Source of the DNA: a virus | Virus record (IMG/VR): IMGVR_UViG_3300043449_000492 | Location: 96,001 to 160,000 of that record | Length of the DNA stretch: 64,000 nucleotides | Reading direction: 5' to 3' (one strand) | Shown here: in pieces, positions 1 through 64,000 of the stretch | How positions within the stretch are numbered: position 1 is the first letter of the stretch | Layout of the letters: each line of letters starts with the position of its first letter | Program-made: the position numbers and the translations under genes | The notes under the pieces: generated by a model | What the model saw: only the letters and a program-made list of their open reading frames with translations | Told to the model about the DNA's origin: nothing | Database searches by the model: none

Positions 1-374
1 TCGATTCATATAGAAAAGAGTATTTTGATCTTAACATAACACCAAATCCTGGTGGCATGTTACAGCATGAGCAACTCTGTGAGGAGTTTGAAAAAAAGTT
101 TGTTGTTCCCTATCATGATGATCGAGTGATAGACTACTTTATGCAGTTCGATTGGTATGACCTAAATAAACCATATCCGAAGAACAAAGTGATTGACGCT
201 TTTCCAGAGTTTCAACAAATCAAGGTAAGACGACATGAGAACCTGCAACTTGCAGCAGGTATACCGTCTCACTTTGAGAAACTGCTTGACAATCCTGAAG
301 TAAACGTATATAATAGAAAAAGAGTAATGGATCTCATTCGAGATTGGAATGACATGGGAGATACGCTGTTTTGA
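1..374 (+). CDS. Asparagine-synthetase-like ATP-dependent amide ligase, C-terminal part (5' truncated)
   Basis: Frame is open from the window start. 'VVPYHDDRVIDYF...K' resembles the PfLD motif of the Asn synthase C-terminal domain. Coupled to the C5-MTase and CmoA-like genes. Confidence 0.5.
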   Translation, partial: DSYRKEYFDLNITPNPGGMLQHEQLCEEFEKKFVVPYHDDRVIDYFMQFDWYDLNKPYPKNKVIDAFPEFQQIKVRRHENLQLAAGIPSHFEKLLDNPEVNVYNRKRVMDLIRDWNDMGDTLF

Positions 375-1600
375 AATATGCACCTTATACCGTTGAAGAC
401 GTAAAGAAGGCATCTGCCCAGAATAAGTTTACAGTTATTAGCTGTTTCGCTGGTGGAGGTGGTAGTTCGACTGGCTATCGTCTAGCTGGCGGAAAGATTC
501 TTTTAATCAATGAATTTGTTGAATCTGCAATCGAATCCTACAAAGCGAACTATCCTGACACTCCTGTTCTTGTTGATGATATCAAGAAATACACTGGTCA
601 AGACTTTCTCGACATGGCAAAGATTAAAGCTGGAGAGCTAGACATTCTAGATGGTTCTCCACCATGTTCTGCATTTTCTATCGCAGGTAAGCGTGAGAAA
701 GGTTGGGCTGGTGCCGAACTAGATACTCGCCGTGCCTATTTTGATGATGATGGTGAGATTGTTCAAGAAGGTGAGCTAGTCGTCAAGGAAGGCATTAAGC
801 TTTATTCTGATGGCAAGCAAGTAGAAGCAATTGAAGACCTGTTCCATGAGTTCATTCGTGTAGCTGCTGATATCAAGCCTAAGGTTATTGTTGCTGAGAA
901 CGTGAAAGGTATTACGTTCGGCGAAGCAAAGGGTAAGCTACATGAGTTTATTAAAGCGTTTGAAGATATTGGATATCAGGTAACGTATCGAGTGCTTAAT
1001 GCTGCTGACTATGGCACACCACAAGCAAGAGAGCGAACAATCTTTATTTGTGTTAGAGACGATATAGCTGATGCTGTTGGCTTGAACTTCCTGACACTTG
1101 AAAACATCTTTCCTGATAAGACATATAATGAGCATGTTTCTCTTAAGGAAGCTATTCATGATGTGGTATCTGATCCAGCACAAGAGAAAGAGTTATATGA
1201 TTATGTGCAGAATGGCTTTCAGAAGAAGTGGATTGAAATGCTTCCATTCAATCCTTCTAGGCATATGAAGCCATCTGACAAAGAGTTTATCGCTATCAAT
1301 CCCAAGCGTTCACTTTTCAATATGATTAGACCTGCTCCACATTTGCCTTCTCCAACGATTACACAACGAGGCAATCAGAAGTCAGTGTCTGGTGTATTTC
1401 ACTATGAGAAGAATCGTAAGTTTACTGTACCAGAGCTAAGACGCATCATGTCATTACCTGATGACTATGAGTTAAAAGGTAACTTCGATCAGCAAGCGGA
1501 ACGTATTGGTCGAATGGTCGCACCGAAGATGATGGCAGAAGTTGCAAACGCTATCTATGAAAAAGTATTGAAACCATATAATGAGGCAAACCATGAGTGA
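371..1600 (+). CDS. DNA cytosine-C5 methyltransferase-family enzyme (candidate carboxymethyltransferase)
   Basis: Motif I FAGGGG, motif IV GSPPCSAFS, VI ENV, VIII QARER, IX R..T..ELRRIMSLPDDY; motif X reads GRMV. Confidence 0.93.
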   Translation: MKYAPYTVEDVKKASAQNKFTVISCFAGGGGSSTGYRLAGGKILLINEFVESAIESYKANYPDTPVLVDDIKKYTGQDFLDMAKIKAGELDILDGSPPCSAFSIAGKREKGWAGAELDTRRAYFDDDGEIVQEGELVVKEGIKLYSDGKQVEAIEDLFHEFIRVAADIKPKVIVAENVKGITFGEAKGKLHEFIKAFEDIGYQVTYRVLNAADYGTPQARERTIFICVRDDIADAVGLNFLTLENIFPDKTYNEHVSLKEAIHDVVSDPAQEKELYDYVQNGFQKKWIEMLPFNPSRHMKPSDKEFIAINPKRSLFNMIRPAPHLPSPTITQRGNQKSVSGVFHYEKNRKFTVPELRRIMSLPDDYELKGNFDQQAERIGRMVAPKMMAEVANAIYEKVLKPYNEANHE

Positions 1601-2294
1601 TTATGATTTTACATTTGCACACCGTGACGAAGGCTTTGACAATCACATTGAAAAGTCTATTCGAGGTTATAATTATCTGCATGATGACATTATCAATCTA
1701 TCTCGATACTATGTTGAAGATTGGACAAACGTAGTTGACATTGGTTCTTCTACAGGTAAGACAATCGAGGCAATGGCTATTCAGAACGAACACTTTGCTC
1801 CTTCTGCAACATATGTTGGTGTAGAACTTGCAGAAGGCTTTAGAGTCGAAATGGAAGCCCGCTTTACTCTATTGCGTGAAAGTCTACCAGAGACATTTTT
1901 TGAGTTTGAGTTCGGCGACATTCGTGAATATCTTTTTGATAACTGTTCACTTGTCACTTCTCTATTCACTCTACAGTTTATGCCTCCGAAAGATCGTGAG
2001 AATGTTATTCGTAACATCTATAATGGACTCAATGAAGGCGGTGCATTCATCTTCGCTGAAAAGACTGTAGCTGAAACAGGTCGATTCCAAGACATGTTCA
2101 CATTTACCTACTATGACTATAAGCGTAAGAATTTCACTGAGAAAGATATCATGCAAAAGGAAGTCACGCTTCGTAACATGCTCAAGCCAAACACATGGGC
2201 AGAGATTGAAGACATGCTACGTTCCGCAGGTTTCAAGAAAGTCCAGCCTTTCTGGCAGAACTTTCTTTTTGTTGGTGCAATCGCCATTAAGTAA
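1593..2294 (+). CDS. CmoA-like carboxy-SAM synthase / class I SAM-dependent methyltransferase
   Basis: FDNHIEKSIRGY, DIGSSTG, LFTLQFM, GGAFIFAEK and AGFKKVQPFWQ parallel the CmoA motifs. ATG at 1593 follows GAGG. Confidence 0.8.
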   Translation: MSDYDFTFAHRDEGFDNHIEKSIRGYNYLHDDIINLSRYYVEDWTNVVDIGSSTGKTIEAMAIQNEHFAPSATYVGVELAEGFRVEMEARFTLLRESLPETFFEFEFGDIREYLFDNCSLVTSLFTLQFMPPKDRENVIRNIYNGLNEGGAFIFAEKTVAETGRFQDMFTFTYYDYKRKNFTEKDIMQKEVTLRNMLKPNTWAEIEDMLRSAGFKKVQPFWQNFLFVGAIAIK

Positions 2295-2349
2295 AGGACA
2301 AGTATTCGTGCAGTATTTCAACTTTAATAAACTTGAGAATTACTTTGAT

Positions 2350-2475
2350 ATGCTTACATCGTTCTGGATATTCTTCTGCGTTGTAAGTATTGTCTGGATT
2401 CTAGCTTCACTATACTACCATACTACTAAAGACCTTCGCCTGCGACATTCTGACGCACCCAAAAAGCGGGATTGA
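2350..2475 (+). CDS. Small membrane protein, hypothetical
   Basis: One hydrophobic helix with a basic tail; ATG at 2350. Confidence 0.4.
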   Translation: MLTSFWIFFCVVSIVWILASLYYHTTKDLRLRHSDAPKKRD

Positions 2476-2478
2476 CCC

Positions 2479-2507
2479 TTGTATTCCTTAGCGACAGGTG
2501 CTATACT
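2479..2507 (+). promoter_or_regulatory. sigma70-type early promoter
   Basis: TTGTAT-N17-TATACT; spacer TCCTTAGCGAC is shared with the promoter at 41221. Confidence 0.6.
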
Positions 2508-2541
2508 GCATCTATCGTTGAACAAGTGAAAGGAACTTTAT

Positions 2542-2781
2542 ATGTCGAATTCCAATGCCGCTCTCCTCGCCCGTATTGCGGAACTTGAAGCTCAGGTTGC
2601 TAAGACTCCTAAGAAGGCTCTTTCCCTGAAGGTTTCCCAGAAGGGTGCGGTTTCTCTCTATGGCATGGGTCGCTTCCCCGTCACTCTTTACGCTTCCCAG
2701 TGGGAGCAGCTTCTGGGTGAAGCGGAAAAGATCAAGGAATTCCTTGACAAGAACAAGGAAACGCTCGCTGTCAAGGCGTAA
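2542..2781 (+). CDS. Conserved hypothetical protein (LKVSxKGxVSxYGxGRFPVTLY family)
   Basis: AAGGA RBS, strong codon bias, own promoter and terminator. Confidence 0.8.
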   Translation: MSNSNAALLARIAELEAQVAKTPKKALSLKVSQKGAVSLYGMGRFPVTLYASQWEQLLGEAEKIKEFLDKNKETLAVKA

Positions 2782-2794
2782 GCTGTTGAAAGAT

Positions 2795-2820
2795 AGGGGC
2801 TTTCGAGCCCCTTTTCTTTT
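2795..2820 (+). terminator. Rho-independent terminator
   Basis: AGGGGCT-TTCG-AGCCCCT followed by TTTCTTTT. Confidence 0.85.
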
Positions 2821-2824
2821 GCCT

Positions 2825-2850
2825 TGCAATTCCTATCGAATGCTCTATAA
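2825..2850 (+). promoter_or_regulatory. sigma70-type early promoter
   Basis: TTGCAATTCC...TATAAT upstream of the CobT-like gene; coordinates approximate. Confidence 0.6.
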
Positions 2851-2878
2851 TAAGTGAACAATCGTGAAAGGGCACTTT

Positions 2879-5146
2879 ATGCATTCCACTAATTCTTCCA
2901 ATTCTATTCTCGCCAAGCTTCTAGCTACCGAGAATATTACGGTTCAGCATCAGCCTGGTATTAAGACCGCTATGTTTGACCTTAAGAACCGTGTTCTTAT
3001 GCTTCCCGTCTGGCAAGAGATTACCGAGAACCTTAAGCATCTGCTTATTGGTCATGAAACTGGTCACGCTATTGACACCCCGACTGCCGAAGAATATAAG
3101 GCAGCTTATGAGGGTATTGCCAAACGTGTCTTTGGTGATGAAACCACTTCCCGTCTTACTCGCACGGTTGCTGGCTTTCTTAATGTTATCGAGGACGCTC
3201 GTATCGATAAGCGTCAGAAGCGTCGTTACCCCGGGCTTCGCAAGGACTATCTTCTTGGCTATCAGGAGCTTATCGACCGTGACTTCTTCGGTACGAAGGG
3301 TCGTGACATTAATTCCATGAATTTTATCGACCGCATGAATATCTATTTTAAGGGTGGTAACATTCATGATAATATCGAGTTTACCCCTGCCGAAAAGGCT
3401 TTTCTCAAGCGGGTAGAAAATCTTGAACTGTTTGATGAGACGATTATCCTCACCGAAGAGGTTTATCGTTTCTGTAAAGACCAAATCGAGAATGATATGC
3501 ATATCGATATTGGTATTGGTGAGCCTGAGGAGGGCGAAAGTGATGATGACGGTTTTGATTGGGACGGTGACAGCGATGGCGCTGGTGACTTTGATTCGGA
3601 TGAAGGCTCCGAGTCCGATTCCGATGAAGGTGAGGGTGAAGGCGAGAACGAATCCGACGACGAAGGCGGACTAACTCGTGGTTCGGGTGACCTCGGCGCT
3701 AATAGCAGCGGCAAGTCCAATGCCTCTTCTCATGGTTCTGATGGCGCTGGTGATACCAGTGTTACTGCTCCCGAGTCCGAGACCGATCGTGTCTGGGAAC
3801 AGAAGCGTGAGGAACTGGTTCGTGACTCCAATGCAGACTATATCTATCTGAATATGCCTGAGTTTAACTATGCTCAGAATGTTCACGATTATAAGAAAGT
3901 CCTGAACGATTGGCGTTCCGAACTTGCTATCGGCAAGGCTTCTTATTCTCGTTCCCTCAAGCAGGAAGCTTATGACTTTGCCCGTCGTGAAATGATGGAG
4001 TGGAAGGCTAAAGAAAAGGACACCATCTCGTTCCTTGTCAAGGAGTTCGAGCAGCGTAAGAGTGCTGAGATTTATTCTCGCATTTCGATTGCCAAGACTG
4101 GTGTTATCAATACCAATAAGCTTCATTCATATCGTTACAATGACGATATCTTCCGTCGCTTGACCGTTATCCCTGAGGGTAAGAACCATGGCTTTGTTAT
4201 GTTTCTTGACTGGTCAGGCTCGATGGATTATAACTTGAAGCATACCCTTAAGCAGCTCTTTACGCTTGTTCTCTTTTGCAAGCAGATCCAAGTGCCGTTC
4301 GAGGTGTATGCATTCAAGGACTCGGATGATAGTGGCAAGCCGTCTCCGTGGAATCACGGGAGTGCCGAGAACAGCGTTAACTTCGGTTACCTGACGATCC
4401 GCCAGTTCCTGTCGTCCAAGATGAATATTGCCGAGCTTAATGACGCCATGTCGTTTCTCTGGGCTATGGGTCATGGCTATCGTCTCAACAGCGATCCGCT
4501 CTCTGGCACTCCGCTCAACGAGGCAATCTTTGTTGCTCCGAAGATTGTTAATGACTTCCGTGCTAAGTATAAGCTTGAGGTTGTTAACACGATCATCCTG
4601 ACCGATGGCGAGTCCAATGGTTCTATGGGTCTGGTGAATGACACCGTTCCTCATCAGAGCTATTCGCTCACTGGCGGTATGCGTAAGCGGTATTTCTTCT
4701 ATAATGACAAGGAGACTGGTAAGACCGTTGAGTATGATCCGCATGGTTGGGGTCAGGCTGGTCAGTCTAACACCAACGTCCTGCTTCGTTTGCTCAAAGA
4801 AAAGACTGGTTGTAATCTAATCGGTTTCTTCCTGTTCGGTGAGTCCTGGCGTACCTTCACTTATCGCTTTAATCTTACTGGCAACTATGAGTATCTGCAG
4901 AAAGTTACCAAGTTCTGGAAAGAGAACAAGTTCTATCCTGTCAAGAGTGAAGGTTATGATGATTATTTCGTCATTGATACCCGTGCCCTTGCTGTGACCG
5001 ATAACAACCTGGAGATTGATACGTCCAAGTCGACCAAACAGATGGCGAAAGCCTTCTCCAAGTTTGCGTCGAAGAAAGCCGTAAATCGTGTTCTCCTGCG
5101 TAATTTCATCGATCACGTTACAGGAAAAGCAAAGAAGGTAGCGTAA
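2879..5146 (+). CDS. CobT-like protein: HEXXH metallopeptidase-like N-terminus, acidic linker, VWA domain
   Basis: HETGH, NVIEDARI, D/E-rich linker, MIDAS motifs LDWSGSM, GTPLNEA and ILTDGE. Confidence 0.85.
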   Translation: MHSTNSSNSILAKLLATENITVQHQPGIKTAMFDLKNRVLMLPVWQEITENLKHLLIGHETGHAIDTPTAEEYKAAYEGIAKRVFGDETTSRLTRTVAGFLNVIEDARIDKRQKRRYPGLRKDYLLGYQELIDRDFFGTKGRDINSMNFIDRMNIYFKGGNIHDNIEFTPAEKAFLKRVENLELFDETIILTEEVYRFCKDQIENDMHIDIGIGEPEEGESDDDGFDWDGDSDGAGDFDSDEGSESDSDEGEGEGENESDDEGGLTRGSGDLGANSSGKSNASSHGSDGAGDTSVTAPESETDRVWEQKREELVRDSNADYIYLNMPEFNYAQNVHDYKKVLNDWRSELAIGKASYSRSLKQEAYDFARREMMEWKAKEKDTISFLVKEFEQRKSAEIYSRISIAKTGVINTNKLHSYRYNDDIFRRLTVIPEGKNHGFVMFLDWSGSMDYNLKHTLKQLFTLVLFCKQIQVPFEVYAFKDSDDSGKPSPWNHGSAENSVNFGYLTIRQFLSSKMNIAELNDAMSFLWAMGHGYRLNSDPLSGTPLNEAIFVAPKIVNDFRAKYKLEVVNTIILTDGESNGSMGLVNDTVPHQSYSLTGGMRKRYFFYNDKETGKTVEYDPHGWGQAGQSNTNVLLRLLKEKTGCNLIGFFLFGESWRTFTYRFNLTGNYEYLQKVTKFWKENKFYPVKSEGYDDYFVIDTRALAVTDNNLEIDTSKSTKQMAKAFSKFASKKAVNRVLLRNFIDHVTGKAKKVA

Positions 5147-5167
5147 AAACAACGGTTTAGAGGGGGC

Positions 5168-5196
5168 TTGACATTCCTCTCTAAACCAGCTATAAT
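5168..5196 (+). promoter_or_regulatory. sigma70-type early promoter
   Basis: TTGACA-N17-TATAAT, perfect consensus. Confidence 0.85.
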
Positions 5197-5231
5197 GTGT
5201 CATAATCGAAATCGTGAAAGGAATAGATTGT

Positions 5232-6500
5232 ATGGCTAAGTCTAATATGTCCACCCGTGACCAGTTCCTCGATAAGGTTCGTTTCGAGTTCGGAGCTATC
5301 ACTACCATCACCCGTACCCAGGTCAAGCAGGTTTGCGACAAGTATGACCTGTCGTTCCCCACGTGGCTTCGCAAAGATGCCACTCGTCAGGTTGCCCGCG
5401 GTGTGTATGCTCTTACCGAGCATGGCGCTACTCCCGCTGCGCCTGTGACTGCTACCGCTATCAAGGCTGCAAAGTCTAAGGCTCCGAGAGTGTCAAAAAA
5501 GGTCGCTCCGACCAAGACCGCTAACATTCAGTCGAATGTCCCCGTGGTCGATAGCATCGTGGCTATGGCTTCGACGGTTGCCATGTCGGCTCCGTCCACT
5601 TCAGCTTCGGCCGATGTTTCGCTCGTTCCTGAAAAGTCTTCGGGATACGTTCCGTTCGGTAACTTTGCCGACGTTCGTTCCATTATCAAATCTCGTAAGT
5701 TTTACCCGGCTTACATCACTGGTCTTTCTGGTAACGGTAAGACGATGATGGTCGAGCAGGTTTGTGCTGCTGAAAAGCGTGAATGTGTCCGAGTTAACGT
5801 GACCATTGAGACCGACGAAGATGATCTTATCGGCGGCTTCCGTCTTGTTGACGGACACACCGTGTGGCAGGACGGTCCTGTTATCATCGCCATGCAGCGT
5901 GGTGCGATCCTGCTTCTCGACGAGGTTGATCTTGGCTCTAACAAGCTTATGTGTCTCCAGCCTGTCCTCGAAGGCAAGTCGGTCTTCCTTAAGAAGATTA
6001 ATCGTTTGGTTCATCCTGAGGCAGGGTTCAACGTCATTGCGACTGCGAACACCAAGGGTAAGGGTTCCGACGATGGTCGCTTCATTGGCACCAACGTAAT
6101 GAATGAGGCGTTCCTTGAGCGTTTCAGCATCACGATGGAGCAGGAGTACCCTGCGGCTAAGACCGAGACGAAGATCCTTAACAATGTTCTAGGTGCTTCT
6201 AACATTGAAGCTAAGGAGTTTGTTGAGAAGCTTGTCACCTGGGCTGATGTTATCCGTAAGTCATTCTACGAGGGTGCTCTTTCGGAAATCATTTCGACCC
6301 GTCGTCTCGTCCATATCTGCGAGGCTTATGCTATCTTTAACCAGAACCGTGTGAAGGCAATTGAGCTGTGCCTTAACCGCTTCGACGTGGACACCAAGAA
6401 TGCTTTCATGGAACTCTATAAGAAGGTCGATGAGACCGTTGATCCGACTGCTGTTTCGGAATCGGAAGCAGCCCCTGTGGGTGAAGAGGTTGCTTTCTGA
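5232..6500 (+). CDS. cobS: CobS-like MoxR AAA+ ATPase
   Basis: Walker A GLSGNGKT, Walker B LLLDEVD, IATANTKG, NEAFLERF, ISTRRL. Confidence 0.9.
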   Translation: MAKSNMSTRDQFLDKVRFEFGAITTITRTQVKQVCDKYDLSFPTWLRKDATRQVARGVYALTEHGATPAAPVTATAIKAAKSKAPRVSKKVAPTKTANIQSNVPVVDSIVAMASTVAMSAPSTSASADVSLVPEKSSGYVPFGNFADVRSIIKSRKFYPAYITGLSGNGKTMMVEQVCAAEKRECVRVNVTIETDEDDLIGGFRLVDGHTVWQDGPVIIAMQRGAILLLDEVDLGSNKLMCLQPVLEGKSVFLKKINRLVHPEAGFNVIATANTKGKGSDDGRFIGTNVMNEAFLERFSITMEQEYPAAKTETKILNNVLGASNIEAKEFVEKLVTWADVIRKSFYEGALSEIISTRRLVHICEAYAIFNQNRVKAIELCLNRFDVDTKNAFMELYKKVDETVDPTAVSESEAAPVGEEVAF

Positions 6501-6568
6501 ATGACTAAGTTCGGCCTCACCCAACAAGAGGCCGAAGTCCTCGACAGAGAATTTCTAAATGTTTTCTG

Positions 6569-6597
6569 TTGACATTCCCAGAATACCCGTGTATAAT
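6569..6597 (+). promoter_or_regulatory. sigma70-type early promoter
   Basis: TTGACA-N17-TATAAT (TTGACATTCC variant). Confidence 0.8.
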
Positions 6598-6679
6598 GAA
6601 CTTTGATGCTGCTGATTTATACACGGGTCTTTCCTTTCACGACCAGCAGCATCACAACTTTGAAATGGAGAACTATATA

Positions 6680-6904
6680 ATGGCTACTGCAAAGAAGACT
6701 CAGATTGAGAAGATTGAGACCGCCCTTCGTCGTTACAACACTGGCGCTGGTGTGACCGCTGATAAGGTTGCTTCAATGGCTCGTGTTCCTCGTGAAGCTG
6801 TTGCAAAGCGAGTTTCGGATCTTCGTGATTGGGGTTACACCATCTATACGAACTACCGTAATGTCAATGGTAAGCGCACTGCTTTCTATCGCATTGCCGA
6901 CTAA
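6680..6904 (+). CDS. Small winged-HTH DNA-binding protein
   Basis: GGAG RBS; 'TADKVASMARVPREAVAKRVSDLRDWGYTI' fits a wHTH pattern. Confidence 0.65.
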   Translation: MATAKKTQIEKIETALRRYNTGAGVTADKVASMARVPREAVAKRVSDLRDWGYTIYTNYRNVNGKRTAFYRIAD

Positions 6905-6979
6905 TACTAAAATAATTTAGCTATATAATAGCGTGGAGGCTTATAGCGTCTCCACGCTATTCGCTTATGGAGATACTAA

Positions 6980-7810
6980 ATGGAAATCAAAATTTCTACT
7001 GATGATTTGAGAAAGAAAAAGCTATTTGTAGCAACGCCATGTTACGGTGGACAGTGTCTCGGTCTCTACGCTAAAGCTTGCTTGGATCTTCAAGCGATCT
7101 GCATGCAGTATGGTATTGAATGCCGCTTCTCTTTTATCTTTAATGAATCACTAATTACCCGTGCCAGAAACTATCTCGTTGATGAGTTTCTTCGTTCTGG
7201 GTGCACTCATCTTCTATTCATCGACGCTGATATCAATTTCAATCCTCAGGACGTTCTAGCTCTCCTAGCTCTTGATCGTGATATTATCGGCGGACCGTAT
7301 CCAAAGAAGTCAATCAACTGGGGTAATGTTGTTAACGCTGTCAAGGGAAACTGTCGAGTTGACGGCGAGAAGGTTGTTCTCAAAGACGGCTTTGATCCCG
7401 GAGTTCTCAATAGCATCGTTGGTGACTTTGTGTTCAACCCTGTTCCGGGAACAACATCATTCAAGGTCACTGAGCCAGTCGAAGTTATGGAGATTGGCAC
7501 AGGCTATATGATGGTCAAGCGTGAAGTGTTTGACAAGTTCAAGGAAGCATATCCTGAGTTTAACTACAAGCCAGATCATGTTGGTCAAGCTAACTTTGAT
7601 GGTTCACGTTACATTCACGCATACTTTGATACAATTATTGATCCTGTCTCACATCGTTATCTATCAGAAGATTACATGTTCTGTCAGTGGTCACGCAAGA
7701 TCGGTATTAAGATTTGGCTATGCCCATGGATGAAGACAACTCACGTTGGTACCTTCGGCTTCGAAGGCGATCTTCCCTCAGTTGCAGCATTGGTAGGTTC
7801 TCTACGATGA
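6980..7810 (+). CDS. GT-A fold glycosyltransferase-like protein
   Basis: FVATPCYGG, ESLITRARN, LLFIDAD (DxD), GTGYMMVKR, LSEDYMFC. Confidence 0.75.
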   Translation: MEIKISTDDLRKKKLFVATPCYGGQCLGLYAKACLDLQAICMQYGIECRFSFIFNESLITRARNYLVDEFLRSGCTHLLFIDADINFNPQDVLALLALDRDIIGGPYPKKSINWGNVVNAVKGNCRVDGEKVVLKDGFDPGVLNSIVGDFVFNPVPGTTSFKVTEPVEVMEIGTGYMMVKREVFDKFKEAYPEFNYKPDHVGQANFDGSRYIHAYFDTIIDPVSHRYLSEDYMFCQWSRKIGIKIWLCPWMKTTHVGTFGFEGDLPSVAALVGSLR

Positions 7811-8400
7811 TTATAGGTCTTGTTGGTTACATCGGAGCCGGCAAGGGAACAGTCCGTGATATTCTTGTGCGAGAGCATGGGTATCACGGATTCGCCTTTG
7901 CCGATGCATTGAAAGATGCTGTTGCACAAATCTTCGTTTGGCCTCGTCAGCTTCTCGAAGGTGACTCTAATGCCTCTCGCTCGTTTAGAGAGAAGGTAGA
8001 CCCTTGGTGGTCACATAAGCTAGGTTATGAAGTCACGCCTCGTCTCATTCTACAAAAGATGGGAACCGAAGCTTGTCGCCATAACATTGCAGATAATATC
8101 TGGATTGCAGCTTTAGAAAAACGCATTCACGGATATGAAGATATCGTTATATCAGATTGTCGTTTTCCGAATGAAATCGATTTTGTTCGGAGTGTCGGCG
8201 GTGTTGTGTTTCAGGTGTGTAGAGGTCCTGCACCAACAGAAGCAGAGCTGGCTAAGATGCATGTATCAGAAACTGCTTGGAGAGAGTATCCTGTCGATAT
8301 GGTTATTGACAACAACGGAACTCTTGCTGACCTTAAAAGGAATGTCGATATAGCATTGACACACTGTAAAAAATCGTCTATAATGCATCATCCTGTTTAA
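7807..8400 (+). CDS. Deoxynucleoside monophosphate kinase (T4 gp1-like)
   Basis: IIGLVGYIGAGKGTV, FADALKD, TPRLILQKMGTE, SDCRFPNE, HVSE. Confidence 0.9.
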   Translation: MIIGLVGYIGAGKGTVRDILVREHGYHGFAFADALKDAVAQIFVWPRQLLEGDSNASRSFREKVDPWWSHKLGYEVTPRLILQKMGTEACRHNIADNIWIAALEKRIHGYEDIVISDCRFPNEIDFVRSVGGVVFQVCRGPAPTEAELAKMHVSETAWREYPVDMVIDNNGTLADLKRNVDIALTHCKKSSIMHHPV

Positions 8401-8419
8401 TGAGAAAAGGAAATATATT

Positions 8420-9073
8420 ATGAAGCTATCTGAAAAGACCCTAAGTGTTCTACAAAACTTTGCCAAGATTAACAGTGGCGTCGTTCTTAATGAAGGAACG
8501 AAACAGCGAACAATCTCACCAGCTAAGTCTATCCTTGTCGAGGCTACAATCGAAGATGACATTCCTTCTAAGTTTGGCATCTATGACCTCAATCAGTTCC
8601 TAGGTAACGTAACAACTCTTAAGAATCCTGAGCTAACATTCAAGGACGAGTCTGTTGTTATTGACGATGGTGAACTTGCTCTAACCTATAATGCTTGCTC
8701 GCCCAATCTCATTATCACTCCTCCAGAGAAGGAGCTAGTGCTTAAGACTGTTGATGTTACATTCAATCTCACCAATGCTTCGCTCCAGAAGCTTCTTAAG
8801 ATTGCATTGATGAATAGTCTACCTAATCTATCTGTCCAAGGTAAGGACGGTTCACTCAATCTTCTCATTCACGAAAAGATGAATGATACATCTAATCAAG
8901 GCTCAATCAAGATCGGTGACTATGCTGGCAAAGACTTCATGTCATCATTCAAGACCGAGAACCTCAAGCTTCTTCCAGATGATTATAACGTAGAGATTCA
9001 GAACGGGGCGTTTGCCAAGTTTGAGAATACAAACGGCAATCTAAAGTATTGGATCGCTCTGGAGTCTAAGTGA
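8420..9073 (+). CDS. gp45: Sliding clamp (gp45)
   Basis: MKLSEKTLSVLQNFAKINSG, FGIYDLNQFL, C-terminal YWIALE. Confidence 0.95.
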   Translation: MKLSEKTLSVLQNFAKINSGVVLNEGTKQRTISPAKSILVEATIEDDIPSKFGIYDLNQFLGNVTTLKNPELTFKDESVVIDDGELALTYNACSPNLIITPPEKELVLKTVDVTFNLTNASLQKLLKIALMNSLPNLSVQGKDGSLNLLIHEKMNDTSNQGSIKIGDYAGKDFMSSFKTENLKLLPDDYNVEIQNGAFAKFENTNGNLKYWIALESK

Positions 9074-9348
9074 TGATGGGTGACCGCAACTTTGCAGCTG
9101 CAGCTGTATCTGAATGGCTTGATCCAGTTGGTGTTATTCTCTTTAGCACAGTAACTCTTATTGTGCTTGGAGCAATTGCTTTATTTTATATTGCACATCA
9201 AGAGGACCTGGCTAGACAGACGTTCAAAGAACAATGTATAGATGCTGGAGGTGTGCCCACATATACATTCGACTATGTTAAAGGTAGCCGAGATGGTTAT
9301 CTATGTATCAATCCCTCCGCAATCATTAAGCTAAAGGACGAAAAGTAA
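9070..9348 (+). CDS. Hypothetical membrane protein
   Basis: Single TM helix and a Cys pair; overlaps the gp45 stop. Confidence 0.6.
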   Translation: MMMGDRNFAAAAVSEWLDPVGVILFSTVTLIVLGAIALFYIAHQEDLARQTFKEQCIDAGGVPTYTFDYVKGSRDGYLCINPSAIIKLKDEK

Positions 9349-9737
9349 TGAACTTAGCAAATACACTTGACATTGAAGCAGAGTATAAGATTTCATATCT
9401 TTTAACCGTGCTTACTAAAAATCGTCTCAATCATATTAATGAATATGCTGAGGCTAAGAAGGGATACGATGAGGAAAAAGCTGCCAAGTTGAAGGCTCTC
9501 ATGATTGCCATTCGTAAAGGTGCTGATGCAAAGATTCAGGCTGCTTACAATAGCTATTTTTCAATGAAGACGCCTATCGACGCAAAGGATATGTATGATG
9601 AATATATATCCATTCTTTCCAACTCTGCATCAGATACAGTGAAACTAAGCATTTCAGATGCCAATGCCATTATCAATGATAAGTGGTCATGGGCAACTGC
9701 TGCTAAGACAATCAATTCAACTTATTTTAAGGGTTAA
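9348..9737 (+). CDS. Hypothetical protein
   Basis: AAGGA RBS; translationally coupled. Confidence 0.7.
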   Translation: MNLANTLDIEAEYKISYLLTVLTKNRLNHINEYAEAKKGYDEEKAAKLKALMIAIRKGADAKIQAAYNSYFSMKTPIDAKDMYDEYISILSNSASDTVKLSISDANAIINDKWSWATAAKTINSTYFKG

Positions 9738-9741
9738 TCAA

Positions 9742-10038
9742 ATGGGTATGATTGGACATAACAGCACGACTACCTCGATTGAAGCACTCTCTCCAGAAGA
9801 CAAGAAGGTTCTACGTAAGGCAATCATGGAGCTAAATGATTCCATGACACGCACAGGAGCAGAACGTGACTTGCAAAAAGAGATTATCAACGAGACATAT
9901 GATAAGCTAGGTGTCGATAAGAAGATGATTCGACGCATGGCAAAGGCTTACTTCAAGGCTAACTTCAACGATGAAGTGGAAGAGAATAATCAGTTTGAAA
10001 CCTTCTATGATGAGATTCTTCGGAAGACAATGCCGTGA
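9742..10038 (+). CDS. dsbA: DsbA-like double-stranded DNA-binding protein
   Basis: 'KEIINETYDKLGVDKKMIRRMAKAYFKANF...E.F..FYD.I' resembles T4 DsbA / GapR-like proteins. Confidence 0.65.
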   Translation: MGMIGHNSTTTSIEALSPEDKKVLRKAIMELNDSMTRTGAERDLQKEIINETYDKLGVDKKMIRRMAKAYFKANFNDEVEENNQFETFYDEILRKTMP

Positions 10039-10271
10039 CGTATATCATTCATATCAATAGGAACATCATTCAAAAGAATGCGAGAAGAGGTGAAACCAAT
10101 CCTGTCTGTCGTGTTCAGAATGGCAATGATGTTCGCTATTGTATGGAGGTAGAAATCAAAGGACCTTCTCGAATGGTCTATCGTCCAGACAATCCACGGC
10201 CTTGCGGAGCAAAGTTGTGGATTGAAACAGATAGTGAAGTGGAACTGATAGGTGAAGAATGGCAGAATTAA
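10035..10271 (+). CDS. Conserved phage hypothetical protein
   Basis: IHINRNII...GPSRMVY.PD.P..CGAKLWIET pattern. Confidence 0.7.
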   Translation: MTYIIHINRNIIQKNARRGETNPVCRVQNGNDVRYCMEVEIKGPSRMVYRPDNPRPCGAKLWIETDSEVELIGEEWQN

Positions 10272-10420
10272 TATTTGAGATACTGGCATCAATCAATGGT
10301 GTAATGGGTATTGGGTACTGGATAGCAGATCATGACGATATCATGCACTGGTTGTTTTTCCTAATCTTGTGTGTTATAATGTATATCAATGCGGCACGTT
10401 ATGGAAAAGGTGAAGAATGA
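10259..10420 (+). CDS. Small two-TM membrane protein (53 aa)
   Basis: Below the ORF-track cutoff; MAELIFEILASINGVMGIGYW...WLFFLILCVIMYI fills the gap before gp44. Confidence 0.5.
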   Translation: MAELIFEILASINGVMGIGYWIADHDDIMHWLFFLILCVIMYINAARYGKGEE

Positions 10421-11355
10421 GTGAAGAATTTTTGTGGGTAGAGAAGTATCGTCCTCATACAATCGAGGACTGTATTCTCCCCGACCGTATCAAGAAAGCT
10501 TTTCAAGAATACGTTAATGGCGGAGATATTCCAAATCTTCTCCTGTCGGGACCAGCTGGCTGTGGTAAGACTACAGCAGCTATGGCTATGTGTGACGAAA
10601 TTGGTTGTAACTATCTTTTCATTAACTCCTCAGAAGAGAGAGGCATTGACGTTCTAAGAACTAAGGTTGTTGGATATGCGTCAACTGTTTCTCTCACTGG
10701 TGGACGTAAGGTCATCATTCTAGATGAGGCCGACGGTCTCACTCCAGACACGCAAGATGCCCTTCGTGGTGTTATTGAAAAGTTCTCCTCTAACTGTTCA
10801 TTTATCTTTACTTGCAACTTCAAGGCTAAGATCAAGGACGCTATTCATTCACGCTGTTCCGTCGTTGACTTTACATTGAAATCAGGAGAGAAGCCTACTA
10901 TGGCTTCTAAGATGTATAAGAGACTGGAACAAATTCTAACTAAAGAAAGTGTGACATATGATAAGCAAGTATTGGCAAAAGTTGTCGAGAAATATTTTCC
11001 AGATTATCGTAGGACTCTTAACGAGCTACAACGGTATTCTGTTTCTGGAAGCATTGATGCTACTATTGCTCCTCAACTTGATAGCGTTCGCAGCCTCAGC
11101 GAGCTAATCAAAGCACTTAAGGACAAAGACTTTTCTGCTATGCGTAAGTGGGTTGTTCTTAACTCTGACATTGATGCAAGCCGCATCTATCGTTCAGTGT
11201 ATGATAATCTGTATGAATATCTTAAGCCAGAGACGATTCCAGTTGCTGTCGTCACTCTAGCAAAGTATCAGTATCAAGCAGCATTCGTAGCAGATCAAGA
11301 GCTTAATCTTGTCGCTGCACTAACTGAAATCATGATTGAGTGTGAGGTTAAGTAA
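10417..11355 (+). CDS. gp44: Clamp loader large subunit (gp44)
   Basis: LWVEKYRP, GPAGCGKTT, IILDEAD, HSRC, FPDYRRTLNELQ. Confidence 0.95.
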   Translation: MSEEFLWVEKYRPHTIEDCILPDRIKKAFQEYVNGGDIPNLLLSGPAGCGKTTAAMAMCDEIGCNYLFINSSEERGIDVLRTKVVGYASTVSLTGGRKVIILDEADGLTPDTQDALRGVIEKFSSNCSFIFTCNFKAKIKDAIHSRCSVVDFTLKSGEKPTMASKMYKRLEQILTKESVTYDKQVLAKVVEKYFPDYRRTLNELQRYSVSGSIDATIAPQLDSVRSLSELIKALKDKDFSAMRKWVVLNSDIDASRIYRSVYDNLYEYLKPETIPVAVVTLAKYQYQAAFVADQELNLVAALTEIMIECEVK

Positions 11356-11356
11356 T

Positions 11357-11815
11357 ATGAGCCTATTTCCTGAACTTGATGAAGATGATATTGTATATGC
11401 TATGGGAAAGTTTGCAAACATGACTAGCACAGGTAAAACTTTTGAAAAGAAGATTGCTGAACATCTAAGAAACAAGTATCCTAACAATGCTATTAGGGAA
11501 CAAGTTAAAGCTGGAAAGCATATTGGTAGTAACAAGAAAAATTATGTTGTTGACATTTTGTTCAATCATGATACACTAGTATCCGCTAAGTTTCAGGGAA
11601 CTGGCGGAACTGCAGAACAGAAGATTATGTTTGAAATGAATACACTTCAGAAGTTGTGTGATAAGGATGGATATAAGAAAGCCTATCTTGTCTATGATGG
11701 AGCAGGTCTAACTATGACTGAACAGTATAAGTCGGATGAAATGAAAGAGTATGTTCGTGCGCCGTCTGTGATATTTGTATCGTTCGATGAATTTAAGGAA
11801 ATGAATATTGCTTAA
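11357..11815 (+). CDS. PD-(D/E)XK restriction-endonuclease-like protein
   Basis: TGKTFE, VDILF, VSAKFQGTGGTAEQK; overlaps the Dam gene. Confidence 0.65.
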   Translation: MSLFPELDEDDIVYAMGKFANMTSTGKTFEKKIAEHLRNKYPNNAIREQVKAGKHIGSNKKNYVVDILFNHDTLVSAKFQGTGGTAEQKIMFEMNTLQKLCDKDGYKKAYLVYDGAGLTMTEQYKSDEMKEYVRAPSVIFVSFDEFKEMNIA

Positions 11816-12659
11816 CTCTCCTCTAAAGTGGGTCGGTGGTAAACAGTCTATTCTATCTGCCATACTACCTTACATAGAAAGTCCAAACACCTTTGTGGAA
11901 CCTTTTATAGGTTCTGCAACTGTGTCTCTTAATGTCAATGCCAATAGATATCTAATCAATGACATGAACTACGATTTGATTAATCTATATCAACATGTAA
12001 TCAATAACTGTAATCAAATCGTGGAGTTATCTAAGCCATACTTTGAAAATATGACAAGTGAAAGATACTATGATATTAGAGATAGATTCAATTCTTTACA
12101 ATCAAACTGTATTGAAAGAGCTGCTTTGTTTTTGGTTCTGAATAAATTTGCATTCAATGGAGTATGTCGTTACAACTCTAAAGGTTTGTTCAATGTACCT
12201 TACTGCAAACGAAGCACGGCAGGTTTTCCTTTAAATGAACTAATATCCTTTAGTAAACATTTTGGTAGCAAAGAACATCAACTTTTTCATGGAGACTTTT
12301 CTAATGCTATGTTATATGCTAACTTGATAGAAGGTGATGTTGTCTATTTTGATCCGCCTTATCTCCCTTCGGACGACTTTGAAAGCAACTTTACAAAATA
12401 TACCAAAGAAAATTTCGAAACACAGCAACATCAACAAATAGTCGATTTGTGTCTAGAGCTAAACACTAGAGGTGTTGTTTGTTTGGTTTCTAATCATATG
12501 ACTGCTCAAACAGAACAGCTTTATAGCGAATGTGATAAAATAGTTGTTATACCCAAAAAGAGATTACTGGCTGCTAACAAGAAAAATAGAAAAGAGATTA
12601 ACGAGATTCTGGCTATATACGGTAACGTCAAAGTGAGTGGAACCCTATTCGATGACTGA
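11808..12659 (+). CDS. dam: DNA adenine methyltransferase (Dam / D12 class)
   Basis: SPLKWVGGK, FVEPFIGSA, FNGVCRYN..G.FNVPY, YFDPPY. Confidence 0.92.
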   Translation: MLNSPLKWVGGKQSILSAILPYIESPNTFVEPFIGSATVSLNVNANRYLINDMNYDLINLYQHVINNCNQIVELSKPYFENMTSERYYDIRDRFNSLQSNCIERAALFLVLNKFAFNGVCRYNSKGLFNVPYCKRSTAGFPLNELISFSKHFGSKEHQLFHGDFSNAMLYANLIEGDVVYFDPPYLPSDDFESNFTKYTKENFETQQHQQIVDLCLELNTRGVVCLVSNHMTAQTEQLYSECDKIVVIPKKRLLAANKKNRKEINEILAIYGNVKVSGTLFDD

Positions 12660-13077
12660 CTTATTCAAGGACATTATTCCATCTATTCTTCAAAACAAGA
12701 AGGACTTCTCGAAGGATGAAAACTTTGAGAAGTCTTTTCCTGCGTTTGTGGTCAATCGTGCTTTGTCGTTTCATTATGACTGCATTCTGCAGGTAAATGA
12801 AATGAATCGTTTTCCAAATCTGCCTGGTACTATGCAATATCACTTCCTACTAAATAGTATTCGTGGATATAAGCGTCCATTTAGAAAATGGGAAAAGCGG
12901 GAAACCATTGAAGACTTAGAAGCCGTCAAAGAGTATTACAACTATTCTAACGAGAAGGCTAAAGAAGCATTGGTTCTGTTAAACGCTACCCAGCTAGAAG
13001 TAATAAGAAAAGAACTTAGTAAAGGTGGCATAAATGACAGCAAACCTAGAAGACTTCGTGGAAGTAAAGCTTCCTGA
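12652..13077 (+). CDS. gp62: Clamp loader small subunit (gp62)
   Basis: FVVNRALS, NEMN, QYHFLLNSIR, VKEYYNYSNEKAKEAL. Confidence 0.9.
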   Translation: MTDLFKDIIPSILQNKKDFSKDENFEKSFPAFVVNRALSFHYDCILQVNEMNRFPNLPGTMQYHFLLNSIRGYKRPFRKWEKRETIEDLEAVKEYYNYSNEKAKEALVLLNATQLEVIRKELSKGGINDSKPRRLRGSKAS

Positions 13078-13447
13078 TCCTCAAGCCTTCTTGAAAGTGA
13101 AGGAGACATTGACTCGTATCGGTGTTGCATCTAAGAAAGATAAAACACTCTATCAGTCATGTCATATATTACATAAGCAAGGACATTATTATCTTGTGCA
13201 TTTTAAAGAAATGTTCATGCTCGATGGAAAGTCTACAGACTTTTCGGAAGAAGATCGTGGTAGACGTAACACCATTGCTAATCTATTAGCTGAATGGGAA
13301 CTTGTTACTCTCGTTGATGCTGACAAGAGCAAAGAACCTCTAACTCCTCTAAACAGAATCAAGATCATTTCATATACAGAAAAGCCAGAGTGGAACTTGG
13401 TAGCCAAGTATTCACTAGGCAAAAAGAGATACAACGAAGACGAATAA
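13034..13447 (+). CDS. regA: Translational repressor RegA
   Basis: FLKVKETLTRIGVAS, LYQSCHILHKQG.YY.VHFKE. Confidence 0.96.
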   Translation: MTANLEDFVEVKLPDPQAFLKVKETLTRIGVASKKDKTLYQSCHILHKQGHYYLVHFKEMFMLDGKSTDFSEEDRGRRNTIANLLAEWELVTLVDADKSKEPLTPLNRIKIISYTEKPEWNLVAKYSLGKKRYNEDE

Positions 13448-13463
13448 CATTGGAGAATATATT

Positions 13464-14084
13464 ATGCCTACATTGAAATTTTGGAGAGTGCATACCGACG
13501 TTCAACTTCCAAAGCATCAGACAGATGGTTCTGCTTGCTTCGATCTTGCATTTCAAGGACACGGTAAGGGAAACGTAAAGGGCTTCACTCGTATGAATAA
13601 GCCTATTGAACGGGTCATGCGTGGATCGATTACAGTCTCCCCAGGGGATCGTATGCTTATTCCAACCGGTCTAGTTATGGATATTCCTCATGGTTATTCA
13701 GTTAGACTCCATGCTCGTTCTGGAACATCACTTAAGCAAGGTCTAGTGCTTGCTAATGCTGAAGGCGTAATCGATTCAGATTACGTTGAAGAGGTTTTTA
13801 TTCTTCTTTACAATATGTCAGAGAATGCTCATACAATTAACTTTGGTGATCGGATCGCTCAGGCAGAACTTGTTAAGAATGAAGAATATGATATCGAAGA
13901 AACAGCTACAAGACCTAGCGTCAAGTCAAGTCGTGCTGGTGGAATGGGTTCGACAGGAGTGTCAGAATCTGGTAATCTTCTAACGATTACTGTGCCAGAC
14001 GAAGACATTATGGTTGAAAGCTTTCAACCTGTAGAAAAACGTGGTAGAGGGAGACCGAAGAAGAATGCCGGGAGTATTTCGTAA
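13464..14084 (+). CDS. dut: Trimeric dUTPase with C-terminal extension
   Basis: GSACFDL, RSGTSLK, GVIDSDY, DRIAQ, RAGGMGSTG. Confidence 0.92.
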   Translation: MPTLKFWRVHTDVQLPKHQTDGSACFDLAFQGHGKGNVKGFTRMNKPIERVMRGSITVSPGDRMLIPTGLVMDIPHGYSVRLHARSGTSLKQGLVLANAEGVIDSDYVEEVFILLYNMSENAHTINFGDRIAQAELVKNEEYDIEETATRPSVKSSRAGGMGSTGVSESGNLLTITVPDEDIMVESFQPVEKRGRGRPKKNAGSIS

Positions 14085-14610
14085 TCTAGATCCTAGATTC
14101 TGTGGGGCTATAACTCAAGTCATAGGACAGCAAAAGCTTTTCATTAATAATGTCCTTGCTGCTGTAGAAGGAGATATAAACTCACATAATGGTCTAGGAG
14201 CTTTAATCTCGCAATCACCAGGAACAATTATCGTTCAGGGTAAGAAGATGATTGTATCTATGATGGACGGATCTGCTCCAGATCAGCTTGGAATCATAAC
14301 ACATGTTACTAATCTACCAACTCCAGCACAAGGTTCACAAAATTGCTTTGCATATGGTGGAGCGGGATCATTTGGTGGTGGTCTAGGCATACCAGGATTG
14401 TCTGGGTTTCCTGGTATAGGTGAGATTATGCAACTAGGTTCGCAAGCTGTAGGACAAGTATCTAAGTCCGTCAATCAAGGTGGAGGAAGCGGCTTGCTTA
14501 CCATGAATAATATGACTCCACAAACCCAATCATTGTTGACAGCCGGCTCAACTGTTGTAAGTGCTAATACAGGAAAAACATTTACATTTTCCTCATTTAT
14601 TTCTGGTTGA
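14065..14610 (+). CDS. PAAR-like spike-tip protein with C-terminal extension
   Basis: MPGVFR..D...CGA, LFINNVLAAVEGD..SH, PAQGSQNCFAY. Confidence 0.55.
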   Translation: MPGVFRNLDPRFCGAITQVIGQQKLFINNVLAAVEGDINSHNGLGALISQSPGTIIVQGKKMIVSMMDGSAPDQLGIITHVTNLPTPAQGSQNCFAYGGAGSFGGGLGIPGLSGFPGIGEIMQLGSQAVGQVSKSVNQGGGSGLLTMNNMTPQTQSLLTAGSTVVSANTGKTFTFSSFISG

Positions 14611-14692
14611 CATATGTGAAAGTTTACTATATAATAACAGACGATACCAAGAGGTGTCGTTCCTTATTTCTCGCTAACTATAGGAGAACAAC

Positions 14693-15238
14693 ATGGGTAA
14701 TAATAAGTCTACAGATAAGTTCTGGTTTGATCCTTTCTCTTTTTCCAATGACATTTCAAAGGGCGCTATCGGCTTTGAACATGTGCTACAAAGATTGGCA
14801 GAAGCGAATGAGTATCTTCCAAAGATTCCAGCATATCCTCCTTACAATGTAAAGAAAGTGGATGACGAGCATTTCGTCATTGAAATGGCTGTCGCTGGTT
14901 TTGGCAAGCATAATCTTGATATCGAACTAAAGAACGATGTGTTAACTATCTCTGGCAATACCGAAACCGAAGAAGGCGATTACCTTCATAAGGGTATTGC
15001 AAACAGAGCATTCACTCGGAAGTTTACCATCGCTGATACAGTGGAGGTTAAGAATGCAGAACTTGTTAACGGTATGCTCAAAATCTTTCTTGAACGCTTT
15101 GTCCCCGAGGAGAAGAAAGCGAAGAAGATCGATATCCTGGATCCATTCGGCTTTCAGGAAACGACGAAGCAACTGTTAACAGAGAGTGCTAAAGTATGGT
15201 CCGATCTTGTCGGCGTGAAAAAAGAAGAAACTAAATAA
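14693..15238 (+). CDS. Small heat-shock protein Hsp20 (IbpA-like)
   Basis: YPPYNV, IEMAVAGF, YLHKGIANRAFTRKF, AELVNGML. sigma70 promoter near 14608-14636. Confidence 0.93.
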   Translation: MGNNKSTDKFWFDPFSFSNDISKGAIGFEHVLQRLAEANEYLPKIPAYPPYNVKKVDDEHFVIEMAVAGFGKHNLDIELKNDVLTISGNTETEEGDYLHKGIANRAFTRKFTIADTVEVKNAELVNGMLKIFLERFVPEEKKAKKIDILDPFGFQETTKQLLTESAKVWSDLVGVKKEETK

Positions 15239-15304
15239 GATTGACATGGCTGGGGCCTCTGTTGAAAGACACGCCCCAGTCTTCATTTCATAATGGAGTA
15301 TAAA

Positions 15305-15886
15305 ATGCAATACACTTTTGTTGATGGTCCCCTCGGTGAAGATTACGAATCCCCTCCAGTTCATGTCTCAGAAGAAAATCTAAGAAAGTATGGAACAGGT
15401 AATGTGTTTGTTGAAACAGGCACGTATCTTGGCGAAACTGTAGATTTGGTTCTTAAGACAAAGCTATTCAAGACCATTCATACAATCGAACTAAATGATA
15501 CGCTTTATAATGACGCAGTTGCAAAGTATAAGAATGAAAAGATCGTCAAGCTATGGCATGGTGACTCTATTGATTCTCTCAAGGATATTGTATCAAAGCT
15601 AAAAGAGCCTGCAACATTCTGGCTAGATGCTCATGCGTCTGGAGAACTTGTTGGTGGTAAGTCTGGCGGTTCTCCTGTTCTCGATGAGCTAGACATTATT
15701 GCTTCTTCTCCAATCAAGACACATACAATCATTATTGACGATTGCCGCCTGTTTGGTTCTGCTGAATGGTCCTTTGTCAAGAAGGAAGATGCAATTGAAC
15801 GCATCATGAAGATCAATCCAGATTACAAGCTTCATTATCTTGATGGTCATATTCGCAATGACGTTCTGTGGGCAACAGTAAAGTGA
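15305..15886 (+). CDS. SAM-dependent methyltransferase-like protein
   Basis: FVETGTYLG, GDS, FWLDAH, IIDD.R.F. Confidence 0.7.
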   Translation: MQYTFVDGPLGEDYESPPVHVSEENLRKYGTGNVFVETGTYLGETVDLVLKTKLFKTIHTIELNDTLYNDAVAKYKNEKIVKLWHGDSIDSLKDIVSKLKEPATFWLDAHASGELVGGKSGGSPVLDELDIIASSPIKTHTIIIDDCRLFGSAEWSFVKKEDAIERIMKINPDYKLHYLDGHIRNDVLWATVK

Positions 15887-16614
15887 AGCTAACAATCGAA
15901 AGACCTGTTACGGTTATTACTCCTACGATTGGTAAGCCTGAACTAAAAAAGGCTATCGAATCAGTTAAGAATCAGACATACAAATGTAAACATCTTGTGA
16001 TTATTGATGGACTAGAACATGCTAGAAATGTTCCTGGTTCAGATGGTGATTATTTACAAGTTTGTTATACTCCCGAGAACACAGGAGCTAATGGTTACTA
16101 CGGTCATAGAATCTATGCGGCATATCCTCATCTTGTCAATTCGGACTATGTCCTTTTTCTTGATGAAGATAATTGGTATGAACCAAATCACGTTGAAACC
16201 CTAATCGAGACAATTGAACAGAAGAACCTAGACTTCTCATATTCGCTTCGTAAGATTTTTGATAAGAATGAAAACTATCTTATTGACGATAACTGTGAAA
16301 GTCTAGGCAAGTGGGAAATCTTTATGTCTCGTTCTTCACCTCATGGTAAGCAGTATCTAGTTGATACATCATCTTACTGCTTCAAGCGAGAGTTTATCCA
16401 ACAGGCTTGTCATCTATGGCATTCTGGCTGGGGTGGTGACCGTCGCTTCTTTCATATTGTGAAAGATCAAGCAAAGTATGATACAAATGGACTCTACTCT
16501 CTTTGCTATCGTCTCGACGGTAATCAAGGATCTGTCACTAAAGAGTTTTTTGAATCAGGTAATAAGACACAAGAGCAATACTTTGGAGGGAACTATCCGT
16601 GGAAAAAGACGTAA
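15883..16614 (+). CDS. Glycosyltransferase family 2
   Basis: VTVITPT, SV.NQTY, VIIDG, LFLDEDN. Confidence 0.85.
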   Translation: MKLTIERPVTVITPTIGKPELKKAIESVKNQTYKCKHLVIIDGLEHARNVPGSDGDYLQVCYTPENTGANGYYGHRIYAAYPHLVNSDYVLFLDEDNWYEPNHVETLIETIEQKNLDFSYSLRKIFDKNENYLIDDNCESLGKWEIFMSRSSPHGKQYLVDTSSYCFKREFIQQACHLWHSGWGGDRRFFHIVKDQAKYDTNGLYSLCYRLDGNQGSVTKEFFESGNKTQEQYFGGNYPWKKT

Positions 16615-17492
16615 TCATAGGTGGAGCATCAGGCTATACATGGGATCAACTCAAGTATTGGGTTAACTCGATTAAGAAGACAGACTTCAAAGGTGACATT
16701 GTTCTAGTCGTTACCAATATGAATAAAGAAACGATTGATAAGCTTACTGACGAAGGTGTAATGCTTTATGCATATGGTAAGCAAGACGAAAAGGGTAACA
16801 TCACTAATCAGTCTCAGAATGCCCCACATGTCGAGCGTTTCATTTTCATTTGGGACTTTCTAAGAAAGCATAAAGACACATATCGTTATGCAATCGTAAC
16901 AGATACCAGAGACGTTATCTTTCAGAAGAATCCAAGTGACTTCCTAAAGAAGAATCTTTCCGCTAATTCAATCGTTGCTTCCTCAGAAGGATTGGAATAT
17001 AAGGACGAGCCTTGGGGTAATAAGAATTTGTTTGACACATTCGGTCCATTAGTATATAATGAAATGTCTGGTGAGTTGATACACAATGTAGGAACGATTG
17101 CAGGATATAGTGAAGAGGTTCGTGATCTGCTTCTACAGCTATTCTATCAGTCAGTGAATCGTCCTATTCCAATTGTTGATCAGGCAGTATATAACTTTCT
17201 AATCAATCTTTATCCTCTAAGAGGCGAAGTTCTTAGAACTACTAATAAAGAAGATTGGGCAGTTCAGCTAGGAACAACCGAAGCTGCAATCAAAGCTGGA
17301 GCTGGTGATATTGGTCAGATTATTAAAACCAATCCAGAAATGATCGAAGGATATCGTAAAGCATATCAAGACATTCAGCCAGTGATTGAAAATAATCATC
17401 TTGTAACAAACGGCAAGAATACATATCACATTGTCCATCAGTGGGATCGTGTTCCTGAGATTAAGAAAATTGTGGAGCGTCTATATGGCTGA
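16599..17492 (+). CDS. GT-A fold glycosyltransferase-like protein
   Basis: ERF, TDTRDVIFQ.NP, DQAVYN, IVHQWDR. Confidence 0.7.
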   Translation: MEKDVIIGGASGYTWDQLKYWVNSIKKTDFKGDIVLVVTNMNKETIDKLTDEGVMLYAYGKQDEKGNITNQSQNAPHVERFIFIWDFLRKHKDTYRYAIVTDTRDVIFQKNPSDFLKKNLSANSIVASSEGLEYKDEPWGNKNLFDTFGPLVYNEMSGELIHNVGTIAGYSEEVRDLLLQLFYQSVNRPIPIVDQAVYNFLINLYPLRGEVLRTTNKEDWAVQLGTTEAAIKAGAGDIGQIIKTNPEMIEGYRKAYQDIQPVIENNHLVTNGKNTYHIVHQWDRVPEIKKIVERLYG

Positions 17493-18183
17493 TGGTATCT
17501 TTTTCATTAACAATGCTCTAAGAGCTAATAAACGCTTATCAGTCTTTAATGATGAAGAACGATATGAGCAGACTTTAGAAACATTAAAGTCTATTGATAA
17601 ATATTGCCCTGATAATGTTAAGATTATCTTTGACATGTCACCTGAGCCTGTTAATGAAGAATACCTAAAGGTTATTGGAAATTGGAACAACACCTGGTTT
17701 CTTGATATGGGTCAGCATGAATATGTTAAGATGTATTCCTTGCATGGTCTTCGTTCACTAGCAGAGACATATGCATTCATGGGTGTGCTTGATTGGTTTA
17801 CTAACTCATCTATCGGTGTCAAGGCTAAGCGTATCTACAAGCTATCAGGTCGTTATCAATTGACTGATAACTTTGTTCTAGATGCGCCTGAATATAAAGA
17901 TGCTTTTGTGTTTGCAGAAGCATTAGAGTCTTGGATGGATGATAATGTTAAGAAGACCTTAGAACTTGATCGACTTTATCGTCTTCGGCTTTGGCACATG
18001 GACTATAACTTGCTTGATACATTTCGTGAGGAACTACCCTATATATTTGCAGAATGTTCAAACAATAACATTGATATTGAACATGCTTATTACAAGTATC
18101 TTCATGACTATAAGGTTGTAGAAGTTCCTAAGATAGGCGTGACTGGACATATTGCACCAAGTGGAGAATTTATTGATGAGTGA
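17485..18183 (+). CDS. Hypothetical protein of the glycan island (GT-like)
   Basis: ERYEQTLETLKSI, KRIYKLSGRY, DIEH. Confidence 0.6.
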   Translation: MADGIFFINNALRANKRLSVFNDEERYEQTLETLKSIDKYCPDNVKIIFDMSPEPVNEEYLKVIGNWNNTWFLDMGQHEYVKMYSLHGLRSLAETYAFMGVLDWFTNSSIGVKAKRIYKLSGRYQLTDNFVLDAPEYKDAFVFAEALESWMDDNVKKTLELDRLYRLRLWHMDYNLLDTFREELPYIFAECSNNNIDIEHAYYKYLHDYKVVEVPKIGVTGHIAPSGEFIDE

Positions 18184-19378
18184 TTGCCAACCAATTAAGA
18201 ATTGTATTGCATGTGGTAGTGATATGTTATCTGAGGTACTTGATCTTGATACCCAGCCGCTCGCAAATGATTACAAGAACACAAAGGATGAAGTGCAGCA
18301 GGAGTTTCCCCTTGCTATTAATCGCTGCACAGTATGTGATCATGTCCAACTAACACATCAAGTCAATCCAGAATTGATGTTCAAGAATTATGCTTATGTG
18401 TCTGGAGTTTCGCAAACTCTTAAAGATTGGTTCACGTGGCTTATATCTTATACTAATCAGACCTTTGATGGAACAATCAATAACACACTAGACATTGGTT
18501 GCAACGACGGATCCATGCTTGATGCATGGAGTAACAATGTTGAAACATACGGTGTCGATCCTGCAGAGAATCTTCATTCTATTTCAACTGGTAAAGGTCA
18601 CAAGGTTCATTGTGGATTCTTTTCAGGTAAAGAGTTTGAAGGAAAGACCTTTGATGTTATCACTTGTCTAAATGCATTTGCACATAATGCCAATCAGTTA
18701 GAGCTACTTAAGAACGTCAAGGAAGTTATGCATGATAACTCAGTTTTAATTTGCTCAACATCACAAGCAGACATGATTCGTAATGGAGAGTTTGATACAA
18801 TCTACCATGAGCATGTTTCTTTCTATAACATTCTATCTGCGAAGAGAATTAGTGAAAGAGCTGGTCTAAATCTAATTGATGTTGTTAAGCATCCTATTCA
18901 TGGTAATAGTTTTATCTTTTTCATGTCCAAGAATAAAAAGAATCAACATTATATTGACGCTATGTTAGAGATTGAACAGCTAACAGGTTTGCATGATGAT
19001 AAAGTCTATAAGGAGTTTGCTGAGAAAGCTTATAACACAGCTAACACGTTTGGCATCACCATTCGTTCTTTTCGAGGACAATATCCAATCATAGGTTATT
19101 CTGCACCCGCAAAGGGTATGACCCTTATGAACTTTGCTAAAGAAGGTCCAGATGTTATCTTTGAAGATACTATTCAGAAGCAGGGCAAGTTTACTCCTGG
19201 TCTAGGTATTCCAATCATTGCTCCAGACTACAAAGCTTATGAAAATGAAGAAAGAGTTGTTTGGGTTGTTCTAGCTTGGAATGTGTATGATGAGATTGTG
19301 GCTAAGATCAAATCTAATCGACCTGGCAAAAATGATATCTTTGTAAGATACTATCCAACATTTGAGGTGATTACATGA
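18176..19378 (+). CDS. Zn-binding nucleotide-sugar C-methyltransferase
   Basis: CIACGS...C..C.HVQL, LDIGCNDG, GVDPA, FDTIYHEH, GYSAPAKG, LAWN. Confidence 0.88.
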   Translation: MSDCQPIKNCIACGSDMLSEVLDLDTQPLANDYKNTKDEVQQEFPLAINRCTVCDHVQLTHQVNPELMFKNYAYVSGVSQTLKDWFTWLISYTNQTFDGTINNTLDIGCNDGSMLDAWSNNVETYGVDPAENLHSISTGKGHKVHCGFFSGKEFEGKTFDVITCLNAFAHNANQLELLKNVKEVMHDNSVLICSTSQADMIRNGEFDTIYHEHVSFYNILSAKRISERAGLNLIDVVKHPIHGNSFIFFMSKNKKNQHYIDAMLEIEQLTGLHDDKVYKEFAEKAYNTANTFGITIRSFRGQYPIIGYSAPAKGMTLMNFAKEGPDVIFEDTIQKQGKFTPGLGIPIIAPDYKAYENEERVVWVVLAWNVYDEIVAKIKSNRPGKNDIFVRYYPTFEVIT

Positions 19379-20244
19379 AGCCAGTTTTGAAAGTAGGATT
19401 TGTTGATTACTTCAATCCAGTCGATGAGTTTTTCACAGACATTCTTTCAGAAGATTTTGAGGTAGTTAGGGATGATAATAATCCCGACTATCTTTTTTTC
19501 TGTGACGAGACGTTTGGTGAGCGTAATAAGTTGTATGATCCTAATAAGGTGAAAAAGATTTTCTACACCGGAGAGAATCGTCGTCCCTGGGGATATTCAG
19601 CACATCATGCCGTTTCATTTGATCACTTAGATAGTCCACAGTTTTATCGGCTTCCATTATATGCACTAGAGAACTGGGTCAATCAAAAGAAGCTTGGTTG
19701 GAAGAACGTCAAAGACTTTAAGAGAACTATGAAAGCTGACGACAAGGAAGGCTTCTGTTCTTTTGTTGTTCGTAATGGAGGTTGTAATGAGCGTAATGAA
19801 ATTTTTAACATACTCAATTCTTACAAGACGGTTGACTCTGGTGGACCTCTATTCAATAACGTCGGCGGTCCGATCGATCAAGATGGCTTCAACTCTCATG
19901 TAACGAAGACCGACTTTATTAAGAAGCGCAAGTTCCACATTGCATATGAGAATAGCATGTGGCCGGGATATGTAACGGAAAAGATTCTTCATGGCTTTCT
20001 AGGTGAGTCTATTCCAATCTACTGGGGTTCTCCTTGCGTAGAAATGGATTTTAATCCTGACGCTTTCATTAGTCGTCATAAGTTTAAATCAACTGCAGAG
20101 ATGGTCGAATTTATTCAGCTTGTGGACACACACGATTCGTTGTATAATGAAATCATGGCTCAACCTCTATTTAACAAGAACAATCGATTCCTAGACTTTA
20201 GGAACTTTAGATATTGGTTCAAGGAGAATGTATATAAGCCATGA
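19375..20244 (+). CDS. alpha-1,3/4-fucosyltransferase-like glycosyltransferase (GT10)
   Basis: IFYTGEN, KFHIAYENS..PGYVTEKI, IPIYWGS. Confidence 0.88.
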   Translation: MKPVLKVGFVDYFNPVDEFFTDILSEDFEVVRDDNNPDYLFFCDETFGERNKLYDPNKVKKIFYTGENRRPWGYSAHHAVSFDHLDSPQFYRLPLYALENWVNQKKLGWKNVKDFKRTMKADDKEGFCSFVVRNGGCNERNEIFNILNSYKTVDSGGPLFNNVGGPIDQDGFNSHVTKTDFIKKRKFHIAYENSMWPGYVTEKILHGFLGESIPIYWGSPCVEMDFNPDAFISRHKFKSTAEMVEFIQLVDTHDSLYNEIMAQPLFNKNNRFLDFRNFRYWFKENVYKP

Positions 20245-21038
20245 AGAAGATCGGTTATTATCATGTGTTTCTAACAGAAAACGAATCCACTTGGCTTAGT
20301 ATGCTCATGGAGCAATACAAGGTCATGGAAGATTCTGGCTTGTTTGAAGCATTAGATGAGTTTCATCTTGTCTGTGTAGGAAGAACAGATGAGCAGTTTG
20401 ATAAGGCATTATACTTTACAGGTCTTTACTATCCATCTGTAATGCAGATTCGTGTAATAAATCCTGTTGAAGATAGTAACCTTATTGAATCAATTAAAAC
20501 TCAGCCAAATGTTCTTATGACCGAAAATATTACCATGCGCCTAATATACGATAGAGTAAAGTCTACTAATGAAGAAGAATACATTCTTTATTTTCATACT
20601 AAAGGCATTACATCTACTCTAAGACATTTTCAAAATAGCTACGAGGAGATTAATCTTTTCAGGACTTATCAATACTGGAGACATTATCTCAACTATGGTG
20701 TTTTAGAGAAGTGGGAAGAATGTGTTAGAGCATTAACATTCGGTTATGATATTGCAGGTATCAATCATCAGTTATATCCTCATTCACATTATAGTGGAAA
20801 CTTCTGGTGGGCAAAGTCAAGTCATCTTGCATCGTTGCCTGATCCGGGAACATATGATTGGTGGGAAGAAGTCAAGGCTAATGCACATGATCCTTGGTTG
20901 AAGCAAGCTGACAATCGTTATGCTGATGAGCAATGGCCATGCTCTAAGAAAGATGGAAGATACTATAACGTAGAAAAGGGTATTCCAAATCCTGCTAATG
21001 TTTACACACCAAGAAAGGTATATGTAACATGCGATTAG
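20241..21038 (+). CDS. GT-like hypothetical protein
   Basis: ILYFHTKGIT, WRHYLNY, HYSGNFWWAKS. Confidence 0.65.
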   Translation: MKKIGYYHVFLTENESTWLSMLMEQYKVMEDSGLFEALDEFHLVCVGRTDEQFDKALYFTGLYYPSVMQIRVINPVEDSNLIESIKTQPNVLMTENITMRLIYDRVKSTNEEEYILYFHTKGITSTLRHFQNSYEEINLFRTYQYWRHYLNYGVLEKWEECVRALTFGYDIAGINHQLYPHSHYSGNFWWAKSSHLASLPDPGTYDWWEEVKANAHDPWLKQADNRYADEQWPCSKKDGRYYNVEKGIPNPANVYTPRKVYVTCD

Positions 21039-21730
21039 CAATTGCTTTCTTTGGAATTCTCTATGGTAAGGGTGGTAAGACTGGTTGCGATAGAGACTTT
21101 AGACATTGTTGGCCTAACATTGAGCGTATGGTTGTGCAACCGTATCGAGACGCTGGTCATGATGTAAAGTTATTCTTCTCTAGCTATCCTTTTGAAGACA
21201 AAGCTATCGAACAAGAGTTTTACGATATGGTAAAGCCTGACAAGATTGTATTTTCGCAGCTTGCAGGTTCCGATGCATTCACTTCTAAGACTGCATTATT
21301 TCAGACATTCATGAATGACTCCAGTGTAGATACCATCATATATACTAGAGCGGATATGCACTGGAACAAAAAGTTCATAGACACTAATATTAATTATGAT
21401 AGGTTTAACTTTCTATTCAAAGAAAGAGACTGGTGGCAATCACACATGTATGCCTGTGATAACCTCTACATCTTTCCACAACATATGTCAGAAGCAACTC
21501 TTAGAGCAATGTTGGACGATCACGCTTCTCCTGCTAAGTCGATCCATAAGCATGAGTTACCTAGATTTCTTATGAGATATATCAATCCTGATCAGATAAA
21601 CTTTATGTCTAAAGAACATCAATATAGTGATATGAATAACTTTTACACACTTTGTCGAAACGAACTAAGACCAGAGTGTAGAGGTGAGTTTATGCATCCT
21701 GACGTAGCAGAAAGGTTTGGTTACGAATGA
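21029..21730 (+). CDS. GT-like hypothetical protein
   Basis: MRLAIAFFG, IIYTRAD, CDNLYIFP; related in style to 22362..23048. Confidence 0.6.
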   Translation: MRLAIAFFGILYGKGGKTGCDRDFRHCWPNIERMVVQPYRDAGHDVKLFFSSYPFEDKAIEQEFYDMVKPDKIVFSQLAGSDAFTSKTALFQTFMNDSSVDTIIYTRADMHWNKKFIDTNINYDRFNFLFKERDWWQSHMYACDNLYIFPQHMSEATLRAMLDDHASPAKSIHKHELPRFLMRYINPDQINFMSKEHQYSDMNNFYTLCRNELRPECRGEFMHPDVAERFGYE

Positions 21731-22359
21731 ATATTATATTTGAAGTAGGTGCAAATCAAGGACAAGATACAGAACAGTTTCTAGCTGATCCTAATAATGA
21801 AGTTTATAGTTTTGAACCTGTACCGGATTTGGCACATTTTCTTTGGCAGAGATTTGGTGACAATCCTAGATTTCATCTTTCGACATGTGCTATTGATATG
21901 GATAATGGATGGAAGCCATTTAACATTTCAAAGAATGGTGATTGGGGCTGTTCAAGTCTTCATAGCTTTGCCAAGAACATTAACGAGACATGGCCAGGCC
22001 GTGATGACTTTGCCTTTCAGCAGACTATTCAGAATGTAATGTGTATGCGTCTTGACACATTCATGGACATTTATAATATTGACCATATTGACTATATTCA
22101 CATTGATGCACAGGGTAATGACTTTAGAGTTATTCAGTCTCTTGGTACCAAGATTGATTCAGTTAAAGCTGGTGTTGTTGAGGTTGCTAATAAGGTTGAG
22201 CTATATGATGTTCCTGATAATCATATTACAACTGTGCTTCCTTGGCTGGAACATCGTGGCTTCTCTGTTAGAGCGGAGTTTGATGGTGTAGGAAAGCCTT
22301 ATGTTGGTGCATGTGCTATCAATGGAAATGAGGTCAATCTATTCTTTCATAGGCCATAA
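21727..22359 (+). CDS. FkbM-family methyltransferase
   Basis: EVGANQG, VYSFEP, IDYIHIDAQGND. Confidence 0.88.
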   Translation: MNIIFEVGANQGQDTEQFLADPNNEVYSFEPVPDLAHFLWQRFGDNPRFHLSTCAIDMDNGWKPFNISKNGDWGCSSLHSFAKNINETWPGRDDFAFQQTIQNVMCMRLDTFMDIYNIDHIDYIHIDAQGNDFRVIQSLGTKIDSVKAGVVEVANKVELYDVPDNHITTVLPWLEHRGFSVRAEFDGVGKPYVGACAINGNEVNLFFHRP

Positions 22360-22361
22360 TA

Positions 22362-23048
22362 ATGAAGATTGCATTATGTTTAAGTGGTCGTCCAAGATCA
22401 TATCGAAAAGGTTTTGAATATCATAAGCGTAATCTATTAGATAAACATGATGTGGAAGTTTTTGTTCACACATGGCAAGATATAGAAGATGATGCTTTTC
22501 AGTTTCTTGATTATGAATATGATCCTGTTTCAATAACAACGTCCCCCACATTTTCAGATGATGCTTTTATAAACTATCCTGTCGAGCATCCTGACTGGCC
22601 GCCGAAGAATGCCATTCATATGATGTATGGGGTATTCAAGGCAAATGAACTAAAGAGAGAACGTGAATTAGTAAATGGCTTCCGTTATGATATTGTCATC
22701 CGTTCTCGTTTTGATTTCGCATTGAATCGAGAAATTGATTTTGAGGTAGAGCCTGGGAAAGTATATGTTCCAAATGATTATATCAAAGGTCGTATTGCTC
22801 CTAACGGAATCATTTGTAATGACCAGTTTGCTGTTGGTGATAGTCCGACAATGGATCTATACTCTAACACATTCTGGAACATTGATAGAGCAGTAGCTTT
22901 AGGTGCACCTGTGATTGGTGAAGACTTGCTTTCTGTCAATCTACAAATCGCTGGCATCATCAATGAGAAGATGGTCTATATAGATATGAACCACCCATTC
23001 CCACCGGGTAAGTATAACAATACTCCACATTCGTTATTGAGAGATTAA
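22362..23048 (+). CDS. GT-like hypothetical protein
   Basis: KIALCLSGRPRS, VFVHTW, YDIVIRSRFD, NDQFAVG. Confidence 0.65.
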   Translation: MKIALCLSGRPRSYRKGFEYHKRNLLDKHDVEVFVHTWQDIEDDAFQFLDYEYDPVSITTSPTFSDDAFINYPVEHPDWPPKNAIHMMYGVFKANELKRERELVNGFRYDIVIRSRFDFALNREIDFEVEPGKVYVPNDYIKGRIAPNGIICNDQFAVGDSPTMDLYSNTFWNIDRAVALGAPVIGEDLLSVNLQIAGIINEKMVYIDMNHPFPPGKYNNTPHSLLRD

Positions 23049-23050
23049 TC

Positions 23051-24433
23051 ATGAGCTACAACAAACTTGTAATCTTTGACCTTGATGGTGTTCTCCTAGA
23101 TTCCCGTGATCTACATTTCCATGCATTAAATGCCGCTCTAATGGAGCAGGACACGCATTATGTGATTACAAGAGAAGAACACTTATCGACCTATGATGGT
23201 CTTCCTACCAAAGTGAAGATGAAGTTCCTAACCGAGAAGAAAGGTCTTCCTCCTACTCTTTATGATCAAGTATGGAAAGATAAGCAGGATGCTACAATTA
23301 AACTCTTGACACAATTGCAAGTTGATGATAAACTGGTACATATATTCAAGAGTCTTAAGGAACATGGCTTCCAGATTGCAGTTGCATCTAACTCTATTCG
23401 TAATACGGTAAAGATTACTTTGCTTCGCCTAGGCATTATGGATTACGTTGACTATTACCAAACCAACGAAGATGTGAAACGCTCTAAGCCATATCCTGAA
23501 ATGTATTGGAATTGTATGATGGCTTGTAATGCCATTCCTGATACAACAGTGATCGTTGAAGATAGTCATATTGGTAGACAAGGCGCAATTGACTCTGGAG
23601 CTAAGTTGCTTCCTGTAGAAGATGCACATGATCTAACGTGGGAAAAGGTTGAAAAAGTGGTTCATGAATTAAAAGATACAAATGTAAAGAAGATTCCGTG
23701 GCGTGATAGTAAACTCAACGTCCTGATTCCTATGGCGGGAGCAGGCTCTCGCTTTGCTACGATGGGTTATACATTTCCCAAGCCTCTTATTGAAGTTCGT
23801 GGTAAGCCAATGATTCAGGTCGTTGTTGAGAACTTGAACATTGAAGCCAACTATCATTTCATTGTTCAGAAAGAACATTACGAGAAATATAATCTAAAGT
23901 ATTTACTTAACCTTATTGCACCTGGCTGCAATATCATTCAAGTTGATGGAATGACAGAAGGTGCTGCTTGCACAACGCTCCTTGCTAAGGAGTTTATCAA
24001 TAACGGTTGCTCGTTATTGATTGCTAATTCAGATCAATTTATTGAGTGGAATTCTAATGAGATTATGTATGCTTTTAATAATGATGAGATTGATGCAGGT
24101 ATGCTCACATTTAAGGCTACGCACCCTAAATGGTCATATGCGAAAATTGGTAAGAATGGTTTTGTTGAAGAAGTTGCGGAGAAGAAAGTCATATCAGATA
24201 GCGCAACTGTTGGTGTTTATTTCTGGAAACATGGATCTGATTATGTCAAGTATGCGGAGCAGATGATCGCCAAGGACGTTCGTGTCAATAACGAGTTTTA
24301 TGTCTGTCCGGTATTCAATGAAGCAATTGCGGACAAGAAAAAGATTCGTGTAAAACAGATTCCAAGAATGTGGGGTATTGGCACACCAGAAGATTTGAAC
24401 TCTTTTCTAGATACATACAAAGGTGAACTATGA
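23051..24433 (+). CDS. HAD phosphatase fused to NTP-transferase (sugar-phosphate nucleotidyltransferase-like)
   Basis: IFDLDGVL, KPYP, EDS in the N-terminal half; LIPMAGAGSRF..GY..PKPLI and GTPEDL in the C-terminal half. Confidence 0.88.
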   Translation: MSYNKLVIFDLDGVLLDSRDLHFHALNAALMEQDTHYVITREEHLSTYDGLPTKVKMKFLTEKKGLPPTLYDQVWKDKQDATIKLLTQLQVDDKLVHIFKSLKEHGFQIAVASNSIRNTVKITLLRLGIMDYVDYYQTNEDVKRSKPYPEMYWNCMMACNAIPDTTVIVEDSHIGRQGAIDSGAKLLPVEDAHDLTWEKVEKVVHELKDTNVKKIPWRDSKLNVLIPMAGAGSRFATMGYTFPKPLIEVRGKPMIQVVVENLNIEANYHFIVQKEHYEKYNLKYLLNLIAPGCNIIQVDGMTEGAACTTLLAKEFINNGCSLLIANSDQFIEWNSNEIMYAFNNDEIDAGMLTFKATHPKWSYAKIGKNGFVEEVAEKKVISDSATVGVYFWKHGSDYVKYAEQMIAKDVRVNNEFYVCPVFNEAIADKKKIRVKQIPRMWGIGTPEDLNSFLDTYKGEL

Positions 24434-24891
24434 GATTAATCTCCCATCGTGGAAATCTAACCGGTCCAAACTTTACTGATGAGAATAAGCCTTGGTATAT
24501 TGAAGAAGCTGTTAAAGCAGGATTTAATGTAGAGGTTGACATTTGGTATGTTAAAGGTAAGTGGTTCACTGGTCATGACGAGCCACTTCATGAAGTAACG
24601 ATTGAATGGTTATCTAATAAGAACTTTTGGCTACATTGTAAGAATGTAGAAGCATTTGAACAGATGACTTACATTTCACCACAGCTTCATTACTTTTGGC
24701 ATGGCATTGATTGTTATACTCTAACAAGTGCTAATATACCTTGGGTCTATCCAGGGAAGCAGACATTCAAGACTGCGATATGTGTATTGCCCGAGCATGG
24801 TGAAGGACTTGATAAGATTAGGAATCTAGATGTGTATGGTTTCTGTTCCGATTATATTGAAAAGATTGCGGAGATTGTGAAATGCAAGTAA
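24430..24891 (+). CDS. Glycerophosphodiester phosphodiesterase-like protein
   Basis: ISHRGN, EN, VEVDIW, GHD, WLHCKN, GFCSD. Confidence 0.75.
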   Translation: MRLISHRGNLTGPNFTDENKPWYIEEAVKAGFNVEVDIWYVKGKWFTGHDEPLHEVTIEWLSNKNFWLHCKNVEAFEQMTYISPQLHYFWHGIDCYTLTSANIPWVYPGKQTFKTAICVLPEHGEGLDKIRNLDVYGFCSDYIEKIAEIVKCK

Positions 24892-26117
24892 CTGTAATTG
24901 GCGCCGGCGGCCACGTTGGACTACCTTTTTCTCTTGTCGTTGCTGCAGCTGGGCATAATGTCTATGGTGTTGATATCAATGAAAAGGTTGTAGAAACACT
25001 AAATAAAGGTATCGTACCTTATATCGAACACGGTGCGGAAGAACTGTTGGCTAAGCATCTTAAGCAAGGCAACATTGCTTTTACTACACAATTTTTTTCT
25101 ATTAAGGTCTCAGATGTTATCGCTGTGATGCTAGGGACACCAGTAGATGCAGAGAATAATCCTCGTCTTGATGACTTATTTAATTTCATTGATAATGCTC
25201 TTTTGCCTCGTATTCAGCGAGGGCAGCTTATCATCCTTCGTTCAACTATTTCGCCAGGTACTACAGAAGTAGTCAAAGAACGAATTGAAGAAGCTACGGG
25301 TTGGATTGAAGGCAAAGACTTTTATCTAGTCTTTTGTCCAGAACGAGTGCTGCAAACAAAGGGTATTGAAGAAACCTCAAAGTTGCCTGCACTCGTTGGA
25401 GCGTTCTCTGATGAGAGTTATAAGAAGGCTGCAGAGTTTCTAGCTACGTTTATTGATAATAGTTTGTTTCAGCTTACACCAAGAGAAGCCGAAATTGCAA
25501 AGTTAATGACAAACATGTGGCGTTATGTCTCGTTTGCTTTTGCTAATGAAATGTATATGATCGGAGACAAGCATGGCGTTGATATTCATGAAGTCATTAA
25601 AGCCTCAAACTACGGCTATGAGAGAATGGCTGTTCCAATGCCGGGACCAAATGTCGGTGGTCCTTGTCTCTTTAAAGATGGTAGGTTTCTTCTTGATAGT
25701 GTACCTTTTGCTGACCTTATTCAGGTTAGCTTTCTTGTTAATGAGGGGATGCCTGACTATATCTACCACTCTATCACGAAACTTACTCCGAAACTAAAGA
25801 ACGTATTGATTCTTGGTGCTACGTTTAAGGCAAACTGTGATGACACAAGAAACAGTCTATCATTCAAGATGAAGAAAGTTTTGAAGAAGCATGGTGTAGA
25901 GGTAGACATGCTTGATCCTTTTATCAAGAATCTACAACCATCCGATAGCACTTTTGAGACTTATGATGCAGTAATTGTTATGACTCCTCATGACATGTTT
26001 AAAGATTATTATGGTCCACACATGTTTAGAAAAGATTGCATCGTTGCAGATGTTTGGAAGATGTGGGACAAGAGTAAAGAAACAAAGAATGGAATTTATA
26101 GAGCAGGAGGCTTTTGA
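24882..26117 (+). CDS. Nucleotide-sugar (UDP-Glc/GDP-Man family) dehydrogenase
   Basis: GAGGHVGLP, RSTISPGTT, CPERV, AEIAKL..N, VGGPCLFKD, GATFKANCDD.RNS. Confidence 0.92.
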   Translation: MQVTVIGAGGHVGLPFSLVVAAAGHNVYGVDINEKVVETLNKGIVPYIEHGAEELLAKHLKQGNIAFTTQFFSIKVSDVIAVMLGTPVDAENNPRLDDLFNFIDNALLPRIQRGQLIILRSTISPGTTEVVKERIEEATGWIEGKDFYLVFCPERVLQTKGIEETSKLPALVGAFSDESYKKAAEFLATFIDNSLFQLTPREAEIAKLMTNMWRYVSFAFANEMYMIGDKHGVDIHEVIKASNYGYERMAVPMPGPNVGGPCLFKDGRFLLDSVPFADLIQVSFLVNEGMPDYIYHSITKLTPKLKNVLILGATFKANCDDTRNSLSFKMKKVLKKHGVEVDMLDPFIKNLQPSDSTFETYDAVIVMTPHDMFKDYYGPHMFRKDCIVADVWKMWDKSKETKNGIYRAGGF

Positions 26118-27112
26118 TGAGTAAGATTTTGGTGACGGGATCAGAAGGATCCTTGATGCAAGCAGTCATTCCTAGATTGATTGCAAATGGTCATGTTGTT
26201 TATGGTGTTGATAATCTTGCTCGATATGGTGAGCGCCTAGGACATGCTGGAACAGATTACACATTCATCAAGGCTGATCTAACAGATAAAGAATCGGTCA
26301 ATAGACTAGTTGAGCAAGTAAAGCCTGACTTTATTATTCAGGCCGCAGCTACAATCTATGGTGTGGGAGGCTTCAATAAGTATTGTGGTGAAATGTATAA
26401 GGACATTGCACTACATGACAATGTGCTTCGTGCTGCTGTCGCTGCTGGTGTTAAGAAGGTTGTTTATATCTCTTCGTCAATGGTCTATGAGAATTGTCCA
26501 CAAGTTATTGGTGAGCCAGTTACAGAAGACATGCCCGATCGATATCCTGCTCCATATACAGACTATGGTCTATCTAAGTTTGTTGGTGAGCGTGTATCAA
26601 GAGCCTACTTTAAGCAGCATGGTCTTAAGTATACCATTTGGCGCCCGTTCAATATCATTACACCATATGAAAAGAGTGAGAATGAAGAAGTCGGTATCTC
26701 ACATGTCTTTGCCGACTACATCAAGAACATCGTTGTAGAGAGAAAGCATCCACTTCCAATCATTGGTGATGGTATGCAAGTTCGTTGCTTCACTTGGATT
26801 GATGAAGTTGCACAGGCTATTGCAGACTATTCGTTTCTTGATAAGACAGACAATGAGACTTACAATCTAGGTAACGCAGAGCCAATCTCTATGCGTGTTC
26901 TCGCTGAGAAAATCATTGATATGGCAGCAACCGAGTTTCTACTATTTCCATCATACTATCCTCTATATACTACGATTGGTGAATATGAAAACGATGTTAA
27001 GGTTCGTATTCCAGATGTTGATAAGGCAGATAGAGAACTTGATTGGAAAGCTAAACTAAAGGTAGACGATTCAGTTCGTATGTGCCTTAAATATGTTGTG
27101 GAGAATAAGTAA
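26117..27112 (+). CDS. NAD-dependent epimerase/dehydratase
   Basis: LVTGSEG, SSSMVY, YGLSK (YxxxK), RPFN, GDG.Q.RCFT. Confidence 0.9.
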   Translation: MSKILVTGSEGSLMQAVIPRLIANGHVVYGVDNLARYGERLGHAGTDYTFIKADLTDKESVNRLVEQVKPDFIIQAAATIYGVGGFNKYCGEMYKDIALHDNVLRAAVAAGVKKVVYISSSMVYENCPQVIGEPVTEDMPDRYPAPYTDYGLSKFVGERVSRAYFKQHGLKYTIWRPFNIITPYEKSENEEVGISHVFADYIKNIVVERKHPLPIIGDGMQVRCFTWIDEVAQAIADYSFLDKTDNETYNLGNAEPISMRVLAEKIIDMAATEFLLFPSYYPLYTTIGEYENDVKVRIPDVDKADRELDWKAKLKVDDSVRMCLKYVVENK

Positions 27113-27402
27113 TGAATAGTAATTGGAAATGGGAACAGCTTCGTCTTTTGATTGAAGGCACACTAGCACACAATGTTCAGTATTCACATGATAAGGCATT
27201 CGACCGATATTCTTATCAGCGTGTTCTTGAATGGATGGATTCACTAGATAAGAGAGCGGAAGAAAAAAAGACTGCTGAACCAGATAGACGAATTCCAGAA
27301 CCTCCATCAGAAGGAGGATTCATCTTCACTGGTATTCCTACGTTCGATCAAAAAGCGTGGGAAGAAATTTTAGAACGAAAGGGCTTACAGGGACTATCAT
27401 GA
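27112..27402 (+). CDS. Hypothetical protein
   Basis: Coupled ORF with GGAG RBS. Confidence 0.6.
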   Translation: MNSNWKWEQLRLLIEGTLAHNVQYSHDKAFDRYSYQRVLEWMDSLDKRAEEKKTAEPDRRIPEPPSEGGFIFTGIPTFDQKAWEEILERKGLQGLS

Positions 27403-27899
27403 GTCATACAAATCCAACAAACCCAAATGCAGATTTGCATATCTCGCCTGATGGACAAGACATTATCAAAGAATTTGAGTCTCTTGTTCTAGAGGCATAC
27501 GTTGATACAAAAGACAAGCATGGAGATCCTATCTATGCTGTCGGCTGGGGTCATACTGGTCTAGTTGATGGTAAGAAGATTGAAAAGGGTCTTAAGATTA
27601 CCGAAGCAAAGGCACAAGAGTTATTCATGGAAGACATTGCTGAGTTTGAGCGCAAAGTCAAGCATTATGTAACTGTGCCACTAAATCAGCATCAGTTTGA
27701 TGCTCTTGTCTCTATGGCATATAATGTTCGCACTTCTAACTTTGTGCAGATGGTTGAGCAGTCAGAACTTAATAAGGGTGTCTATGATAAGGTTCCCGAC
27801 GCTATGATGCATTATAATGTATCGGGTGGAAGAGTTTTGAAGGGTCTTACTCGTCGTCGCAAGATGGAAGCTAACTTGTGGAAGAAGGAGGGGAAGTAA
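27399..27899 (+). CDS. Lysozyme (GH24, endolysin-like)
   Basis: IKEFESLVLEAYVD, VGWGHT, QHQFDALVS.AYN, GLTRRR..EA. Confidence 0.9.
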   Translation: MSHTNPTNPNADLHISPDGQDIIKEFESLVLEAYVDTKDKHGDPIYAVGWGHTGLVDGKKIEKGLKITEAKAQELFMEDIAEFERKVKHYVTVPLNQHQFDALVSMAYNVRTSNFVQMVEQSELNKGVYDKVPDAMMHYNVSGGRVLKGLTRRRKMEANLWKKEGK

Positions 27900-27917
27900 T
27901 CCCCTCCTATAAAACTC

Positions 27918-28220
27918 TTAGGATTCTAGGTCAACGTGGGAAGATGGAGGATATACTGCACCATGTAGTCTTTCGGCAGTTGCCTTTAGAGTATCTGCAA
28001 GTGCTTCGATATCGTCTGCATCTGGGTGTGGCTTAGTTGCACAAACACGAAGCTGCTCAGCAAGATCGTGAATTTCGTTGACAGCCTCATCAACTGCTTT
28101 ATTAACAAGCGCAACGGCTTCTTTTAGTTCTTCTAGTTCTAGACTCATTTGTGCTACCTTTCCTTCTAAGTTGATGATTCTAAGATCATCCAATAATAGA
28201 TAACGGATCCATTGAAACAT
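27918..28220 (-). CDS. Coiled-coil hypothetical protein, late-expressed
   Basis: GGAG RBS and a TATAAATA upstream on the minus strand; a hairpin at 27886-27910 separates it from the convergent lysozyme gene. Confidence 0.65.
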   Translation of the reverse strand: MFQWIRYLLLDDLRIINLEGKVAQMSLELEELKEAVALVNKAVDEAVNEIHDLAEQLRVCATKPHPDADDIEALADTLKATAERLHGAVYPPSSHVDLES

Positions 28221-28249
28221 CTTTTAACTCCCGGAGTTTGCCTCCTTTC

Positions 28250-28257
28250 TATTTATA
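28250..28257 (-). promoter_or_regulatory. T4-type late promoter TATAAATA
   Basis: TATTTATA on the + strand upstream of the 27918..28220 ORF. Confidence 0.7.
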
Positions 28258-28268
28258 GGAATCAATAA

Positions 28269-29927
28269 ATGAAATACACTGCACCTGTCGATTCTACTCT
28301 CTTTCTTCTCAAAGACGTTCTCAAGTTTGATAATGAACTAACAGAGCCAATTCTTAGAGAAGCAGCAAAACTATGTGAAGAAGTGATTGCTCCTACAAAT
28401 CAAGAGGGTGATGAAGAGGGTTGTAAGTATGTCGAAAAAGAAGTCAAAACACCACAAGCATTCAAAGAAGCATGGCAAAAGTTTAGAGACGGAGGTTGGC
28501 TCGGACTCTCCGTTCCTGAAGCGTATGGTGGACAAGGCTTACCATATACACTTGCGTCTGCTATCAACGAATTTATATCCTCTTCTAACATGGGGTTTTC
28601 TCTTTATCCTGGCCTTACACGTGGAAATATCCAGGCTCTCCTCGAAGTAGGTAGCGAACCACAGAAGAATATCTGGATCCCTTATCTAGCATCAGGTAAG
28701 TGGACTGGCACGATGAATCTTACTGAGCCTCATTGTGGAACTGATCTTGGTTTGTTGAAGACTAAGGCAGTTCCTGTTGGTGATGAAGGATATCATATCA
28801 CAGGTCAAAAGATTTTCATTTCATGCGGTGAACACGATCTTGCGGAAAATATTCTACATCTTGTGCTTGCTCGAATTGAAGGTGATCCAGAAGGAGTCAA
28901 GGGCATTAGTATGTTTGCTGTGCCAAAGTTTATAGGTCCAGAGAGAAACAATGTCTCTTGTGGATCAATCGAACATAAGATGGGTATTCACGGTTCATCA
29001 ACTTGTGTTATGAACTATGATGGAGCATACGGTTATCTTGTTGGTGAACGCTGCAAAGGTCTCAATGCAATGTTCATTATGATGAATGAAGCAAGACTTG
29101 GTGTTGCCGTTCAAGGTCTATCACAATCGGAGTTGGCTTATCAAAATGCTGTCTCATATGCTCAAGAACGTATTCAGAGCGTTGCGCTTACGGATCCAAA
29201 AGGTGGATCAGTTGCCATTATCAATCATCCCGATGTTCGTCGTATGCTTATGGATATTCGTTGCATTAACGAAGCTGCTAGACTTCTATGCTTGGAAGCG
29301 TCGATGCTTTGTGAAGATAAAAGCGATGCTGCTCAAGATAGATTAGGTTTGATGACACCAGTTCTCAAGGGTGTGTTAACAGACTATGGATTTGAGAATG
29401 CAGTAAAGGCTCAACAAGTTTGGGGAGGTCATGGTTACATTCGTGAGAACGGAATGGAGCAGATTGTTCGTGACGCTCGTATTGCTCAAATCTATGAAGG
29501 TGCTAATGGTATTCAGGCGCTTGACCTTGTTGCTCGTAAGTTGCCAAAGAACATGGGTCGTGCTATTCGTACCTTCTTTAAGGATAGTGAAGACTTGATT
29601 AACAAAGCATATGGTGCTGATCTGCATACAGTCGTGCAGCCTCTCACATCAGCAAGAGACGAACTAAGACAAGCAACAGAGTGGCTTGTTGGTAATGCAT
29701 TGACACTTCAAAATAATGCTGGTTCTGCATCGTATGATTATATGAAAATGTTCGGACTCGTATTGCTAGGTCTTGCTCATGTTCGTATCTGTATGGCTTC
29801 GGATGATAAGGAAAGACACCTAAATGCCAAATACTTTATGGAAAGGATTCTTCCTGAAACTCGATTCCTTTTGGAAAGAATTAAATCGGGAAGTGAAACA
29901 ATGATGGAAGTTTCGTTTTTTAATTAA
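28269..29927 (+). CDS. Acyl-CoA dehydrogenase (DmdC/FadE5-like)
   Basis: GTMNLTEPHCGTDLG, ITGQKIFIS.GEHD, EHKMGIHGS.TC, GGHGYI.E, IYEGANGIQALDL. Confidence 0.95.
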   Translation: MKYTAPVDSTLFLLKDVLKFDNELTEPILREAAKLCEEVIAPTNQEGDEEGCKYVEKEVKTPQAFKEAWQKFRDGGWLGLSVPEAYGGQGLPYTLASAINEFISSSNMGFSLYPGLTRGNIQALLEVGSEPQKNIWIPYLASGKWTGTMNLTEPHCGTDLGLLKTKAVPVGDEGYHITGQKIFISCGEHDLAENILHLVLARIEGDPEGVKGISMFAVPKFIGPERNNVSCGSIEHKMGIHGSSTCVMNYDGAYGYLVGERCKGLNAMFIMMNEARLGVAVQGLSQSELAYQNAVSYAQERIQSVALTDPKGGSVAIINHPDVRRMLMDIRCINEAARLLCLEASMLCEDKSDAAQDRLGLMTPVLKGVLTDYGFENAVKAQQVWGGHGYIRENGMEQIVRDARIAQIYEGANGIQALDLVARKLPKNMGRAIRTFFKDSEDLINKAYGADLHTVVQPLTSARDELRQATEWLVGNALTLQNNAGSASYDYMKMFGLVLLGLAHVRICMASDDKERHLNAKYFMERILPETRFLLERIKSGSETMMEVSFFN

Positions 29928-30014
29928 AACAAATGGTGCGACAATGTGTCGCACCTCCACCTCTTGACAATAGACCCTCGATTTGATATACTGTAAGTCA
30001 CTTATGGAGGTTCT

Positions 30015-30413
30015 ATGCCACTTCTTCCCGTTTACTATACTACCACTAATCTTCGCAAGCGTAAGTCTAAAAAGACGAATACTTCCGAGCATGAGAAGTG
30101 GCTAAGAACAATGGGTCTAGCTCCAAAGCAAATCAAAGCAAAGAAGACAGCGAATACTTCGTGGAAAGCAGAGTATTCTGATTCCTTAAAAGTTGATAGG
30201 TCTTCCGCTCAATACGATTCCGCAGGCATGTCAGGTGATGCGTCTTCCTGCGCTAATCGTTCGATTATGGCAAACCTTCATAAGGAGTCCGAAGAGACAC
30301 GGGCAGCAATTCTAGCAAAGGCTGCCCGTGTCATGCCTCTATATAATAAAGGTGGACTTCAAGTTCTAACGGACTCTGATGACCTTAAATGCTTAAACAA
30401 GGTAGCACGATGA
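30015..30413 (+). CDS. Conserved phage hypothetical protein
   Basis: GGAGG RBS, sigma70 promoter near 29964-29992, PLYNKGGLQV motif. Confidence 0.75.
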   Translation: MPLLPVYYTTTNLRKRKSKKTNTSEHEKWLRTMGLAPKQIKAKKTANTSWKAEYSDSLKVDRSSAQYDSAGMSGDASSCANRSIMANLHKESEETRAAILAKAARVMPLYNKGGLQVLTDSDDLKCLNKVAR

Positions 30414-30646
30414 TGTTAAATCTAATAGTTCCAGTCGTATTCTTTTGTGCAACCTTGCCTAATAAAAATACATGTGATGGATTTACTTCATTGATACATG
30501 AAGAACTTCCACCCGTTCCTACTCCAATGAAATGTCTGCTTGATGGTACAGCATTTGCAACTCAATACATTGTTGAGTTTGAGAAAGATCATCCTAAATT
30601 AAAACTGGAATATAGAATAGTCTGCAAGTCAACCGAGAAAACTTGA
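30410..30646 (+). CDS. Hypothetical Cys-containing exported protein
   Basis: Hydrophobic N-terminus and four Cys. Confidence 0.55.
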   Translation: MMLNLIVPVVFFCATLPNKNTCDGFTSLIHEELPPVPTPMKCLLDGTAFATQYIVEFEKDHPKLKLEYRIVCKSTEKT

Positions 30647-30684
30647 CAGCATAAATACACTATGGTCTTTTTAAGGAGATATAA

Positions 30685-30882
30685 ATGCTTGTAGGAGATA
30701 AGGTAAGTTACGATTCTGTGAATGAAGCATACTGCTTGCTTACATCATACATTCGGGAAGATGGTAAGCTTGGCACAAAGTATAATCAGGAAAATCTACA
30801 GAACTTTGTTGTCTTCCTCGCAGAAATCTTGAAGCATCCAGATAATTTTACAGACGCAGATAAAAAAGAAGAATCTGCATAA
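30685..30882 (+). CDS. Hypothetical protein
   Basis: AAGGAG RBS. Confidence 0.65.
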   Translation: MLVGDKVSYDSVNEAYCLLTSYIREDGKLGTKYNQENLQNFVVFLAEILKHPDNFTDADKKEESA

Positions 30883-30902
30883 CATAGAAAGGTGAAAATA
30901 TA

Positions 30903-31163
30903 ATGAATAAGTTTATCCTAGCAACTGCACTTGTGTTTGCTCTAACTGGTTCCGCACTAGCACATAAGAAGGCTGTTGTTACTGATGTGCCTCTAGTTCC
31001 TGGTGCTGTCATTACCCCACAGGGTGTAAAGGTTCAGGCTCCCGTCGGCTCTGATGTTCAGGTTGACGTTGATGGTAAGGACGTTGATATTACGATTACC
31101 GGTCCAGAGTCAAAGACTGGTTTCAATTCGCTTCTACCCTGGAACTGGCGTTTCTGGCGGTAA
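30903..31163 (+). CDS. Secreted hypothetical protein
   Basis: Signal peptide MNKFILATALVFALTGSALA. Confidence 0.7.
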   Translation: MNKFILATALVFALTGSALAHKKAVVTDVPLVPGAVITPQGVKVQAPVGSDVQVDVDGKDVDITITGPESKTGFNSLLPWNWRFWR

Positions 31164-31213
31164 AATATACTAAATAGTATTGTCCAATCCAGGACATGCT
31201 ATGGAGTGTAAAA

Positions 31214-31438
31214 ATGAACTTAACTGCACTAAGAGCAAACTGGAGAACAACAGTTCTTGGTTTGATTCCGTTGGTAGCATATGCTTTAAATTATTTTGGA
31301 TTATGGCCTGCGTCAATGCCGCTTCCTCCACTGGATCAAGTGTGGCCATTCGTGTTTGCCCTATTTGGTATGGGCGTCGTTGCCAAGGATGGTAACGTCA
31401 CAAACGCACACGATCCATCTCCACCAACGACTCTCTAA
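31214..31438 (+). CDS. Putative holin (two TM helices)
   Basis: NWRTTVLG..., two hydrophobic segments, AKD motif, CTAAATA late-type promoter upstream, adjacent to spanins. Confidence 0.5.
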   Translation: MNLTALRANWRTTVLGLIPLVAYALNYFGLWPASMPLPPLDQVWPFVFALFGMGVVAKDGNVTNAHDPSPPTTL

Positions 31439-31452
31439 AGATAAGGGCGGGT

Positions 31453-31728
31453 TTATCTCGCCCTTATTCTTACATCTGCATCATTCAAAAACTTACGAAT
31501 AGATTCAATAGAACTTTTACAGGTTAGATTATTCTTGTGTAGCTGTACAATTACTTTAGCTACTTGTGCATCTGTAAGCGTCTTCCAGTTTGGAAACTCT
31601 TTCAATACAGGACAGGCATACATAGCTTCGTCGGGGCGAACGACTAGATACTTGTATGTGGTGATGACTTGCTGAGTATCATTACAACCAACAAGTAACA
31701 AAGCAAACAATAGAACAACAAACTTCAT
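31453..31728 (-). CDS. Outer-membrane spanin (Rz1-like lipoprotein)
   Basis: Lipobox LLVGC, CP motif, late Cys; overlaps the i-spanin. Confidence 0.75.
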   Translation of the reverse strand: MKFVVLLFALLLVGCNDTQQVITTYKYLVVRPDEAMYACPVLKEFPNWKTLTDAQVAKVIVQLHKNNLTCKSSIESIRKFLNDADVRIRAR

Positions 31729-32108
31729 TTAATTTCTCCAAGCATTTTGATTGTATCTTTTAGTATCTGTGAGGATTGTTTATCATGACCAGCGCCGACA
31801 TGTTGATTGATTGATGCGTCAATCTTCTGTAGTTGTTCTTCTAGTCTATCTCTTTCGATGTATAGCTTAGCCAAAATCTCACTCTTATTTGTGCTAATCT
31901 CTTCCATCTGTTGGATATAGATATTCTTATCCTTGACATTCTGTTGTAGTTGATCGATGGTAAACTTTTGTAAAGCTGAGTCTTTTTCCATATCGACAAT
32001 CTGGCGATGCTTAAGGTATAGACTACTGGCGAGTCCAAAGACGATCATTAGGATCGCTATCCATTTGAAACTACCTGCCGTAAAGAATGAAATGAGAAAA
32101 GAAAACAT
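31725..32108 (-). CDS. Inner-membrane spanin (Rz-like)
   Basis: N-terminal TM helix followed by a long coiled coil; GGAGG RBS. Confidence 0.72.
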   Translation of the reverse strand: MFSFLISFFTAGSFKWIAILMIVFGLASSLYLKHRQIVDMEKDSALQKFTIDQLQQNVKDKNIYIQQMEEISTNKSEILAKLYIERDRLEEQLQKIDASINQHVGAGHDKQSSQILKDTIKMLGEIK

Positions 32109-32162
32109 ATTGACCTCCAAGAACATCTATGCTATAATATATATGTAAGTAGAGGTATAGAA

Positions 32163-32360
32163 ATGATTCTATGTTCCTGTAATCTTATAACTGACAACAA
32201 TGTTAGGCAAATCATGGAAAGTCGGCCTTCATATGCTAGACTTCCGTCTGTTGAGGAAATCATGGAAAAGCATGGTTGCTCTGTTGTATGTGCAACCTGT
32301 GTTCGCAACTTGAAAATTGAAATAAGGAAACACTATGAAAGTGAAGATCGGACCGTATAA
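32163..32360 (+). CDS. Bfd-like [2Fe-2S] ferredoxin
   Basis: MILCSCN.IT...CSVVCATC. Confidence 0.75.
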   Translation: MILCSCNLITDNNVRQIMESRPSYARLPSVEEIMEKHGCSVVCATCVRNLKIEIRKHYESEDRTV

Positions 32361-32868
32361 GACTTGGATTGGAGTCTATCAAGTCACTGATAAGATACCA
32401 TTCGTTAGTGAAGATACCCGAGACAAGATTGGAGACTGGCTTTCCAATACTTGGGTTAATGATATCTTCAAGTGGTTTGATGAGAAGAAAGAACGTAAGA
32501 TTGATATTCGTATCGATCCTTATGATACTTGGTCTATGGATCATACACTTGCTCTAATCATTCTTCCAATGCTTAATCAGCTTCGTATCACCAAGCAGGG
32601 TGCTCCTTGGGTTGATGATGAAGATGTTCCCGACTTCATTAAGTCAACAACTGCTCCTCCTAAAGAAGAGGATTGGGACGTTGACGACTATCATCATATT
32701 CGTTGGGACTGGGTTCTCAATGAAATGATCTTTGCCTTTGAGAACATTCTTAATGATGATTGGCATGATAAAATGAACCTTGACAAAGACGAGTTTACAT
32801 ACTATAATGATCGTATTGACAATGGATTGCGCCTCTTCGGTAAGTATTATCGGGCGCTTTGGGACTAA
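32335..32868 (+). CDS. Conserved phage hypothetical protein
   Basis: DPYDTWSMDHTLA.IILPML, GLRLFGKYYRALWD. Confidence 0.8.
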   Translation: MKVKIGPYKTWIGVYQVTDKIPFVSEDTRDKIGDWLSNTWVNDIFKWFDEKKERKIDIRIDPYDTWSMDHTLALIILPMLNQLRITKQGAPWVDDEDVPDFIKSTTAPPKEEDWDVDDYHHIRWDWVLNEMIFAFENILNDDWHDKMNLDKDEFTYYNDRIDNGLRLFGKYYRALWD

Positions 32869-32879
32869 GGAGATTGTCC

Positions 32880-33086
32880 ATGAACTTTAGTGAAAAGACT
32901 ATGCACGTCCTCGAAACTCAGTTTAAGCAGAGGGCGCTCGACGGAAAGTGGGAAAGGATCGTCAAGATCATTGACCCAGACAACGCTTATTCATTCGTGA
33001 ATGAGAATGGCAACCGCACTACATTGATTCCTGAGAAATGGGTCACTGTCGGTGTTTATGATTATCTAATGGAGATTATTGACTAA
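32880..33086 (+). CDS. Hypothetical protein
   Basis: AAGGAG RBS; upstream sigma70 promoter near 32780-32808. Confidence 0.65.
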   Translation: MNFSEKTMHVLETQFKQRALDGKWERIVKIIDPDNAYSFVNENGNRTTLIPEKWVTVGVYDYLMEIID

Positions 33087-33388
33087 TGGCTACAAATCTA
33101 AAAATTCTACGCTTCCTCAATGAGGAAATTATGGGCGAGATTGTTACTGAGAGCAAGGACACAGTCACAGTAAAGAATCCTGTTCGTATTGTTGTTATGC
33201 CAAACAAGGAAGATCCTAAGAATCCTTCAGTAGGCTTCGCTCCATACTGCGAATGGACTGAGGACAAGGACTTCACTCTTTCGAAGAACTTTCTTGTTTT
33301 TACAGCAGAACCTCTTAAGGTTTTTATCAATCAGTATAATCAGCAGTTTGGTGGTATCATCGTTCCAGACACAAAGATCATTATGTAA
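33086..33388 (+). CDS. Sm-like conserved hypothetical protein upstream of gp43
   Basis: EEIMGE, VKNP, GFAPY, YNQQFGGIIVP. Confidence 0.7.
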   Translation: MATNLKILRFLNEEIMGEIVTESKDTVTVKNPVRIVVMPNKEDPKNPSVGFAPYCEWTEDKDFTLSKNFLVFTAEPLKVFINQYNQQFGGIIVPDTKIIM

Positions 33389-35940
33389 TGACAAAATTCT
33401 ATACCAATGTTGAAGTGTGGGGTGGCAAGATCCTATACCGTGGCGTTGAGAATGGAAAGCGTATCAAGAGTAGGGTGGACTATCACCCTACTCTTTTCGT
33501 TCGTTCAGACAAGCCTACGAAGTATAAGACAATCTATGGAGAGTATGTCGGTCCTATTAAGCCAGGATCGATCAAGGACTGTCGTGAGTTTGCCTCTCAG
33601 TATGATGATGTTCCTAACTTTAAAGTGTATGGCAATCAACGCTATCAGTATTGCTTTATAGCTGATGAATTTTCAGATGTTATTGACTGGGACATTCAGC
33701 ATATTCGTATCGCAAACATTGATATCGAAGTTGGTTCTGAGAATGGATTTCCAGATCCTGGGGATGCGACTGAGCCTTTGACCGCTATCACTGTGAAGAT
33801 GAATGGATATTACTTTACGTTTGGTACTGAAGCATACAAGTCTGAGCGTAATGATGTTTCATATTGTCGCTGTATTAGTGAAATTGATTTGATTCAGAAG
33901 TTCCTTCTATGGTGGCAACAGGATCATCCTGACATTATCACAGGTTGGAACGTCGAGCAATTCGATATTCCATATCTTGTCAATCGTATATCTAATGTGC
34001 TAGGCGAGAAAGAAGCCAAGAAGCTTTCTCCTTGGGGCGTAATCAATGCAAAGACGATTGATATGGGTATGGGTCGTAAAGGCTCAGGATATACCATTCT
34101 AGGTATTGCTACGCTCGATCTTATTTCACTATATAAGAAATATGCTCCAGAGGGTAAGTCTCAAGAATCCTATCGTCTGGATAACATTGCCCATGTTGAG
34201 CTAGGAGAACGTAAACTCTCCTATGAAGATTATGGCTCACTTCATAATCTCTATAGAGAGAATTACCAGAAGTTCATTGACTATAACATCAAAGACGTTG
34301 AACTTGTGGACCGCATTGATGACAAAGGCAAGTTCATTGAACTAGCCCTTACCCTTTCTTATGATAACAAATGCAACTATGAAGATGTGTTTGCTCAAGT
34401 CCGTATGTGGGACGTAATTTGTTTTAATCATTTGAAAGCGAAGAACATTGTCGTCCCTCCTACCGAAAGACACGAAAAGGAGGCAGCTTATGTCGGTGCT
34501 TACGTTAAAGATCCTATTATTGGTTTCCATGATTGGGTGGCTTCTTTTGACGTTAATTCAGAGTACCCGTCTGTTATTATGGGGTCAAATATCTCTCCTG
34601 AGACGATTATCGAACCTGATTCTTATACTCCTGCTATGCAGTCTATTATCTCCTCTGGTATCACTGTTGATAAACTTCTTAATCGTTCAATCGACACCTC
34701 TACCTTGAAAGATGAAAACGTCTGCTTGACAGCGAACGGACAGTTCTATCGTCGTGACAAGCAAGGCTTCATGCCTGAAATGGTTGAGAAGATGTTTAAT
34801 GATCGTAAAGCCTATAAGAAGGCAATGCTTGAAGCTGAACAGGAGTATGAGCATGAAACTGACAAGCAAGCGAAAGCGGAGCTTAAGAAGAAGATATCCA
34901 AGTTCAAGAACCTACAACTCTCCAAGAAAGTATCACTCAACTCGCTTTATGGCGCCATGGGATCGAAGTTCTTTCGGTTCTATGATCTACGAAATGCGAT
35001 TGCGGTCACGACTACGGGTCAACTTAGCATCCGTTGGATCGAAAAGACCCTTAATGAGTATTTGCGAAAGTTGTTAAAGACAGAAAAGGATTATGTTATT
35101 GCAGTCGATACTGACTCGGTTTATTTGCACCTTGCTGATTTGGTCAAGCAAACCATCGAAAAGGATGGTCAATCTGTTGATGCAGCAAGAGGTATCGCCT
35201 TCATGGATAAAGTCTGTGAAAGTGGTCTACAACGAATTATTGATCAGACTTGTTCTGATCTTGGTGCATACACTAACGTCTATCAACAAAAGATTATCAT
35301 GAAGCGAGAAGTCTTGGCAGACAAAGCAATCTGGACTGCCAAGAAGCGTTACATTCTCAACGTCCATAACTCCGAAGGTGTGCAGTATGCTAAGCCAAAG
35401 AAGAAAGTTATGGGTCTTGAAATGGTCAAGAGTTCAACCCCATCAGCATGTAGAGAGAAGTTAAAGGAAGCAATTGATGTTATATTTGACCAAGGCGAAT
35501 CAGCAGTTCAAGAGTTTGTTCAGCAGTTTCGTTCCGAATATGAAAGTTTACCTTTGGCAGACATTGCGTTTCCTCGTGGAGTTAACGGTCTCATTAAGTA
35601 TGCAGATAAGAAGACGATTTACGGAAGCGGAACACCTATACATGTTCGTGGCTCTCTTGTATATAATCATATTCTATCTGAGCATAAGCTTACTAATAAG
35701 TATCCGTTGATTCAAGGCGGAGAAAAGATTAAGTATGTTCACCTCAAAGAACCTAACACTGTGCAGTCGAATGTGATTGCATTTCCACAAGGAGGAATCC
35801 CTAAAGAGTTTGACTTGAACAAGTATATCGACTATAATACACAATTCGAAAAATCGTTTCTAGAACCATTGAAGATCATTCTGGAAGCGATTGATTGGAA
35901 AGCAGAACGAACATCTAGCCTAGAGGACTTTTTCTCATGA
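33388..35940 (+). CDS. gp43: Family B DNA polymerase (gp43)
   Basis: ExoI DIE, GWN...FD, YN..D; polymerase motifs SFDVNSEYP, KVSLNSLYG, VDTDS, KKRY; C-terminal clamp-binding SLEDFF. Confidence 0.98.
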   Translation: MTKFYTNVEVWGGKILYRGVENGKRIKSRVDYHPTLFVRSDKPTKYKTIYGEYVGPIKPGSIKDCREFASQYDDVPNFKVYGNQRYQYCFIADEFSDVIDWDIQHIRIANIDIEVGSENGFPDPGDATEPLTAITVKMNGYYFTFGTEAYKSERNDVSYCRCISEIDLIQKFLLWWQQDHPDIITGWNVEQFDIPYLVNRISNVLGEKEAKKLSPWGVINAKTIDMGMGRKGSGYTILGIATLDLISLYKKYAPEGKSQESYRLDNIAHVELGERKLSYEDYGSLHNLYRENYQKFIDYNIKDVELVDRIDDKGKFIELALTLSYDNKCNYEDVFAQVRMWDVICFNHLKAKNIVVPPTERHEKEAAYVGAYVKDPIIGFHDWVASFDVNSEYPSVIMGSNISPETIIEPDSYTPAMQSIISSGITVDKLLNRSIDTSTLKDENVCLTANGQFYRRDKQGFMPEMVEKMFNDRKAYKKAMLEAEQEYEHETDKQAKAELKKKISKFKNLQLSKKVSLNSLYGAMGSKFFRFYDLRNAIAVTTTGQLSIRWIEKTLNEYLRKLLKTEKDYVIAVDTDSVYLHLADLVKQTIEKDGQSVDAARGIAFMDKVCESGLQRIIDQTCSDLGAYTNVYQQKIIMKREVLADKAIWTAKKRYILNVHNSEGVQYAKPKKKVMGLEMVKSSTPSACREKLKEAIDVIFDQGESAVQEFVQQFRSEYESLPLADIAFPRGVNGLIKYADKKTIYGSGTPIHVRGSLVYNHILSEHKLTNKYPLIQGGEKIKYVHLKEPNTVQSNVIAFPQGGIPKEFDLNKYIDYNTQFEKSFLEPLKIILEAIDWKAERTSSLEDFFS

Positions 35941-36131
35941 GTAAAAAGAAGACCGAAGAAGACAAGCACTATAAGCATTCGCCCGCTCGTCTATATGAGT
36001 TTGTTCCTGATAACACCATCGATACCAACAACGTCATTGAATTAGCTAAGATCGTGCGTGTTGGTATTGGTGGCAATCTACTAGAAAAACTTTCGCCTGA
36101 GTTACAGAAATTTTTCAAAGAAGTTGCATGA
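35937..36131 (+). CDS. Hypothetical protein
   Basis: GAGGA RBS; coupled to gp43. Confidence 0.6.
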   Translation: MSKKKTEEDKHYKHSPARLYEFVPDNTIDTNNVIELAKIVRVGIGGNLLEKLSPELQKFFKEVA

Positions 36132-36892
36132 CGACTGTTCATCAGATTATCATTGTTGATGGTATGAAGATACCAGACATGAGAACCAATCCCGTAGCTA
36201 TGAACCGTTCAATGCAGAGCGTTAATGTTATGTATGGTCAACATGACTACCATCTTTGGTCAGGAGAAGAATGTATTGAGTTCATTCATTCTAACTTTGA
36301 CAAAGAAGTATTAACTACATTTCATCGGCTTAACGCATATGCAAACAAGGCAGATTTAGCTCGGGCTTGCATTCTATATCTTCAAGGAGGTTTCTATACA
36401 GATATCTTCATTGAATGGTTGCAGCCAATTGACTTTGCATTACTAAATCAATTTGACTTCTGTGCATTTCGTGATCAATCAAAATTCAACTATCGCTTTC
36501 TATCTGTGCTGAATGGTATTCAGCTTACTAAGCCTCGTTGTAAAGTGCTAGAGGAACATATTAAACTTATCATTCAAAACTCAAAGAATGAGTATTATGG
36601 TTATCCTCAACCTACAGCAATCTCAGGTCCAGTTGCATTAGGAAGATCAATAGCTAGAGCAATTGAGACTGGATTTGATGAACAGAGAATTGGTTTAATC
36701 GGAGACATAATCAATCTTACAGTGGGTTATGGAAAAGAAAACTTCGGATTCGTTGCTAACAATGGAGATATCCTAGCACTACGAACTAAAGTTAACAATA
36801 TGAATCAAATGGGCTTGACAGGAGCTAATGATTACTATACAATATACTGTGAGGGTCAGATATACAATAAGGAAGTGACTTATGATACCTAA
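36128..36892 (+). CDS. Glycosyltransferase family 32-like (DxD)
   Basis: HQI, YHLWS, KADLAR.CILY..GG.Y.DI, SGP..LG. Confidence 0.8.
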   Translation: MTTVHQIIIVDGMKIPDMRTNPVAMNRSMQSVNVMYGQHDYHLWSGEECIEFIHSNFDKEVLTTFHRLNAYANKADLARACILYLQGGFYTDIFIEWLQPIDFALLNQFDFCAFRDQSKFNYRFLSVLNGIQLTKPRCKVLEEHIKLIIQNSKNEYYGYPQPTAISGPVALGRSIARAIETGFDEQRIGLIGDIINLTVGYGKENFGFVANNGDILALRTKVNNMNQMGLTGANDYYTIYCEGQIYNKEVTYDT

Positions 36893-37574
36893 GATTATTC
36901 ACCATACTGCTCCCAGGGATAAAACAAAATGGGGGCCACTCTGGAGTGTATGCCTAGATTCCTGGTATGAACATTTTCCTACAGATCAATATACTCATAT
37001 CTTTTGGACAGACGAGGATCTAAATGATCTAGCTCATAATGACTTTGCTCCTTACTGGGATTTGTATTCATCATTTCCTTTTGATATCATGAAAGTGGAT
37101 ATTGCACGATATATGATGCTATATAAGTTTGGTGGTCTTTATGTTGATATGGACTACTACTGCTATAAGAATTTCCACTCTACAATTAGTCATGTTGATC
37201 TAGTTATGGTTCAAGCATTAGGACATGATGAGGTTGTGCAGAATGCAATGATGGGTAGCAAACCAAAGCATCCGTTTTGGTTAGATTGTTTAGAAGAAAC
37301 TAAGCGTTTCAATTATAACTATATCGAAACACTATCTAAGACGCATTATGTCAAGGATATCACAGGACCTTATTTTCTCTCTCGTCAAGGAATGAAATGC
37401 ACATATCCAATTCATATTCTTGACAAGAATGACTACAATCCTCCTATTGATTACGTTAGTAATAGTGTCATTACAAGACATATGTTAACGAGCGTTTGGG
37501 TTGCAGACGGTAAGGATCTAAAGGAGTTTTATAAAGAAAATAGAAACGTAGACGCAGATACATTTAAATTCTAG
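36882..37574 (+). CDS. Glycosyltransferase family 32 (OCH1-like)
   Basis: IPKIIHHT, WTDED, DIARY..LY.FGGLYVDMD, HPFW, TGP..L. Confidence 0.88.
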   Translation: MIPKIIHHTAPRDKTKWGPLWSVCLDSWYEHFPTDQYTHIFWTDEDLNDLAHNDFAPYWDLYSSFPFDIMKVDIARYMMLYKFGGLYVDMDYYCYKNFHSTISHVDLVMVQALGHDEVVQNAMMGSKPKHPFWLDCLEETKRFNYNYIETLSKTHYVKDITGPYFLSRQGMKCTYPIHILDKNDYNPPIDYVSNSVITRHMLTSVWVADGKDLKEFYKENRNVDADTFKF

Positions 37575-37613
37575 ATAGGGAGATTCCTATTCTAGTTACA
37601 CAAGGAGAAACTT

Positions 37614-38672
37614 ATGTCAAATATTTTTAATCAGCTTTTGGCTGAAACGGATAACGAATACGCTTCCGTTGTTGACGACGGTGTAGCAGCAGGAGATGTG
37701 TCAGGCTTCATTGGCACAGGCTCATATGCTATGAATGCATTGCTCTCTGGCTCGATCTATGGAGGTCTAGCCCAGAATAAGGTAACAGCACTTGCAGGTG
37801 AGCCGTCTGTCGGTAAGACATTCTATGCACTTAATATCGTAAAGCAGTTTCTAGAGGATAACGCAAATGGATTTGTTTTCTATTTTGAGTCTGAGTCTGC
37901 TATTAGTAAGCAGTTTATTACTGATCGTGGTATTGATGCTAAACGTGTGGCTATCGTCCCTGTTGCTACGGTGCAGCAGTTTAGAACTCAAGCAGTCAAG
38001 ATACTGGACAAGTATCTGGAGGGAAAAGAAAAGCCCCCGATGCTGTTCGTCCTCGACTCACTCGGAAACTTGTCAACCGACAAAGAAATGAATGACATTG
38101 CTGAGGGCAAAGATACTAGAGACATGACCCGAGCCCAGCTAGTTCGTGGTGCGTTTCGTGTTCTTACTCTTAAGCTTGGCAAGGCTAAAGTACCACTGAT
38201 TGTTACTAACCATGTTTACGATGTTGTTGGTTCATATGTACCAATGAAGAAGATGGGTGGCGGCTCTGGACTAGAGTATGCAGCTTCCACTATTATCTTT
38301 CTATCAAAGAAGAAGGATAAGACTCTGGACAATGATGACGGACGAACTGGTGCAGTCATTACAGCACATACCAAGAAGTCTCGTATGACTGTTGAAGACC
38401 GTAAGGTAGAAACCTGGCTCAACTATCAAACAGGGTTGGACAAGTATTATGGCTTGCTCGACCTTGCAGAGCGTTATGGTATCGTCAAGAAGATTGCCAA
38501 CAAGTATGAGTTTCCTGACGGAACTAAGGCATTTGAGTCGCAAATCAAAAAGAATCCAGAAAAGTTCTTTACAAGTGATCTATTACATGCTATAAATGAA
38601 GGGTGTGAAGCAGACTTTCTTTACGGAAAGTATAGTGTAGAGGAAGAGGAAGATAATGCTCCCACAGCATGA
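37614..38672 (+). CDS. uvsX: RecA-like recombinase UvsX
   Basis: ALAGEPSVGKT, DSLGNL, DMTRA, TNHVY, MGGGSG..YAAS. Confidence 0.95.
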   Translation: MSNIFNQLLAETDNEYASVVDDGVAAGDVSGFIGTGSYAMNALLSGSIYGGLAQNKVTALAGEPSVGKTFYALNIVKQFLEDNANGFVFYFESESAISKQFITDRGIDAKRVAIVPVATVQQFRTQAVKILDKYLEGKEKPPMLFVLDSLGNLSTDKEMNDIAEGKDTRDMTRAQLVRGAFRVLTLKLGKAKVPLIVTNHVYDVVGSYVPMKKMGGGSGLEYAASTIIFLSKKKDKTLDNDDGRTGAVITAHTKKSRMTVEDRKVETWLNYQTGLDKYYGLLDLAERYGIVKKIANKYEFPDGTKAFESQIKKNPEKFFTSDLLHAINEGCEADFLYGKYSVEEEEDNAPTA

Positions 38673-39294
38673 GTTCTTTAGAGACAATGGTTTTATGTTA
38701 GTTCAAAACGTATTTACTCCAGAGGAATGTTTAGAAGTAACAGAAAGAATGTTTCTAAAGTGCGAACCACCAGATTCCATGTGTCCAAAGTCAGAGGGGG
38801 CTTATGCCCTCTTTGACGACTATCTCTATAAGAAGAAGGAAATCTTTGAAAGAGCGATTGGATTAGAATTGCATCCAACTTACACATATACACGATTATA
38901 TCGTCCTAATGAACTTCTATGGATGCATGTTGATAGAGAATCTTGTGAGGTTACTGCATCTGTAACTATAAGCTTTAAGGGAAACTCAATCTGGCCTATC
39001 TACTTTCTAGAAAGACAAAAATCTTTAGAAGTTAGAGACAAGTATATTATGAAAAATATTCAGTATTATGAGGTAGATCAAAACGACATTCAGAATCAAA
39101 TTGCTGTAACTATTGATGCTGGTGATGCAGCGGTGTTTCGAGGAATGGAACTATTTCATTGGCGCAGAGAATATACTCAAGGCGAATGGCAAATACAAAT
39201 GTTCTTACACTATGTTGATGCTAATGGTCCTTGTAAGGACTTTAAATGGGACAAGAGAGAACAATTGGGTATTAAAAAGAAAGGACCTTATTAA
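38656..39294 (+). CDS. 2OG-Fe(II) oxygenase (prolyl-hydroxylase-like)
   Basis: YTRLY...L..HVDRESCE (HxD), GDA.VF.G....HWR, Q.FLHYVD. Confidence 0.78.
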   Translation: MLPQHEFFRDNGFMLVQNVFTPEECLEVTERMFLKCEPPDSMCPKSEGAYALFDDYLYKKKEIFERAIGLELHPTYTYTRLYRPNELLWMHVDRESCEVTASVTISFKGNSIWPIYFLERQKSLEVRDKYIMKNIQYYEVDQNDIQNQIAVTIDAGDAAVFRGMELFHWRREYTQGEWQIQMFLHYVDANGPCKDFKWDKREQLGIKKKGPY

Positions 39295-39662
39295 TGGAAC
39301 CGGGAACTGATTACAAGTTTAGGGATGATATGTTTGACGCTAATCAATCAGAATCTACCGTTCCTATTGAATTATTGATTGAACCATTCAATGGAGTCAT
39401 CTATCGTTATACAACGGTAAGATTCAAGTTAGGTGAAGACGATGTTCCTAGACTACAGTATGATTATGATATCGTGAAGACGAATGACCTTTCGATGATT
39501 ACACTAAGAAAGAATCAGAAGTTCAATGATATTCTAGGATTGATTCTTAATGCGATGTTGCTAGACCTGGGGGATGCGAGTGAAACTACGACTGGAACAA
39601 ATAATTCTGAAGAACCTAATTCAGAGGGAAGACTTCACGAGGAAGGTCCTACCGTTCCTTAA
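39294..39662 (+). CDS. gp40-like head assembly chaperone
   Basis: Sits between uvsX and gp41 as in T4; F.GVIY.Y..V...E pattern. Confidence 0.5.
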   Translation: MEPGTDYKFRDDMFDANQSESTVPIELLIEPFNGVIYRYTTVRFKLGEDDVPRLQYDYDIVKTNDLSMITLRKNQKFNDILGLILNAMLLDLGDASETTTGTNNSEEPNSEGRLHEEGPTVP

Positions 39663-40971
39663 AGAGGAGTATTTTACCAGTCTAGAAGATCGGCTACTTT
39701 ATAAAGAAGTAGCCGACTTCGTCCTCAAGTATAATCAACAACCAACCTTTGATGCTCTCTCTATTGCGGTTGATGAAATCCGTGGTGGCACGGATGATAC
39801 AATCAAGCAAATCCAAGAGACATTAGATGCTCTCAAAAAAGACACAGATTCGACAAATCCAGATTGGCTTCTAGACACAACCGAAAAGTTTTGTCAGGAG
39901 AAGGCAATCTATCTGGCGATCACTGAGTCTTTGGAGATTATGAATGGTAAGGGCAAACTAACTAAGGGAGCAATCCCTTCTCTTTTGTCAGATGCCTTGT
40001 CTATCTCGTTTGATCCTAATGTTGGTCATGATTACTTTGACAATGCAGATAATCGTTATGAGTATTATCACCGTGTGCAGGAGAAGCTTCCCTTTGATCT
40101 GGAATTTCTTAACAAGATTACAAAGAATGGAGTCCCACGAAAGACGCTTAATGTTGTCATGGCTGGTGTTGGCGTCGGTAAATCTCTTACTCTTTGTCAT
40201 CTTTCTGCTGCTTATCTCAATCAAGGTAAAAATGTTCTATACATAACTCTTGAACTTGCAGAGGAAGAAGTGGCGAAGAGAATCGATGCAAACCTTCTAA
40301 ATGTAACAATTGACGACCTTTTGGTTCTTCCAAAGGATCTATATGATAAGAAGGTTGGCAACATTCGTAAGAAGACCGATGGCAAGCTTATCATCAAGGA
40401 ATATCCAACTACAACTGCATCGACCAATCACTTCAAGAGTCTGCTCAATGAGCTAAGCCTCAAGAAAAGTTTTGTGCCTGATGTTATCCTGATTGATTAT
40501 ATTAACATCTGTGCTTCTGCAAGAGTGAAGCCTGGAGTTGCTAACTCATATACATACATCAAGGCAATTGCAGAAGAACTTAGAGGACTTGCAGTTGAAT
40601 ATAATGTCCCACTCTGGACAGCTACACAGCTAACGAGAGGCGGTTACGGTTCGTCTGATCCTGACATGACAGATACTGCAGAGTCGTTTGGTCTACCTGC
40701 AACTGCGGACTTGTTTCTTGCAGCAATCACCAATGAGCAACTGGAACAACTAAACCAATTGATGTTCAAGCAGCTAAAGAATCGTTACAATGATCCATCA
40801 TTAAATAAACGATTCATTATTGGGGTTGACAGATCACGCATGAAGTTGTATGATGTAGAACAATCAGCACAAGACATTGTTGACTCCGGGCAAGAGGAAG
40901 AAGAAAAGCCAAAGCCTAGATTTGGAAACACATCAACCAGCAATAACAAGTTTAAAGGATTGAAAGTATGA
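39574..40971 (+). CDS. gp41: Replicative DNA helicase (gp41)
   Basis: AGVGVGKS, YITLE.AEE, IKEYPT, IDYINIC, AEELRGLA, ESFGLPATAD, KQLKNRY. Confidence 0.97.
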   Translation: MRVKLRLEQIILKNLIQREDFTRKVLPFLKEEYFTSLEDRLLYKEVADFVLKYNQQPTFDALSIAVDEIRGGTDDTIKQIQETLDALKKDTDSTNPDWLLDTTEKFCQEKAIYLAITESLEIMNGKGKLTKGAIPSLLSDALSISFDPNVGHDYFDNADNRYEYYHRVQEKLPFDLEFLNKITKNGVPRKTLNVVMAGVGVGKSLTLCHLSAAYLNQGKNVLYITLELAEEEVAKRIDANLLNVTIDDLLVLPKDLYDKKVGNIRKKTDGKLIIKEYPTTTASTNHFKSLLNELSLKKSFVPDVILIDYINICASARVKPGVANSYTYIKAIAEELRGLAVEYNVPLWTATQLTRGGYGSSDPDMTDTAESFGLPATADLFLAAITNEQLEQLNQLMFKQLKNRYNDPSLNKRFIIGVDRSRMKLYDVEQSAQDIVDSGQEEEEKPKPRFGNTSTSNNKFKGLKV

Positions 40972-41207
40972 AGCTATATACATATTATCCAGAGTTTGAT
41001 GAAAACGAAGACGTTAAGTGGCTTGTCAATGAGAAGACAACCGAACAGATTGTTGGTGAATTTTGGTTTGAGGAAGATGCAACAGAGTTTGCGACGTTTC
41101 TGGAACGTGGTGGAGGATTCGCAGGATTTACTCCTGCTTTCATCTTAAAAAAGACACATTCCTATGATATCAATGACGCATTCGCTGCGGAGTTCGTGGA
41201 GGAATAG
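40968..41207 (+). CDS. Hypothetical protein
   Basis: Coupled to gp41; GGGF.GFTP.F motif. Confidence 0.7.
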   Translation: MKLYTYYPEFDENEDVKWLVNEKTTEQIVGEFWFEEDATEFATFLERGGGFAGFTPAFILKKTHSYDINDAFAAEFVEE

Positions 41208-41220
41208 TAGTCAGAGTGCC

Positions 41221-41248
41221 TTGACATTCCTTAGCGACCGTATATAAT
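41221..41248 (+). promoter_or_regulatory. sigma70-type promoter at the start of the tRNA region
   Basis: TTGACATTCC...TATAAT, 16-nt spacer. Confidence 0.7.
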
Positions 41249-41367
41249 GGAAACATGATCGAGAAACAAAACTTTCGCTTGGAAATGTTCAAGTCAATCT
41301 TATGGGGATGGCTAACAGGAAACATGATAGGCATGTTGATCTGTTCTATCGCCTTCTAGGAATCAAT

Positions 41368-41444
41368 GGTCCCGTAGCTCAGCCGGATAGAGCATCTGCC
41401 TTCTAAGCAGAGGGTCGCACGTTCGAATCGTGCCGGGATCGCCA
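41368..41444 (+). tRNA. tRNA-Arg(UCU)
   Basis: Canonical cloverleaf, loop CTTCTAA, encoded CCA. Confidence 0.95.
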
Positions 41445-41448
41445 ATTT

Positions 41449-41540
41449 GGGGGTGGGTGTTGGTACACAGGGAGGCCTTATAAGCCTTCTAGCGGCAGAT
41501 TACCGTTCTCGACAGGGTTCGAATCCTTGCACCCCTACCA
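41449..41540 (+). tRNA. Atypical tRNA with UAU anticodon (Ile by anticodon) and long variable arm
   Basis: GGGGGTG/CACCCCT acceptor, loop CTTATAA, T-arm CAGGG-TTCGAAT-CCTTG, ACCA end. Confidence 0.75.
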
Positions 41541-41632
41541 AAAAAGTGAGAAAAAACGTAAAAATATCGCTTGACATTACTGTTTGTGTGCTATATAATG
41601 ATGCAACAATGAAACTTCGGAGAGTGCGAACG

Positions 41633-41827
41633 ATGAAGGACGAGAACGTAAAGAGAGAATCCTACTGGATAGTCGAAATGGCTCAGGGTGAGAAGGTATT
41701 ATACCAGAACACCTTTAAGAATTTCGAGTCTGCTTGGACCAAGTATGAGTCCTTCAAAGAGAAGGATATAAAGGGTAAGGCTTCTGTCATGTTACAGAGA
41801 CGTTACAAGGAATACAAGATAGCTTAA
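41633..41827 (+). CDS. Hypothetical protein
   Basis: GGAG RBS; promoter TTGACA..TATAAT at 41571-41599. Confidence 0.65.
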   Translation: MKDENVKRESYWIVEMAQGEKVLYQNTFKNFESAWTKYESFKEKDIKGKASVMLQRRYKEYKIA

Positions 41828-41968
41828 CTGACATGAAGGACGGTACCCGTATGCGAAACGGGGAGAACATTCTGGGTGATCGCACATCTGGCATTAAGTA
41901 TCCGTTAAACCCTTTGGTAAATGACGGAGCGTTTCTTCTTCTTAATGCGTATAAATGGAGATAGTGAA

Positions 41969-42211
41969 ATGAAGTATGCAATTATTGGTATCGCTATGTT
42001 AGTCTCGGGTGCTGCTTTCGCTGCTCCGTATGGCACTTACCAGAATCCTGTTCAGGATCCGCCGTTCACTGGTGATTGGTCCGTTCCAGTTCATCGTGGC
42101 TTGTATTGTGTCCAGGGAACTTGGCACTATGGTTGGCTTCGTCCTTGGGAAGGTCAGATGGTTGTGAAGTCGTCATGTGGAACCGCTGTTTATCAGGTTC
42201 CTGTTAACTAA
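41969..42211 (+). CDS. Secreted hypothetical protein
   Basis: Signal peptide ending AAFA; GGAG RBS. Confidence 0.7.
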   Translation: MKYAIIGIAMLVSGAAFAAPYGTYQNPVQDPPFTGDWSVPVHRGLYCVQGTWHYGWLRPWEGQMVVKSSCGTAVYQVPVN

Positions 42212-42217
42212 TACAAT

Positions 42218-42292
42218 GGGGCATGAGTCGGACGCTAAGGCGCAGGACTGCAAATCCTTGAGAACCCGGTTGAACTCCGGGATGCCCCTCCA
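42218..42292 (+). tRNA. tRNA-Cys(GCA)
   Basis: Loop CTGCAAA, U73, CCA. Confidence 0.88.
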
Positions 42293-42398
42293 TTTCTTTC
42301 ATAAGTGTTCTCGCCTAGAGAACATGGTTGCAAACTTGCTAGGTCGTTTCTTGGATAAGCTGAAATAGGCAAAGCGGAGAACACTTATGAAAGAAATG
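42291..42398 (+). repeat. 22-bp perfect inverted repeat enclosing 64 nt (candidate structured RNA)
   Basis: CATTTCTTTCATAAGTGTTCTC ... GAGAACACTTATGAAAGAAATG. Confidence 0.85.
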
Positions 42399-42403
42399 AA
42401 CAT

Positions 42404-42479
42404 TTCCCGATAGCTCAGTTGGTAGAGCAAGCGACTGTTAATCGCTGTGTCCCTGGTTCGAGCCCAGGTCGGGAAGCCA
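42404..42479 (+). tRNA. tRNA-Asn(GUU)
   Basis: Loop CTGTTAA, G73, CCA. Confidence 0.95.
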
Positions 42480-42551
42480 ATACTATAGTGGTCTACTGGA
42501 ATGATGCCACGTCGGATAAGCAAGCAACGGCAAGTTGCTTCACCACTATAT

Positions 42552-42627
42552 GGGTCCATAGCTCAATAGGTAGAGCAAGGGTCTTTTAAACCCAAGGTTC
42601 CGAGTTCAAATCTCGGTGGACCCTCCA
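42552..42627 (+). tRNA. tRNA-Lys(UUU)
   Basis: Loop CTTTTAA, CCA. Confidence 0.92.
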
Positions 42628-42628
42628 T

Positions 42629-42704
42629 GCTGGTATAGCTCAGACGGTAGAGCAGTTGCCTCGTAAGCATCAGGTCGTGGGTTCGATTCCTGCTACCAGC
42701 ACCA
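42629..42704 (+). tRNA. tRNA-Thr(CGU)
   Basis: Loop CTCGTAA, CCA. Confidence 0.92.
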
Positions 42705-42719
42705 CTTTTATAGAGAGTA

Positions 42720-43259
42720 ATGAGTATAAAGCATAAACATCACATTATACCGAGGCATATGGGCGGAACAGATGATTCAACAAACATCGTTGACCTGACG
42801 ATAGAGGAACATGCCGAAGCGCACAGAATCTTGTATGAGAAATATGGTAATGAGAAAGATAAACTTGCTTGGCAAGGATTGCTTGGTCTTGTTCCAAAAG
42901 CTGATATTATGCAAAGTCTTCATCGATTAGGTAGAGAGAAGGCAGATAACATTATAAAAGAAAAATATGGAGTATCTAATCCAGGTCAGTTGTTACATAA
43001 TAGACAAAGAACCTCGGAACAAAATAGAAGACTACATAAAGAAGGTAGAATGTCCGCTCCTGATTGGACGGGCAAAAAACATAGAGAAGAAACGAAACGA
43101 TTGATTGGAGCGAAAAACTCAGTGATACAATCGGGGAGTGGAAACTCACAGTTCGGTACTATGTGGATAACAGATGGCAAACAGAGTAAAAAGATAAAAA
43201 GAGTAGATGCTATACCCGAAGGATGGTATAGAGGTAGAGTTATTGCGGACGTGGTATAG
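42720..43259 (+). mobile_element. Free-standing HNH homing endonuclease with NUMOD-type C-terminus
   Basis: [13 protein letters not shown]...N...LT.EEHAEAH; [25 protein letters not shown]. Confidence 0.88.
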
Positions 43260-43320
43260 ATAGATGTGCCCTAGACTTCCAATCTAGAGAGGACCAGAGC
43301 GTTACTGGCCGTCCGCTCCA
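43245..43320 (+). tRNA. tRNA-Gly(UCC), non-canonical T-loop
   Basis: GCGGACG/CGTCCGC, loop CTTCCAA, U73, CCA; T-loop AGCGTTA. Confidence 0.85.
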
Positions 43321-43532
43321 ATAACCATCATAGGAGTTGAACGCCCTATGGTCACTATATATTCTCTGAGTTGTCGAGGTATATAGACATGAGTATCTGG
43401 CTACTCGGAGGTCCAGAAGACAACTCGTCTTATCAGTTCAATAATCTGCCACAACGAAATAGTGGCTGGGAGATAGTAGTAACTCCCGACGAGTTCGTCC
43501 ATGGGGCCGACGTTAAATGTCCCCACCAGTTT

Positions 43533-43607
43533 AGCGGGTGGGTGGTTTAGTATCACAGGTGCCTCATACGCACCTAGAAGTGGGGGCAGATCCCACACCC
43601 GCTTCCA
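43533..43607 (+). tRNA. tRNA with CAU anticodon (Met; Ile2 not excluded), non-canonical T-loop
   Basis: AGCGGGT/ACCCGCT, loop CTCATAC, T-arm GTGGG-GGCAGAT-CCCAC, CCA. Confidence 0.75.
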
Positions 43608-43715
43608 ATAACCGTGCTTGGCCCGTCACGGCATATAAATCTTTCGGGGGTCAACATTAGGGGTTCGCCTTCCATCGTGAGCGCCTTGTGTCAATGGCTA
43701 ACGGGCCGCCAGTTT

Positions 43716-43789
43716 ATCGGTGTGGTGTAATGGTAGCACAAGGGTCTCCAAAACTCTTAGTTGGGGTTCGAATCCTCACTCCGGTGCCA
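43716..43789 (+). tRNA. tRNA-Trp(CCA)
   Basis: Loop CTCCAAA, G73, CCA. Confidence 0.9.
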
Positions 43790-43792
43790 GTA

Positions 43793-43891
43793 TTATAATG
43801 TGAGTGGATAACTATCAGGACGCTGCCGTTGAAGTGGGATATCGGGTTGATCGCCGAGAAGACATGGAGGGGTTATCCACTCTCATTATAA
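43793..43891 (+). repeat. About 20-bp inverted repeat (one mismatch) enclosing about 60 nt (candidate structured RNA)
   Basis: TTATAATGTGAGTGGATAAC ... GTTATCCACTCTCATTATAA. Confidence 0.8.
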
Positions 43892-43896
43892 TATAT

Positions 43897-43974
43897 CGGG
43901 GTGTAGCGCAGTCTGGTTAGCGTGGCTGATTTGGAGTCAGTAGGTCGCAGGTTCGAATCCTGCTACCCCGACCA
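43897..43974 (+). tRNA. tRNA-Pro(UGG)
   Basis: C1:G72, A73, loop TTTGGAG. Confidence 0.95.
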
Positions 43975-43992
43975 ACAGAAGAGGATAATTAA

Positions 43993-44178
43993 ATGTTTGA
44001 GATTACAGAACAGACAAAGGTCGCAGCAGTGGAAGCAATGCGTGAAGCACTTCTATCAGGTGTAAATGAAGACGTTCTTAAGAGCGTTTTGGCAGGACAT
44101 GAAGCTGACTTTGATGCTCGTCTTGGTGCTGCTTTCGATGCTGCTGTTGTTTGTGTTAAGGCACAGTTCGGCATGTAA
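43993..44178 (+). CDS. Hypothetical protein
   Basis: GAGGA RBS; typical codon usage. Confidence 0.65.
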   Translation: MFEITEQTKVAAVEAMREALLSGVNEDVLKSVLAGHEADFDARLGAAFDAAVVCVKAQFGM

Positions 44179-44187
44179 TGATTATGT

Positions 44188-44273
44188 GGATCGTGGGCAG
44201 GATGGTAATGCAGCGGTTTGCTAAACCGTAGAACCGCAAGGTTCAATTGGTTCGACTCCAATACGATCCGCCA
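44188..44273 (+). tRNA. tRNA-Ser(GCU)
   Basis: Loop TTGCTAA, long variable arm, G73. Confidence 0.92.
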
Positions 44274-44357
44274 GGAGGATAGCGTTCATGGTGAGCGAAG
44301 CGTCTTGAAAACGCTGCCCCCGAAAGGGTGATGGTTCGATTCCTTTATCCTCCGCCA
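44274..44357 (+). tRNA. tRNA-Ser(UGA)
   Basis: Loop CTTGAAA, variable arm CCC-GAAA-GGG, G73; directly abuts the previous tRNA. Confidence 0.9.
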
Positions 44358-44607
44358 AAGATTAGGTCAAAAGAATGCTAAAGTTACTACTTGTGTTATG
44401 GATATCAATAGGGATTTTAGCATTTCTCTTGAGCCTAGGAGATAGATAGATGTAGCATGTATAGCAGGGCCTCCAAGCCTAGACATGCCTGACCGAAGCA
44501 CAGCCACCTTGATTGATCGTCTATGGGTGCGTCGAGGCCTAGGAAGGTGGGGCATACGATCTGACCCTTAGAAGGAGTAGCGCCCTTCCTCTATCTTATA
44601 AGTTTAT

Positions 44608-44683
44608 GGATCCTTAGCTCAGTTGGTAGAGCGTCTGCTTTACACGCAGAATGTCGGCAGTTCGAACCTGTCAGGATCTACCA
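44608..44683 (+). tRNA. tRNA-Val(UAC)
   Basis: Loop TTTACAC, CCA. Confidence 0.95.
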
Positions 44684-44687
44684 ATAT

Positions 44688-44764
44688 GCCCTTCTAGCCC
44701 AACTGGCAGAGGCGTCAGTCTTAGGAACTGAAGGTTCTCCGTTCGAATCGGAGGAGGGGCACCA
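44688..44764 (+). tRNA. tRNA-Leu(UAG), short variable loop
   Basis: Loop CTTAGGA, A73. Confidence 0.9.
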
Positions 44765-44765
44765 A

Positions 44766-44841
44766 GGCCTTGTAGCTCAATCGGGAGAGCGCCAGCTTGT
44801 CACGCTGGAGGTAGTCGGATCGAAACCGATCAAGGTCGCCA
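44766..44841 (+). tRNA. tRNA-Asp(GUC)
   Basis: Loop TTGTCAC, G73. Confidence 0.93.
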
Positions 44842-44917
44842 GGGGGATTAGCTCAGTTGGGAGAGCGTCTGATTTGCATTCAGAAGGTCATCGGTTCGAT
44901 CCCGGTATCCTCCACCA
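44842..44917 (+). tRNA. tRNA-Ala(UGC)
   Basis: G3:U70, loop TTTGCAT, A73. Confidence 0.95.
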
Positions 44918-44923
44918 GTTTAT

Positions 44924-44998
44924 AGACCTGTAGCTCAGAGGCAGAGCAGAGGACTCTTAATCCTCGTGTCGGGATTTCAAAATTCCCCAGGTCTACCA
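44924..44998 (+). tRNA. tRNA-Lys(CUU)
   Basis: Loop CTCTTAA, CCA. Confidence 0.9.
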
Positions 44999-45003
44999 AT
45001 AAC

Positions 45004-45060
45004 GGGCAAGTGCCAGGGGCATTCTAGATAGATGGGGTTCGAGTCCCCTCTTGTCCACCA
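45004..45060 (+). ncRNA. 57-nt anticodon-less tRNA-like RNA with alanine identity
   Basis: GGGCAAG/CTTGTCC (G3:U70), A73-CCA, T-arm GGGG-TTCGAGT-CCCC; only about 22 nt replace the D and anticodon arms. Confidence 0.65.
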
Positions 45061-45064
45061 TTTC

Positions 45065-45139
45065 GGCTCCATCGTCTAACGGTTAGGACAGCGGCCTTTC
45101 AAGCCGTCAATACGAGTTCGAATCTCGTTGGAGTCACCA
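45065..45139 (+). tRNA. tRNA-Glu(UUC)
   Basis: Loop CTTTCAA, CCA. Confidence 0.93.
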
Positions 45140-45208
45140 TTAAATAAGAGTTGCCACGCTTCCTCTATGCTTAACGAGATAGATAGCGCACCCGGCAACT
45201 TACTTTTC

Positions 45209-45284
45209 GCTTCTCTAGTGTAGGTGATCCGCACGACTGTTTGAAGCACAGTAGGACTGAGTTTGATTCTTAGGGGAAGCACCA
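45209..45284 (+). tRNA. tRNA-Phe(GAA), atypical loops
   Basis: ACTGT-TTGAAGC-ACAGT, GCTTCTC/GGGAAGC acceptor, ACCA. Confidence 0.75.
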
Positions 45285-45444
45285 TGAAACATGTAGGCGG
45301 TATTATAGGAGCAACAAAACAAGTTGACTTCTATTGTGAAGTGCCATTGAGAATAAAAAACAACAATCCTATTAACTGGAATCCAGGCATTTATCTCGAT
45401 AAAAGAACATGCTATCCAGTTTTGATTATTGTTCAAGAAAGATT

Positions 45445-45522
45445 GCCCTCGTAGCCCAATCTGGTAGAGGCACATGACTCAAAATTATGTAGTTGTCGGT
45501 TCGACTCCGACCGAGGGTACCA
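45445..45522 (+). tRNA. tRNA-Leu(CAA), short variable loop
   Basis: Loop CTCAAAA, A73. Confidence 0.88.
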
Positions 45523-45525
45523 ATT

Positions 45526-45602
45526 GCTTCTGTAGCTCAACTGAATAGAGCATCGGTCTTCGAAACCGAGGGTTGTGGGTTTGAATCCTACCAGGAGCTC
45601 CA
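45526..45602 (+). tRNA. tRNA-Arg(UCG)
   Basis: TCGGT-CTTCGAA-ACCGA, CCA. Confidence 0.9.
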
Positions 45603-45607
45603 TTTTT

Positions 45608-45681
45608 GCTGGCGTGGTGTAAAGGAAGCACTACTGTTTGTGGAACAGTTAGACTAGGATCGATACCTGGCGCCAGTACCA
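45608..45681 (+). tRNA. tRNA-His(GUG), alphaproteobacterial type
   Basis: Loop TTGTGGA, G1:U72, A73, T at position -1. Confidence 0.88.
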
Positions 45682-45747
45682 GGAATATATTGACTTTCTT
45701 CTATTCCTATTGTATAATGAAACATAATGTGAAAAAGAGAGGAATAG

Positions 45748-46218
45748 ATGAAGAAGGTATGGGTATTTGATATTGACGGAACGCTTGCGGATAATGAGCA
45801 TCGGCAGCATCACTTAGATGGTAAAAAGAACTGGGACGCTTTCTTTGCGGAACAGCATAAGGATGAGCCATACCAGGCAGTTCTAGATGTTCTTCATGCT
45901 CTCGCTTTTGATCGCTGCAAGGTGCTTGGTGATAGAGTTATCATTGTTACTGCCCGTGACGAGCGGTTCCGTGATGATACACTTGATTGGCTGCATAAGC
46001 ATATCGAGTTTGATATATCCGATAGTGTCTATATGCGTCCTCTGGGTCATCGTGGTAATGACGATGTTCTAAAGGTCGATATCATCAAGCAGTGGCTTGT
46101 TGATCATCCTGGTTATAAAGTTGGCGCCATCTTTGATGATCGTCACCGTATCATTGATGCGTTTCGTAACGAAGGTTGGTATACCTTCGAGTGCAACCAG
46201 GCTCGTAAAGAGTTTTAA
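45748..46218 (+). CDS. HAD phosphatase resembling the 3'-phosphatase domain of T4 polynucleotide kinase
   Basis: VFDIDGTLA, IIVTAR, YMRP....D...K, IFDDR. Own sigma70 promoter near 45690-45718. Confidence 0.85.
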   Translation: MKKVWVFDIDGTLADNEHRQHHLDGKKNWDAFFAEQHKDEPYQAVLDVLHALAFDRCKVLGDRVIIVTARDERFRDDTLDWLHKHIEFDISDSVYMRPLGHRGNDDVLKVDIIKQWLVDHPGYKVGAIFDDRHRIIDAFRNEGWYTFECNQARKEF

Positions 46219-46294
46219 TGTCCTGTAGCTCAATCGGTAGAGCGCAGTCCTGATAAGACTGAGGTAGTTGGATCGAAGCCAACCAGGACAACCA
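46219..46294 (+). tRNA. tRNA-Ile(GAU)
   Basis: Loop CTGATAA, A73. Confidence 0.93.
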
Positions 46295-46298
46295 ACAT

Positions 46299-46390
46299 GC
46301 GTGGGCGACAACGACGGTGGTGTTGTGACGGACTGTAAATCCGTTCCCTTTGCGGTAACATTGTAGGTTCGACTCCTACCCCACGCACCA
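46299..46390 (+). tRNA. tRNA-Tyr(GUA), extended D-arm
   Basis: ACGGA-CTGTAAA-TCCGT, long variable region, ACCA. Confidence 0.85.
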
Positions 46391-46406
46391 AACTTGGAGA
46401 AGTAAA

Positions 46407-46709
46407 ATGAAAAAGTTAATCGCTGCTATTATTGCTCTTGCTTTACTCGCTACGCCAGCTCAGGCATGGTATCGTGGTGGATATGGAGGTTACGGCTGGC
46501 GTGGTCCTGTCTATAATAACTACAATTATTATGGTGGTTGGGGTGGAGGCTGGAACAACGGCTGGGGTGGTTACGGTGCTGCTGCTGGAATCGGTCTCGG
46601 CTTAGGATTGCTTGGTGGAGCTATTGCTTCTCAACAGCGTTATTATGGTGCTGCTAATTGTCCTGTGTATGATTCATGGGGTTACATTGTAGCCTATACT
46701 TACTGCTAA
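46407..46709 (+). CDS. Secreted Gly/Tyr/Trp-rich protein
   Basis: Signal peptide ending PAQA, GW/GY repeats, glycine zipper GIGLGLGLLGGAIA. Confidence 0.8.
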   Translation: MKKLIAAIIALALLATPAQAWYRGGYGGYGWRGPVYNNYNYYGGWGGGWNNGWGGYGAAAGIGLGLGLLGGAIASQQRYYGAANCPVYDSWGYIVAYTYC

Positions 46710-46717
46710 AGGTTTAT

Positions 46718-46792
46718 TCCCCTGTCGTCTAATTGGTAGGACGCTAGATTCTGGTTCTTGCTATCTAGGTTCGAGTCCTAGCGGGGGATCCA
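46718..46792 (+). tRNA. tRNA-Gln(CUG)
   Basis: Loop TTCTGGT, U1:A72, CCA. Confidence 0.9.
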
Positions 46793-46809
46793 CTTACAAA
46801 GGATATATT

Positions 46810-47289
46810 ATGAACAAGTTCTTGACAACCACAGCGGTGTTTATCACCCTTACAACTTCGGCAGTCGCCGACCCCGTTACCGATTTTTTCGGTGGTATCT
46901 TTGGCGTTCACTCACCGCCACAATCGACACAAGGAAGAAATAGACATGCGAGAGCAGTTCAAGGTCAGTCTGATTCTGATTGGTCTTCTTACTGGAGCAA
47001 TCATGCTAGTGGAAGCAATCGTGTCGTTGCTTCGTTCTACGGGCATGGTGAGCGTCTAAGTCGTCATACAGCATCTGGTGCAGTATTCAATCCACATGCT
47101 ATGACTGCCGCTCATAGAACATATCCCTTTGGTACCCACTTGAGAGTTTGTCATCATGGTTGTGTCACTGTTACCGTCAATGATCGTGGACCTTTTGTCC
47201 GTGGTCGCTCACTTGATCTTTCTTATGGTGCCGCTAGGACTATCGGCATGGGCTCTACTTCGACTGTCACAGTCCAGAGACTAAACTAG
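46810..47289 (+). CDS. RlpA-like lytic transglycosylase (DPBB domain) with signal peptide
   Basis: ASFYG, TASG..F, TAAHRT.PFGT, VNDRGPFV.GR.LDLS..AA. Confidence 0.9.
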   Translation: MNKFLTTTAVFITLTTSAVADPVTDFFGGIFGVHSPPQSTQGRNRHARAVQGQSDSDWSSYWSNHASGSNRVVASFYGHGERLSRHTASGAVFNPHAMTAAHRTYPFGTHLRVCHHGCVTVTVNDRGPFVRGRSLDLSYGAARTIGMGSTSTVTVQRLN

Positions 47290-47299
47290 GAGATAGAAA

Positions 47300-47551
47300 A
47301 TGCCTACCATCTATACCGAAGTTGCTGTTGATGTTGAACTTGATGATTTTAACACTGACGAACTAATCGATGAGTTGGAAGAGCGTGGCTATTCCATTCA
47401 AGCTAAAGATGAGGTTACTGCTCTAGAGGATCAGATTCGGAATCTCAAGGAAGACTTTGTCCTCTGGAAGGATCTAGGCATGAAGAATGAAATGTTTGAA
47501 AAGATTATGCAAAATTTTTTCAAGGAAACCATTGACGAGCATGTGATTTGA
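47300..47551 (+). CDS. Hypothetical protein
   Basis: AGGAG RBS; DELIDELEERGY. Confidence 0.7.
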   Translation: MPTIYTEVAVDVELDDFNTDELIDELEERGYSIQAKDEVTALEDQIRNLKEDFVLWKDLGMKNEMFEKIMQNFFKETIDEHVI

Positions 47552-47614
47552 CTATATACTATTGTGCAATGCAATATTGCATGACAACTTCGCTAACTTT
47601 AGGAAGGATAATAT

Positions 47615-47803
47615 ATGAGAACTTTAATCGTAACACTTGCTGCCATGCTCATTGGTGGTAGCGCAATTGCAGGAGACGTAATCGCTCCTCCAATTACAAA
47701 GTATGTTGATGTGCCTACGCCTCCAAAGCGTCCAACTAATTTCGGCAAAGTCGATTATCAGAAGGTCGCTCAGAAGGTGCAGGAAGTCACTACAAAGAAG
47801 TGA
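47615..47803 (+). CDS. Small secreted protein
   Basis: Signal peptide and VPTPPKRP motif. Confidence 0.65.
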   Translation: MRTLIVTLAAMLIGGSAIAGDVIAPPITKYVDVPTPPKRPTNFGKVDYQKVAQKVQEVTTKK

Positions 47804-47866
47804 TAAATAATCACGCAAAGGAGATCCCTAACGGGGTCTCCAACATACTATTTTGGCGAGGGTAAA

Positions 47867-48163
47867 ATGTGCTACTATACATTAACACTTGACCATAATG
47901 ACACTGAAGGTCATATTCGTGCCATTATGATACTGGATGAAAAAGATGAGATTGCAGCCAAAGCACGGTTCGTTGATACGTTTGGTTCTCAATATCTAGT
48001 CTTTGTAAATGCTATTAAGGGCATTCATATCCCTCAAGGATTCGATAGACTCTTGACAGATCATTCAAGAAAGTATATAATCAAAGCTAAGAGTGCAGCT
48101 AACGATGCTCCTCTTGTCTCATATCAGAACATGATTCGGCTTAACCACAAAGGTGAACTATGA
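47867..48163 (+). CDS. Hypothetical protein
   Basis: GAGG RBS. Confidence 0.6.
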   Translation: MCYYTLTLDHNDTEGHIRAIMILDEKDEIAAKARFVDTFGSQYLVFVNAIKGIHIPQGFDRLLTDHSRKYIIKAKSAANDAPLVSYQNMIRLNHKGEL

Positions 48164-48477
48164 AATATTTTATGATTGCCTGCCTACTATTCACTACCTC
48201 TGCATTTGCCGAAACAACAAAAGAAGAAAAGACACCATGTGGTGATCCTTCTTCAATGGAAGAAGTCCTTCATGAGAAGGGTTACTTTCATCTTCTAGAT
48301 ATGAAGAATGAGAATGGTGTGACGACTCAGCTATGGACTGGTGGTCGCTCTATGGTTATTACCGCTGAAAAGGATAAGAAGATTTGTTTTGTCTCATCCG
48401 CTGACGAGGTAACATATAATCCAGTTACGCTTCAGAAGATCATTGAAGTTTTTAAGAAGACGCAGAAGGAACTATAA
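48160..48477 (+). CDS. Secreted hypothetical protein
   Basis: Signal peptide ending SAFA; Cys pair. Confidence 0.65.
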   Translation: MKYFMIACLLFTTSAFAETTKEEKTPCGDPSSMEEVLHEKGYFHLLDMKNENGVTTQLWTGGRSMVITAEKDKKICFVSSADEVTYNPVTLQKIIEVFKKTQKEL

Positions 48478-48479
48478 TC

Positions 48480-48827
48480 ATGGCTTGGGGTTATCATCTA
48501 ATTATCGACGCTTATGCTGCTCCGATTGAGCTAATTTCAAGCGGACCAAACATCGAGCAGTTTGCCAAGACGCTCGTTAATCGTATTGACATGAAGGCAT
48601 ATGGTGAACCTGCTGTTATTCACTTTGGTGAAGACGACAAGCTTGGTTATACGCTTGTGCAGCTAATTGAGACAAGCAATATCTGCGGTCACTTCTCAGA
48701 AGAGACAGGCAATTTTTATCTCGATGTGTTCTCTTGCAAGCCCTATGACCAGCAGGAAGTTATCAATACGGTCAACCAGTTCTTTAAGCCAGAACGAGTG
48801 GAGACAAAGTTTATCGAAAGAGGATGA
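48480..48827 (+). CDS. speD: S-adenosylmethionine decarboxylase proenzyme (SpeD-like)
   Basis: WGYHLIID, GYT.VQLIETSNI..HF (pyruvoyl site region), YLDVFSCK. Confidence 0.85.
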   Translation: MAWGYHLIIDAYAAPIELISSGPNIEQFAKTLVNRIDMKAYGEPAVIHFGEDDKLGYTLVQLIETSNICGHFSEETGNFYLDVFSCKPYDQQEVINTVNQFFKPERVETKFIERG

Positions 48828-48828
48828 T

Positions 48829-49293
48829 ATGCGTAAGAGACTTGATCTGAATGAAGTTCGTTCATTCATAGAAAATACCAGCAACAGCACCAAGATTTAC
48901 ATTGGTGCAGACTCTGAACGTCATAGACGTGGTGGAGTTTGGTTCTCTGATACAGCAGTTGTCATCGTCGTTCACTATGAAGGTAAGCACGGTGCCAAGG
49001 TCTTTGGAGATATCACTACAGAACGTGACTGGGATCAGAACAAGGCTCGTCCTCGTATGCGTCTAATGAATGAAGTTTACAAGGCTGCAGAAATGTATCT
49101 TGAACTTGCAGAAGCTATTGGTGATCGTGAATGTGAGGTTCATATCGATATCAACCCAAACGAAAAGCATGGATCATCTTGTGTGATTCAGGAAGCTGTA
49201 GGTTACATTCGTGGTATGACTGGTGTTACACCAAGAGTGAAGCCAGAAGCTTGGGCAGCATCTATTGCGGCTGATAAGTTTCCAAGCCTATAG
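48829..49293 (+). CDS. RNase H-like YkuK-family protein
   Basis: IYIGADS, RLMNEV, EVHIDIN, VKPEAWAAS.AAD. Confidence 0.82.
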   Translation: MRKRLDLNEVRSFIENTSNSTKIYIGADSERHRRGGVWFSDTAVVIVVHYEGKHGAKVFGDITTERDWDQNKARPRMRLMNEVYKAAEMYLELAEAIGDRECEVHIDINPNEKHGSSCVIQEAVGYIRGMTGVTPRVKPEAWAASIAADKFPSL

Positions 49294-49488
49294 TATCTGC
49301 TAAATAGAATTACCACACGCCGACCATAGTGTGTGGTATCATAGTGCCGACCACGGAGGTAATGGCGGCACTATACCAACCCCATCGTCTCGTCAGGCAT
49401 TTCGCCTAAAACAATCCCACTTTCCGCTATCTTTCGTTTGCTGTGGGTCTGTGCGGGACGATGTTATCTAAAAACAGAAAGGTAAGTT

Positions 49489-50025
49489 ATGAAGAAGATT
49501 TTTCTAGTCGTTGCAATATTGTTTGCGACAGCGACAAATGCAATGGCGAAGCCAAATCAGTATTCACCAGAACCACCCAGTCTTCTGGACCAAATTCTGG
49601 GCAATGAAAGTTCTGAGTGGCACACTGTGCCGCAGATGAATATTCGCTATCGTATTCGTCATGGTGGTCATTTTGTCCATGTTCATGGGCATCATCCACA
49701 GTATGCGATTCATACCACACATCTACCCTATCATGCAATGGGTCATATGTCGTCATCAATTGTTGCTTACGGTCATATGCTTCAACATGCAGGATTTAGG
49801 GTATCCGAGCATCCAGCGTTCGGAGGGGTCCATCATGTTCATCACGGATGGGCACATTACGCTGGCCGAGCCATTGACATTAACATTGGCAACGGTAATA
49901 GAGAAGCATTCGTTCCTAGCATGAGAGCTAGATTCGATGCATTGGCCGCTCGGGCCAGAGCAGCAGGTTATACCGTGCTTTGGAAAGTAGCTGGTCATTT
50001 TGATCATATACATTTACAACGATAA
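49489..50025 (+). CDS. Secreted His-rich protein with M15/Hedgehog-like Zn-peptidase C-terminus
   Basis: Signal peptide; HYAGRAIDI ... GHFDHIH. Confidence 0.65.
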   Translation: MKKIFLVVAILFATATNAMAKPNQYSPEPPSLLDQILGNESSEWHTVPQMNIRYRIRHGGHFVHVHGHHPQYAIHTTHLPYHAMGHMSSSIVAYGHMLQHAGFRVSEHPAFGGVHHVHHGWAHYAGRAIDINIGNGNREAFVPSMRARFDALAARARAAGYTVLWKVAGHFDHIHLQR

Positions 50026-50028
50026 GGG

Positions 50029-50051
50029 AAGGGGGCTACGGCCCCCTTTTT
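50029..50051 (+). terminator. Rho-independent terminator
   Basis: GGGGGC-TACG-GCCCCC-TTTTT. Confidence 0.88.
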
Positions 50052-50054
50052 CAT

Positions 50055-50249
50055 ATGCTTATACTTAAGACAATCTGGACCGAACGTAAACGTATCTCAA
50101 AAGAGAGATTAAAGATTTGTGAAACCTGTGATCAATACGACGATGGTTTATGTAAAGAGTGCGGTTGTGTTCTAGAAATTAAAACTATGTTTCCGTATTC
50201 GGAGTGTCCACTAAATAAGTGGGAATCCTACAAGGACGGAGAAACGTAA
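50055..50249 (+). CDS. Small Cys-rich (Zn-binding) protein
   Basis: RL.IC..C......C.ECGC.L..K.......CPL.KW. Confidence 0.75.
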   Translation: MLILKTIWTERKRISKERLKICETCDQYDDGLCKECGCVLEIKTMFPYSECPLNKWESYKDGET

Positions 50250-50689
50250 TGGATGAAGTAGTAGAAAAGGCAAAAGTTCTTCTTGGTAACATGTTTGTGC
50301 TTTATATGAAGTCACATGCATATCACTGGAACTATATCGGAGACAACTTTCCACAGTATCACGCATTCTTCGGTGACTTCTATGGTAGTGTTCACGACGA
50401 GATTGATGCCGTCGCAGAACACATTAGACAAATGGATTCGTTTGCTCCAGCGTCTCTTGCACGGATGATTGAACTATCCGAGATTAAAGAAGATCCGCAG
50501 ATTACAAAGCCTGAAAAGATGTTCTCCAATCTTTTTGATGCCAATGAGCAGGTGCTAGCCTGTCTTCAGGAATGCTACGAACTAGCAGGAAGAGAAAAGG
50601 CATATGGTTGGCAGAACTATGTTCAGGACTTGATCACCGCTCATAAAAAGCAGCGTTGGATGCTCAAGGCAACAATGGGTCAAAAATAA
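50249..50689 (+). CDS. dps: Dps/ferritin-like protein
   Basis: LY.KSH.YHWN..G..F...H.FF, D.VAE.IR, H.K..WML.A. Confidence 0.9.
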   Translation: MDEVVEKAKVLLGNMFVLYMKSHAYHWNYIGDNFPQYHAFFGDFYGSVHDEIDAVAEHIRQMDSFAPASLARMIELSEIKEDPQITKPEKMFSNLFDANEQVLACLQECYELAGREKAYGWQNYVQDLITAHKKQRWMLKATMGQK

Positions 50690-50726
50690 GACTTGATTTC
50701 CTGAGCTAGTTAGTATATAATGTATC

Positions 50727-51137
50727 ATGAAGTCAATCAATCAAGGCATTCTTAATACGCTATTTAAGGTAGCGGCCGCTAATCCGACGCAATCGGAAAA
50801 GATGGCCGCTGCTATCGTTTATAGGAATCGAATCATTTCTATAGGGCTGAATAGCATGAAGTCCCATCCCCTTCAAGCCAAGTATGCAAAGAACGATCAT
50901 GCAATCTACCTTCATAGTGAGATTGCAGCGATCAAGAATGCTTTGCGAGAAGTGGAGATTGATGATCTGGCTAAGTGTGACATTTACATTGCAAGGGTTA
51001 AGAAAGAAAAGCCGTTCACTAAAAAATATGTGTATGGCTTGGCTAAGCCGTGTGCTGGTTGTGAGAGAGCAATCGCTGAGTTCGGATTGAAAAGAGTCGT
51101 CTATACCTGTGACGACGGAACGCATGAGGTAGCATGA
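50727..51137 (+). CDS. Cytidine/deoxycytidylate deaminase-like protein
   Basis: LHSEIAAI (HxE) and KPCAGC (PCxxC). Confidence 0.82.
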   Translation: MKSINQGILNTLFKVAAANPTQSEKMAAAIVYRNRIISIGLNSMKSHPLQAKYAKNDHAIYLHSEIAAIKNALREVEIDDLAKCDIYIARVKKEKPFTKKYVYGLAKPCAGCERAIAEFGLKRVVYTCDDGTHEVA

Positions 51138-51311
51138 AACACTGGCACGATAATTATCCAAATAGATTTGGTGTGATATTTTTACTACTATATGGTTTGC
51201 TTGACGTTGCTGATGCTCGATGGTTCATTCCAAGACTAGCAAAAGAAACAACGAACTGTGAACTTAAAGGTACATGTAACTGGATTCAGATAGTGAAGCA
51301 TGAGGATTGAT

Positions 51312-51848
51312 ATGGCAACGACATACGGAACGGGAACTACTTCGACAGGTAACTTTCGTTTTAACCCTATGACAAATGAATATGAAGTCTATGATGGAAA
51401 AACTTGGACTTCTGTGAATCAGCAAAGAGGCATATCTATTCAAAATCATACTATGCCAATTGGTGTAGTTGGTCCGGCTGACTCTGCAATTAAGCATTCT
51501 CATGATAATAAGTTTGAGGTTCACTCTACTCATGGTAGATTTATTATCGATCTAGAAACTGGTGATCTGACGATGCCTGCTGGTGTTGCAAAGCATGATG
51601 GTCTACGTCAATTCTGGCTAGCTTTTCAGGAGAATTTCAAAGGAACTTATAATAAAGAATATGAGCAGCAGATTATCAAGCTAAAGAATGAAGTGAACTA
51701 TTTCAAGGACAAGATTTCTTCTATTAATAAGAACGCAGAGAATGATATCAAAAACAAGCTAATCGACAAGGTTCGTAATAAGTATGGATCAGAGAAGTTT
51801 ATCATGACCAAGCCAGACGAACTAATCAAGCTACTGGAGAGCGAATGA
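51312..51848 (+). CDS. Hypothetical protein
   Basis: GAGG RBS; G.FRFN.....EVYDG.TW motif. Confidence 0.65.
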   Translation: MATTYGTGTTSTGNFRFNPMTNEYEVYDGKTWTSVNQQRGISIQNHTMPIGVVGPADSAIKHSHDNKFEVHSTHGRFIIDLETGDLTMPAGVAKHDGLRQFWLAFQENFKGTYNKEYEQQIIKLKNEVNYFKDKISSINKNAENDIKNKLIDKVRNKYGSEKFIMTKPDELIKLLESE

Positions 51849-52090
51849 GAAACGATTATAAAGAACTAATCGATCAAATGAATGAACTGGCTGACTGGGT
51901 TGAGAAACACAACTCAGTCAATTCTTTTTCTGCACCACGCTGGGCAGCGATTACGATTGCTCGCTTGGAGGAAGAAAATCATCAGATGAGATTGCGTCTA
52001 AACAAAAAAGACGTTACTATTGTCGAGCGATTCAATCGAGTCATTGGTATGATTAAGCTTTGGTGGTATCTAAGATCAACTCGTAAGTGA
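51845..52090 (+). CDS. Hypothetical protein
   Basis: GGAG RBS; coupled. Confidence 0.6.
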   Translation: MRNDYKELIDQMNELADWVEKHNSVNSFSAPRWAAITIARLEEENHQMRLRLNKKDVTIVERFNRVIGMIKLWWYLRSTRK

Positions 52091-52813
52091 AAACGGATTC
52101 TTCTTTGACGATCCTGGCTTAACGGAGAACTGACTTGCAGGCATGTTCTTAATTTTAATCTCTGCCTGAACCTCATAATACTCGGAACGGGTAGCCACTC
52201 GAACCTTAAAGTCGCCTCGCCCAGATAGAACTGGAATCTTTGTAGAAAGCTTAAGAGGATTTTTCTTTGATATCATATAGAAATCATCGCCCGCTTGCAT
52301 GTAGTAAGCGGGTTCTTTCTTACCAATGGTATAATGATCCGTAACTAGTTTACCAAGATTATAGTCATTCTCATTTGCGATATAACGATTGACACCATCC
52401 TGATCAAAATACTTTTTCATAACATCTAAAGGCACTGCATTAGGATCTGATAGCATGCCCTTGTTTGTTGGAATTATAATTTTAGCAACCGGAATGCCTG
52501 AAAACTTGGCAATCTTTTTGATAAAATCTTTTGCATCTGTGGATGCATTTAGAATATCAACAGCAGCATGAGCGGCAGGAGTCTTATATGTCGTTTGCCA
52601 TTTTCCCTTAGCATAGAACACACGAGGATTGGAAAGATTATCCGTATGATTCATCTTCACCTCGACCCACGTTCTAGCAGGCTTATTATTAAACTTTTCA
52701 ATTAGAACATCTGATAACGCAGTATCGGCCGAGGGCCTTGTTGCTTTCATCCCCTTGACAGAATTAATCGCCTTAGCTATGTTAGCTTCATAAAGATCGG
52801 ATGCAACACTCAT
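52076..52813 (-). CDS. PD-(D/E)XK nuclease-like protein
   Basis: YE near the N-terminus, SDVLI ... WVEVKM; GAGGAG RBS. Confidence 0.6.
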   Translation of the reverse strand: MSVASDLYEANIAKAINSVKGMKATRPSADTALSDVLIEKFNNKPARTWVEVKMNHTDNLSNPRVFYAKGKWQTTYKTPAAHAAVDILNASTDAKDFIKKIAKFSGIPVAKIIIPTNKGMLSDPNAVPLDVMKKYFDQDGVNRYIANENDYNLGKLVTDHYTIGKKEPAYYMQAGDDFYMISKKNPLKLSTKIPVLSGRGDFKVRVATRSEYYEVQAEIKIKNMPASQFSVKPGSSKKNPFSLTS

Positions 52814-52882
52814 TTAAAAACTCCTCTTACGATATATGTAGTTATTTATTAAGCTAAATATATTATAATCGAGAGGAAATCG

Positions 52883-53866
52883 ATGAAACTATCCGTATCT
52901 GATCTTTTTAAAAGATATTCAAAAGGACCACTCGTCGGCAAACCTAGAATTGTTAAGTTTGCTGAAAAGTTCAAGAACGGCGAAGAGTTTGAATTGAATA
53001 CTGGAGAAAAGGTCAAACTCAAATTTAATCCAGAGCAATACAATATTCTTATTGAATCTTCAAAATATCCTTCTAAGTTTCAGAAAGAACTGCAGAAGGC
53101 TCAGTTTCTAGCAGTAGCTGGTAAATCTTATTATAAGATAACTGACTTCAAGAAGACGATTGAGTTTGATGGAAAGCCCGATCGACCACCTGCAGGTATT
53201 GAAGGTGAAACGAAAACTGTGAATAGACTAAACTTAATGTTTAGTAATCTGATTAAGAAATATAGCTACACTAAAGGTGTTCCATTGATCATCAAGGGAA
53301 AGACTGTCTATGTTAGTCAATGTATGAAAGTTCCTGGAACACCTAAAGCCGATCTGGCATTGTTAAATCCTAAAGGCGAAGAAGTCGCATGGATATCATA
53401 TAAGATGGGTAAGAGTGTTAAAGACTTTCAACAATGGGGAGGCATAAGCGATCCAGCGATGCAAGCCTTTCCACAGGTTCAAGATTTTATTAAAAAGATG
53501 GCAGCAAAGTTTCCGCAGGGTATGAAATCAGGCAATAATGCTGGAATGAAAATTAAAGGACCGAACTCAACCAAGCTAAAGAATAAAGCTGTCTATGGAG
53601 TTGACTGGGAACCAAATGCCAAGATGGGACGAAACAATGTTAGTTACGTTATTCAAGGTAGAATAGATATTAAACAATCTGGTAGTAAATATGTTCTCTA
53701 TAGTTCAAATGCACATGCTTATGAAAATGGTGATCGATTAAAGAGTAGTGAAGATCCTATTTTCTATGCAAAATATACAGGTGATCGTGGACAGTATGGA
53801 GTAAAAAATTCTAGAATGACAATAAGCCCATATGCAGGTTCAAACATTAAGGAATGGTTAGATTGA
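52883..53866 (+). CDS. PD-(D/E)XK nuclease-like protein
   Basis: KT.EF.G, GE, GTPKADLAL ... WISYK, FQQWGG. Confidence 0.6.
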   Translation: MKLSVSDLFKRYSKGPLVGKPRIVKFAEKFKNGEEFELNTGEKVKLKFNPEQYNILIESSKYPSKFQKELQKAQFLAVAGKSYYKITDFKKTIEFDGKPDRPPAGIEGETKTVNRLNLMFSNLIKKYSYTKGVPLIIKGKTVYVSQCMKVPGTPKADLALLNPKGEEVAWISYKMGKSVKDFQQWGGISDPAMQAFPQVQDFIKKMAAKFPQGMKSGNNAGMKIKGPNSTKLKNKAVYGVDWEPNAKMGRNNVSYVIQGRIDIKQSGSKYVLYSSNAHAYENGDRLKSSEDPIFYAKYTGDRGQYGVKNSRMTISPYAGSNIKEWLD

Positions 53867-55104
53867 TTAGACTTACACAATATCTCAATGAAGCTGCGGC
53901 TGAAAAAGACCGTCACCTCACACATATTGAGGATGCTGTTCTAGAAGGCGGTGTTGCTGGAACTCGTAATGCTATTGAGTTTCTTCGCTCTCTCCGAGAC
54001 ATGTTTGCTGATGATGGTCAAACATTATCGGAAGCAAGAGGTGGACTTATTCTAAGAACCAAGTTCGATGGTGCGCCTGCTATCTATGCAGGTATCAATC
54101 CAGAGAATGGCAAGTTCTTTGTCGGCTCTAAGTCTATCTTTGCTAAGAATGCCAAACTCAATTATACGGAAGCTGACATTCGTGCTAATCATGCTGGAGG
54201 TCTTGCTGATAAACTATCACAAGCACTCAAGTATCTACCAGCACTTGGTATTCAAGGTATTGTGCATGGCGACTTCATGTTCTCTAAGTCTGATCTTAGT
54301 CCTCAGACAATCGACGGAAAAAGATATATCACCTTTCGTCCAAACACAATCACATATGCTGTGCCAGAAGGAACTCCACTGGCTAATCAAATCAAAGCTG
54401 CACAGATCGGTATTGTCTTTCATACAACATATACTGGTAAGACGATGCAGACTCTATCAACTCACTTTGACATTGATATTTCTGCTTTTAGAAAGTCTAG
54501 AAATGTTTGGTTCAGAACAAATAGATTACTAGACGTTACATCTGCTGCAAGACTATCGCCAGCAGAGAATAAGAGACTAACCGACATTCTATCACAAGCA
54601 GGTTCTTTGTTTAGAACTATTCCAGCCTCATTGCTCAACCAAATTGCATCAAACGAGACATATCGTATTCCTATTATGACTTATATGAATCAAAAGGTTC
54701 GTTCTGGTGAGCATATGGGTTCTAACTTCTCTAAAGAGGTAATGGATTTCGTTGCTGCTAAATACAATAAGACTATTAATGACGCTAAACGTCCTGATAC
54801 TAAAGCAAATCGTAGAAAAGAAAAAGATGCAGTCATGCGTTGGTTTCATAACAATCAAGCAGGACTAAGATTAATCTATCAATTGCAAAATCTCTTGATT
54901 GATGCTAAGCTGCTTTTGATTAGAAAGTTTAATCAGGTTAATGACATTGGAACTTTTCTACACACACCTTCAGGCGGTTATAAAGTAACAACCCCTGAGG
55001 GATATGTTGCTGCTTGGTCATCTGGTGGTGATGCAGTAAAGCTAGTCGACCGCATGGAGTTTAGTCGAGCAAACTTCCTAGCCACAAAGAACTGGGGAAA
55101 GTAA
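53854..55104 (+). CDS. Conserved T4-like phage protein with nucleic-acid-ligase (nucleotidyltransferase) motifs
   Basis: HLTHIED, TKFDGAPA (KxDG), HGDFMF, PEGYV, VKLVDR.EFS.ANF; N-terminal YLNE. Confidence 0.65.
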   Translation: MVRLIRLTQYLNEAAAEKDRHLTHIEDAVLEGGVAGTRNAIEFLRSLRDMFADDGQTLSEARGGLILRTKFDGAPAIYAGINPENGKFFVGSKSIFAKNAKLNYTEADIRANHAGGLADKLSQALKYLPALGIQGIVHGDFMFSKSDLSPQTIDGKRYITFRPNTITYAVPEGTPLANQIKAAQIGIVFHTTYTGKTMQTLSTHFDIDISAFRKSRNVWFRTNRLLDVTSAARLSPAENKRLTDILSQAGSLFRTIPASLLNQIASNETYRIPIMTYMNQKVRSGEHMGSNFSKEVMDFVAAKYNKTINDAKRPDTKANRRKEKDAVMRWFHNNQAGLRLIYQLQNLLIDAKLLLIRKFNQVNDIGTFLHTPSGGYKVTTPEGYVAAWSSGGDAVKLVDRMEFSRANFLATKNWGK

Positions 55105-55215
55105 ATGAAAGTCAAAGAGCATTGTGGTTGTGAGACTGGTCATCCAGAGACTAAGCCCGTGCCTATTATTCAGACAATCAAGAAGATTGTTAAGGCTGCA
55201 AGAAAGAAAAAGACT

Positions 55216-55223
55216 TATAAATA
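55216..55223 (+). promoter_or_regulatory. T4-type late promoter TATAAATA
   Basis: Exact TATAAATA about 25 nt upstream of the 55249 ATG. Confidence 0.8.
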
Positions 55224-55248
55224 AACAATAAGATACCGCAGAGGTAAG

Positions 55249-57213
55249 ATGAAGAAAATTGTATTTACATTTGGACGTTATAATCCACCTACGATTGGGC
55301 ATGCAGAGTTAATCAACTACACAGTTAGACTAGCTCAAAAGCTTGGTGCCGAGCATCGTATCTATACTTCCCAATCACAAGACCCATCTAAGAATCCTTT
55401 ATCAGCAAGACAGAAGCTATCGTTTCTTCGTCAGATATTTCCTGGCGTTAACTTTGTAAACGATGCTTCGGCTAAATCTGCTTTTATCATTTGCAAGCAA
55501 CTAGCTGACGCTGGCTATGACGATGTTACATTCGTCGTAGGTGATGATCGTGTCGCAGAGTTTAAGACTGCTTTAAGCAAGTATGTCAAGCCTAAGACAG
55601 CAAAAGACTTCAATCCTAAGATTCATTATCCATTCAAGAAATTTCAGGTCGTTTCATCAGGCTCTCGTAAAAGAGGTGTGTCTGGAACGGATCTTCGTAA
55701 CTATATTCGTAAGGGAGACTTTGCTTCATTTGCCCGAGTCTCTGCAGCAAGAGATAAATCATTGGCGAAAAAGATTTTCGATACAACAAGAGCGCAGCTA
55801 AGAGAAGAATCACTTAACGAGGAAATGACTCGTAAGGATTTCGACTCACATCTTAAAAGTTTTATTGACTTTTCATGTGAGAAGCTTGGCATTCTAGAAA
55901 AGCCTAAGCTATCATATAAAGAACCAGACGAACAAGGAGAGCAGCCATCGTTTGCTGCATACTCACCTTCTGCAAAAGAAGTTATCATCATGACGAAGAA
56001 TCGTCATCCGATGGACGTTTTTAGATCAGTGGCTCATGAGCTAGTGCATCATAAGCAGAACGAAGACGGCAAGCTAAACGATGTTGCCAAAGAAGGTGCA
56101 ACAGGTTCACCAATAGAAGACGAAGCAAACTATATGGCTGGACGTATCATGCGTTGGTTTGGCAAAGCTAATCCACATATGTTTGGCAAGTCTCATATCA
56201 TCGAGCATAAAGCAATTATTCTTGCAGGCACACCAGGTTCTGGCAAGGATAAGATTCTTAAAGAAGCTATTCTGCCTCATGGATTTAATGAAGTATCTAC
56301 AGACACATTTGACGTTAAGAAAGTCAATGAGAATGTGGTTGTCAATGGTTCAGCAGGCTATGAGCGTATTCGTTTCATTAAAGAGCAGCTAGAGAATGCA
56401 GGCTATGAAACAATCATGGTCTTCGTTAATACAAGCAATGAAGTCTCCAAGCAGCGTAATGAAGCCAGAGCTGACAAGGGCGGAAGAGTTATTAATGAAG
56501 CAGTTCGTTTCACCAAGTGGAAGAATGCACAGGATAATCTTTCCAAGTATGATATGATATTTGAAAAAGTTATCGAGGTCAAGAATGATCTGGACCTTAA
56601 TCAAAGTGCAACGGTCATTAAAGAAACATATGACAAGCTAATGTCATCTGTCTCAAAAGAGATTGCGGAGTTTACTCTAGCTGAATCAGATCGTCAATTT
56701 GAGCAAATGCTAAACGAAGTTGGTGGCGCTGGTAACTTTGGCACAACGAAACTTGCAAATCGTTATAAGAAAGATACTCCTGGTCAAGAGCCAGGCAAGC
56801 GTCGTAAGATGGGCATTTACAAGCCGCAGGTTAAAGTCTTCGGCAATCTTCCTGGTATGGGTGATCGTCTTGGCCAGACATTTACATCGGCTAAGAATCC
56901 ATCATTTGTCGGTGACACATCTTCCGATCCAAATCCATTCATGAATATGTCCCCGATCGACCGCTGGATGGTCAAAGAAGAAACCCGAAAGAGATTTAAA
57001 CAGAAGTATGGAGAGCTAGCCGATCAAAAGATGAGGGAAACGGCTAATAGAATTAAAAGTGAAAGTTTGATTGACCCGTATATGGGGTCTATGGGTTCAA
57101 CACCCAATGCGTCGAACATTGATGATGTAAGACCTGATGTAAATGCGGAATTCGAGAAGATGAGCATTTTCAGAAAAGTCAAAGCTAGAAATAAGCTAAA
57201 TAACAAGAAGTAA
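55249..57213 (+). CDS. Multidomain protein: HIGH-type cytidylyltransferase, HEXXH peptidase-like domain, P-loop kinase
   Basis: FTFGRYNPPTIGH, VVGDDR, SGT.LR; AHELVHHKQ..E.EA; LAGTPGSGKD, MVFVNT...S..RN. Confidence 0.82.
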   Translation: MKKIVFTFGRYNPPTIGHAELINYTVRLAQKLGAEHRIYTSQSQDPSKNPLSARQKLSFLRQIFPGVNFVNDASAKSAFIICKQLADAGYDDVTFVVGDDRVAEFKTALSKYVKPKTAKDFNPKIHYPFKKFQVVSSGSRKRGVSGTDLRNYIRKGDFASFARVSAARDKSLAKKIFDTTRAQLREESLNEEMTRKDFDSHLKSFIDFSCEKLGILEKPKLSYKEPDEQGEQPSFAAYSPSAKEVIIMTKNRHPMDVFRSVAHELVHHKQNEDGKLNDVAKEGATGSPIEDEANYMAGRIMRWFGKANPHMFGKSHIIEHKAIILAGTPGSGKDKILKEAILPHGFNEVSTDTFDVKKVNENVVVNGSAGYERIRFIKEQLENAGYETIMVFVNTSNEVSKQRNEARADKGGRVINEAVRFTKWKNAQDNLSKYDMIFEKVIEVKNDLDLNQSATVIKETYDKLMSSVSKEIAEFTLAESDRQFEQMLNEVGGAGNFGTTKLANRYKKDTPGQEPGKRRKMGIYKPQVKVFGNLPGMGDRLGQTFTSAKNPSFVGDTSSDPNPFMNMSPIDRWMVKEETRKRFKQKYGELADQKMRETANRIKSESLIDPYMGSMGSTPNASNIDDVRPDVNAEFEKMSIFRKVKARNKLNNKK

Positions 57214-57242
57214 TTCAGTTTAACTTTTAAAAGGAATCAAAA

Positions 57243-59081
57243 ATGTTTTCAAATAGATTTAATACAAAGAATGATCCCATTCTTGAAGCCGTAGAAGGAG
57301 CCATGAAGGATGGCGAAGTTCGCCGTCAGGCCGAAGCACTCGTCAATGAGGAGTTCGGTGTATATTCACGCAAGGCAGTTGTTCGTGAACACCTTGCGGC
57401 ATATGATGCTCGCCTTGAGGAAGCATATAAGTGTATGAAGGAAGGTGATGATACTATACCAGGAAGAAAGTTGACTCCTGATGGAAAACTTCCTCCTGTT
57501 GGTAGAGGCATGTCATCAAAAGAAATAGATCCATATAAAGGAATGGATTTAACTACTAAGGGTGTTAAAGAAGAACTAGCTAAGAAGGACTATGACAAGG
57601 ACGGCAAGATTGAGTCACCAAAAGACGAAGTTTGGGGTTCTCGTCTTCGTGCCGCTAAGATGGCAGGCAAGCTTAAGGAAGAAGAACAGATTGACGAAGG
57701 TGCACACAAGGCACTAAAAGCAGCAGGCTTCACCGCTGGTCGTAAAGGATCTGATACAGGCTTTGGTCGTTCTTATTCTCATCCAAAGCATGGATCGGCT
57801 TATGTTGATGCTGATGGTTTTGCACACTTTGGTAGCGGTAAGAAAACTACTGTTACTCATGGTGCAAAAGATACTGCTGCACATCTTGGTAAGTTGAAAG
57901 AAGAACAGATTGATGAAGTCTCAAAGAAGACTGCCATTCGTGCCTATCGTGAGCGTGAATCGCAGCACAGAGGTGAATACAATCAGGGTTGGGGTAGTGA
58001 AGGACAGAATCCTAACGATGACTATGGTGAGCGTTCAGGTAAAAAGGCCTTAAAGACTCTTTCAAGAATTGGTAAAAAGTTTGGATCAAAAACAGCAGCA
58101 CAAGCAAAGCGTGGTGCCGAGGTAGATTCCTCTGGTAGAGGACATGGTGGAAAAAGTGATTATCTATCTGCTAAAGAGCGTGTGTATAGCAAGTTCTCTA
58201 AGCCTACATCTAAAAAGGGCACGAAAGAGAGAAAAGACTATATGTCAATGAATAAAGGCAGATTTGCTAAAGAAGATTACGAACTTGATGAAGCAGCATA
58301 CTCAGCAAAGGCTGGTCGTGCTGGTAAGGATCTAGGAAAGCCTGGCAAGTCATTCAAGAAGATTGCTGCTAAGGCTGGTGAACGCTACGGTTCAGAAGAA
58401 CGTGGTAAGAGAGTGGCTGGTGCTATTCTTAAGCGTATTCGTGCAAAGCATATGGAAGAGCAAGTAACCTTTATGCCATCAGCAGGAGCTAAGCCTAAAG
58501 TATCTGGATTTGGTGCTGAATTTGCCAAGCAGAGAGCATCAGGTGCAAAGACATTTTCTTATAACGGTAAGTCTTATTCAACCGCACTTAAGGGTTCTTC
58601 GGCACCTGCTTCTAAACCTGCTGCAACATCTACAGCCACAGATTCGGGTACTCGCACACCAGTAGCTGCAACAAAGACAAGCACAGGTATTAGCAAGTAT
58701 GGAACAGCAACAGGTAAAGACTTTGCTTCAATTGATAAGAAGTCTTCTGCAGTTCCAAATTCTCCAGCAAGACCAGTCGATAGAGAAACTACATCAGCAG
58801 GTCCAAACACGGGCGGCGAAAAGGGTATCACTAGCGGCAACACAGTTTCGCTTGATAGACCAACGCCAACAGATAAGCCAGCTACATCACCATCACTAGG
58901 CGTTTCAAAGGATAGCACTCCAGGCGGCGTCGATGCTTTCGAGAAGAAGGTAAATACTCCTTCAGCTCCTCCAGTAGCTACTAAGCCAAAGGGTGGAATG
59001 GTAACAGGCGGTACTTTTGAAGAATCTGTACAGCTTGGTGAATCAGTTCAAGTTGGAACAAGTAAGTATAGGATCGTTTAA
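57243..59081 (+). CDS. Putative internal virion polyprotein with repeated (L/I/V)xE processing motifs
   Basis: Basic low-complexity modules separated by LKEEEQIDE, LKEEQIDE, KEDYELDE; CTAAATA upstream. Confidence 0.65.
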   Translation: MFSNRFNTKNDPILEAVEGAMKDGEVRRQAEALVNEEFGVYSRKAVVREHLAAYDARLEEAYKCMKEGDDTIPGRKLTPDGKLPPVGRGMSSKEIDPYKGMDLTTKGVKEELAKKDYDKDGKIESPKDEVWGSRLRAAKMAGKLKEEEQIDEGAHKALKAAGFTAGRKGSDTGFGRSYSHPKHGSAYVDADGFAHFGSGKKTTVTHGAKDTAAHLGKLKEEQIDEVSKKTAIRAYRERESQHRGEYNQGWGSEGQNPNDDYGERSGKKALKTLSRIGKKFGSKTAAQAKRGAEVDSSGRGHGGKSDYLSAKERVYSKFSKPTSKKGTKERKDYMSMNKGRFAKEDYELDEAAYSAKAGRAGKDLGKPGKSFKKIAAKAGERYGSEERGKRVAGAILKRIRAKHMEEQVTFMPSAGAKPKVSGFGAEFAKQRASGAKTFSYNGKSYSTALKGSSAPASKPAATSTATDSGTRTPVAATKTSTGISKYGTATGKDFASIDKKSSAVPNSPARPVDRETTSAGPNTGGEKGITSGNTVSLDRPTPTDKPATSPSLGVSKDSTPGGVDAFEKKVNTPSAPPVATKPKGGMVTGGTFEESVQLGESVQVGTSKYRIV

Positions 59082-59308
59082 TGAAAAGAACGAAAATACA
59101 GAGAGGTGCCTTGCATAGAGGCCCAGCATCTTTAGCTGGCACCTCTCGTCATAGATATGCTGCTTCAAAGAAACTAGCTGAGGAAGCCAAAGAGGCAACC
59201 AAGCAGGTAGTTAATAAAGTGAACAAAACAAAGAAGCAGGGCGATGTTGTCGAGATTAATCCGGAGAAGGATATTCTTGGCAACGGGTTACAGCAACAAT
59301 CATCATAA
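59081..59308 (+). CDS. Small basic hypothetical protein
   Basis: Coupled ORF; LAEE, VEINP. Confidence 0.55.
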   Translation: MKRTKIQRGALHRGPASLAGTSRHRYAASKKLAEEAKEATKQVVNKVNKTKKQGDVVEINPEKDILGNGLQQQSS

Positions 59309-59323
59309 AGAAGGAAAACTAAA

Positions 59324-59938
59324 ATGCCACTATGGGGTAAAGTAGACAACGCTGCTAATTCAGACATTGCAGCAGTCATGCAAGTCAACAAGTCAATCAC
59401 ATCAGCGAATCAGACTTCGCTTTATAAGAATGTTACACCAGGCGATTTCTTCCCTAACGTCGCTATCGGACAGTTCGCTGCCGACGTTAACGAAGTAAGA
59501 GCTAATCCAACAATTCCACACGCTGGCTGGGTCCTTCGTAAAGAAGGCACAGGTCTTCGTGCTGGTCGTGTAACATACGAAGTTCTAGTTGCAGGTCGTT
59601 CAATCGGTTCACCAGACGGTACCGATGACACATATTTCCCAGATTATAGACTAGCAATCGGAACTCAGCCAGTAAGCACAAATGGTGCAGGCAACGTAAC
59701 ACTTTCAGTCGTTGCAACATCTACACCATCAGGTGCTACATTCACATATCTTTGGCAGCGTAATGCCGGCGGTGGATGGCTCACTGTTGCCAATACAGCT
59801 GGTCTATATTTCAACAATACATCACCAACTCTTACAGCAAATGCTGCAGTTGCAAATGCAAACACCTTCCGTGTTCTCGTTTCCGCAGCTGGTGCAAACA
59901 CAGTTACATCTGCAAACGCTATCGTAACAACACCATAA
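59324..59938 (+). CDS. Virion structural protein with C-terminal Ig-like domain
   Basis: MPLWG, HAGWV....GTG.R.GRV..EVLVA; TQP, LSV.A, TY.WQ, TS..A. Confidence 0.7.
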   Translation: MPLWGKVDNAANSDIAAVMQVNKSITSANQTSLYKNVTPGDFFPNVAIGQFAADVNEVRANPTIPHAGWVLRKEGTGLRAGRVTYEVLVAGRSIGSPDGTDDTYFPDYRLAIGTQPVSTNGAGNVTLSVVATSTPSGATFTYLWQRNAGGGWLTVANTAGLYFNNTSPTLTANAAVANANTFRVLVSAAGANTVTSANAIVTTP

Positions 59939-59949
59939 GGAGAGCTTAA

Positions 59950-61887
59950 ATGAAGACTTTCCTTGATTATCTAAATGAAGATGTTGTGCCTGCCGCTCTA
60001 GTAACGAATGGCACAATCTCTCTCGACAACGAAGACACAAGGGCCTCAGTTAATATGGCCCTTGCTAAAGTTACGGCAGATAGTTCTATTACACCATACA
60101 TTGCGTTGAATAGAATCTCTAAGGCTCTATCTTACTTCTCTATCATTCTACCCAAGAGAATTTATCTTGAAGGTGCAAAGGGTGTTGAAGTTCATGAGAT
60201 TCTTCAATTTGGTGACAAGATGGGCATGACTAACCAGGGTGAATTTATTCGTGACGTTCCTGGGAAGTTTTATCTATTCATGCAATATGGTATGAACTCT
60301 CCAATGGGTTATGGCGGCCAGCTTGCCTATCCTTCAATGGGCGGAACATTTAGAGTATTTGCTAAGGTTGTTGACAAAGAAGAACTTGATAAGCTTATAT
60401 CAATGGCAGAACTTGCGCTCGCCGAAGAGTGTGATGCAGAAATGCAGCAAAAGAGAGCAAAGATGCTTGCTCCTCATGATACGATGAATGATGTTACTTC
60501 TGATCCTAAGAAAGTCGGTAACAAGAAAGCCGTTGCTGATTCTAATAAAGGTATCAAGGAAGATGCAGGCGGTTTTATCAGAGGCTTGTTCACTGGAGGC
60601 AATGCTGATACTAATAAGAATAAAACACAGCAGGCCGTTCAAGATACTGCACAATCTACTGCTAATAAAGCATCTGGTGGTATGTTAGGTTCATTGACAG
60701 ATAAGCTATCTGTACCAGGAGCAAAAGCACAAACTGTTAAAGAAGAACAGATTGATGAACTATGGGAACCAATTACAGGTCATGCCAAGAAGGGATCAAA
60801 TGAACGTAAGCGTAAAGCAGTTCAGATGGCTCTTGGTAGAAAACACAAGGGCGAAGAAGGTTGGAATGATAAAATCAATCCACAAAATGCTGCCCTAAGA
60901 ATGGGTCGTGCCCTACAAAAGAAGGGTGTGACTAAAGAAGAAACCATCAACGAAATCTCTCAAAAACTTGCTCTAAAGGCAATGAAGGCGTCCGAAAAGC
61001 GTTCCGACGATGAGTGGGAAGCAGATGCGGCCTATGATCGTCTATCTGATTGGAAAACACATGATGCCCGTGCCCATCGTCTTCGTGGCCATATGAAAAG
61101 AAAGTTTGGCAAAAAAAAGATCAAGACTGATGGAGAAGATCACCTAAAAGACTATGATGGATATAGTGGTAGACAAGGCGTTCATACTGTAAACACACAC
61201 GGCAAGAGAGCAGGACTTCCTCCAAAGGAGCAAGTAAACCGTCTAAAGAATAACATTAGATATTCACTTGGAAAGCATCGTAAGCCAAATCTTCCTGAGG
61301 AAACACAGATTAATGAAGTTGGCGATACAACTCGTGGTAAACTTGCTCTAAAATCTTATGCTAGAAAAGCGGATAAGTGGGTTGATAAAGAAACTGGTAG
61401 ATTGTCATTAGATTATGATAAAAAACCAAGAGATATCGGCAAAGAACTAGATAAGATTGATAGACGCATTGGATACTCAAAAAAAGCAAAAAGAATGGCA
61501 GAAGAAACTCAGTTAGACGAACTAAGTCGTGGAACTGTTGCAAGATATAAGAAGGCAGCAGTTGACGACAAGAAGTCTGCCGAATCTTCTGCCGAGACTT
61601 CACACGCTCACAGAAAGAACCGTGCGCTTCCTCTAGCAAAGCGTAATGCTTTTCATGATGAAGAAAAGTGGCTAAAGGGCATTGCAAAGAAGCGTGAAAA
61701 AGGCATTGCAATGGCTGATAAGCGCCTTGAAGAAAAACTAACCAAGGGCATGTCTGCTGCTGATGTTATCCATGACTTCGTTCATTCTGATGATCCTAAG
61801 TTCAAGGGCAAGTCAGTCAAAGAAAGACAGAAGATGGCCCTAGGTGCTTATTACGGTATGCATCCGGAGAAGTCTAGTAAAGAATAA
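59950..61887 (+). CDS. Putative internal virion polyprotein with capsid-targeting sequence
   Basis: N-terminal MKTFLDYLNE; repeated EEQIDE/EETINE/EETQINE/EETQLDE; C-terminal I.DFVHSD.P.F.GKS..ER..MALGAYY. Confidence 0.7.
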   Translation: MKTFLDYLNEDVVPAALVTNGTISLDNEDTRASVNMALAKVTADSSITPYIALNRISKALSYFSIILPKRIYLEGAKGVEVHEILQFGDKMGMTNQGEFIRDVPGKFYLFMQYGMNSPMGYGGQLAYPSMGGTFRVFAKVVDKEELDKLISMAELALAEECDAEMQQKRAKMLAPHDTMNDVTSDPKKVGNKKAVADSNKGIKEDAGGFIRGLFTGGNADTNKNKTQQAVQDTAQSTANKASGGMLGSLTDKLSVPGAKAQTVKEEQIDELWEPITGHAKKGSNERKRKAVQMALGRKHKGEEGWNDKINPQNAALRMGRALQKKGVTKEETINEISQKLALKAMKASEKRSDDEWEADAAYDRLSDWKTHDARAHRLRGHMKRKFGKKKIKTDGEDHLKDYDGYSGRQGVHTVNTHGKRAGLPPKEQVNRLKNNIRYSLGKHRKPNLPEETQINEVGDTTRGKLALKSYARKADKWVDKETGRLSLDYDKKPRDIGKELDKIDRRIGYSKKAKRMAEETQLDELSRGTVARYKKAAVDDKKSAESSAETSHAHRKNRALPLAKRNAFHDEEKWLKGIAKKREKGIAMADKRLEEKLTKGMSAADVIHDFVHSDDPKFKGKSVKERQKMALGAYYGMHPEKSSKE

Positions 61888-61894
61888 ATAAAAA

Positions 61895-61950
61895 GTGCGG
61901 GCCACGATGTTACAGCATCTGCCCGCTCTATGTCTAATAAGGAGACACAG
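61895..61950 (+). promoter_or_regulatory. Structured leader with RBS-sequestering hairpin upstream of the homing endonuclease
   Basis: GCGGGC...GCCCGC stem, then TGTCT-AATAAGG-AGACA over the AGGAG RBS; ATAAATA late-type element just upstream. Confidence 0.6.
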
Positions 61951-61951
61951 C

Positions 61952-62512
61952 ATGTTCTATATTTATGCTTATCTTAGAGAAGATGGCACACCCTATTATA
62001 TTGGCAAAGGTAAGGGTGAACGATCAAACTATAAAAGCAAGAAGCATAGAATCAAAGTTCCTGATTTTGATAGAATAGTCATTATGGAATCTAATCTAAC
62101 AGAGATTGGAGCTTTTGCTCTAGAACGATTTTACATTCGTTGGTATGGTCGTAAAGATATCGGCACAGGTATTCTTCGTAATCTCACTGATGGAGGAGAC
62201 GGTGTCTCAGGTATCAGATTTTCTGATGAAACAAAAAAGAAAATGAGTGACGCTAGAAAAGGGAAATCTAGATCACCAGAAACAATAGAAAAGATTAGAA
62301 AATCGCATCTTGGTAAAAAGCATACCGACGAAACAAAGAAAAAGTTAAGTGAGAAGCGTTCAGGAGAAAAACGCAAACCTCTATCCGAAGAAACTAAGAG
62401 AAAAATTGGTGAAGCAAACCGTAGATGGATGACAGGAAGAGTAATGTCGGACGAAACTAAGAAAAAGATAAGTGAGACTATGAAAGTTGTTAGACGGCAA
62501 TGTTCGACTTAA
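61952..62512 (+). mobile_element. GIY-YIG-like homing endonuclease with NUMOD3 repeats
   Basis: [20 protein letters not shown]...[12 protein letters not shown], repeated S.ETK.K.S. Confidence 0.85.
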
Positions 62513-62886
62513 ACGACGAAAACTTCTATCTATATGCTGCAAAACATTATGAGTCTTCTCGTCTTATACAGCATGAACTGGATGAGGATCTCAAACATAT
62601 TAAATATATTAAAAGACTCCTGAGAAAGTATCGACAAACAGGTGAGTTTAAGGAACGTCTTATCCTCAATCATGTAATAATTCTTGCTAATGTTTTTGGT
62701 GTCGAAGCAACAGTCAATATGCTCTTTCTCAAGATTGACAATGAAGACTATCCCATTCTAAAGACCTTACTCATTTACCTAAACTATTTGCCAACACGAT
62801 TGAAACTTACATTCAATAAATATACCATAAGACAAGAAGAGATTCCTGTCGATCTAACTATCGCAGACATACTGAGGAACCTATGA
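62500..62886 (+). CDS. Conserved T4-like phage hypothetical protein
   Basis: L..ENF.LYAAKHY, KYIKRLL, ERLILNH.I.L.NVFG. Confidence 0.8.
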
Positions 62887-63500
62887 CTAAGACAATTATA
62901 GAATCATCAATAGGTAAGTTAACCAAGTATGTTGTGGACTCAGGACGCAATATGCAACATCAGTATGATAAGCGAAAAGAACTTAGAGACGCAGGCAAGC
63001 ACAAAGATCCTGAAATGGATAAGACAGACGACAATCTTAGAAAGCGTCAACGTGGTCTAAGTCTAGCTGCTAACGCAATTCATAGAAAAATAGATAACAA
63101 ACAAGTAAGAGAAGAGGCCGTTGTCAATAATGTAGGATCAGGCGCTATTGCTGGAGCAGGTATAGGTGCAATGGGCGAACCAGGTGTTTCTAAGAAAGCA
63201 CAAAGAAAGCATAACAAAAATCAGTCAACACCTACACCTGTTATTCTAAGTATGTTAAGACGCAAGGCTCCAAATGGTCTTGCTGAAGAAACATTTGCTG
63301 GCGCTACAGTATTTGAAGTATCATCAAAGATATTTCATAACCTCACACATGCCAAGCGTAAAGGTAAACATTGGAGAACATATCTTGATGAAGATGACTC
63401 CTATGCAGAGATTAGAGAATGGGCAAGAAAGAACAAAGGCCCGATTGTAGTTAGAAACGAATGCACAGGCGAAATGAGATACGTCAGATATAGGAGTTAA
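62883..63500 (+). CDS. Putative internal virion protein
   Basis: IIE, VREE and LAEE motifs; N.VG.G.IAG...GEPGV module. Confidence 0.6.
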   Translation: MTKTIIESSIGKLTKYVVDSGRNMQHQYDKRKELRDAGKHKDPEMDKTDDNLRKRQRGLSLAANAIHRKIDNKQVREEAVVNNVGSGAIAGAGIGAMGEPGVSKKAQRKHNKNQSTPTPVILSMLRRKAPNGLAEETFAGATVFEVSSKIFHNLTHAKRKGKHWRTYLDEDDSYAEIREWARKNKGPIVVRNECTGEMRYVRYRS

Positions 63501-63502
63501 GA

Positions 63503-64000
63503 ATGTCAGAACTATGTAAGAAAATATTTCCACACGAAGATCCAGTTAATCTAAATAAGTTCTTTGGTGATCCTCGTGGTAGTAACGGACAAGTAAGTAG
63601 AAAGTGGTATGCAGAGAACATCGTTAAGTGGACTCCACCTTATCCTCTATTCTATTCAGATGGTAAGAAAACACCACTAAGAACTCTCTTGCTTCACAAG
63701 AAGGTTATTGCTGTTTACACTTCAGCGTTTGAGGAAGTAAAAGCGAACTTCACACCAGCAGAGATTAAAGAGAATCATCTTGATATCTGCGCTGGCACAT
63801 TTAACTATCGTCCAATGAGAGGCGGCTCAAGACTATCAGTTCATTCTTGGGGCATTGCTATTGATATCGATCCTGCAAGAAATCCATTCCCTTCTACTTG
63901 GAGAGAGGGAATGTTAAATCATGAGTTTGCTGATATATTAGAGAAGCATGGTCTATGGTGGAGAGGTCGTCCAGGTGATAGGGACCCAATGCACTTTCAA
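63503..64000 (+). CDS. Peptidase M15 family (L-Ala-D-Glu/D,D-peptidase-like, endolysin-like), 3' truncated
   Basis: My translation gives GTFNYRPMRGGSRLSVHSWGIAIDID ... RDPMHFQ; AGGAG RBS. Confidence 0.85.
   Translation, partial: MSELCKKIFPHEDPVNLNKFFGDPRGSNGQVSRKWYAENIVKWTPPYPLFYSDGKKTPLRTLLLHKKVIAVYTSAFEEVKANFTPAEIKENHLDICAGTFNYRPMRGGSRLSVHSWGIAIDIDPARNPFPSTWREGMLNHEFADILEKHGLWWRGRPGDRDPMHFQ

Follow-up and report, generated by a model that had tools for sequence, protein, structure and literature searches.

A probable CmoY-CmoX-CmoA DNA cytosine hypermodification cassette in an uncultured T4-like phage

The window analysed here (64,000 nucleotides, positions 96,001 to 160,000 of the IMG/VR record IMGVR_UViG_3300043449_000492) belongs to the complete, 169 kb genome of an uncultured T4-like phage, and carries at its left edge three translationally coupled plus-strand genes, cmoY, cmoX and cmoA, which very probably form a cassette for DNA hypermodification like the one proven in the Synechococcus phage S-B43. 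The S-B43 enzymes make 5-carboxymethylcytosine (5cxmC) and its glycine amide (Yang et al., Nat Commun 2025;17:281, PMC12783734), a chemistry proven in December 2025: SpCmoA makes carboxy-SAM (Cx-SAM) with a kcat of 2.33 per s; wild-type SpCmoX takes Cx-SAM as its sole cofactor and uses it to write 5cxmC; SpCmoY, supplied with ATP and glycine, produces 5gcxmC, which is contained in the S-B43 virion DNA (PMC12783734). What was established for the phage analysed here is homology to these enzymes, a matching fold, conservation of the key residues, coupling of the genes and a conserved promoter sequence. The first-pass annotation of this DNA had pointed to a recent report of a similar cyanophage system, and rightly so; since the S-B43 system is published, the novelty shrinks to the host group and possibly to the target site or the amine.

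Results

The cassette and its genomic context

The three overlapping genes annotated previously were recovered as open reading frames at 3-374, 371-1600 and 1581-2294. Upstream of them lie an FtsH gene and the genes of the recombination nuclease gp47/gp46, whereas the S-B43 cassette follows primase-helicase and MazG genes; the gene order also differs (Y-X-A here, A-Y-X in S-B43). Related contigs of marine and freshwater origin show the same Y-X-A order, their stops and starts also overlapping, and hundreds of CmoX relatives (65-91% identity) were found in marine and lake metagenomes. Some members of the clade have no cmoY, and unknown genes adjoin their cmoX and cmoA. The window is not S-B43 itself (protein identity only 50-57%), and a megablast search with positions 1-6500 retrieved just one 77% stretch, in a cobS-like gene of two Synechococcus phages. 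CmoX is the sole C5-methyltransferase of the phage genome, in which neither CmoB, nor a ParB_N domain, nor a chorismate mutase that would supply phage-encoded prephenate was found. The absence of CmoB from a T4-like myovirus genome is a further likeness to S-B43.

The phage is probably not a cyanophage. No psbA/Photo_RC gene is present in the complete genome, and the tmRNA and FtsH of the phage have alphaproteobacterial affinities, both in contrast to S-B43; it is because of these features that a non-cyanobacterial host appears likely. Assignment to the cyanophages was considered and found unsupported, as psbA/Photo_RC is missing and the DNA polymerase lies at about equal distance from cyanomyoviruses (51%) and from the Methylophilales phage Melnitz (47%).

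CmoX, a putative cytosine C5-carboxymethyltransferase

The gene cmoX (371 to 1600, plus strand) encodes a DNA cytosine C5-carboxymethyltransferase homologue of 409 amino acids. It starts at a TTG that overlaps the cmoY stop (TTGA); the ATG at 378-380 was ruled out as the start, being out of frame. The protein matches PF00145 (E 9e-54), and its best sequence match is PDB 8YF3 (E 2e-108), the structure of SpCmoX with Cx-SAM, to which it is 50% identical. Its AF2 model also has 8YF3 as the best fold match (TMt 0.94, rmsd 2.4), compared with TMt values of 0.71-0.77 for HhaI and HaeIII. The C5-methyltransferase fold is accompanied by motifs I, IV (PC), VI (ENV) and VIII (QxRxR): SPPC (residues 96-99), ENV (176-178) and QxRxR (218-222; Q218, R220 and R222) are invariant in 34 relatives, in agreement with the earlier description of conserved PC and ENV motifs, and FAGGG (26-30) is invariant among the relatives.

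The residue that would set this enzyme apart from ordinary methyltransferases is Arg381, in the sequence ERIGRMV, whose codon (CGA) lies at 1511-1513 on the plus strand, exactly where the first-pass annotation had placed it. The proposal that this arginine replaces the motif X asparagine proved correct, as it was aligned by HMMER with the Asn of M.HaeIII IGNAV and with R350 of SpCmoX/8YF3; it is invariant in 34 relatives. SPPC together with an arginine at the position of SpCmoX R350 (HhaI Asn304), the features by which CmoX is defined in PMC12783734, where the role of R350 is described and 5,615 candidate CmoX sequences are listed, are both present. All the reported Cx-SAM contact residues are kept: F25, E47, F48, D69, C98 and R350 of SpCmoX correspond to F26, E48, F49, D70, C99 and R381 here, all of them invariant. 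By analogy with SpCmoX, Arg381 is the predicted Cx-SAM carboxylate-binding residue, and the activity of the 50%-identical SpCmoX supports the earlier proposal that 5cxmC would be written in the phage DNA.

A comparable substitution is known from M.MpeI N374K (Kohli laboratory; ref. 21 in PMC12783734), in which a basic residue in place of the motif X asparagine allows Cx-SAM to be accepted and 5cxmC to be written. That enzyme is an engineered lysine variant of a CpG methyltransferase that still uses SAM, whereas the arginine found here is natural, occurs in a distinct phage lineage and comes with a ligase and with a Cx-SAM synthase of its own; the sequence match between CmoX and M.MpeI (4DKJ) is weak (E 3e-7). 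Homologous methyltransferases occur in two other T4-like aquatic phages, the Synechococcus phage S-CRM01 (47.5% identity) and Melnitz (38%), the latter also having an alpha-type two-piece tmRNA (PMC9004378). S-CRM01 has a CmoA-CmoX pair and no adjacent cmoY. The Melnitz enzyme reads ARIGLMV, with leucine rather than arginine or asparagine at the motif X position, and therefore is not a CmoX by the definition of PMC12783734; it has no cmoA beside it.

Two insertions distinguish CmoX from SpCmoX. One, of about 28-30 amino acids (residues ~113-142; 707 to 796, plus strand), lies in the catalytic loop between motif IV (PC) and motif VI (ENV); it is conserved in the relatives of ~408 amino acids and missing in those of ~380, the loop is shorter in SpCmoX, and the model places short beta strands in the insertion, at a confidence that is low to moderate. 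The other, of six amino acids and conserved in the clade (QRGNQKSVSG versus ASG--GL), directly follows the conserved PSPT(I/L)T recognition segment. The target of SpCmoX is GpC, a property of that enzyme that is not stated as defining for the family (PMC12783734); since SpCmoX has neither insertion, the site specificity of CmoX may differ from GC. Some sites that contain GC are far rarer in the genome than expected (CGCG, 4 found where 120 are expected; GCATGC, 3 where 23 are), for which reason protection of every GpC would be odd. Genome composition is uninformative on the target motif, with a GpC odds ratio of 1.07 and depletion of both GC-containing and GC-free palindromes.

CmoA, a putative carboxy-SAM synthase

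The gene cmoA (1593 to 2294, plus strand) encodes a carboxy-SAM synthase homologue. The ATG at 1593 (233 amino acids) is the more likely start than the alternative ATG at 1581 (gene 1581-2294, 237 amino acids): it has a GAGG Shine-Dalgarno sequence 7 nt upstream, overlaps the cmoX stop by 8 nt and gives a product resembling the relatives, called at 227-235 amino acids. CmoA is 57% identical to SpCmoA over its full length (E 3e-93), a close homology to a phage enzyme proven to make Cx-SAM, and also matches PHROG 4752 (E 8e-65) and the E. coli CmoA structure 4GEK (E 1e-23). Neither CmoA (110.5-110.7 bits) nor the proven SpCmoA (115.6 bits) reaches the TIGR00740 equivalog cut-off (193.3 bits); because the biochemically proven enzyme also fails, this cut-off delimits the bacterial tRNA-pathway enzymes and is not a limit of activity.

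CmoA shares with E. coli CmoA (4GEK, 4IWN, 1IM8; PMC3663124) the fold and the SAM-binding residues, with equivalents of Tyr39, Asp62, Gly64, Ser66, Asp117-Ile118 and Phe137 kept; Asn132 is replaced by Leu and Asp89-Asn90 by Glu-Leu. The most conspicuous change affects Arg199, which forms a salt bridge to the Cx-SAM carboxylate in E. coli (PMC3663124). The first-pass annotation had raised as a caveat that the aligned sequence reads QKE, with an arginine four residues later. This observation is correct: Glu occupies the Arg199 position and an invariant Arg occupies that of E. coli Glu203, so that the positive and the negative charge have exchanged places, at a distance of one helical turn (E190 and R194 in the 233-residue numbering). 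The caveat is resolved by the active SpCmoA, which likewise has Glu at the Arg199 position and the invariant Arg at +4; all five phage CmoAs compared keep the K-E-x-x-L-R block unchanged. The idea that the phage makes its own Cx-SAM is thus supported by analogy with SpCmoA. The E. coli pathway comprises CmoB and a tRNA ho5U acceptor, whereas the acceptor here would be DNA cytosine.

CmoY, a stand-alone amide ligase homologue

The window contains the 3' part of cmoY (1 to 374, plus strand; 5'-open frame from 3 to 374), encoding a stand-alone PP-loop, AMP-forming amide ligase homologue. The full gene (L002:9562-10374) extends 439 nt beyond the left edge of the window; its product has 270 amino acids, with SGGIDS at residues 25-30, and matches Pfam Asn_synthase (PF00733; E 4.5e-14). 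Its AF2 model (pLDDT 95) resembles the synthetase domain of beta-lactam synthetase and asparagine synthetase (TMq 0.70-0.76), and the fold matches only the synthetase domains of 1MC1, 1CT9 and 6GQ3. CmoY is thus an asparagine-synthetase-type SGGxDS PP-loop domain standing alone, with no glutaminase domain in its 270 amino acids or among the fold matches of the model, as in the short S-B43 ligase. It is 50% identical to SpCmoY (237 bits, E 1e-82) and belongs to the SpCmoY sequence cluster, as a score of 237 bits would link the two directly at the edge threshold of the ligase network of PMC12783734 (about 30% identity). All 14 positions invariant in the CmoY clade, and 23 of the 24 near-invariant ones, are common to SpCmoY. 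One relative of CmoY is 91% identical and the next at most 68%, a faster divergence than that of CmoX. The amine joined by CmoY is most likely glycine, given the overall family membership. The first-pass annotation had proposed that the asparagine-synthetase-like enzyme amidates or conjugates the carboxyl group; ligation of an amine agrees with the S-B43 chemistry, where glycine is joined and the product is 5gcxmC, not a simple amide.

A conserved predicted promoter upstream of cmoX

A sigma-70-type promoter sequence (TTGACA-17-TATAAT; 286 to 314, plus strand) with a 12/12 consensus match is contained in the 3'-terminal part of cmoY, and 57 nt separate it from the start of cmoX downstream. Perfect consensus promoters number 13 on the genome plus strand, against 0.11 expected. 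In the window and six relatives, a consensus promoter is located 33-85 nt upstream of cmoX (six perfect, one at 11/12), and it is kept with either upstream gene, cmoY or gp46; none was found before cmoX in S-B43 or S-CRM01. It is likely the early promoter of the cmoX-cmoA unit.

Discussion

The cassette suggests a pathway in which CmoA would convert SAM and host prephenate into Cx-SAM, whose carboxylate would pair with Arg381 of CmoX. CmoX would flip the cytosine out, Cys99 would attack C6, and the carboxymethyl group would be transferred to C5, yielding 5cxmC in the phage DNA. CmoY would then adenylate the carboxyl group and join an external amine, most likely glycine, to give 5-glycylcarboxymethylcytosine, a mark that most likely would shield the DNA from host restriction. 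Reading of cmoX and cmoA from their own early promoter in the cmoY end would provide cofactor and writer early in infection. All three chemistries were demonstrated by others on homologues; from these we infer the activity of the three copies present here, together with target motif, amine, timing and anti-restriction role, at only about 50% identity to the proven enzymes.

The same writer and cofactor steps might lead to a different final base, an undescribed relative of 5gcxmC, if the CmoY amine were another amino acid or a polyamine, or if the CmoX site were not GpC, or both. The moderate identity and fast divergence of CmoY, the ligase clusters with differing pocket residues reported in PMC12783734, the two CmoX insertions and the clade members with unknown genes next to cmoX and cmoA all speak for such an outcome, which we nevertheless regard as unlikely, although a serious contender, since the conserved CmoY positions are nearly all common to SpCmoY and the two ligases would be directly linked at the network threshold. 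A broader form of this idea, also doubtful and slightly more so, is that the clade, probably on alphaproteobacterial hosts, writes through its variant CmoX and diverged CmoY an adduct unlike the S-B43 5gcxmC in sequence context or amine, and that still other derivatives, as yet undescribed, may come from members in which unknown genes take the place of cmoY.

Cmo5U is carried in Gram-negative bacteria by the Ala, Pro, Ser, Val and Leu families of U34 tRNAs. The window encodes 23 tRNAs, including the U34 species Ala-UGC, Pro-UGG, Ser-UGA, Val-UAC and Leu-UAG, and the CmoA family carries the PHROGs label 'tRNA methyltransferase'; CmoA could then serve mainly translation, raising Cx-SAM so that host CmoB makes cmo5U34 on the phage tRNAs, with the methyltransferase an ordinary 5mC enzyme. 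We consider this very improbable: the phage encodes no CmoB, cmoA overlaps the stop of a methyltransferase gene with the Cx-SAM-binding arginine in place of the motif X asparagine, SpCmoX refuses SAM, and the X-A pairing with its own promoter is conserved across the clade. A translational role of CmoA and a role in DNA modification are not mutually exclusive. Still more remote is an inactive or decaying cassette making no modification, a reading with no observation in its favour: all three frames are intact, the catalytic and cofactor residues are invariant in dozens of relatives at 65-91% identity, and the CmoX and CmoY structure models are confident.

A CmoY-CmoX-CmoA cassette of the S-B43 kind would be a further example of published chemistry, of confirmatory and ecological value, placing the 5cxmC/5gcxmC pathway in a complete genome (169 kb) from a phage clade that is widespread and uncultured. 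For the mapping of target motifs and amide diversity, good candidates are the insertions particular to CmoX of this clade and those members that have no cmoY, and the Arg/Glu swap common to the phage CmoAs is a possible clue to the turnover of the phage synthase, ten times faster than that of the E. coli enzyme. This abundant T4-like clade of marine and fresh waters probably infects Alphaproteobacteria rather than cyanobacteria, and its lack of psbA together with its alphaproteobacterial signals suggests that cyanophages are far from the only phages in which the modification is common.

Organization of the cassette

The window spans positions 96001-160000 of an IMG/VR virus record of 169,069 bp that has direct terminal repeats and a completeness rating of 100%; since the cassette lies at the left edge of the window, upstream DNA was added (locus L002, genome 86001-98400). 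The genes cmoY (putative amide ligase), cmoX (C5-carboxymethyltransferase homologue) and cmoA (carboxy-SAM, Cx-SAM, synthase homologue) are on the + strand, tightly packed head to tail. The cmoY gene (L002:9562-10374, 270 aa) starts 439 nt before the window, at an ATG preceded by GGTGAG, and ends at window position 374. The TTG start of cmoX (371-1600, 409 aa) overlaps the cmoY stop in the motif TTGA; the ATG at 378 was ruled out as a start, being in the wrong frame. For cmoA, first listed at 1581-2294, the sequence favours the ATG at 1593 (1593-2294) as the better start, because it follows a GAGG at a distance of 7 nt, overlaps the cmoX stop through ATGAGTGA and gives a 233-aa product; relatives are called at 227-235 aa. 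The three-gene candidate hypermodification operon described in the first-pass annotation was confirmed as observed, with all genes present and the Arg codon (CGA, 1511-1513) encoding residue 381 of CmoX, within ERIGRMV. Immediately 3' of cmoA, a small ORF (2308-2475) specifies a basic-tailed, single-pass membrane peptide (MLTSFWIFFCVVSIVWILASLYY...); relatives likewise have a small gene directly after cmoA.

Comparison with the S-B43 enzymes

The CmoA-CmoX-CmoY system of Synechococcus phage S-B43 has been characterised (Yang et al., Nat Commun 2025; PMC12783734): SpCmoA turns SAM and prephenate into Cx-SAM (kcat 2.33 per s, versus 0.23 per s for the E. coli enzyme); SpCmoX, which takes Cx-SAM and refuses SAM, transfers the carboxymethyl group onto cytosine C5 at GpC sites, with R350 contacting the carboxyl group; and SpCmoY, with ATP and glycine, converts 5-carboxymethylcytosine (5cxmC) into its glycine amide, 5gcxmC, which is contained in S-B43 virion DNA. 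In direct comparison, CmoY, CmoA and CmoX of the window are 50% (E 1e-82), 57% (E 3e-93) and 50% (E 6e-128) identical to their S-B43 counterparts, supporting the earlier interpretation that the phage makes its own Cx-SAM, writes 5cxmC and amidates or conjugates its carboxyl group as an anti-restriction mark.

CmoX matches Pfam DNA_methylase (E 9e-54), and its best match among solved structures is 8YF3, SpCmoX (E 2e-108; title 'DNA cytosine C5-carboxymethyltransferase in complex with Cx-SAM'), HaeIII and HhaI being far weaker (about 1e-19). 8YF3 was also the top fold match of the AlphaFold2 model (pLDDT 85; TMt 0.94, rmsd 2.4 A). The proposed Asn to Arg replacement in motif X held on alignment: R381 aligns with the Asn of HaeIII IGNAV and with R350 of 8YF3. 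The SpCmoX residues named as Cx-SAM contacts or catalytic residues (PMC12783734), F25, E47, F48, D69, C98 and R350, correspond to F26, E48, F49, D70, C99 and R381, all of them invariant among 34 aligned relatives. CmoX had thousands of matches in a search of 5.8 billion proteins; identity ranged from 64% to 91% in the top 120, which are thus much nearer to it than S-B43. These relatives come in two size forms (about 408 and 380 aa), the longer of which, including the window CmoX, has a conserved insertion of about 28 aa between motifs IV and VI, in the catalytic loop. Throughout the clade there are 6 additional aa, which SpCmoX lacks, just after the conserved PSPT(I/L)T of the target-recognition domain. 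These clade-specific insertions may alter specificity.

The best NCBIfam match of CmoA is the CmoA equivalog TIGR00740, below the cut-off (110.5 versus 193.3 bits), and CmoA matches E. coli CmoA structures at 1e-23. In E. coli CmoA, Arg199 forms a 2.7-A salt bridge to the Cx-SAM carboxylate (PMC3663124); the caveat that the window protein reads QKE instead of QKR, with an Arg four residues on, was correct (Arg199 aligns with Glu, and Glu203 with Arg). Neither feature counts against activity, because the proven and faster SpCmoA has the same Glu/Arg(+4) arrangement and likewise scores under the cut-off (115.6 bits). All five phage CmoAs compared have the K-E-x-x-L-R block unchanged, and the swap looks like an Arg shifted by one helical turn on the same face.

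CmoY has a Pfam Asn_synthase match with the PP-loop SGGIDS. When modelled (pLDDT 95), it aligns structurally with the synthetase half of beta-lactam synthetase and with that of asparagine synthetases (TMq 0.70-0.76); the glutaminase half is absent. Divergence is faster in CmoY than in CmoX, yet SpCmoY shares every one of the 14 positions that are invariant in the clade and 23 of the 24 that are nearly so.

Cassette reshuffling

The Y-X-A order, downstream of gp47/gp46-type nuclease genes, recurs in related metagenome contigs of marine and lake origin, whereas S-B43 (locus L003) has the order A-Y-X in another neighbourhood and S-CRM01 has A-X only. The cassette is therefore mobile and reshuffled among T4-like phages. 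Two other related contigs carry cmoX and cmoA without cmoY, accompanied by genes of no assigned function: a 180-aa gene between cmoX and cmoA (L093:5211-5753) and a 344-aa gene after cmoA (L094:6001-7035) are possible alternative tailoring enzymes. The C5-MTase homologue of the Methylophilales phage Melnitz (L009:4010-5227, 38% identical) retains SPPC; in its motif ARIGLMV, however, Leu takes the place of Asn or Arg, and no cmoA is adjacent to it in that locus.

Promoters

Perfect TTGACA-N16-18-TATAAT sites number 13 on the + strand of the whole genome, versus 0.11 expected; those of the window are at 286-314, 5168-5196, 6569-6597, 8356-8384, 14607-14635, 17032-17060, 32780-32808, 41221-41248, 41571-41599 and 48053-48081. 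Several have a TTGACATTCC start in common. From their sequence, the 13 sites are probably the phage early promoter set, consistent with T4-type early promoters. The site at 286-314 lies within the final 90 nt of cmoY, 57 nt ahead of cmoX. In the window and in 6 of 6 relatives examined, cmoX is preceded at 33-85 nt by a consensus promoter (perfect in six cases, 11/12 in one); the upstream coding sequence is cmoY or gp46, and the spacers vary. None was found upstream of cmoX in S-B43 or S-CRM01. The cmoX and cmoA genes would form an early unit under their own promoter, and cmoY would be transcribed from another perfect site at genome 94605-94633, 1.4 kb upstream.

Host and other genes

The host is more probably an alphaproteobacterium than a cyanobacterium. 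The DNA polymerase shares 51% identity with cyanomyovirus enzymes and 47% with that of Melnitz; no psbA was found in the genome. A permuted two-piece tmRNA with the tag AANDNAPFEGYALAA lies about 80.5 kb before the window (genome 15071-15454, L008:1071-1407; Rfam alpha_tmRNA 79.8 bits, gathering score 50; tmRNA_permuted 93.8 bits), which is a lead, not proof of host, because an alpha-type tmRNA also occurs in Melnitz, a phage of OM43 (PMC9004378). A full-length FtsH protease (extracellular, AAA and M41 domains) is encoded shortly upstream of the window, between gp47-like and gp46-like genes (L002:4878-6719, genome 90878-92719). In a pattern-seeded scan of GTDB genomes, biased to sequences with the query's own peptides, the best 80 FtsH matches kept (56-63% identity) were Alphaproteobacteria wherever the title names a class, a few being titled only Proteobacteria, Pseudomonadota or 'Bacterium'. 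FtsH is present in a freshwater relative (L007) and absent from the marine relatives L004-L006.

The window also contains a cluster of 23 tRNAs (41368-46792), including a called tRNA-Ile with a TAT anticodon and two unusually long tRNAs of 92 nt (Ile 41449-41540, Tyr 46299-46390); a large sugar-nucleotide and glycan gene set (about 15868-27112 and 53854-57213: GT2 glycosyltransferase, GT10 fucosyltransferase, sugar C-methyltransferase, UDP-glucose dehydrogenase, epimerase/dehydratase, HAD hydrolase and cytidylyltransferase-domain proteins); and a 552-aa acyl-CoA dehydrogenase in which all four domains are present (28269-29927), as an auxiliary gene unusual in T4-like phages.

Probable second DNA mark and site avoidance

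CmoB, chorismate mutase, ParB_N and a second C5-MTase were not found in the genome; without a phage chorismate mutase, prephenate must be host-supplied. A D12-class (Dam-type) N6-adenine DNA MTase (11808-12659, E 1e-55) probably provides a second DNA mark, and GATC is moderately depleted (644 versus 822 expected). Stronger avoidance in the genome affects CGCG (4 versus 120), AACGTT (0 versus 55), AGATCT (1 versus 38), GTAC (130 versus 377) and GACGTC (2 versus 19), despite the predicted cytosine modification. The four CGCG sites are at genome 7509, 65895, 70031 and 101397 (window 5397), and CGCG is also missing from the loci of two relatives, L004 and L007. As CGCG includes a GpC, its avoidance is at odds with full GpC protection; it may stem from partial modification (75% of GC sites are modified in S-B43), another target or other pressures.

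The cassette is a further example of the system published in December 2025, in which 5,615 candidate CmoX (SPPC plus R350) were catalogued from IMG/VR v4, UniProtKB and MGnify, alongside 4,257 CmoA and 2,251 ligases that share contigs with them (PMC12783734). What remains new is a host that is likely not cyanobacterial, insertions in CmoX that are specific to the clade, a conserved promoter before cmoX and an Arg/Glu swap common to phage CmoAs.

Follow-up and report, generated by a model that had tools for sequence, protein, structure and literature searches.

A conserved, anticodon-less alanine-type mini-tRNA gene in the tRNA array of a T4-like phage

Minihelix-Ala, made in the laboratory since 1989, has served as an argument for an acceptor-stem 'operational RNA code' older than the anticodon. 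In phage T4, the stable RNAs C and D are small non-tRNA RNAs that lie in the T4-type tRNA cluster and are processed together with the tRNAs. The minihelix-Ala and microhelix-Ala design is alanylated in vitro (reviewed in PMC9976931), and the bacterial alanine identity set consists of A73, G2:C71, G3:U70, G4:C69 and G20, with no element in the anticodon (PMC9976931). RNase P cleaves model substrates made of an acceptor and a T stem-loop (PMC11143913). For mycobacteriophage DS6A, a tmRNA that consists of the tRNA-like domain (TLD) only is on record (tmRNA Website; Hudson, Lau and Williams 2014, PMC4131195); the paper notes strong inhibition of tmRNA by a comparable molecule, which may act through titration of SmpB. 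Beyond DS6A, our literature search found no account of natural phage anticodon-less alanine mini-tRNAs, and we found no paper describing natural genes of the tRNA-derived design considered below.

Here we describe a 57-nt gene, hereafter the mini, that sits among the tRNA genes of a phage and carries the alanine marks of an acceptor stem with neither anticodon nor anticodon arm. The window analysed is a 64,000-nt stretch, bases 96001–160000 of an IMG/VR virus record that is complete, 169,069 bp long and bounded by direct terminal repeats; coordinates refer to this window unless a genome or contig is named.

The mini-tRNA gene and its array

The phage is a freshwater, T4-like virus (genome 40.7% G+C) in which genes for a UvsX-like recombinase and a DnaB-like helicase adjoin a tRNA array at 41368–46792. 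ARAGORN finds 23 tRNAs in this array, every one on the + strand; the mini is present once in the 169-kb genome. The site scan gave no promoter-like or terminator-like site beside the mini, and we infer from this that it is co-transcribed with the array. The features on which the analysis draws are the following:

41221–41248, + strand: promoter-like site, sigma-70-type (12/12), upstream of the first tRNA of the array; a consensus match only
44608–45284, + strand: tRNA block around the mini, in the order Val, Leu, Asp, Ala, Lys, mini, Glu, 69-nt hairpin, Phe (ARAGORN)
44842–44917, + strand: ordinary phage tRNA-Ala(UGC), acceptor GGGGGAT/ATCCTCC, with an acceptor and T arm unlike those of the mini (ARAGORN and sequence)
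44999–45003, + strand: 5-nt leader from the CCA of tRNA-Lys(ctt) to G1 of the mini, with a presumed RNase P site before 45004
45004–45060, + strand: mini-tRNA gene, 57 nt, comprising acceptor stem, shrunken D-like region, linker, T arm, A73 and CCA (sequence; 77.2 bits with covariance model R1)
45004–45010, + strand: acceptor 5′ strand GGGCAAG, pairing 7/7 with 45050–45056
45011–45021, + strand: shrunken D-arm region UGCC-AGG-GGCA (DNA TGCC-AGG-GGCA), its GG kept in 6/6 homologs
45022–45032, + strand: linker TTCTAGATAGA, with the invariant motif A-UYCUAGRU from the alignment and UCUAGA at 45023–45028
45033–45049, + strand: T arm U-GGGG / UUCGAGU / CCCC-U, four G:C pairs and a T.T mismatch at 49:65
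45050–45060, + strand: acceptor 3′ strand CTTGTCC (45050–45056, U70 at 45054), A73 at 45057 and encoded CCA at 45058–45060
45061–45064, + strand: 4-nt trailer from the CCA of the mini to tRNA-Glu(ttc) (sequence, ARAGORN)

The first-pass annotation had described an anticodon-less 57-nt unit with a 7-bp acceptor, A73, CCA and a canonical T-loop, spaced like a tRNA, and all of these are found. The acceptor pairs are G1:C72, G2:C71, G3:T70, C4:G69, A5:T68, A6:T67 and G7:C66. The mini lies in the 66 nt that separate tRNA-Lys(ctt) from tRNA-Glu(ttc), and its spacers of 5 and 4 nt resemble the 0–6 nt between neighbouring tRNAs. Between acceptor and T arm, 22 nt take the place of the D arm, the anticodon arm and the variable loop. 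The TGCC/GGCA micro-hairpin and 11 further nucleotides that the same annotation placed here are indeed in the sequence; the hairpin is not conserved, being formed by the window copy alone with no covariation support among homologs. An alternative central hairpin, GGR/YYC, is 78% paired in the homolog alignment with zero double changes, and a 12-nt conserved single strand lies directly 5′ of the T arm.

Such a configuration is rare by chance. A scanner demanding a 7/7 acceptor, a T arm, G3:U70, ACCA and a total length of ≤62 nt finds one in the real window, compared with 0.005 per 64-kb window over 200 dinucleotide shuffles. Folded singly, the sequence shows no unusual stability (z = −0.71), with the tRNA-like fold 1 kcal/mol above the minimum free energy. 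Cofolding of the mini, which contains the palindrome UCUAGA, favours a dimer, as cofolding does for any hairpin RNA, and so carries no weight for a homodimer. Two other identities were considered and rejected: a suppressor tRNA reading UAG through the CUA of the linker is ruled out, as the mini has no anticodon stem and U33 varies among homologs, and an attP-type tRNA fragment is ruled out by the presence of both acceptor strands and the T4-like nature of the phage.

Other parts of the array also depart from the standard tRNA complement. A tRNA-Cys(GCA)-like gene at 42218–42289, missed by ARAGORN, scores 39.6 bits with the Rfam tRNA model and has an odd D arm, the T-loop UUGAACU and no encoded CCA. 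The 92-nt tRNA at 41449–41540, with anticodon UAU, has a long extra arm and is thus class-II shaped; ARAGORN labels it tRNA-Ile(tat), and its best Rfam model is tRNA-Sec (30.5 bits). The spacers at 43790–43896, 45140–45208 and 42480–42551 form long-stemmed hairpins stabler than shuffles (z = −4.9, −3.7 and −2.2, respectively), and the tRNA arrays of relatives contain similar 65–110-nt structured spacers of no assigned kind; structured inter-tRNA spacers of this sort may be further small RNAs. A 250-nt stretch within the array, 44358–44607, gave no tRNA and no Rfam match, and its sole open reading frame (ORF; 62 amino acids) is on the minus strand. The motif GATAGATAG / AGATAGAT occurs on the + strand at 44441 and 45178, in two array spacers, and at 45026, in the linker of the mini.

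The array also encloses, at 45748–46218, a 156-amino-acid phosphatase-only homolog of polynucleotide kinase-phosphatase (Pfam HAD_PNKP, 6.4e-18) that has its own promoter-like site (11/12) at 45690–45718. Judged from array spacing, relatives without the mini seem to keep this ORF in the same slot. In the related phage L030, a tRNA at L030:2717–2790 has the anticodon CUA and receives the ARAGORN label Pyl, which hints at amber suppression in that lineage.

Homologs, descent and distribution

We searched for homologs among 80 relatives retrieved through the helicase, listing all inter-tRNA gaps that had no explanation, and then by pattern scans of IMG/VR and JGI metagenomes followed by covariance model R1. 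Two of the search patterns left the 3′ strand free, so that U70 and A73 were not imposed; a 'GGGC' start was. The resulting family comprises six distinct sequences on phage and metagenome contigs (the window copy, the L013-type, L111, L323, L332 and L344), with R1 scores of 39–77 bits. The L013 homolog lies between tRNA-Tyr and tRNA-Gln, is likewise 57 nt long and has the acceptor GGGCGAG/CTCGTCC with G3:T70, A73 and CCA; the L013-type sequence is identical on contigs of five different samples. Gatagata repeats follow just 3′ of the homolog in L323.

Outside this family, searches for the mini as a whole came up empty. Phage records of INPHARED held no whole-element homolog, the best partial matches being to the 3′ 33 nt of annotated tRNA-Ala genes; the family pattern met only archaeal tRNAs and chance sites in cellular genome representatives; and an exact pattern of the 3′ half of the mini had no match in IMG/VR.

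Several features of the family speak for maintenance. First, G1:C72, G2:C71, G3:U70 and A73 are invariant in all six members, which bears out the conservation of G3:U70 that the first-pass annotation had proposed to check with a covariance model. Second, acceptor cells are 97.6% paired in the six-sequence alignment A3, with 9 double-sided changes at pairs 4–7, and acceptor covariation is 0.444, compared with 0.114 in shuffles and ≤0.167 with slid partners, a pairing statistic that is inflated because members were recognised partly by pairing. Third, the linker motif is conserved in the window copy, the L013-type and L111, all of which were found without using it. In the T arm, pair 50:64 covaries among homologs, occurring as G:C and U:A, and pair 49:65 is unpaired in three of the five scored. 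CCA is encoded in half of the six, and L344 has one acceptor mismatch. Taken as a comparison of sequences, these data show the mini to be a real, maintained phage gene, with both its structure and its alanine marks under selection.

They also bear on the idea that the mini is a decaying or neutral tRNA-Ala remnant, an internal deletion product that is still processed through its retained RNase P signals and has no function. Descent from tRNA-Ala is clear (see below), a near-identical strain and most relatives do without the mini, and signs of wear can be pointed to: the T.T mismatch in the T stem, the acceptor mismatch of L344 and the three homologs without CCA. Yet six diverged copies have held their acceptor pairing through the 9 compensatory changes with an invariant G:U at 3:70 only, the identical 57-nt sequence recurs across five samples, and the armless state is common to all homologs and has thus persisted through much divergence. 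Full-length tRNAs among the homologs would have meant a recent deletion, according to the first-pass annotation; every homolog found is a mini. Together with the rarity of armless G3:C70 units among the matches listed (see below), this makes a remnant improbable.

The alignment with full tRNA-Ala(UGC) genes places the linker of the mini on the base of the anticodon stem (positions 27–29 and 41–43) followed by the variable loop, and UGCC-AGG-GGCA on a shrunken D arm that keeps GG. The GGGC/GTCC acceptor is found in many tRNA-Ala genes of related phages and not in the tRNA-Ala of the window itself. The alignment and this shared acceptor point to an origin in a phage tRNA-Ala lineage and not in a recent deletion within the neighbouring gene, in keeping with the earlier view that the mini is not a simple deleted copy of the tRNA-Ala at 44842–44917. 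On these alignments, the mini looks like a derivative of phage tRNA-Ala(UGC) that has lost the upper anticodon stem and loop and in which the D arm has shrunk; what it retains is the acceptor stem and T arm, part of the elbow with its GG, A73 and CCA. One relative's tRNA-Ala(UGC), at L051:16568–16643, has acceptor strands GGGCTTG and CTTGTCC; the second of these, the 3′ strand, is identical to that of the window mini, and U.U mismatches fall at 5:68 and 6:67.

The distribution of the mini is patchy. Among five large relatives searched whole, it is present in one or two (G001, which is L013, among them) and absent from three, two of which are tmRNA-positive. In the public freshwater metagenome run X10, a contig identical over 45065–45166 joins 45001 to 45065 with one T between them; it represents a near-identical strain without exactly the unit 45002–45064, that is, a presence/absence polymorphism. 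In relative L030, tRNA-Lys(ctt) and tRNA-Glu(ttc) are only 4 nt apart, and the L013-type mini occupies a different array slot from that of the window mini. The X10 absence, the L030 spacing and the different L013 slot together mark the mini as an optional cassette, one tRNA slot in size. It is a real, selected yet dispensable phage gene.

A broader search suggests that the armless design goes with alanine. We used a class pattern, GGGC...GGTTCGANTCC...GTCCACCA, that leaves space for only 21–35 nt before the T arm. With U70, 26 of the 118 stretches listed hold a 7/7-paired unit of 53–64 nt outside tRNA calls, and the matches listed include at least 15 distinct armless G3:U70 sequences in viral contigs. 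Some of these units keep a full D arm and lack precisely the anticodon arm. The C70 control pattern yields units in 2 of 118 stretches listed, one of them genuinely armless (L220) and the other a tRNA-Met-like fragment; since both counts come from the matches listed, the comparison is a ratio and not a census. These sequence counts speak for a tie between the armless design and the alanine determinant G3:U70, and they fit selection for alanylation.

Non-alanine armless units also exist in other phages, at L169:12863–12923, L133:12820–12883, L137:1665–1733 and L220:8501–8560; examples are a GTACCAT/ATGGTAC-ACCA acceptor and a unit that has G3:C70 and keeps its D arm in full. A few such units lie in the flanks of the class loci.

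Predicted processing, charging and use

How far does the mini match what alanylation and processing require? The first-pass annotation credited it with a full alanine identity set. G3:U70, A73 and G2:C71 are there; the claim of completeness goes too far, as pair 4:69 is C:G instead of G4:C69 and G20 is unassignable. The C:G pair recurs in five of six homologs, and C4:G69 is also found in bona fide tRNA-Ala(UGC) of related phages, which makes C:G at 4:69 probably tolerated. The mini further has the form of a minimal RNase P substrate, with a coaxial acceptor and T stem-loop, a 5′ leader and a 3′ NCCA.

From these elements we propose the following course. The mini would be transcribed within a polycistronic tRNA precursor, RNase P would cut before G1, needing only the acceptor stem and T stem-loop, and the 3′ end would be trimmed back to the encoded CCA. 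Host AlaRS would charge the product with alanine, reading G3:U70 and A73 and not an anticodon. The Ala-charged mini would bind EF-Tu and be unable to decode, and would act at stalled ribosomes like the tRNA-like domain of a tmRNA that has no tag, either competing for SmpB and EF-Tu or adding alanine without a tag.

The steps of this proposal differ in strength. We infer processing and charging on good grounds: the mini is very probably a selected, processed RNA, and its alanylation is predicted with moderate confidence. The joint prediction, a charged, non-decoding effector with ribosome rescue as its single most likely use, is offered tentatively, and that the tmRNA–SmpB pathway is the target of the mini is, as a prediction taken alone, a doubtful point. 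It seems rather improbable that phages have repeatedly evolved, from tRNA-Ala genes, charged non-decoding 'top-half' tRNAs as trans-acting effectors of ribosome rescue.

A stalled-ribosome role is in keeping with the two-piece tmRNA that the phage itself encodes. This circularly permuted tmRNA of alphaproteobacterial type, at 15077–15454 of the genome (L353:1072–1408) and thus outside the window, specifies the tag AANDNAPFEGYALAA (ARAGORN) and scores 93.8 bits with tmRNA_permuted (RF04321) and 79.8 bits with alpha_tmRNA (RF01849). It is kept in relatives G001–G003 and not in G004. As G002 and G003 have the tmRNA and no mini, there is no strict linkage between the two. A gene for SmpB was looked for in the phage genome, and none was found. 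If the proposal is true, Ala-mini would work beside the phage tmRNA, possibly freeing stalled ribosomes or blocking host tagging and so leaving phage proteins unmarked for degradation.

Also outside the window, a lysine/arginine-rich ORF of 43 amino acids lies at genome 5147–5278 (L372:348–479). For this ORF, hmmscan returned only DUF7230 (E = 0.014) and phmmer against the PDB no match; Pfam ArfA had no match in the genome.

The same retained parts would also suit a decoy, or sponge, that draws off host factors directed at the acceptor ends, T arms or CCA tails of tRNAs, whether to attack or to modify them, and so protects the real tRNAs; anti-phage nucleases, nucleotidyltransferase toxins and acetyltransferase toxins acting on aminoacyl-tRNA are among such factors. 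Exactly the acceptor, T arm and elbow are kept, the array also holds the RNA-end-healing phosphatase HAD_PNKP, and patchy, cassette-like presence is typical of counter-defence genes. Immune effectors that cleave the tails of tRNAs are documented, as are toxins that lengthen acceptor ends (PMC12851939, PMC11541572), and phages use tRNA and tmRNA fragments against defence (PMC11662646). A pure tail decoy, however, would work with any identity, which leaves no reason for the invariance of G3:U70 and A73 or for the large excess of G3:U70 over G3:C70 units among the matches listed. Half of the homologs do not encode CCA, and we are aware of no defence system that targets alanine acceptors. We regard a decoy as unlikely.

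Identity is also what a role in precursor processing leaves out. The mini could be a minimal substrate for RNase P, the CCA enzyme or T-arm-modifying enzymes that punctuates or tunes the precursor, the mature RNA having no role. Its mid-operon position and tRNA-like spacing suit such an element, an acceptor and T stem-loop are enough for RNase P (PMC11143913), the same array contains other structured spacers, and the best, if weak, Rfam resemblance is to mascRNA, a tRNA-like 3′-end processing signal. The flanking tRNAs, though, have RNase P sites of their own, and neighbours elsewhere abut at 0–6 nt without any such element; the invariant G3:U70 and A73 and the G3:U70 bias would go unexplained. 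A pure processing or titration element is very unlikely.

Charging, for its part, could serve an enzyme other than the ribosome. Aminoacyl-tRNA-dependent transferases read mainly the acceptor arm, and the mini, with its predicted chargeable design, might donate alanine to a non-ribosomal transferase acting on cell wall, lipid or protein, being kept off the ribosome for want of an anticodon. Clustering of neighbour genes over 16 mini lineages gave no specific partner beside the minis; what recurs is homing endonucleases and a lytic-transglycosylase-like gene common to related phages. The likely host type, suggested by the alphaproteobacterial-type tmRNA, is not known to us for Ala-tRNA-dependent wall bridges. 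Such a donor role is highly improbable. A charged, non-decoding RNA acting at stalled ribosomes remains our preferred, tentative reading.

Comparison with known RNAs

The mini falls between established classes. It has the tRNA-type 7-bp acceptor, discriminator, CCA and UUCRANY T-loop, and it is without the four-arm cloverleaf and the anticodon stem-loop. ARAGORN makes no tRNA call on it, and pieces of 65–74 nt searched with the Rfam tRNA model RF00005 had no match with E values allowed up to 10. As mini-type genes are invisible to ARAGORN and to this model, phage annotations miss them. No Rfam family reaches threshold for the mini, which shows weak resemblances only, to mascRNA, tmRNA and Tymo tRNA-like models.

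The suggestion of the first-pass annotation that the mini mimics the tmRNA TLD does not extend to membership. It scores 10.4 bits with RF00023 and 10.6 bits with RF04321 against a cut-off of 47, and the L013-type homolog has no tmRNA match over the element itself. The RF00023 alignment covers the acceptor and T arm alone, where G3:U70, A73 and CCA are shared with the TLD. After the acceptor 5′ strand, an unpaired D-loop analogue (GGAUUCGAC type) is absent, those positions being deleted in the alignment, as is helix P2a, which in the TLD flanks the D-loop analogue and sits just 5′ of the T arm. In real TLDs these two elements carry SmpB contacts, which makes SmpB binding by the mini doubtful. 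The failed tests make it less likely that the mini is a TLD; they do not lower the chance that it could work like one.

Among known RNAs, canonical tmRNA TLDs, including that of the phage's own tmRNA, share with the mini G3:U70, A73, CCA, a T arm and the lack of an anticodon. The phage tmRNA differs in its acceptor (GGGGACG/CGTCTCC), its reduced T-loop (GGCAGUA), its D-loop analogue, its P2a and its tag frame; with an acceptor and T-loop so unlike, the mini is not a copy of the phage TLD. The TLD-only ('CDS-less') tmRNA of DS6A is similar in being phage-encoded and small, with a G3:U70 acceptor and a T arm and with neither anticodon nor tag frame. At 83 nt (L322:479–561), however, it retains both the D-loop analogue and P2a and reaches 34.7 bits with RF00023, whereas the mini is derived from tRNA-Ala, and its order of hairpin then linker is the topology of a tRNA, not of a TLD.

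The best Rfam resemblance of the mini, 18.3 bits with mascRNA-menRNA (RF01684) against a cut-off of 42.5, is to a molecule of about 60 nt from MALAT1 that is cloverleaf-like, has a poor or missing anticodon arm and is released by RNase P. In contrast to the mini, mascRNA is eukaryotic and has no alanine identity, nor is it, to our knowledge, charged. The T4 stable RNAs C and D are larger than the mini, and we know of no alanine acceptor identity in them.

The closest design is synthetic. Like minihelix-Ala and microhelix-Ala, the mini joins an acceptor to a T arm in one helix, carries G3:U70 and A73 and is without an anticodon; minihelix-Ala is a laboratory construct of 12 bp and a loop, whereas the mini is a natural, conserved gene. 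The mini has 22–24 extra nt, namely the D-arm remnant with its GG and the conserved linker, so that the tRNA elbow is probably kept. If the predictions above are right, the mini would be a natural counterpart of a tag-less tmRNA, independent in origin, and a second, tmRNA-independent route to an anticodon-less alanine acceptor. It would point to unexplored phage manipulation of translation, ribosome rescue or tRNA-directed immunity. And a natural, conserved and recurrent mini gene would show biology using the chargeable top half of a tRNA alone.
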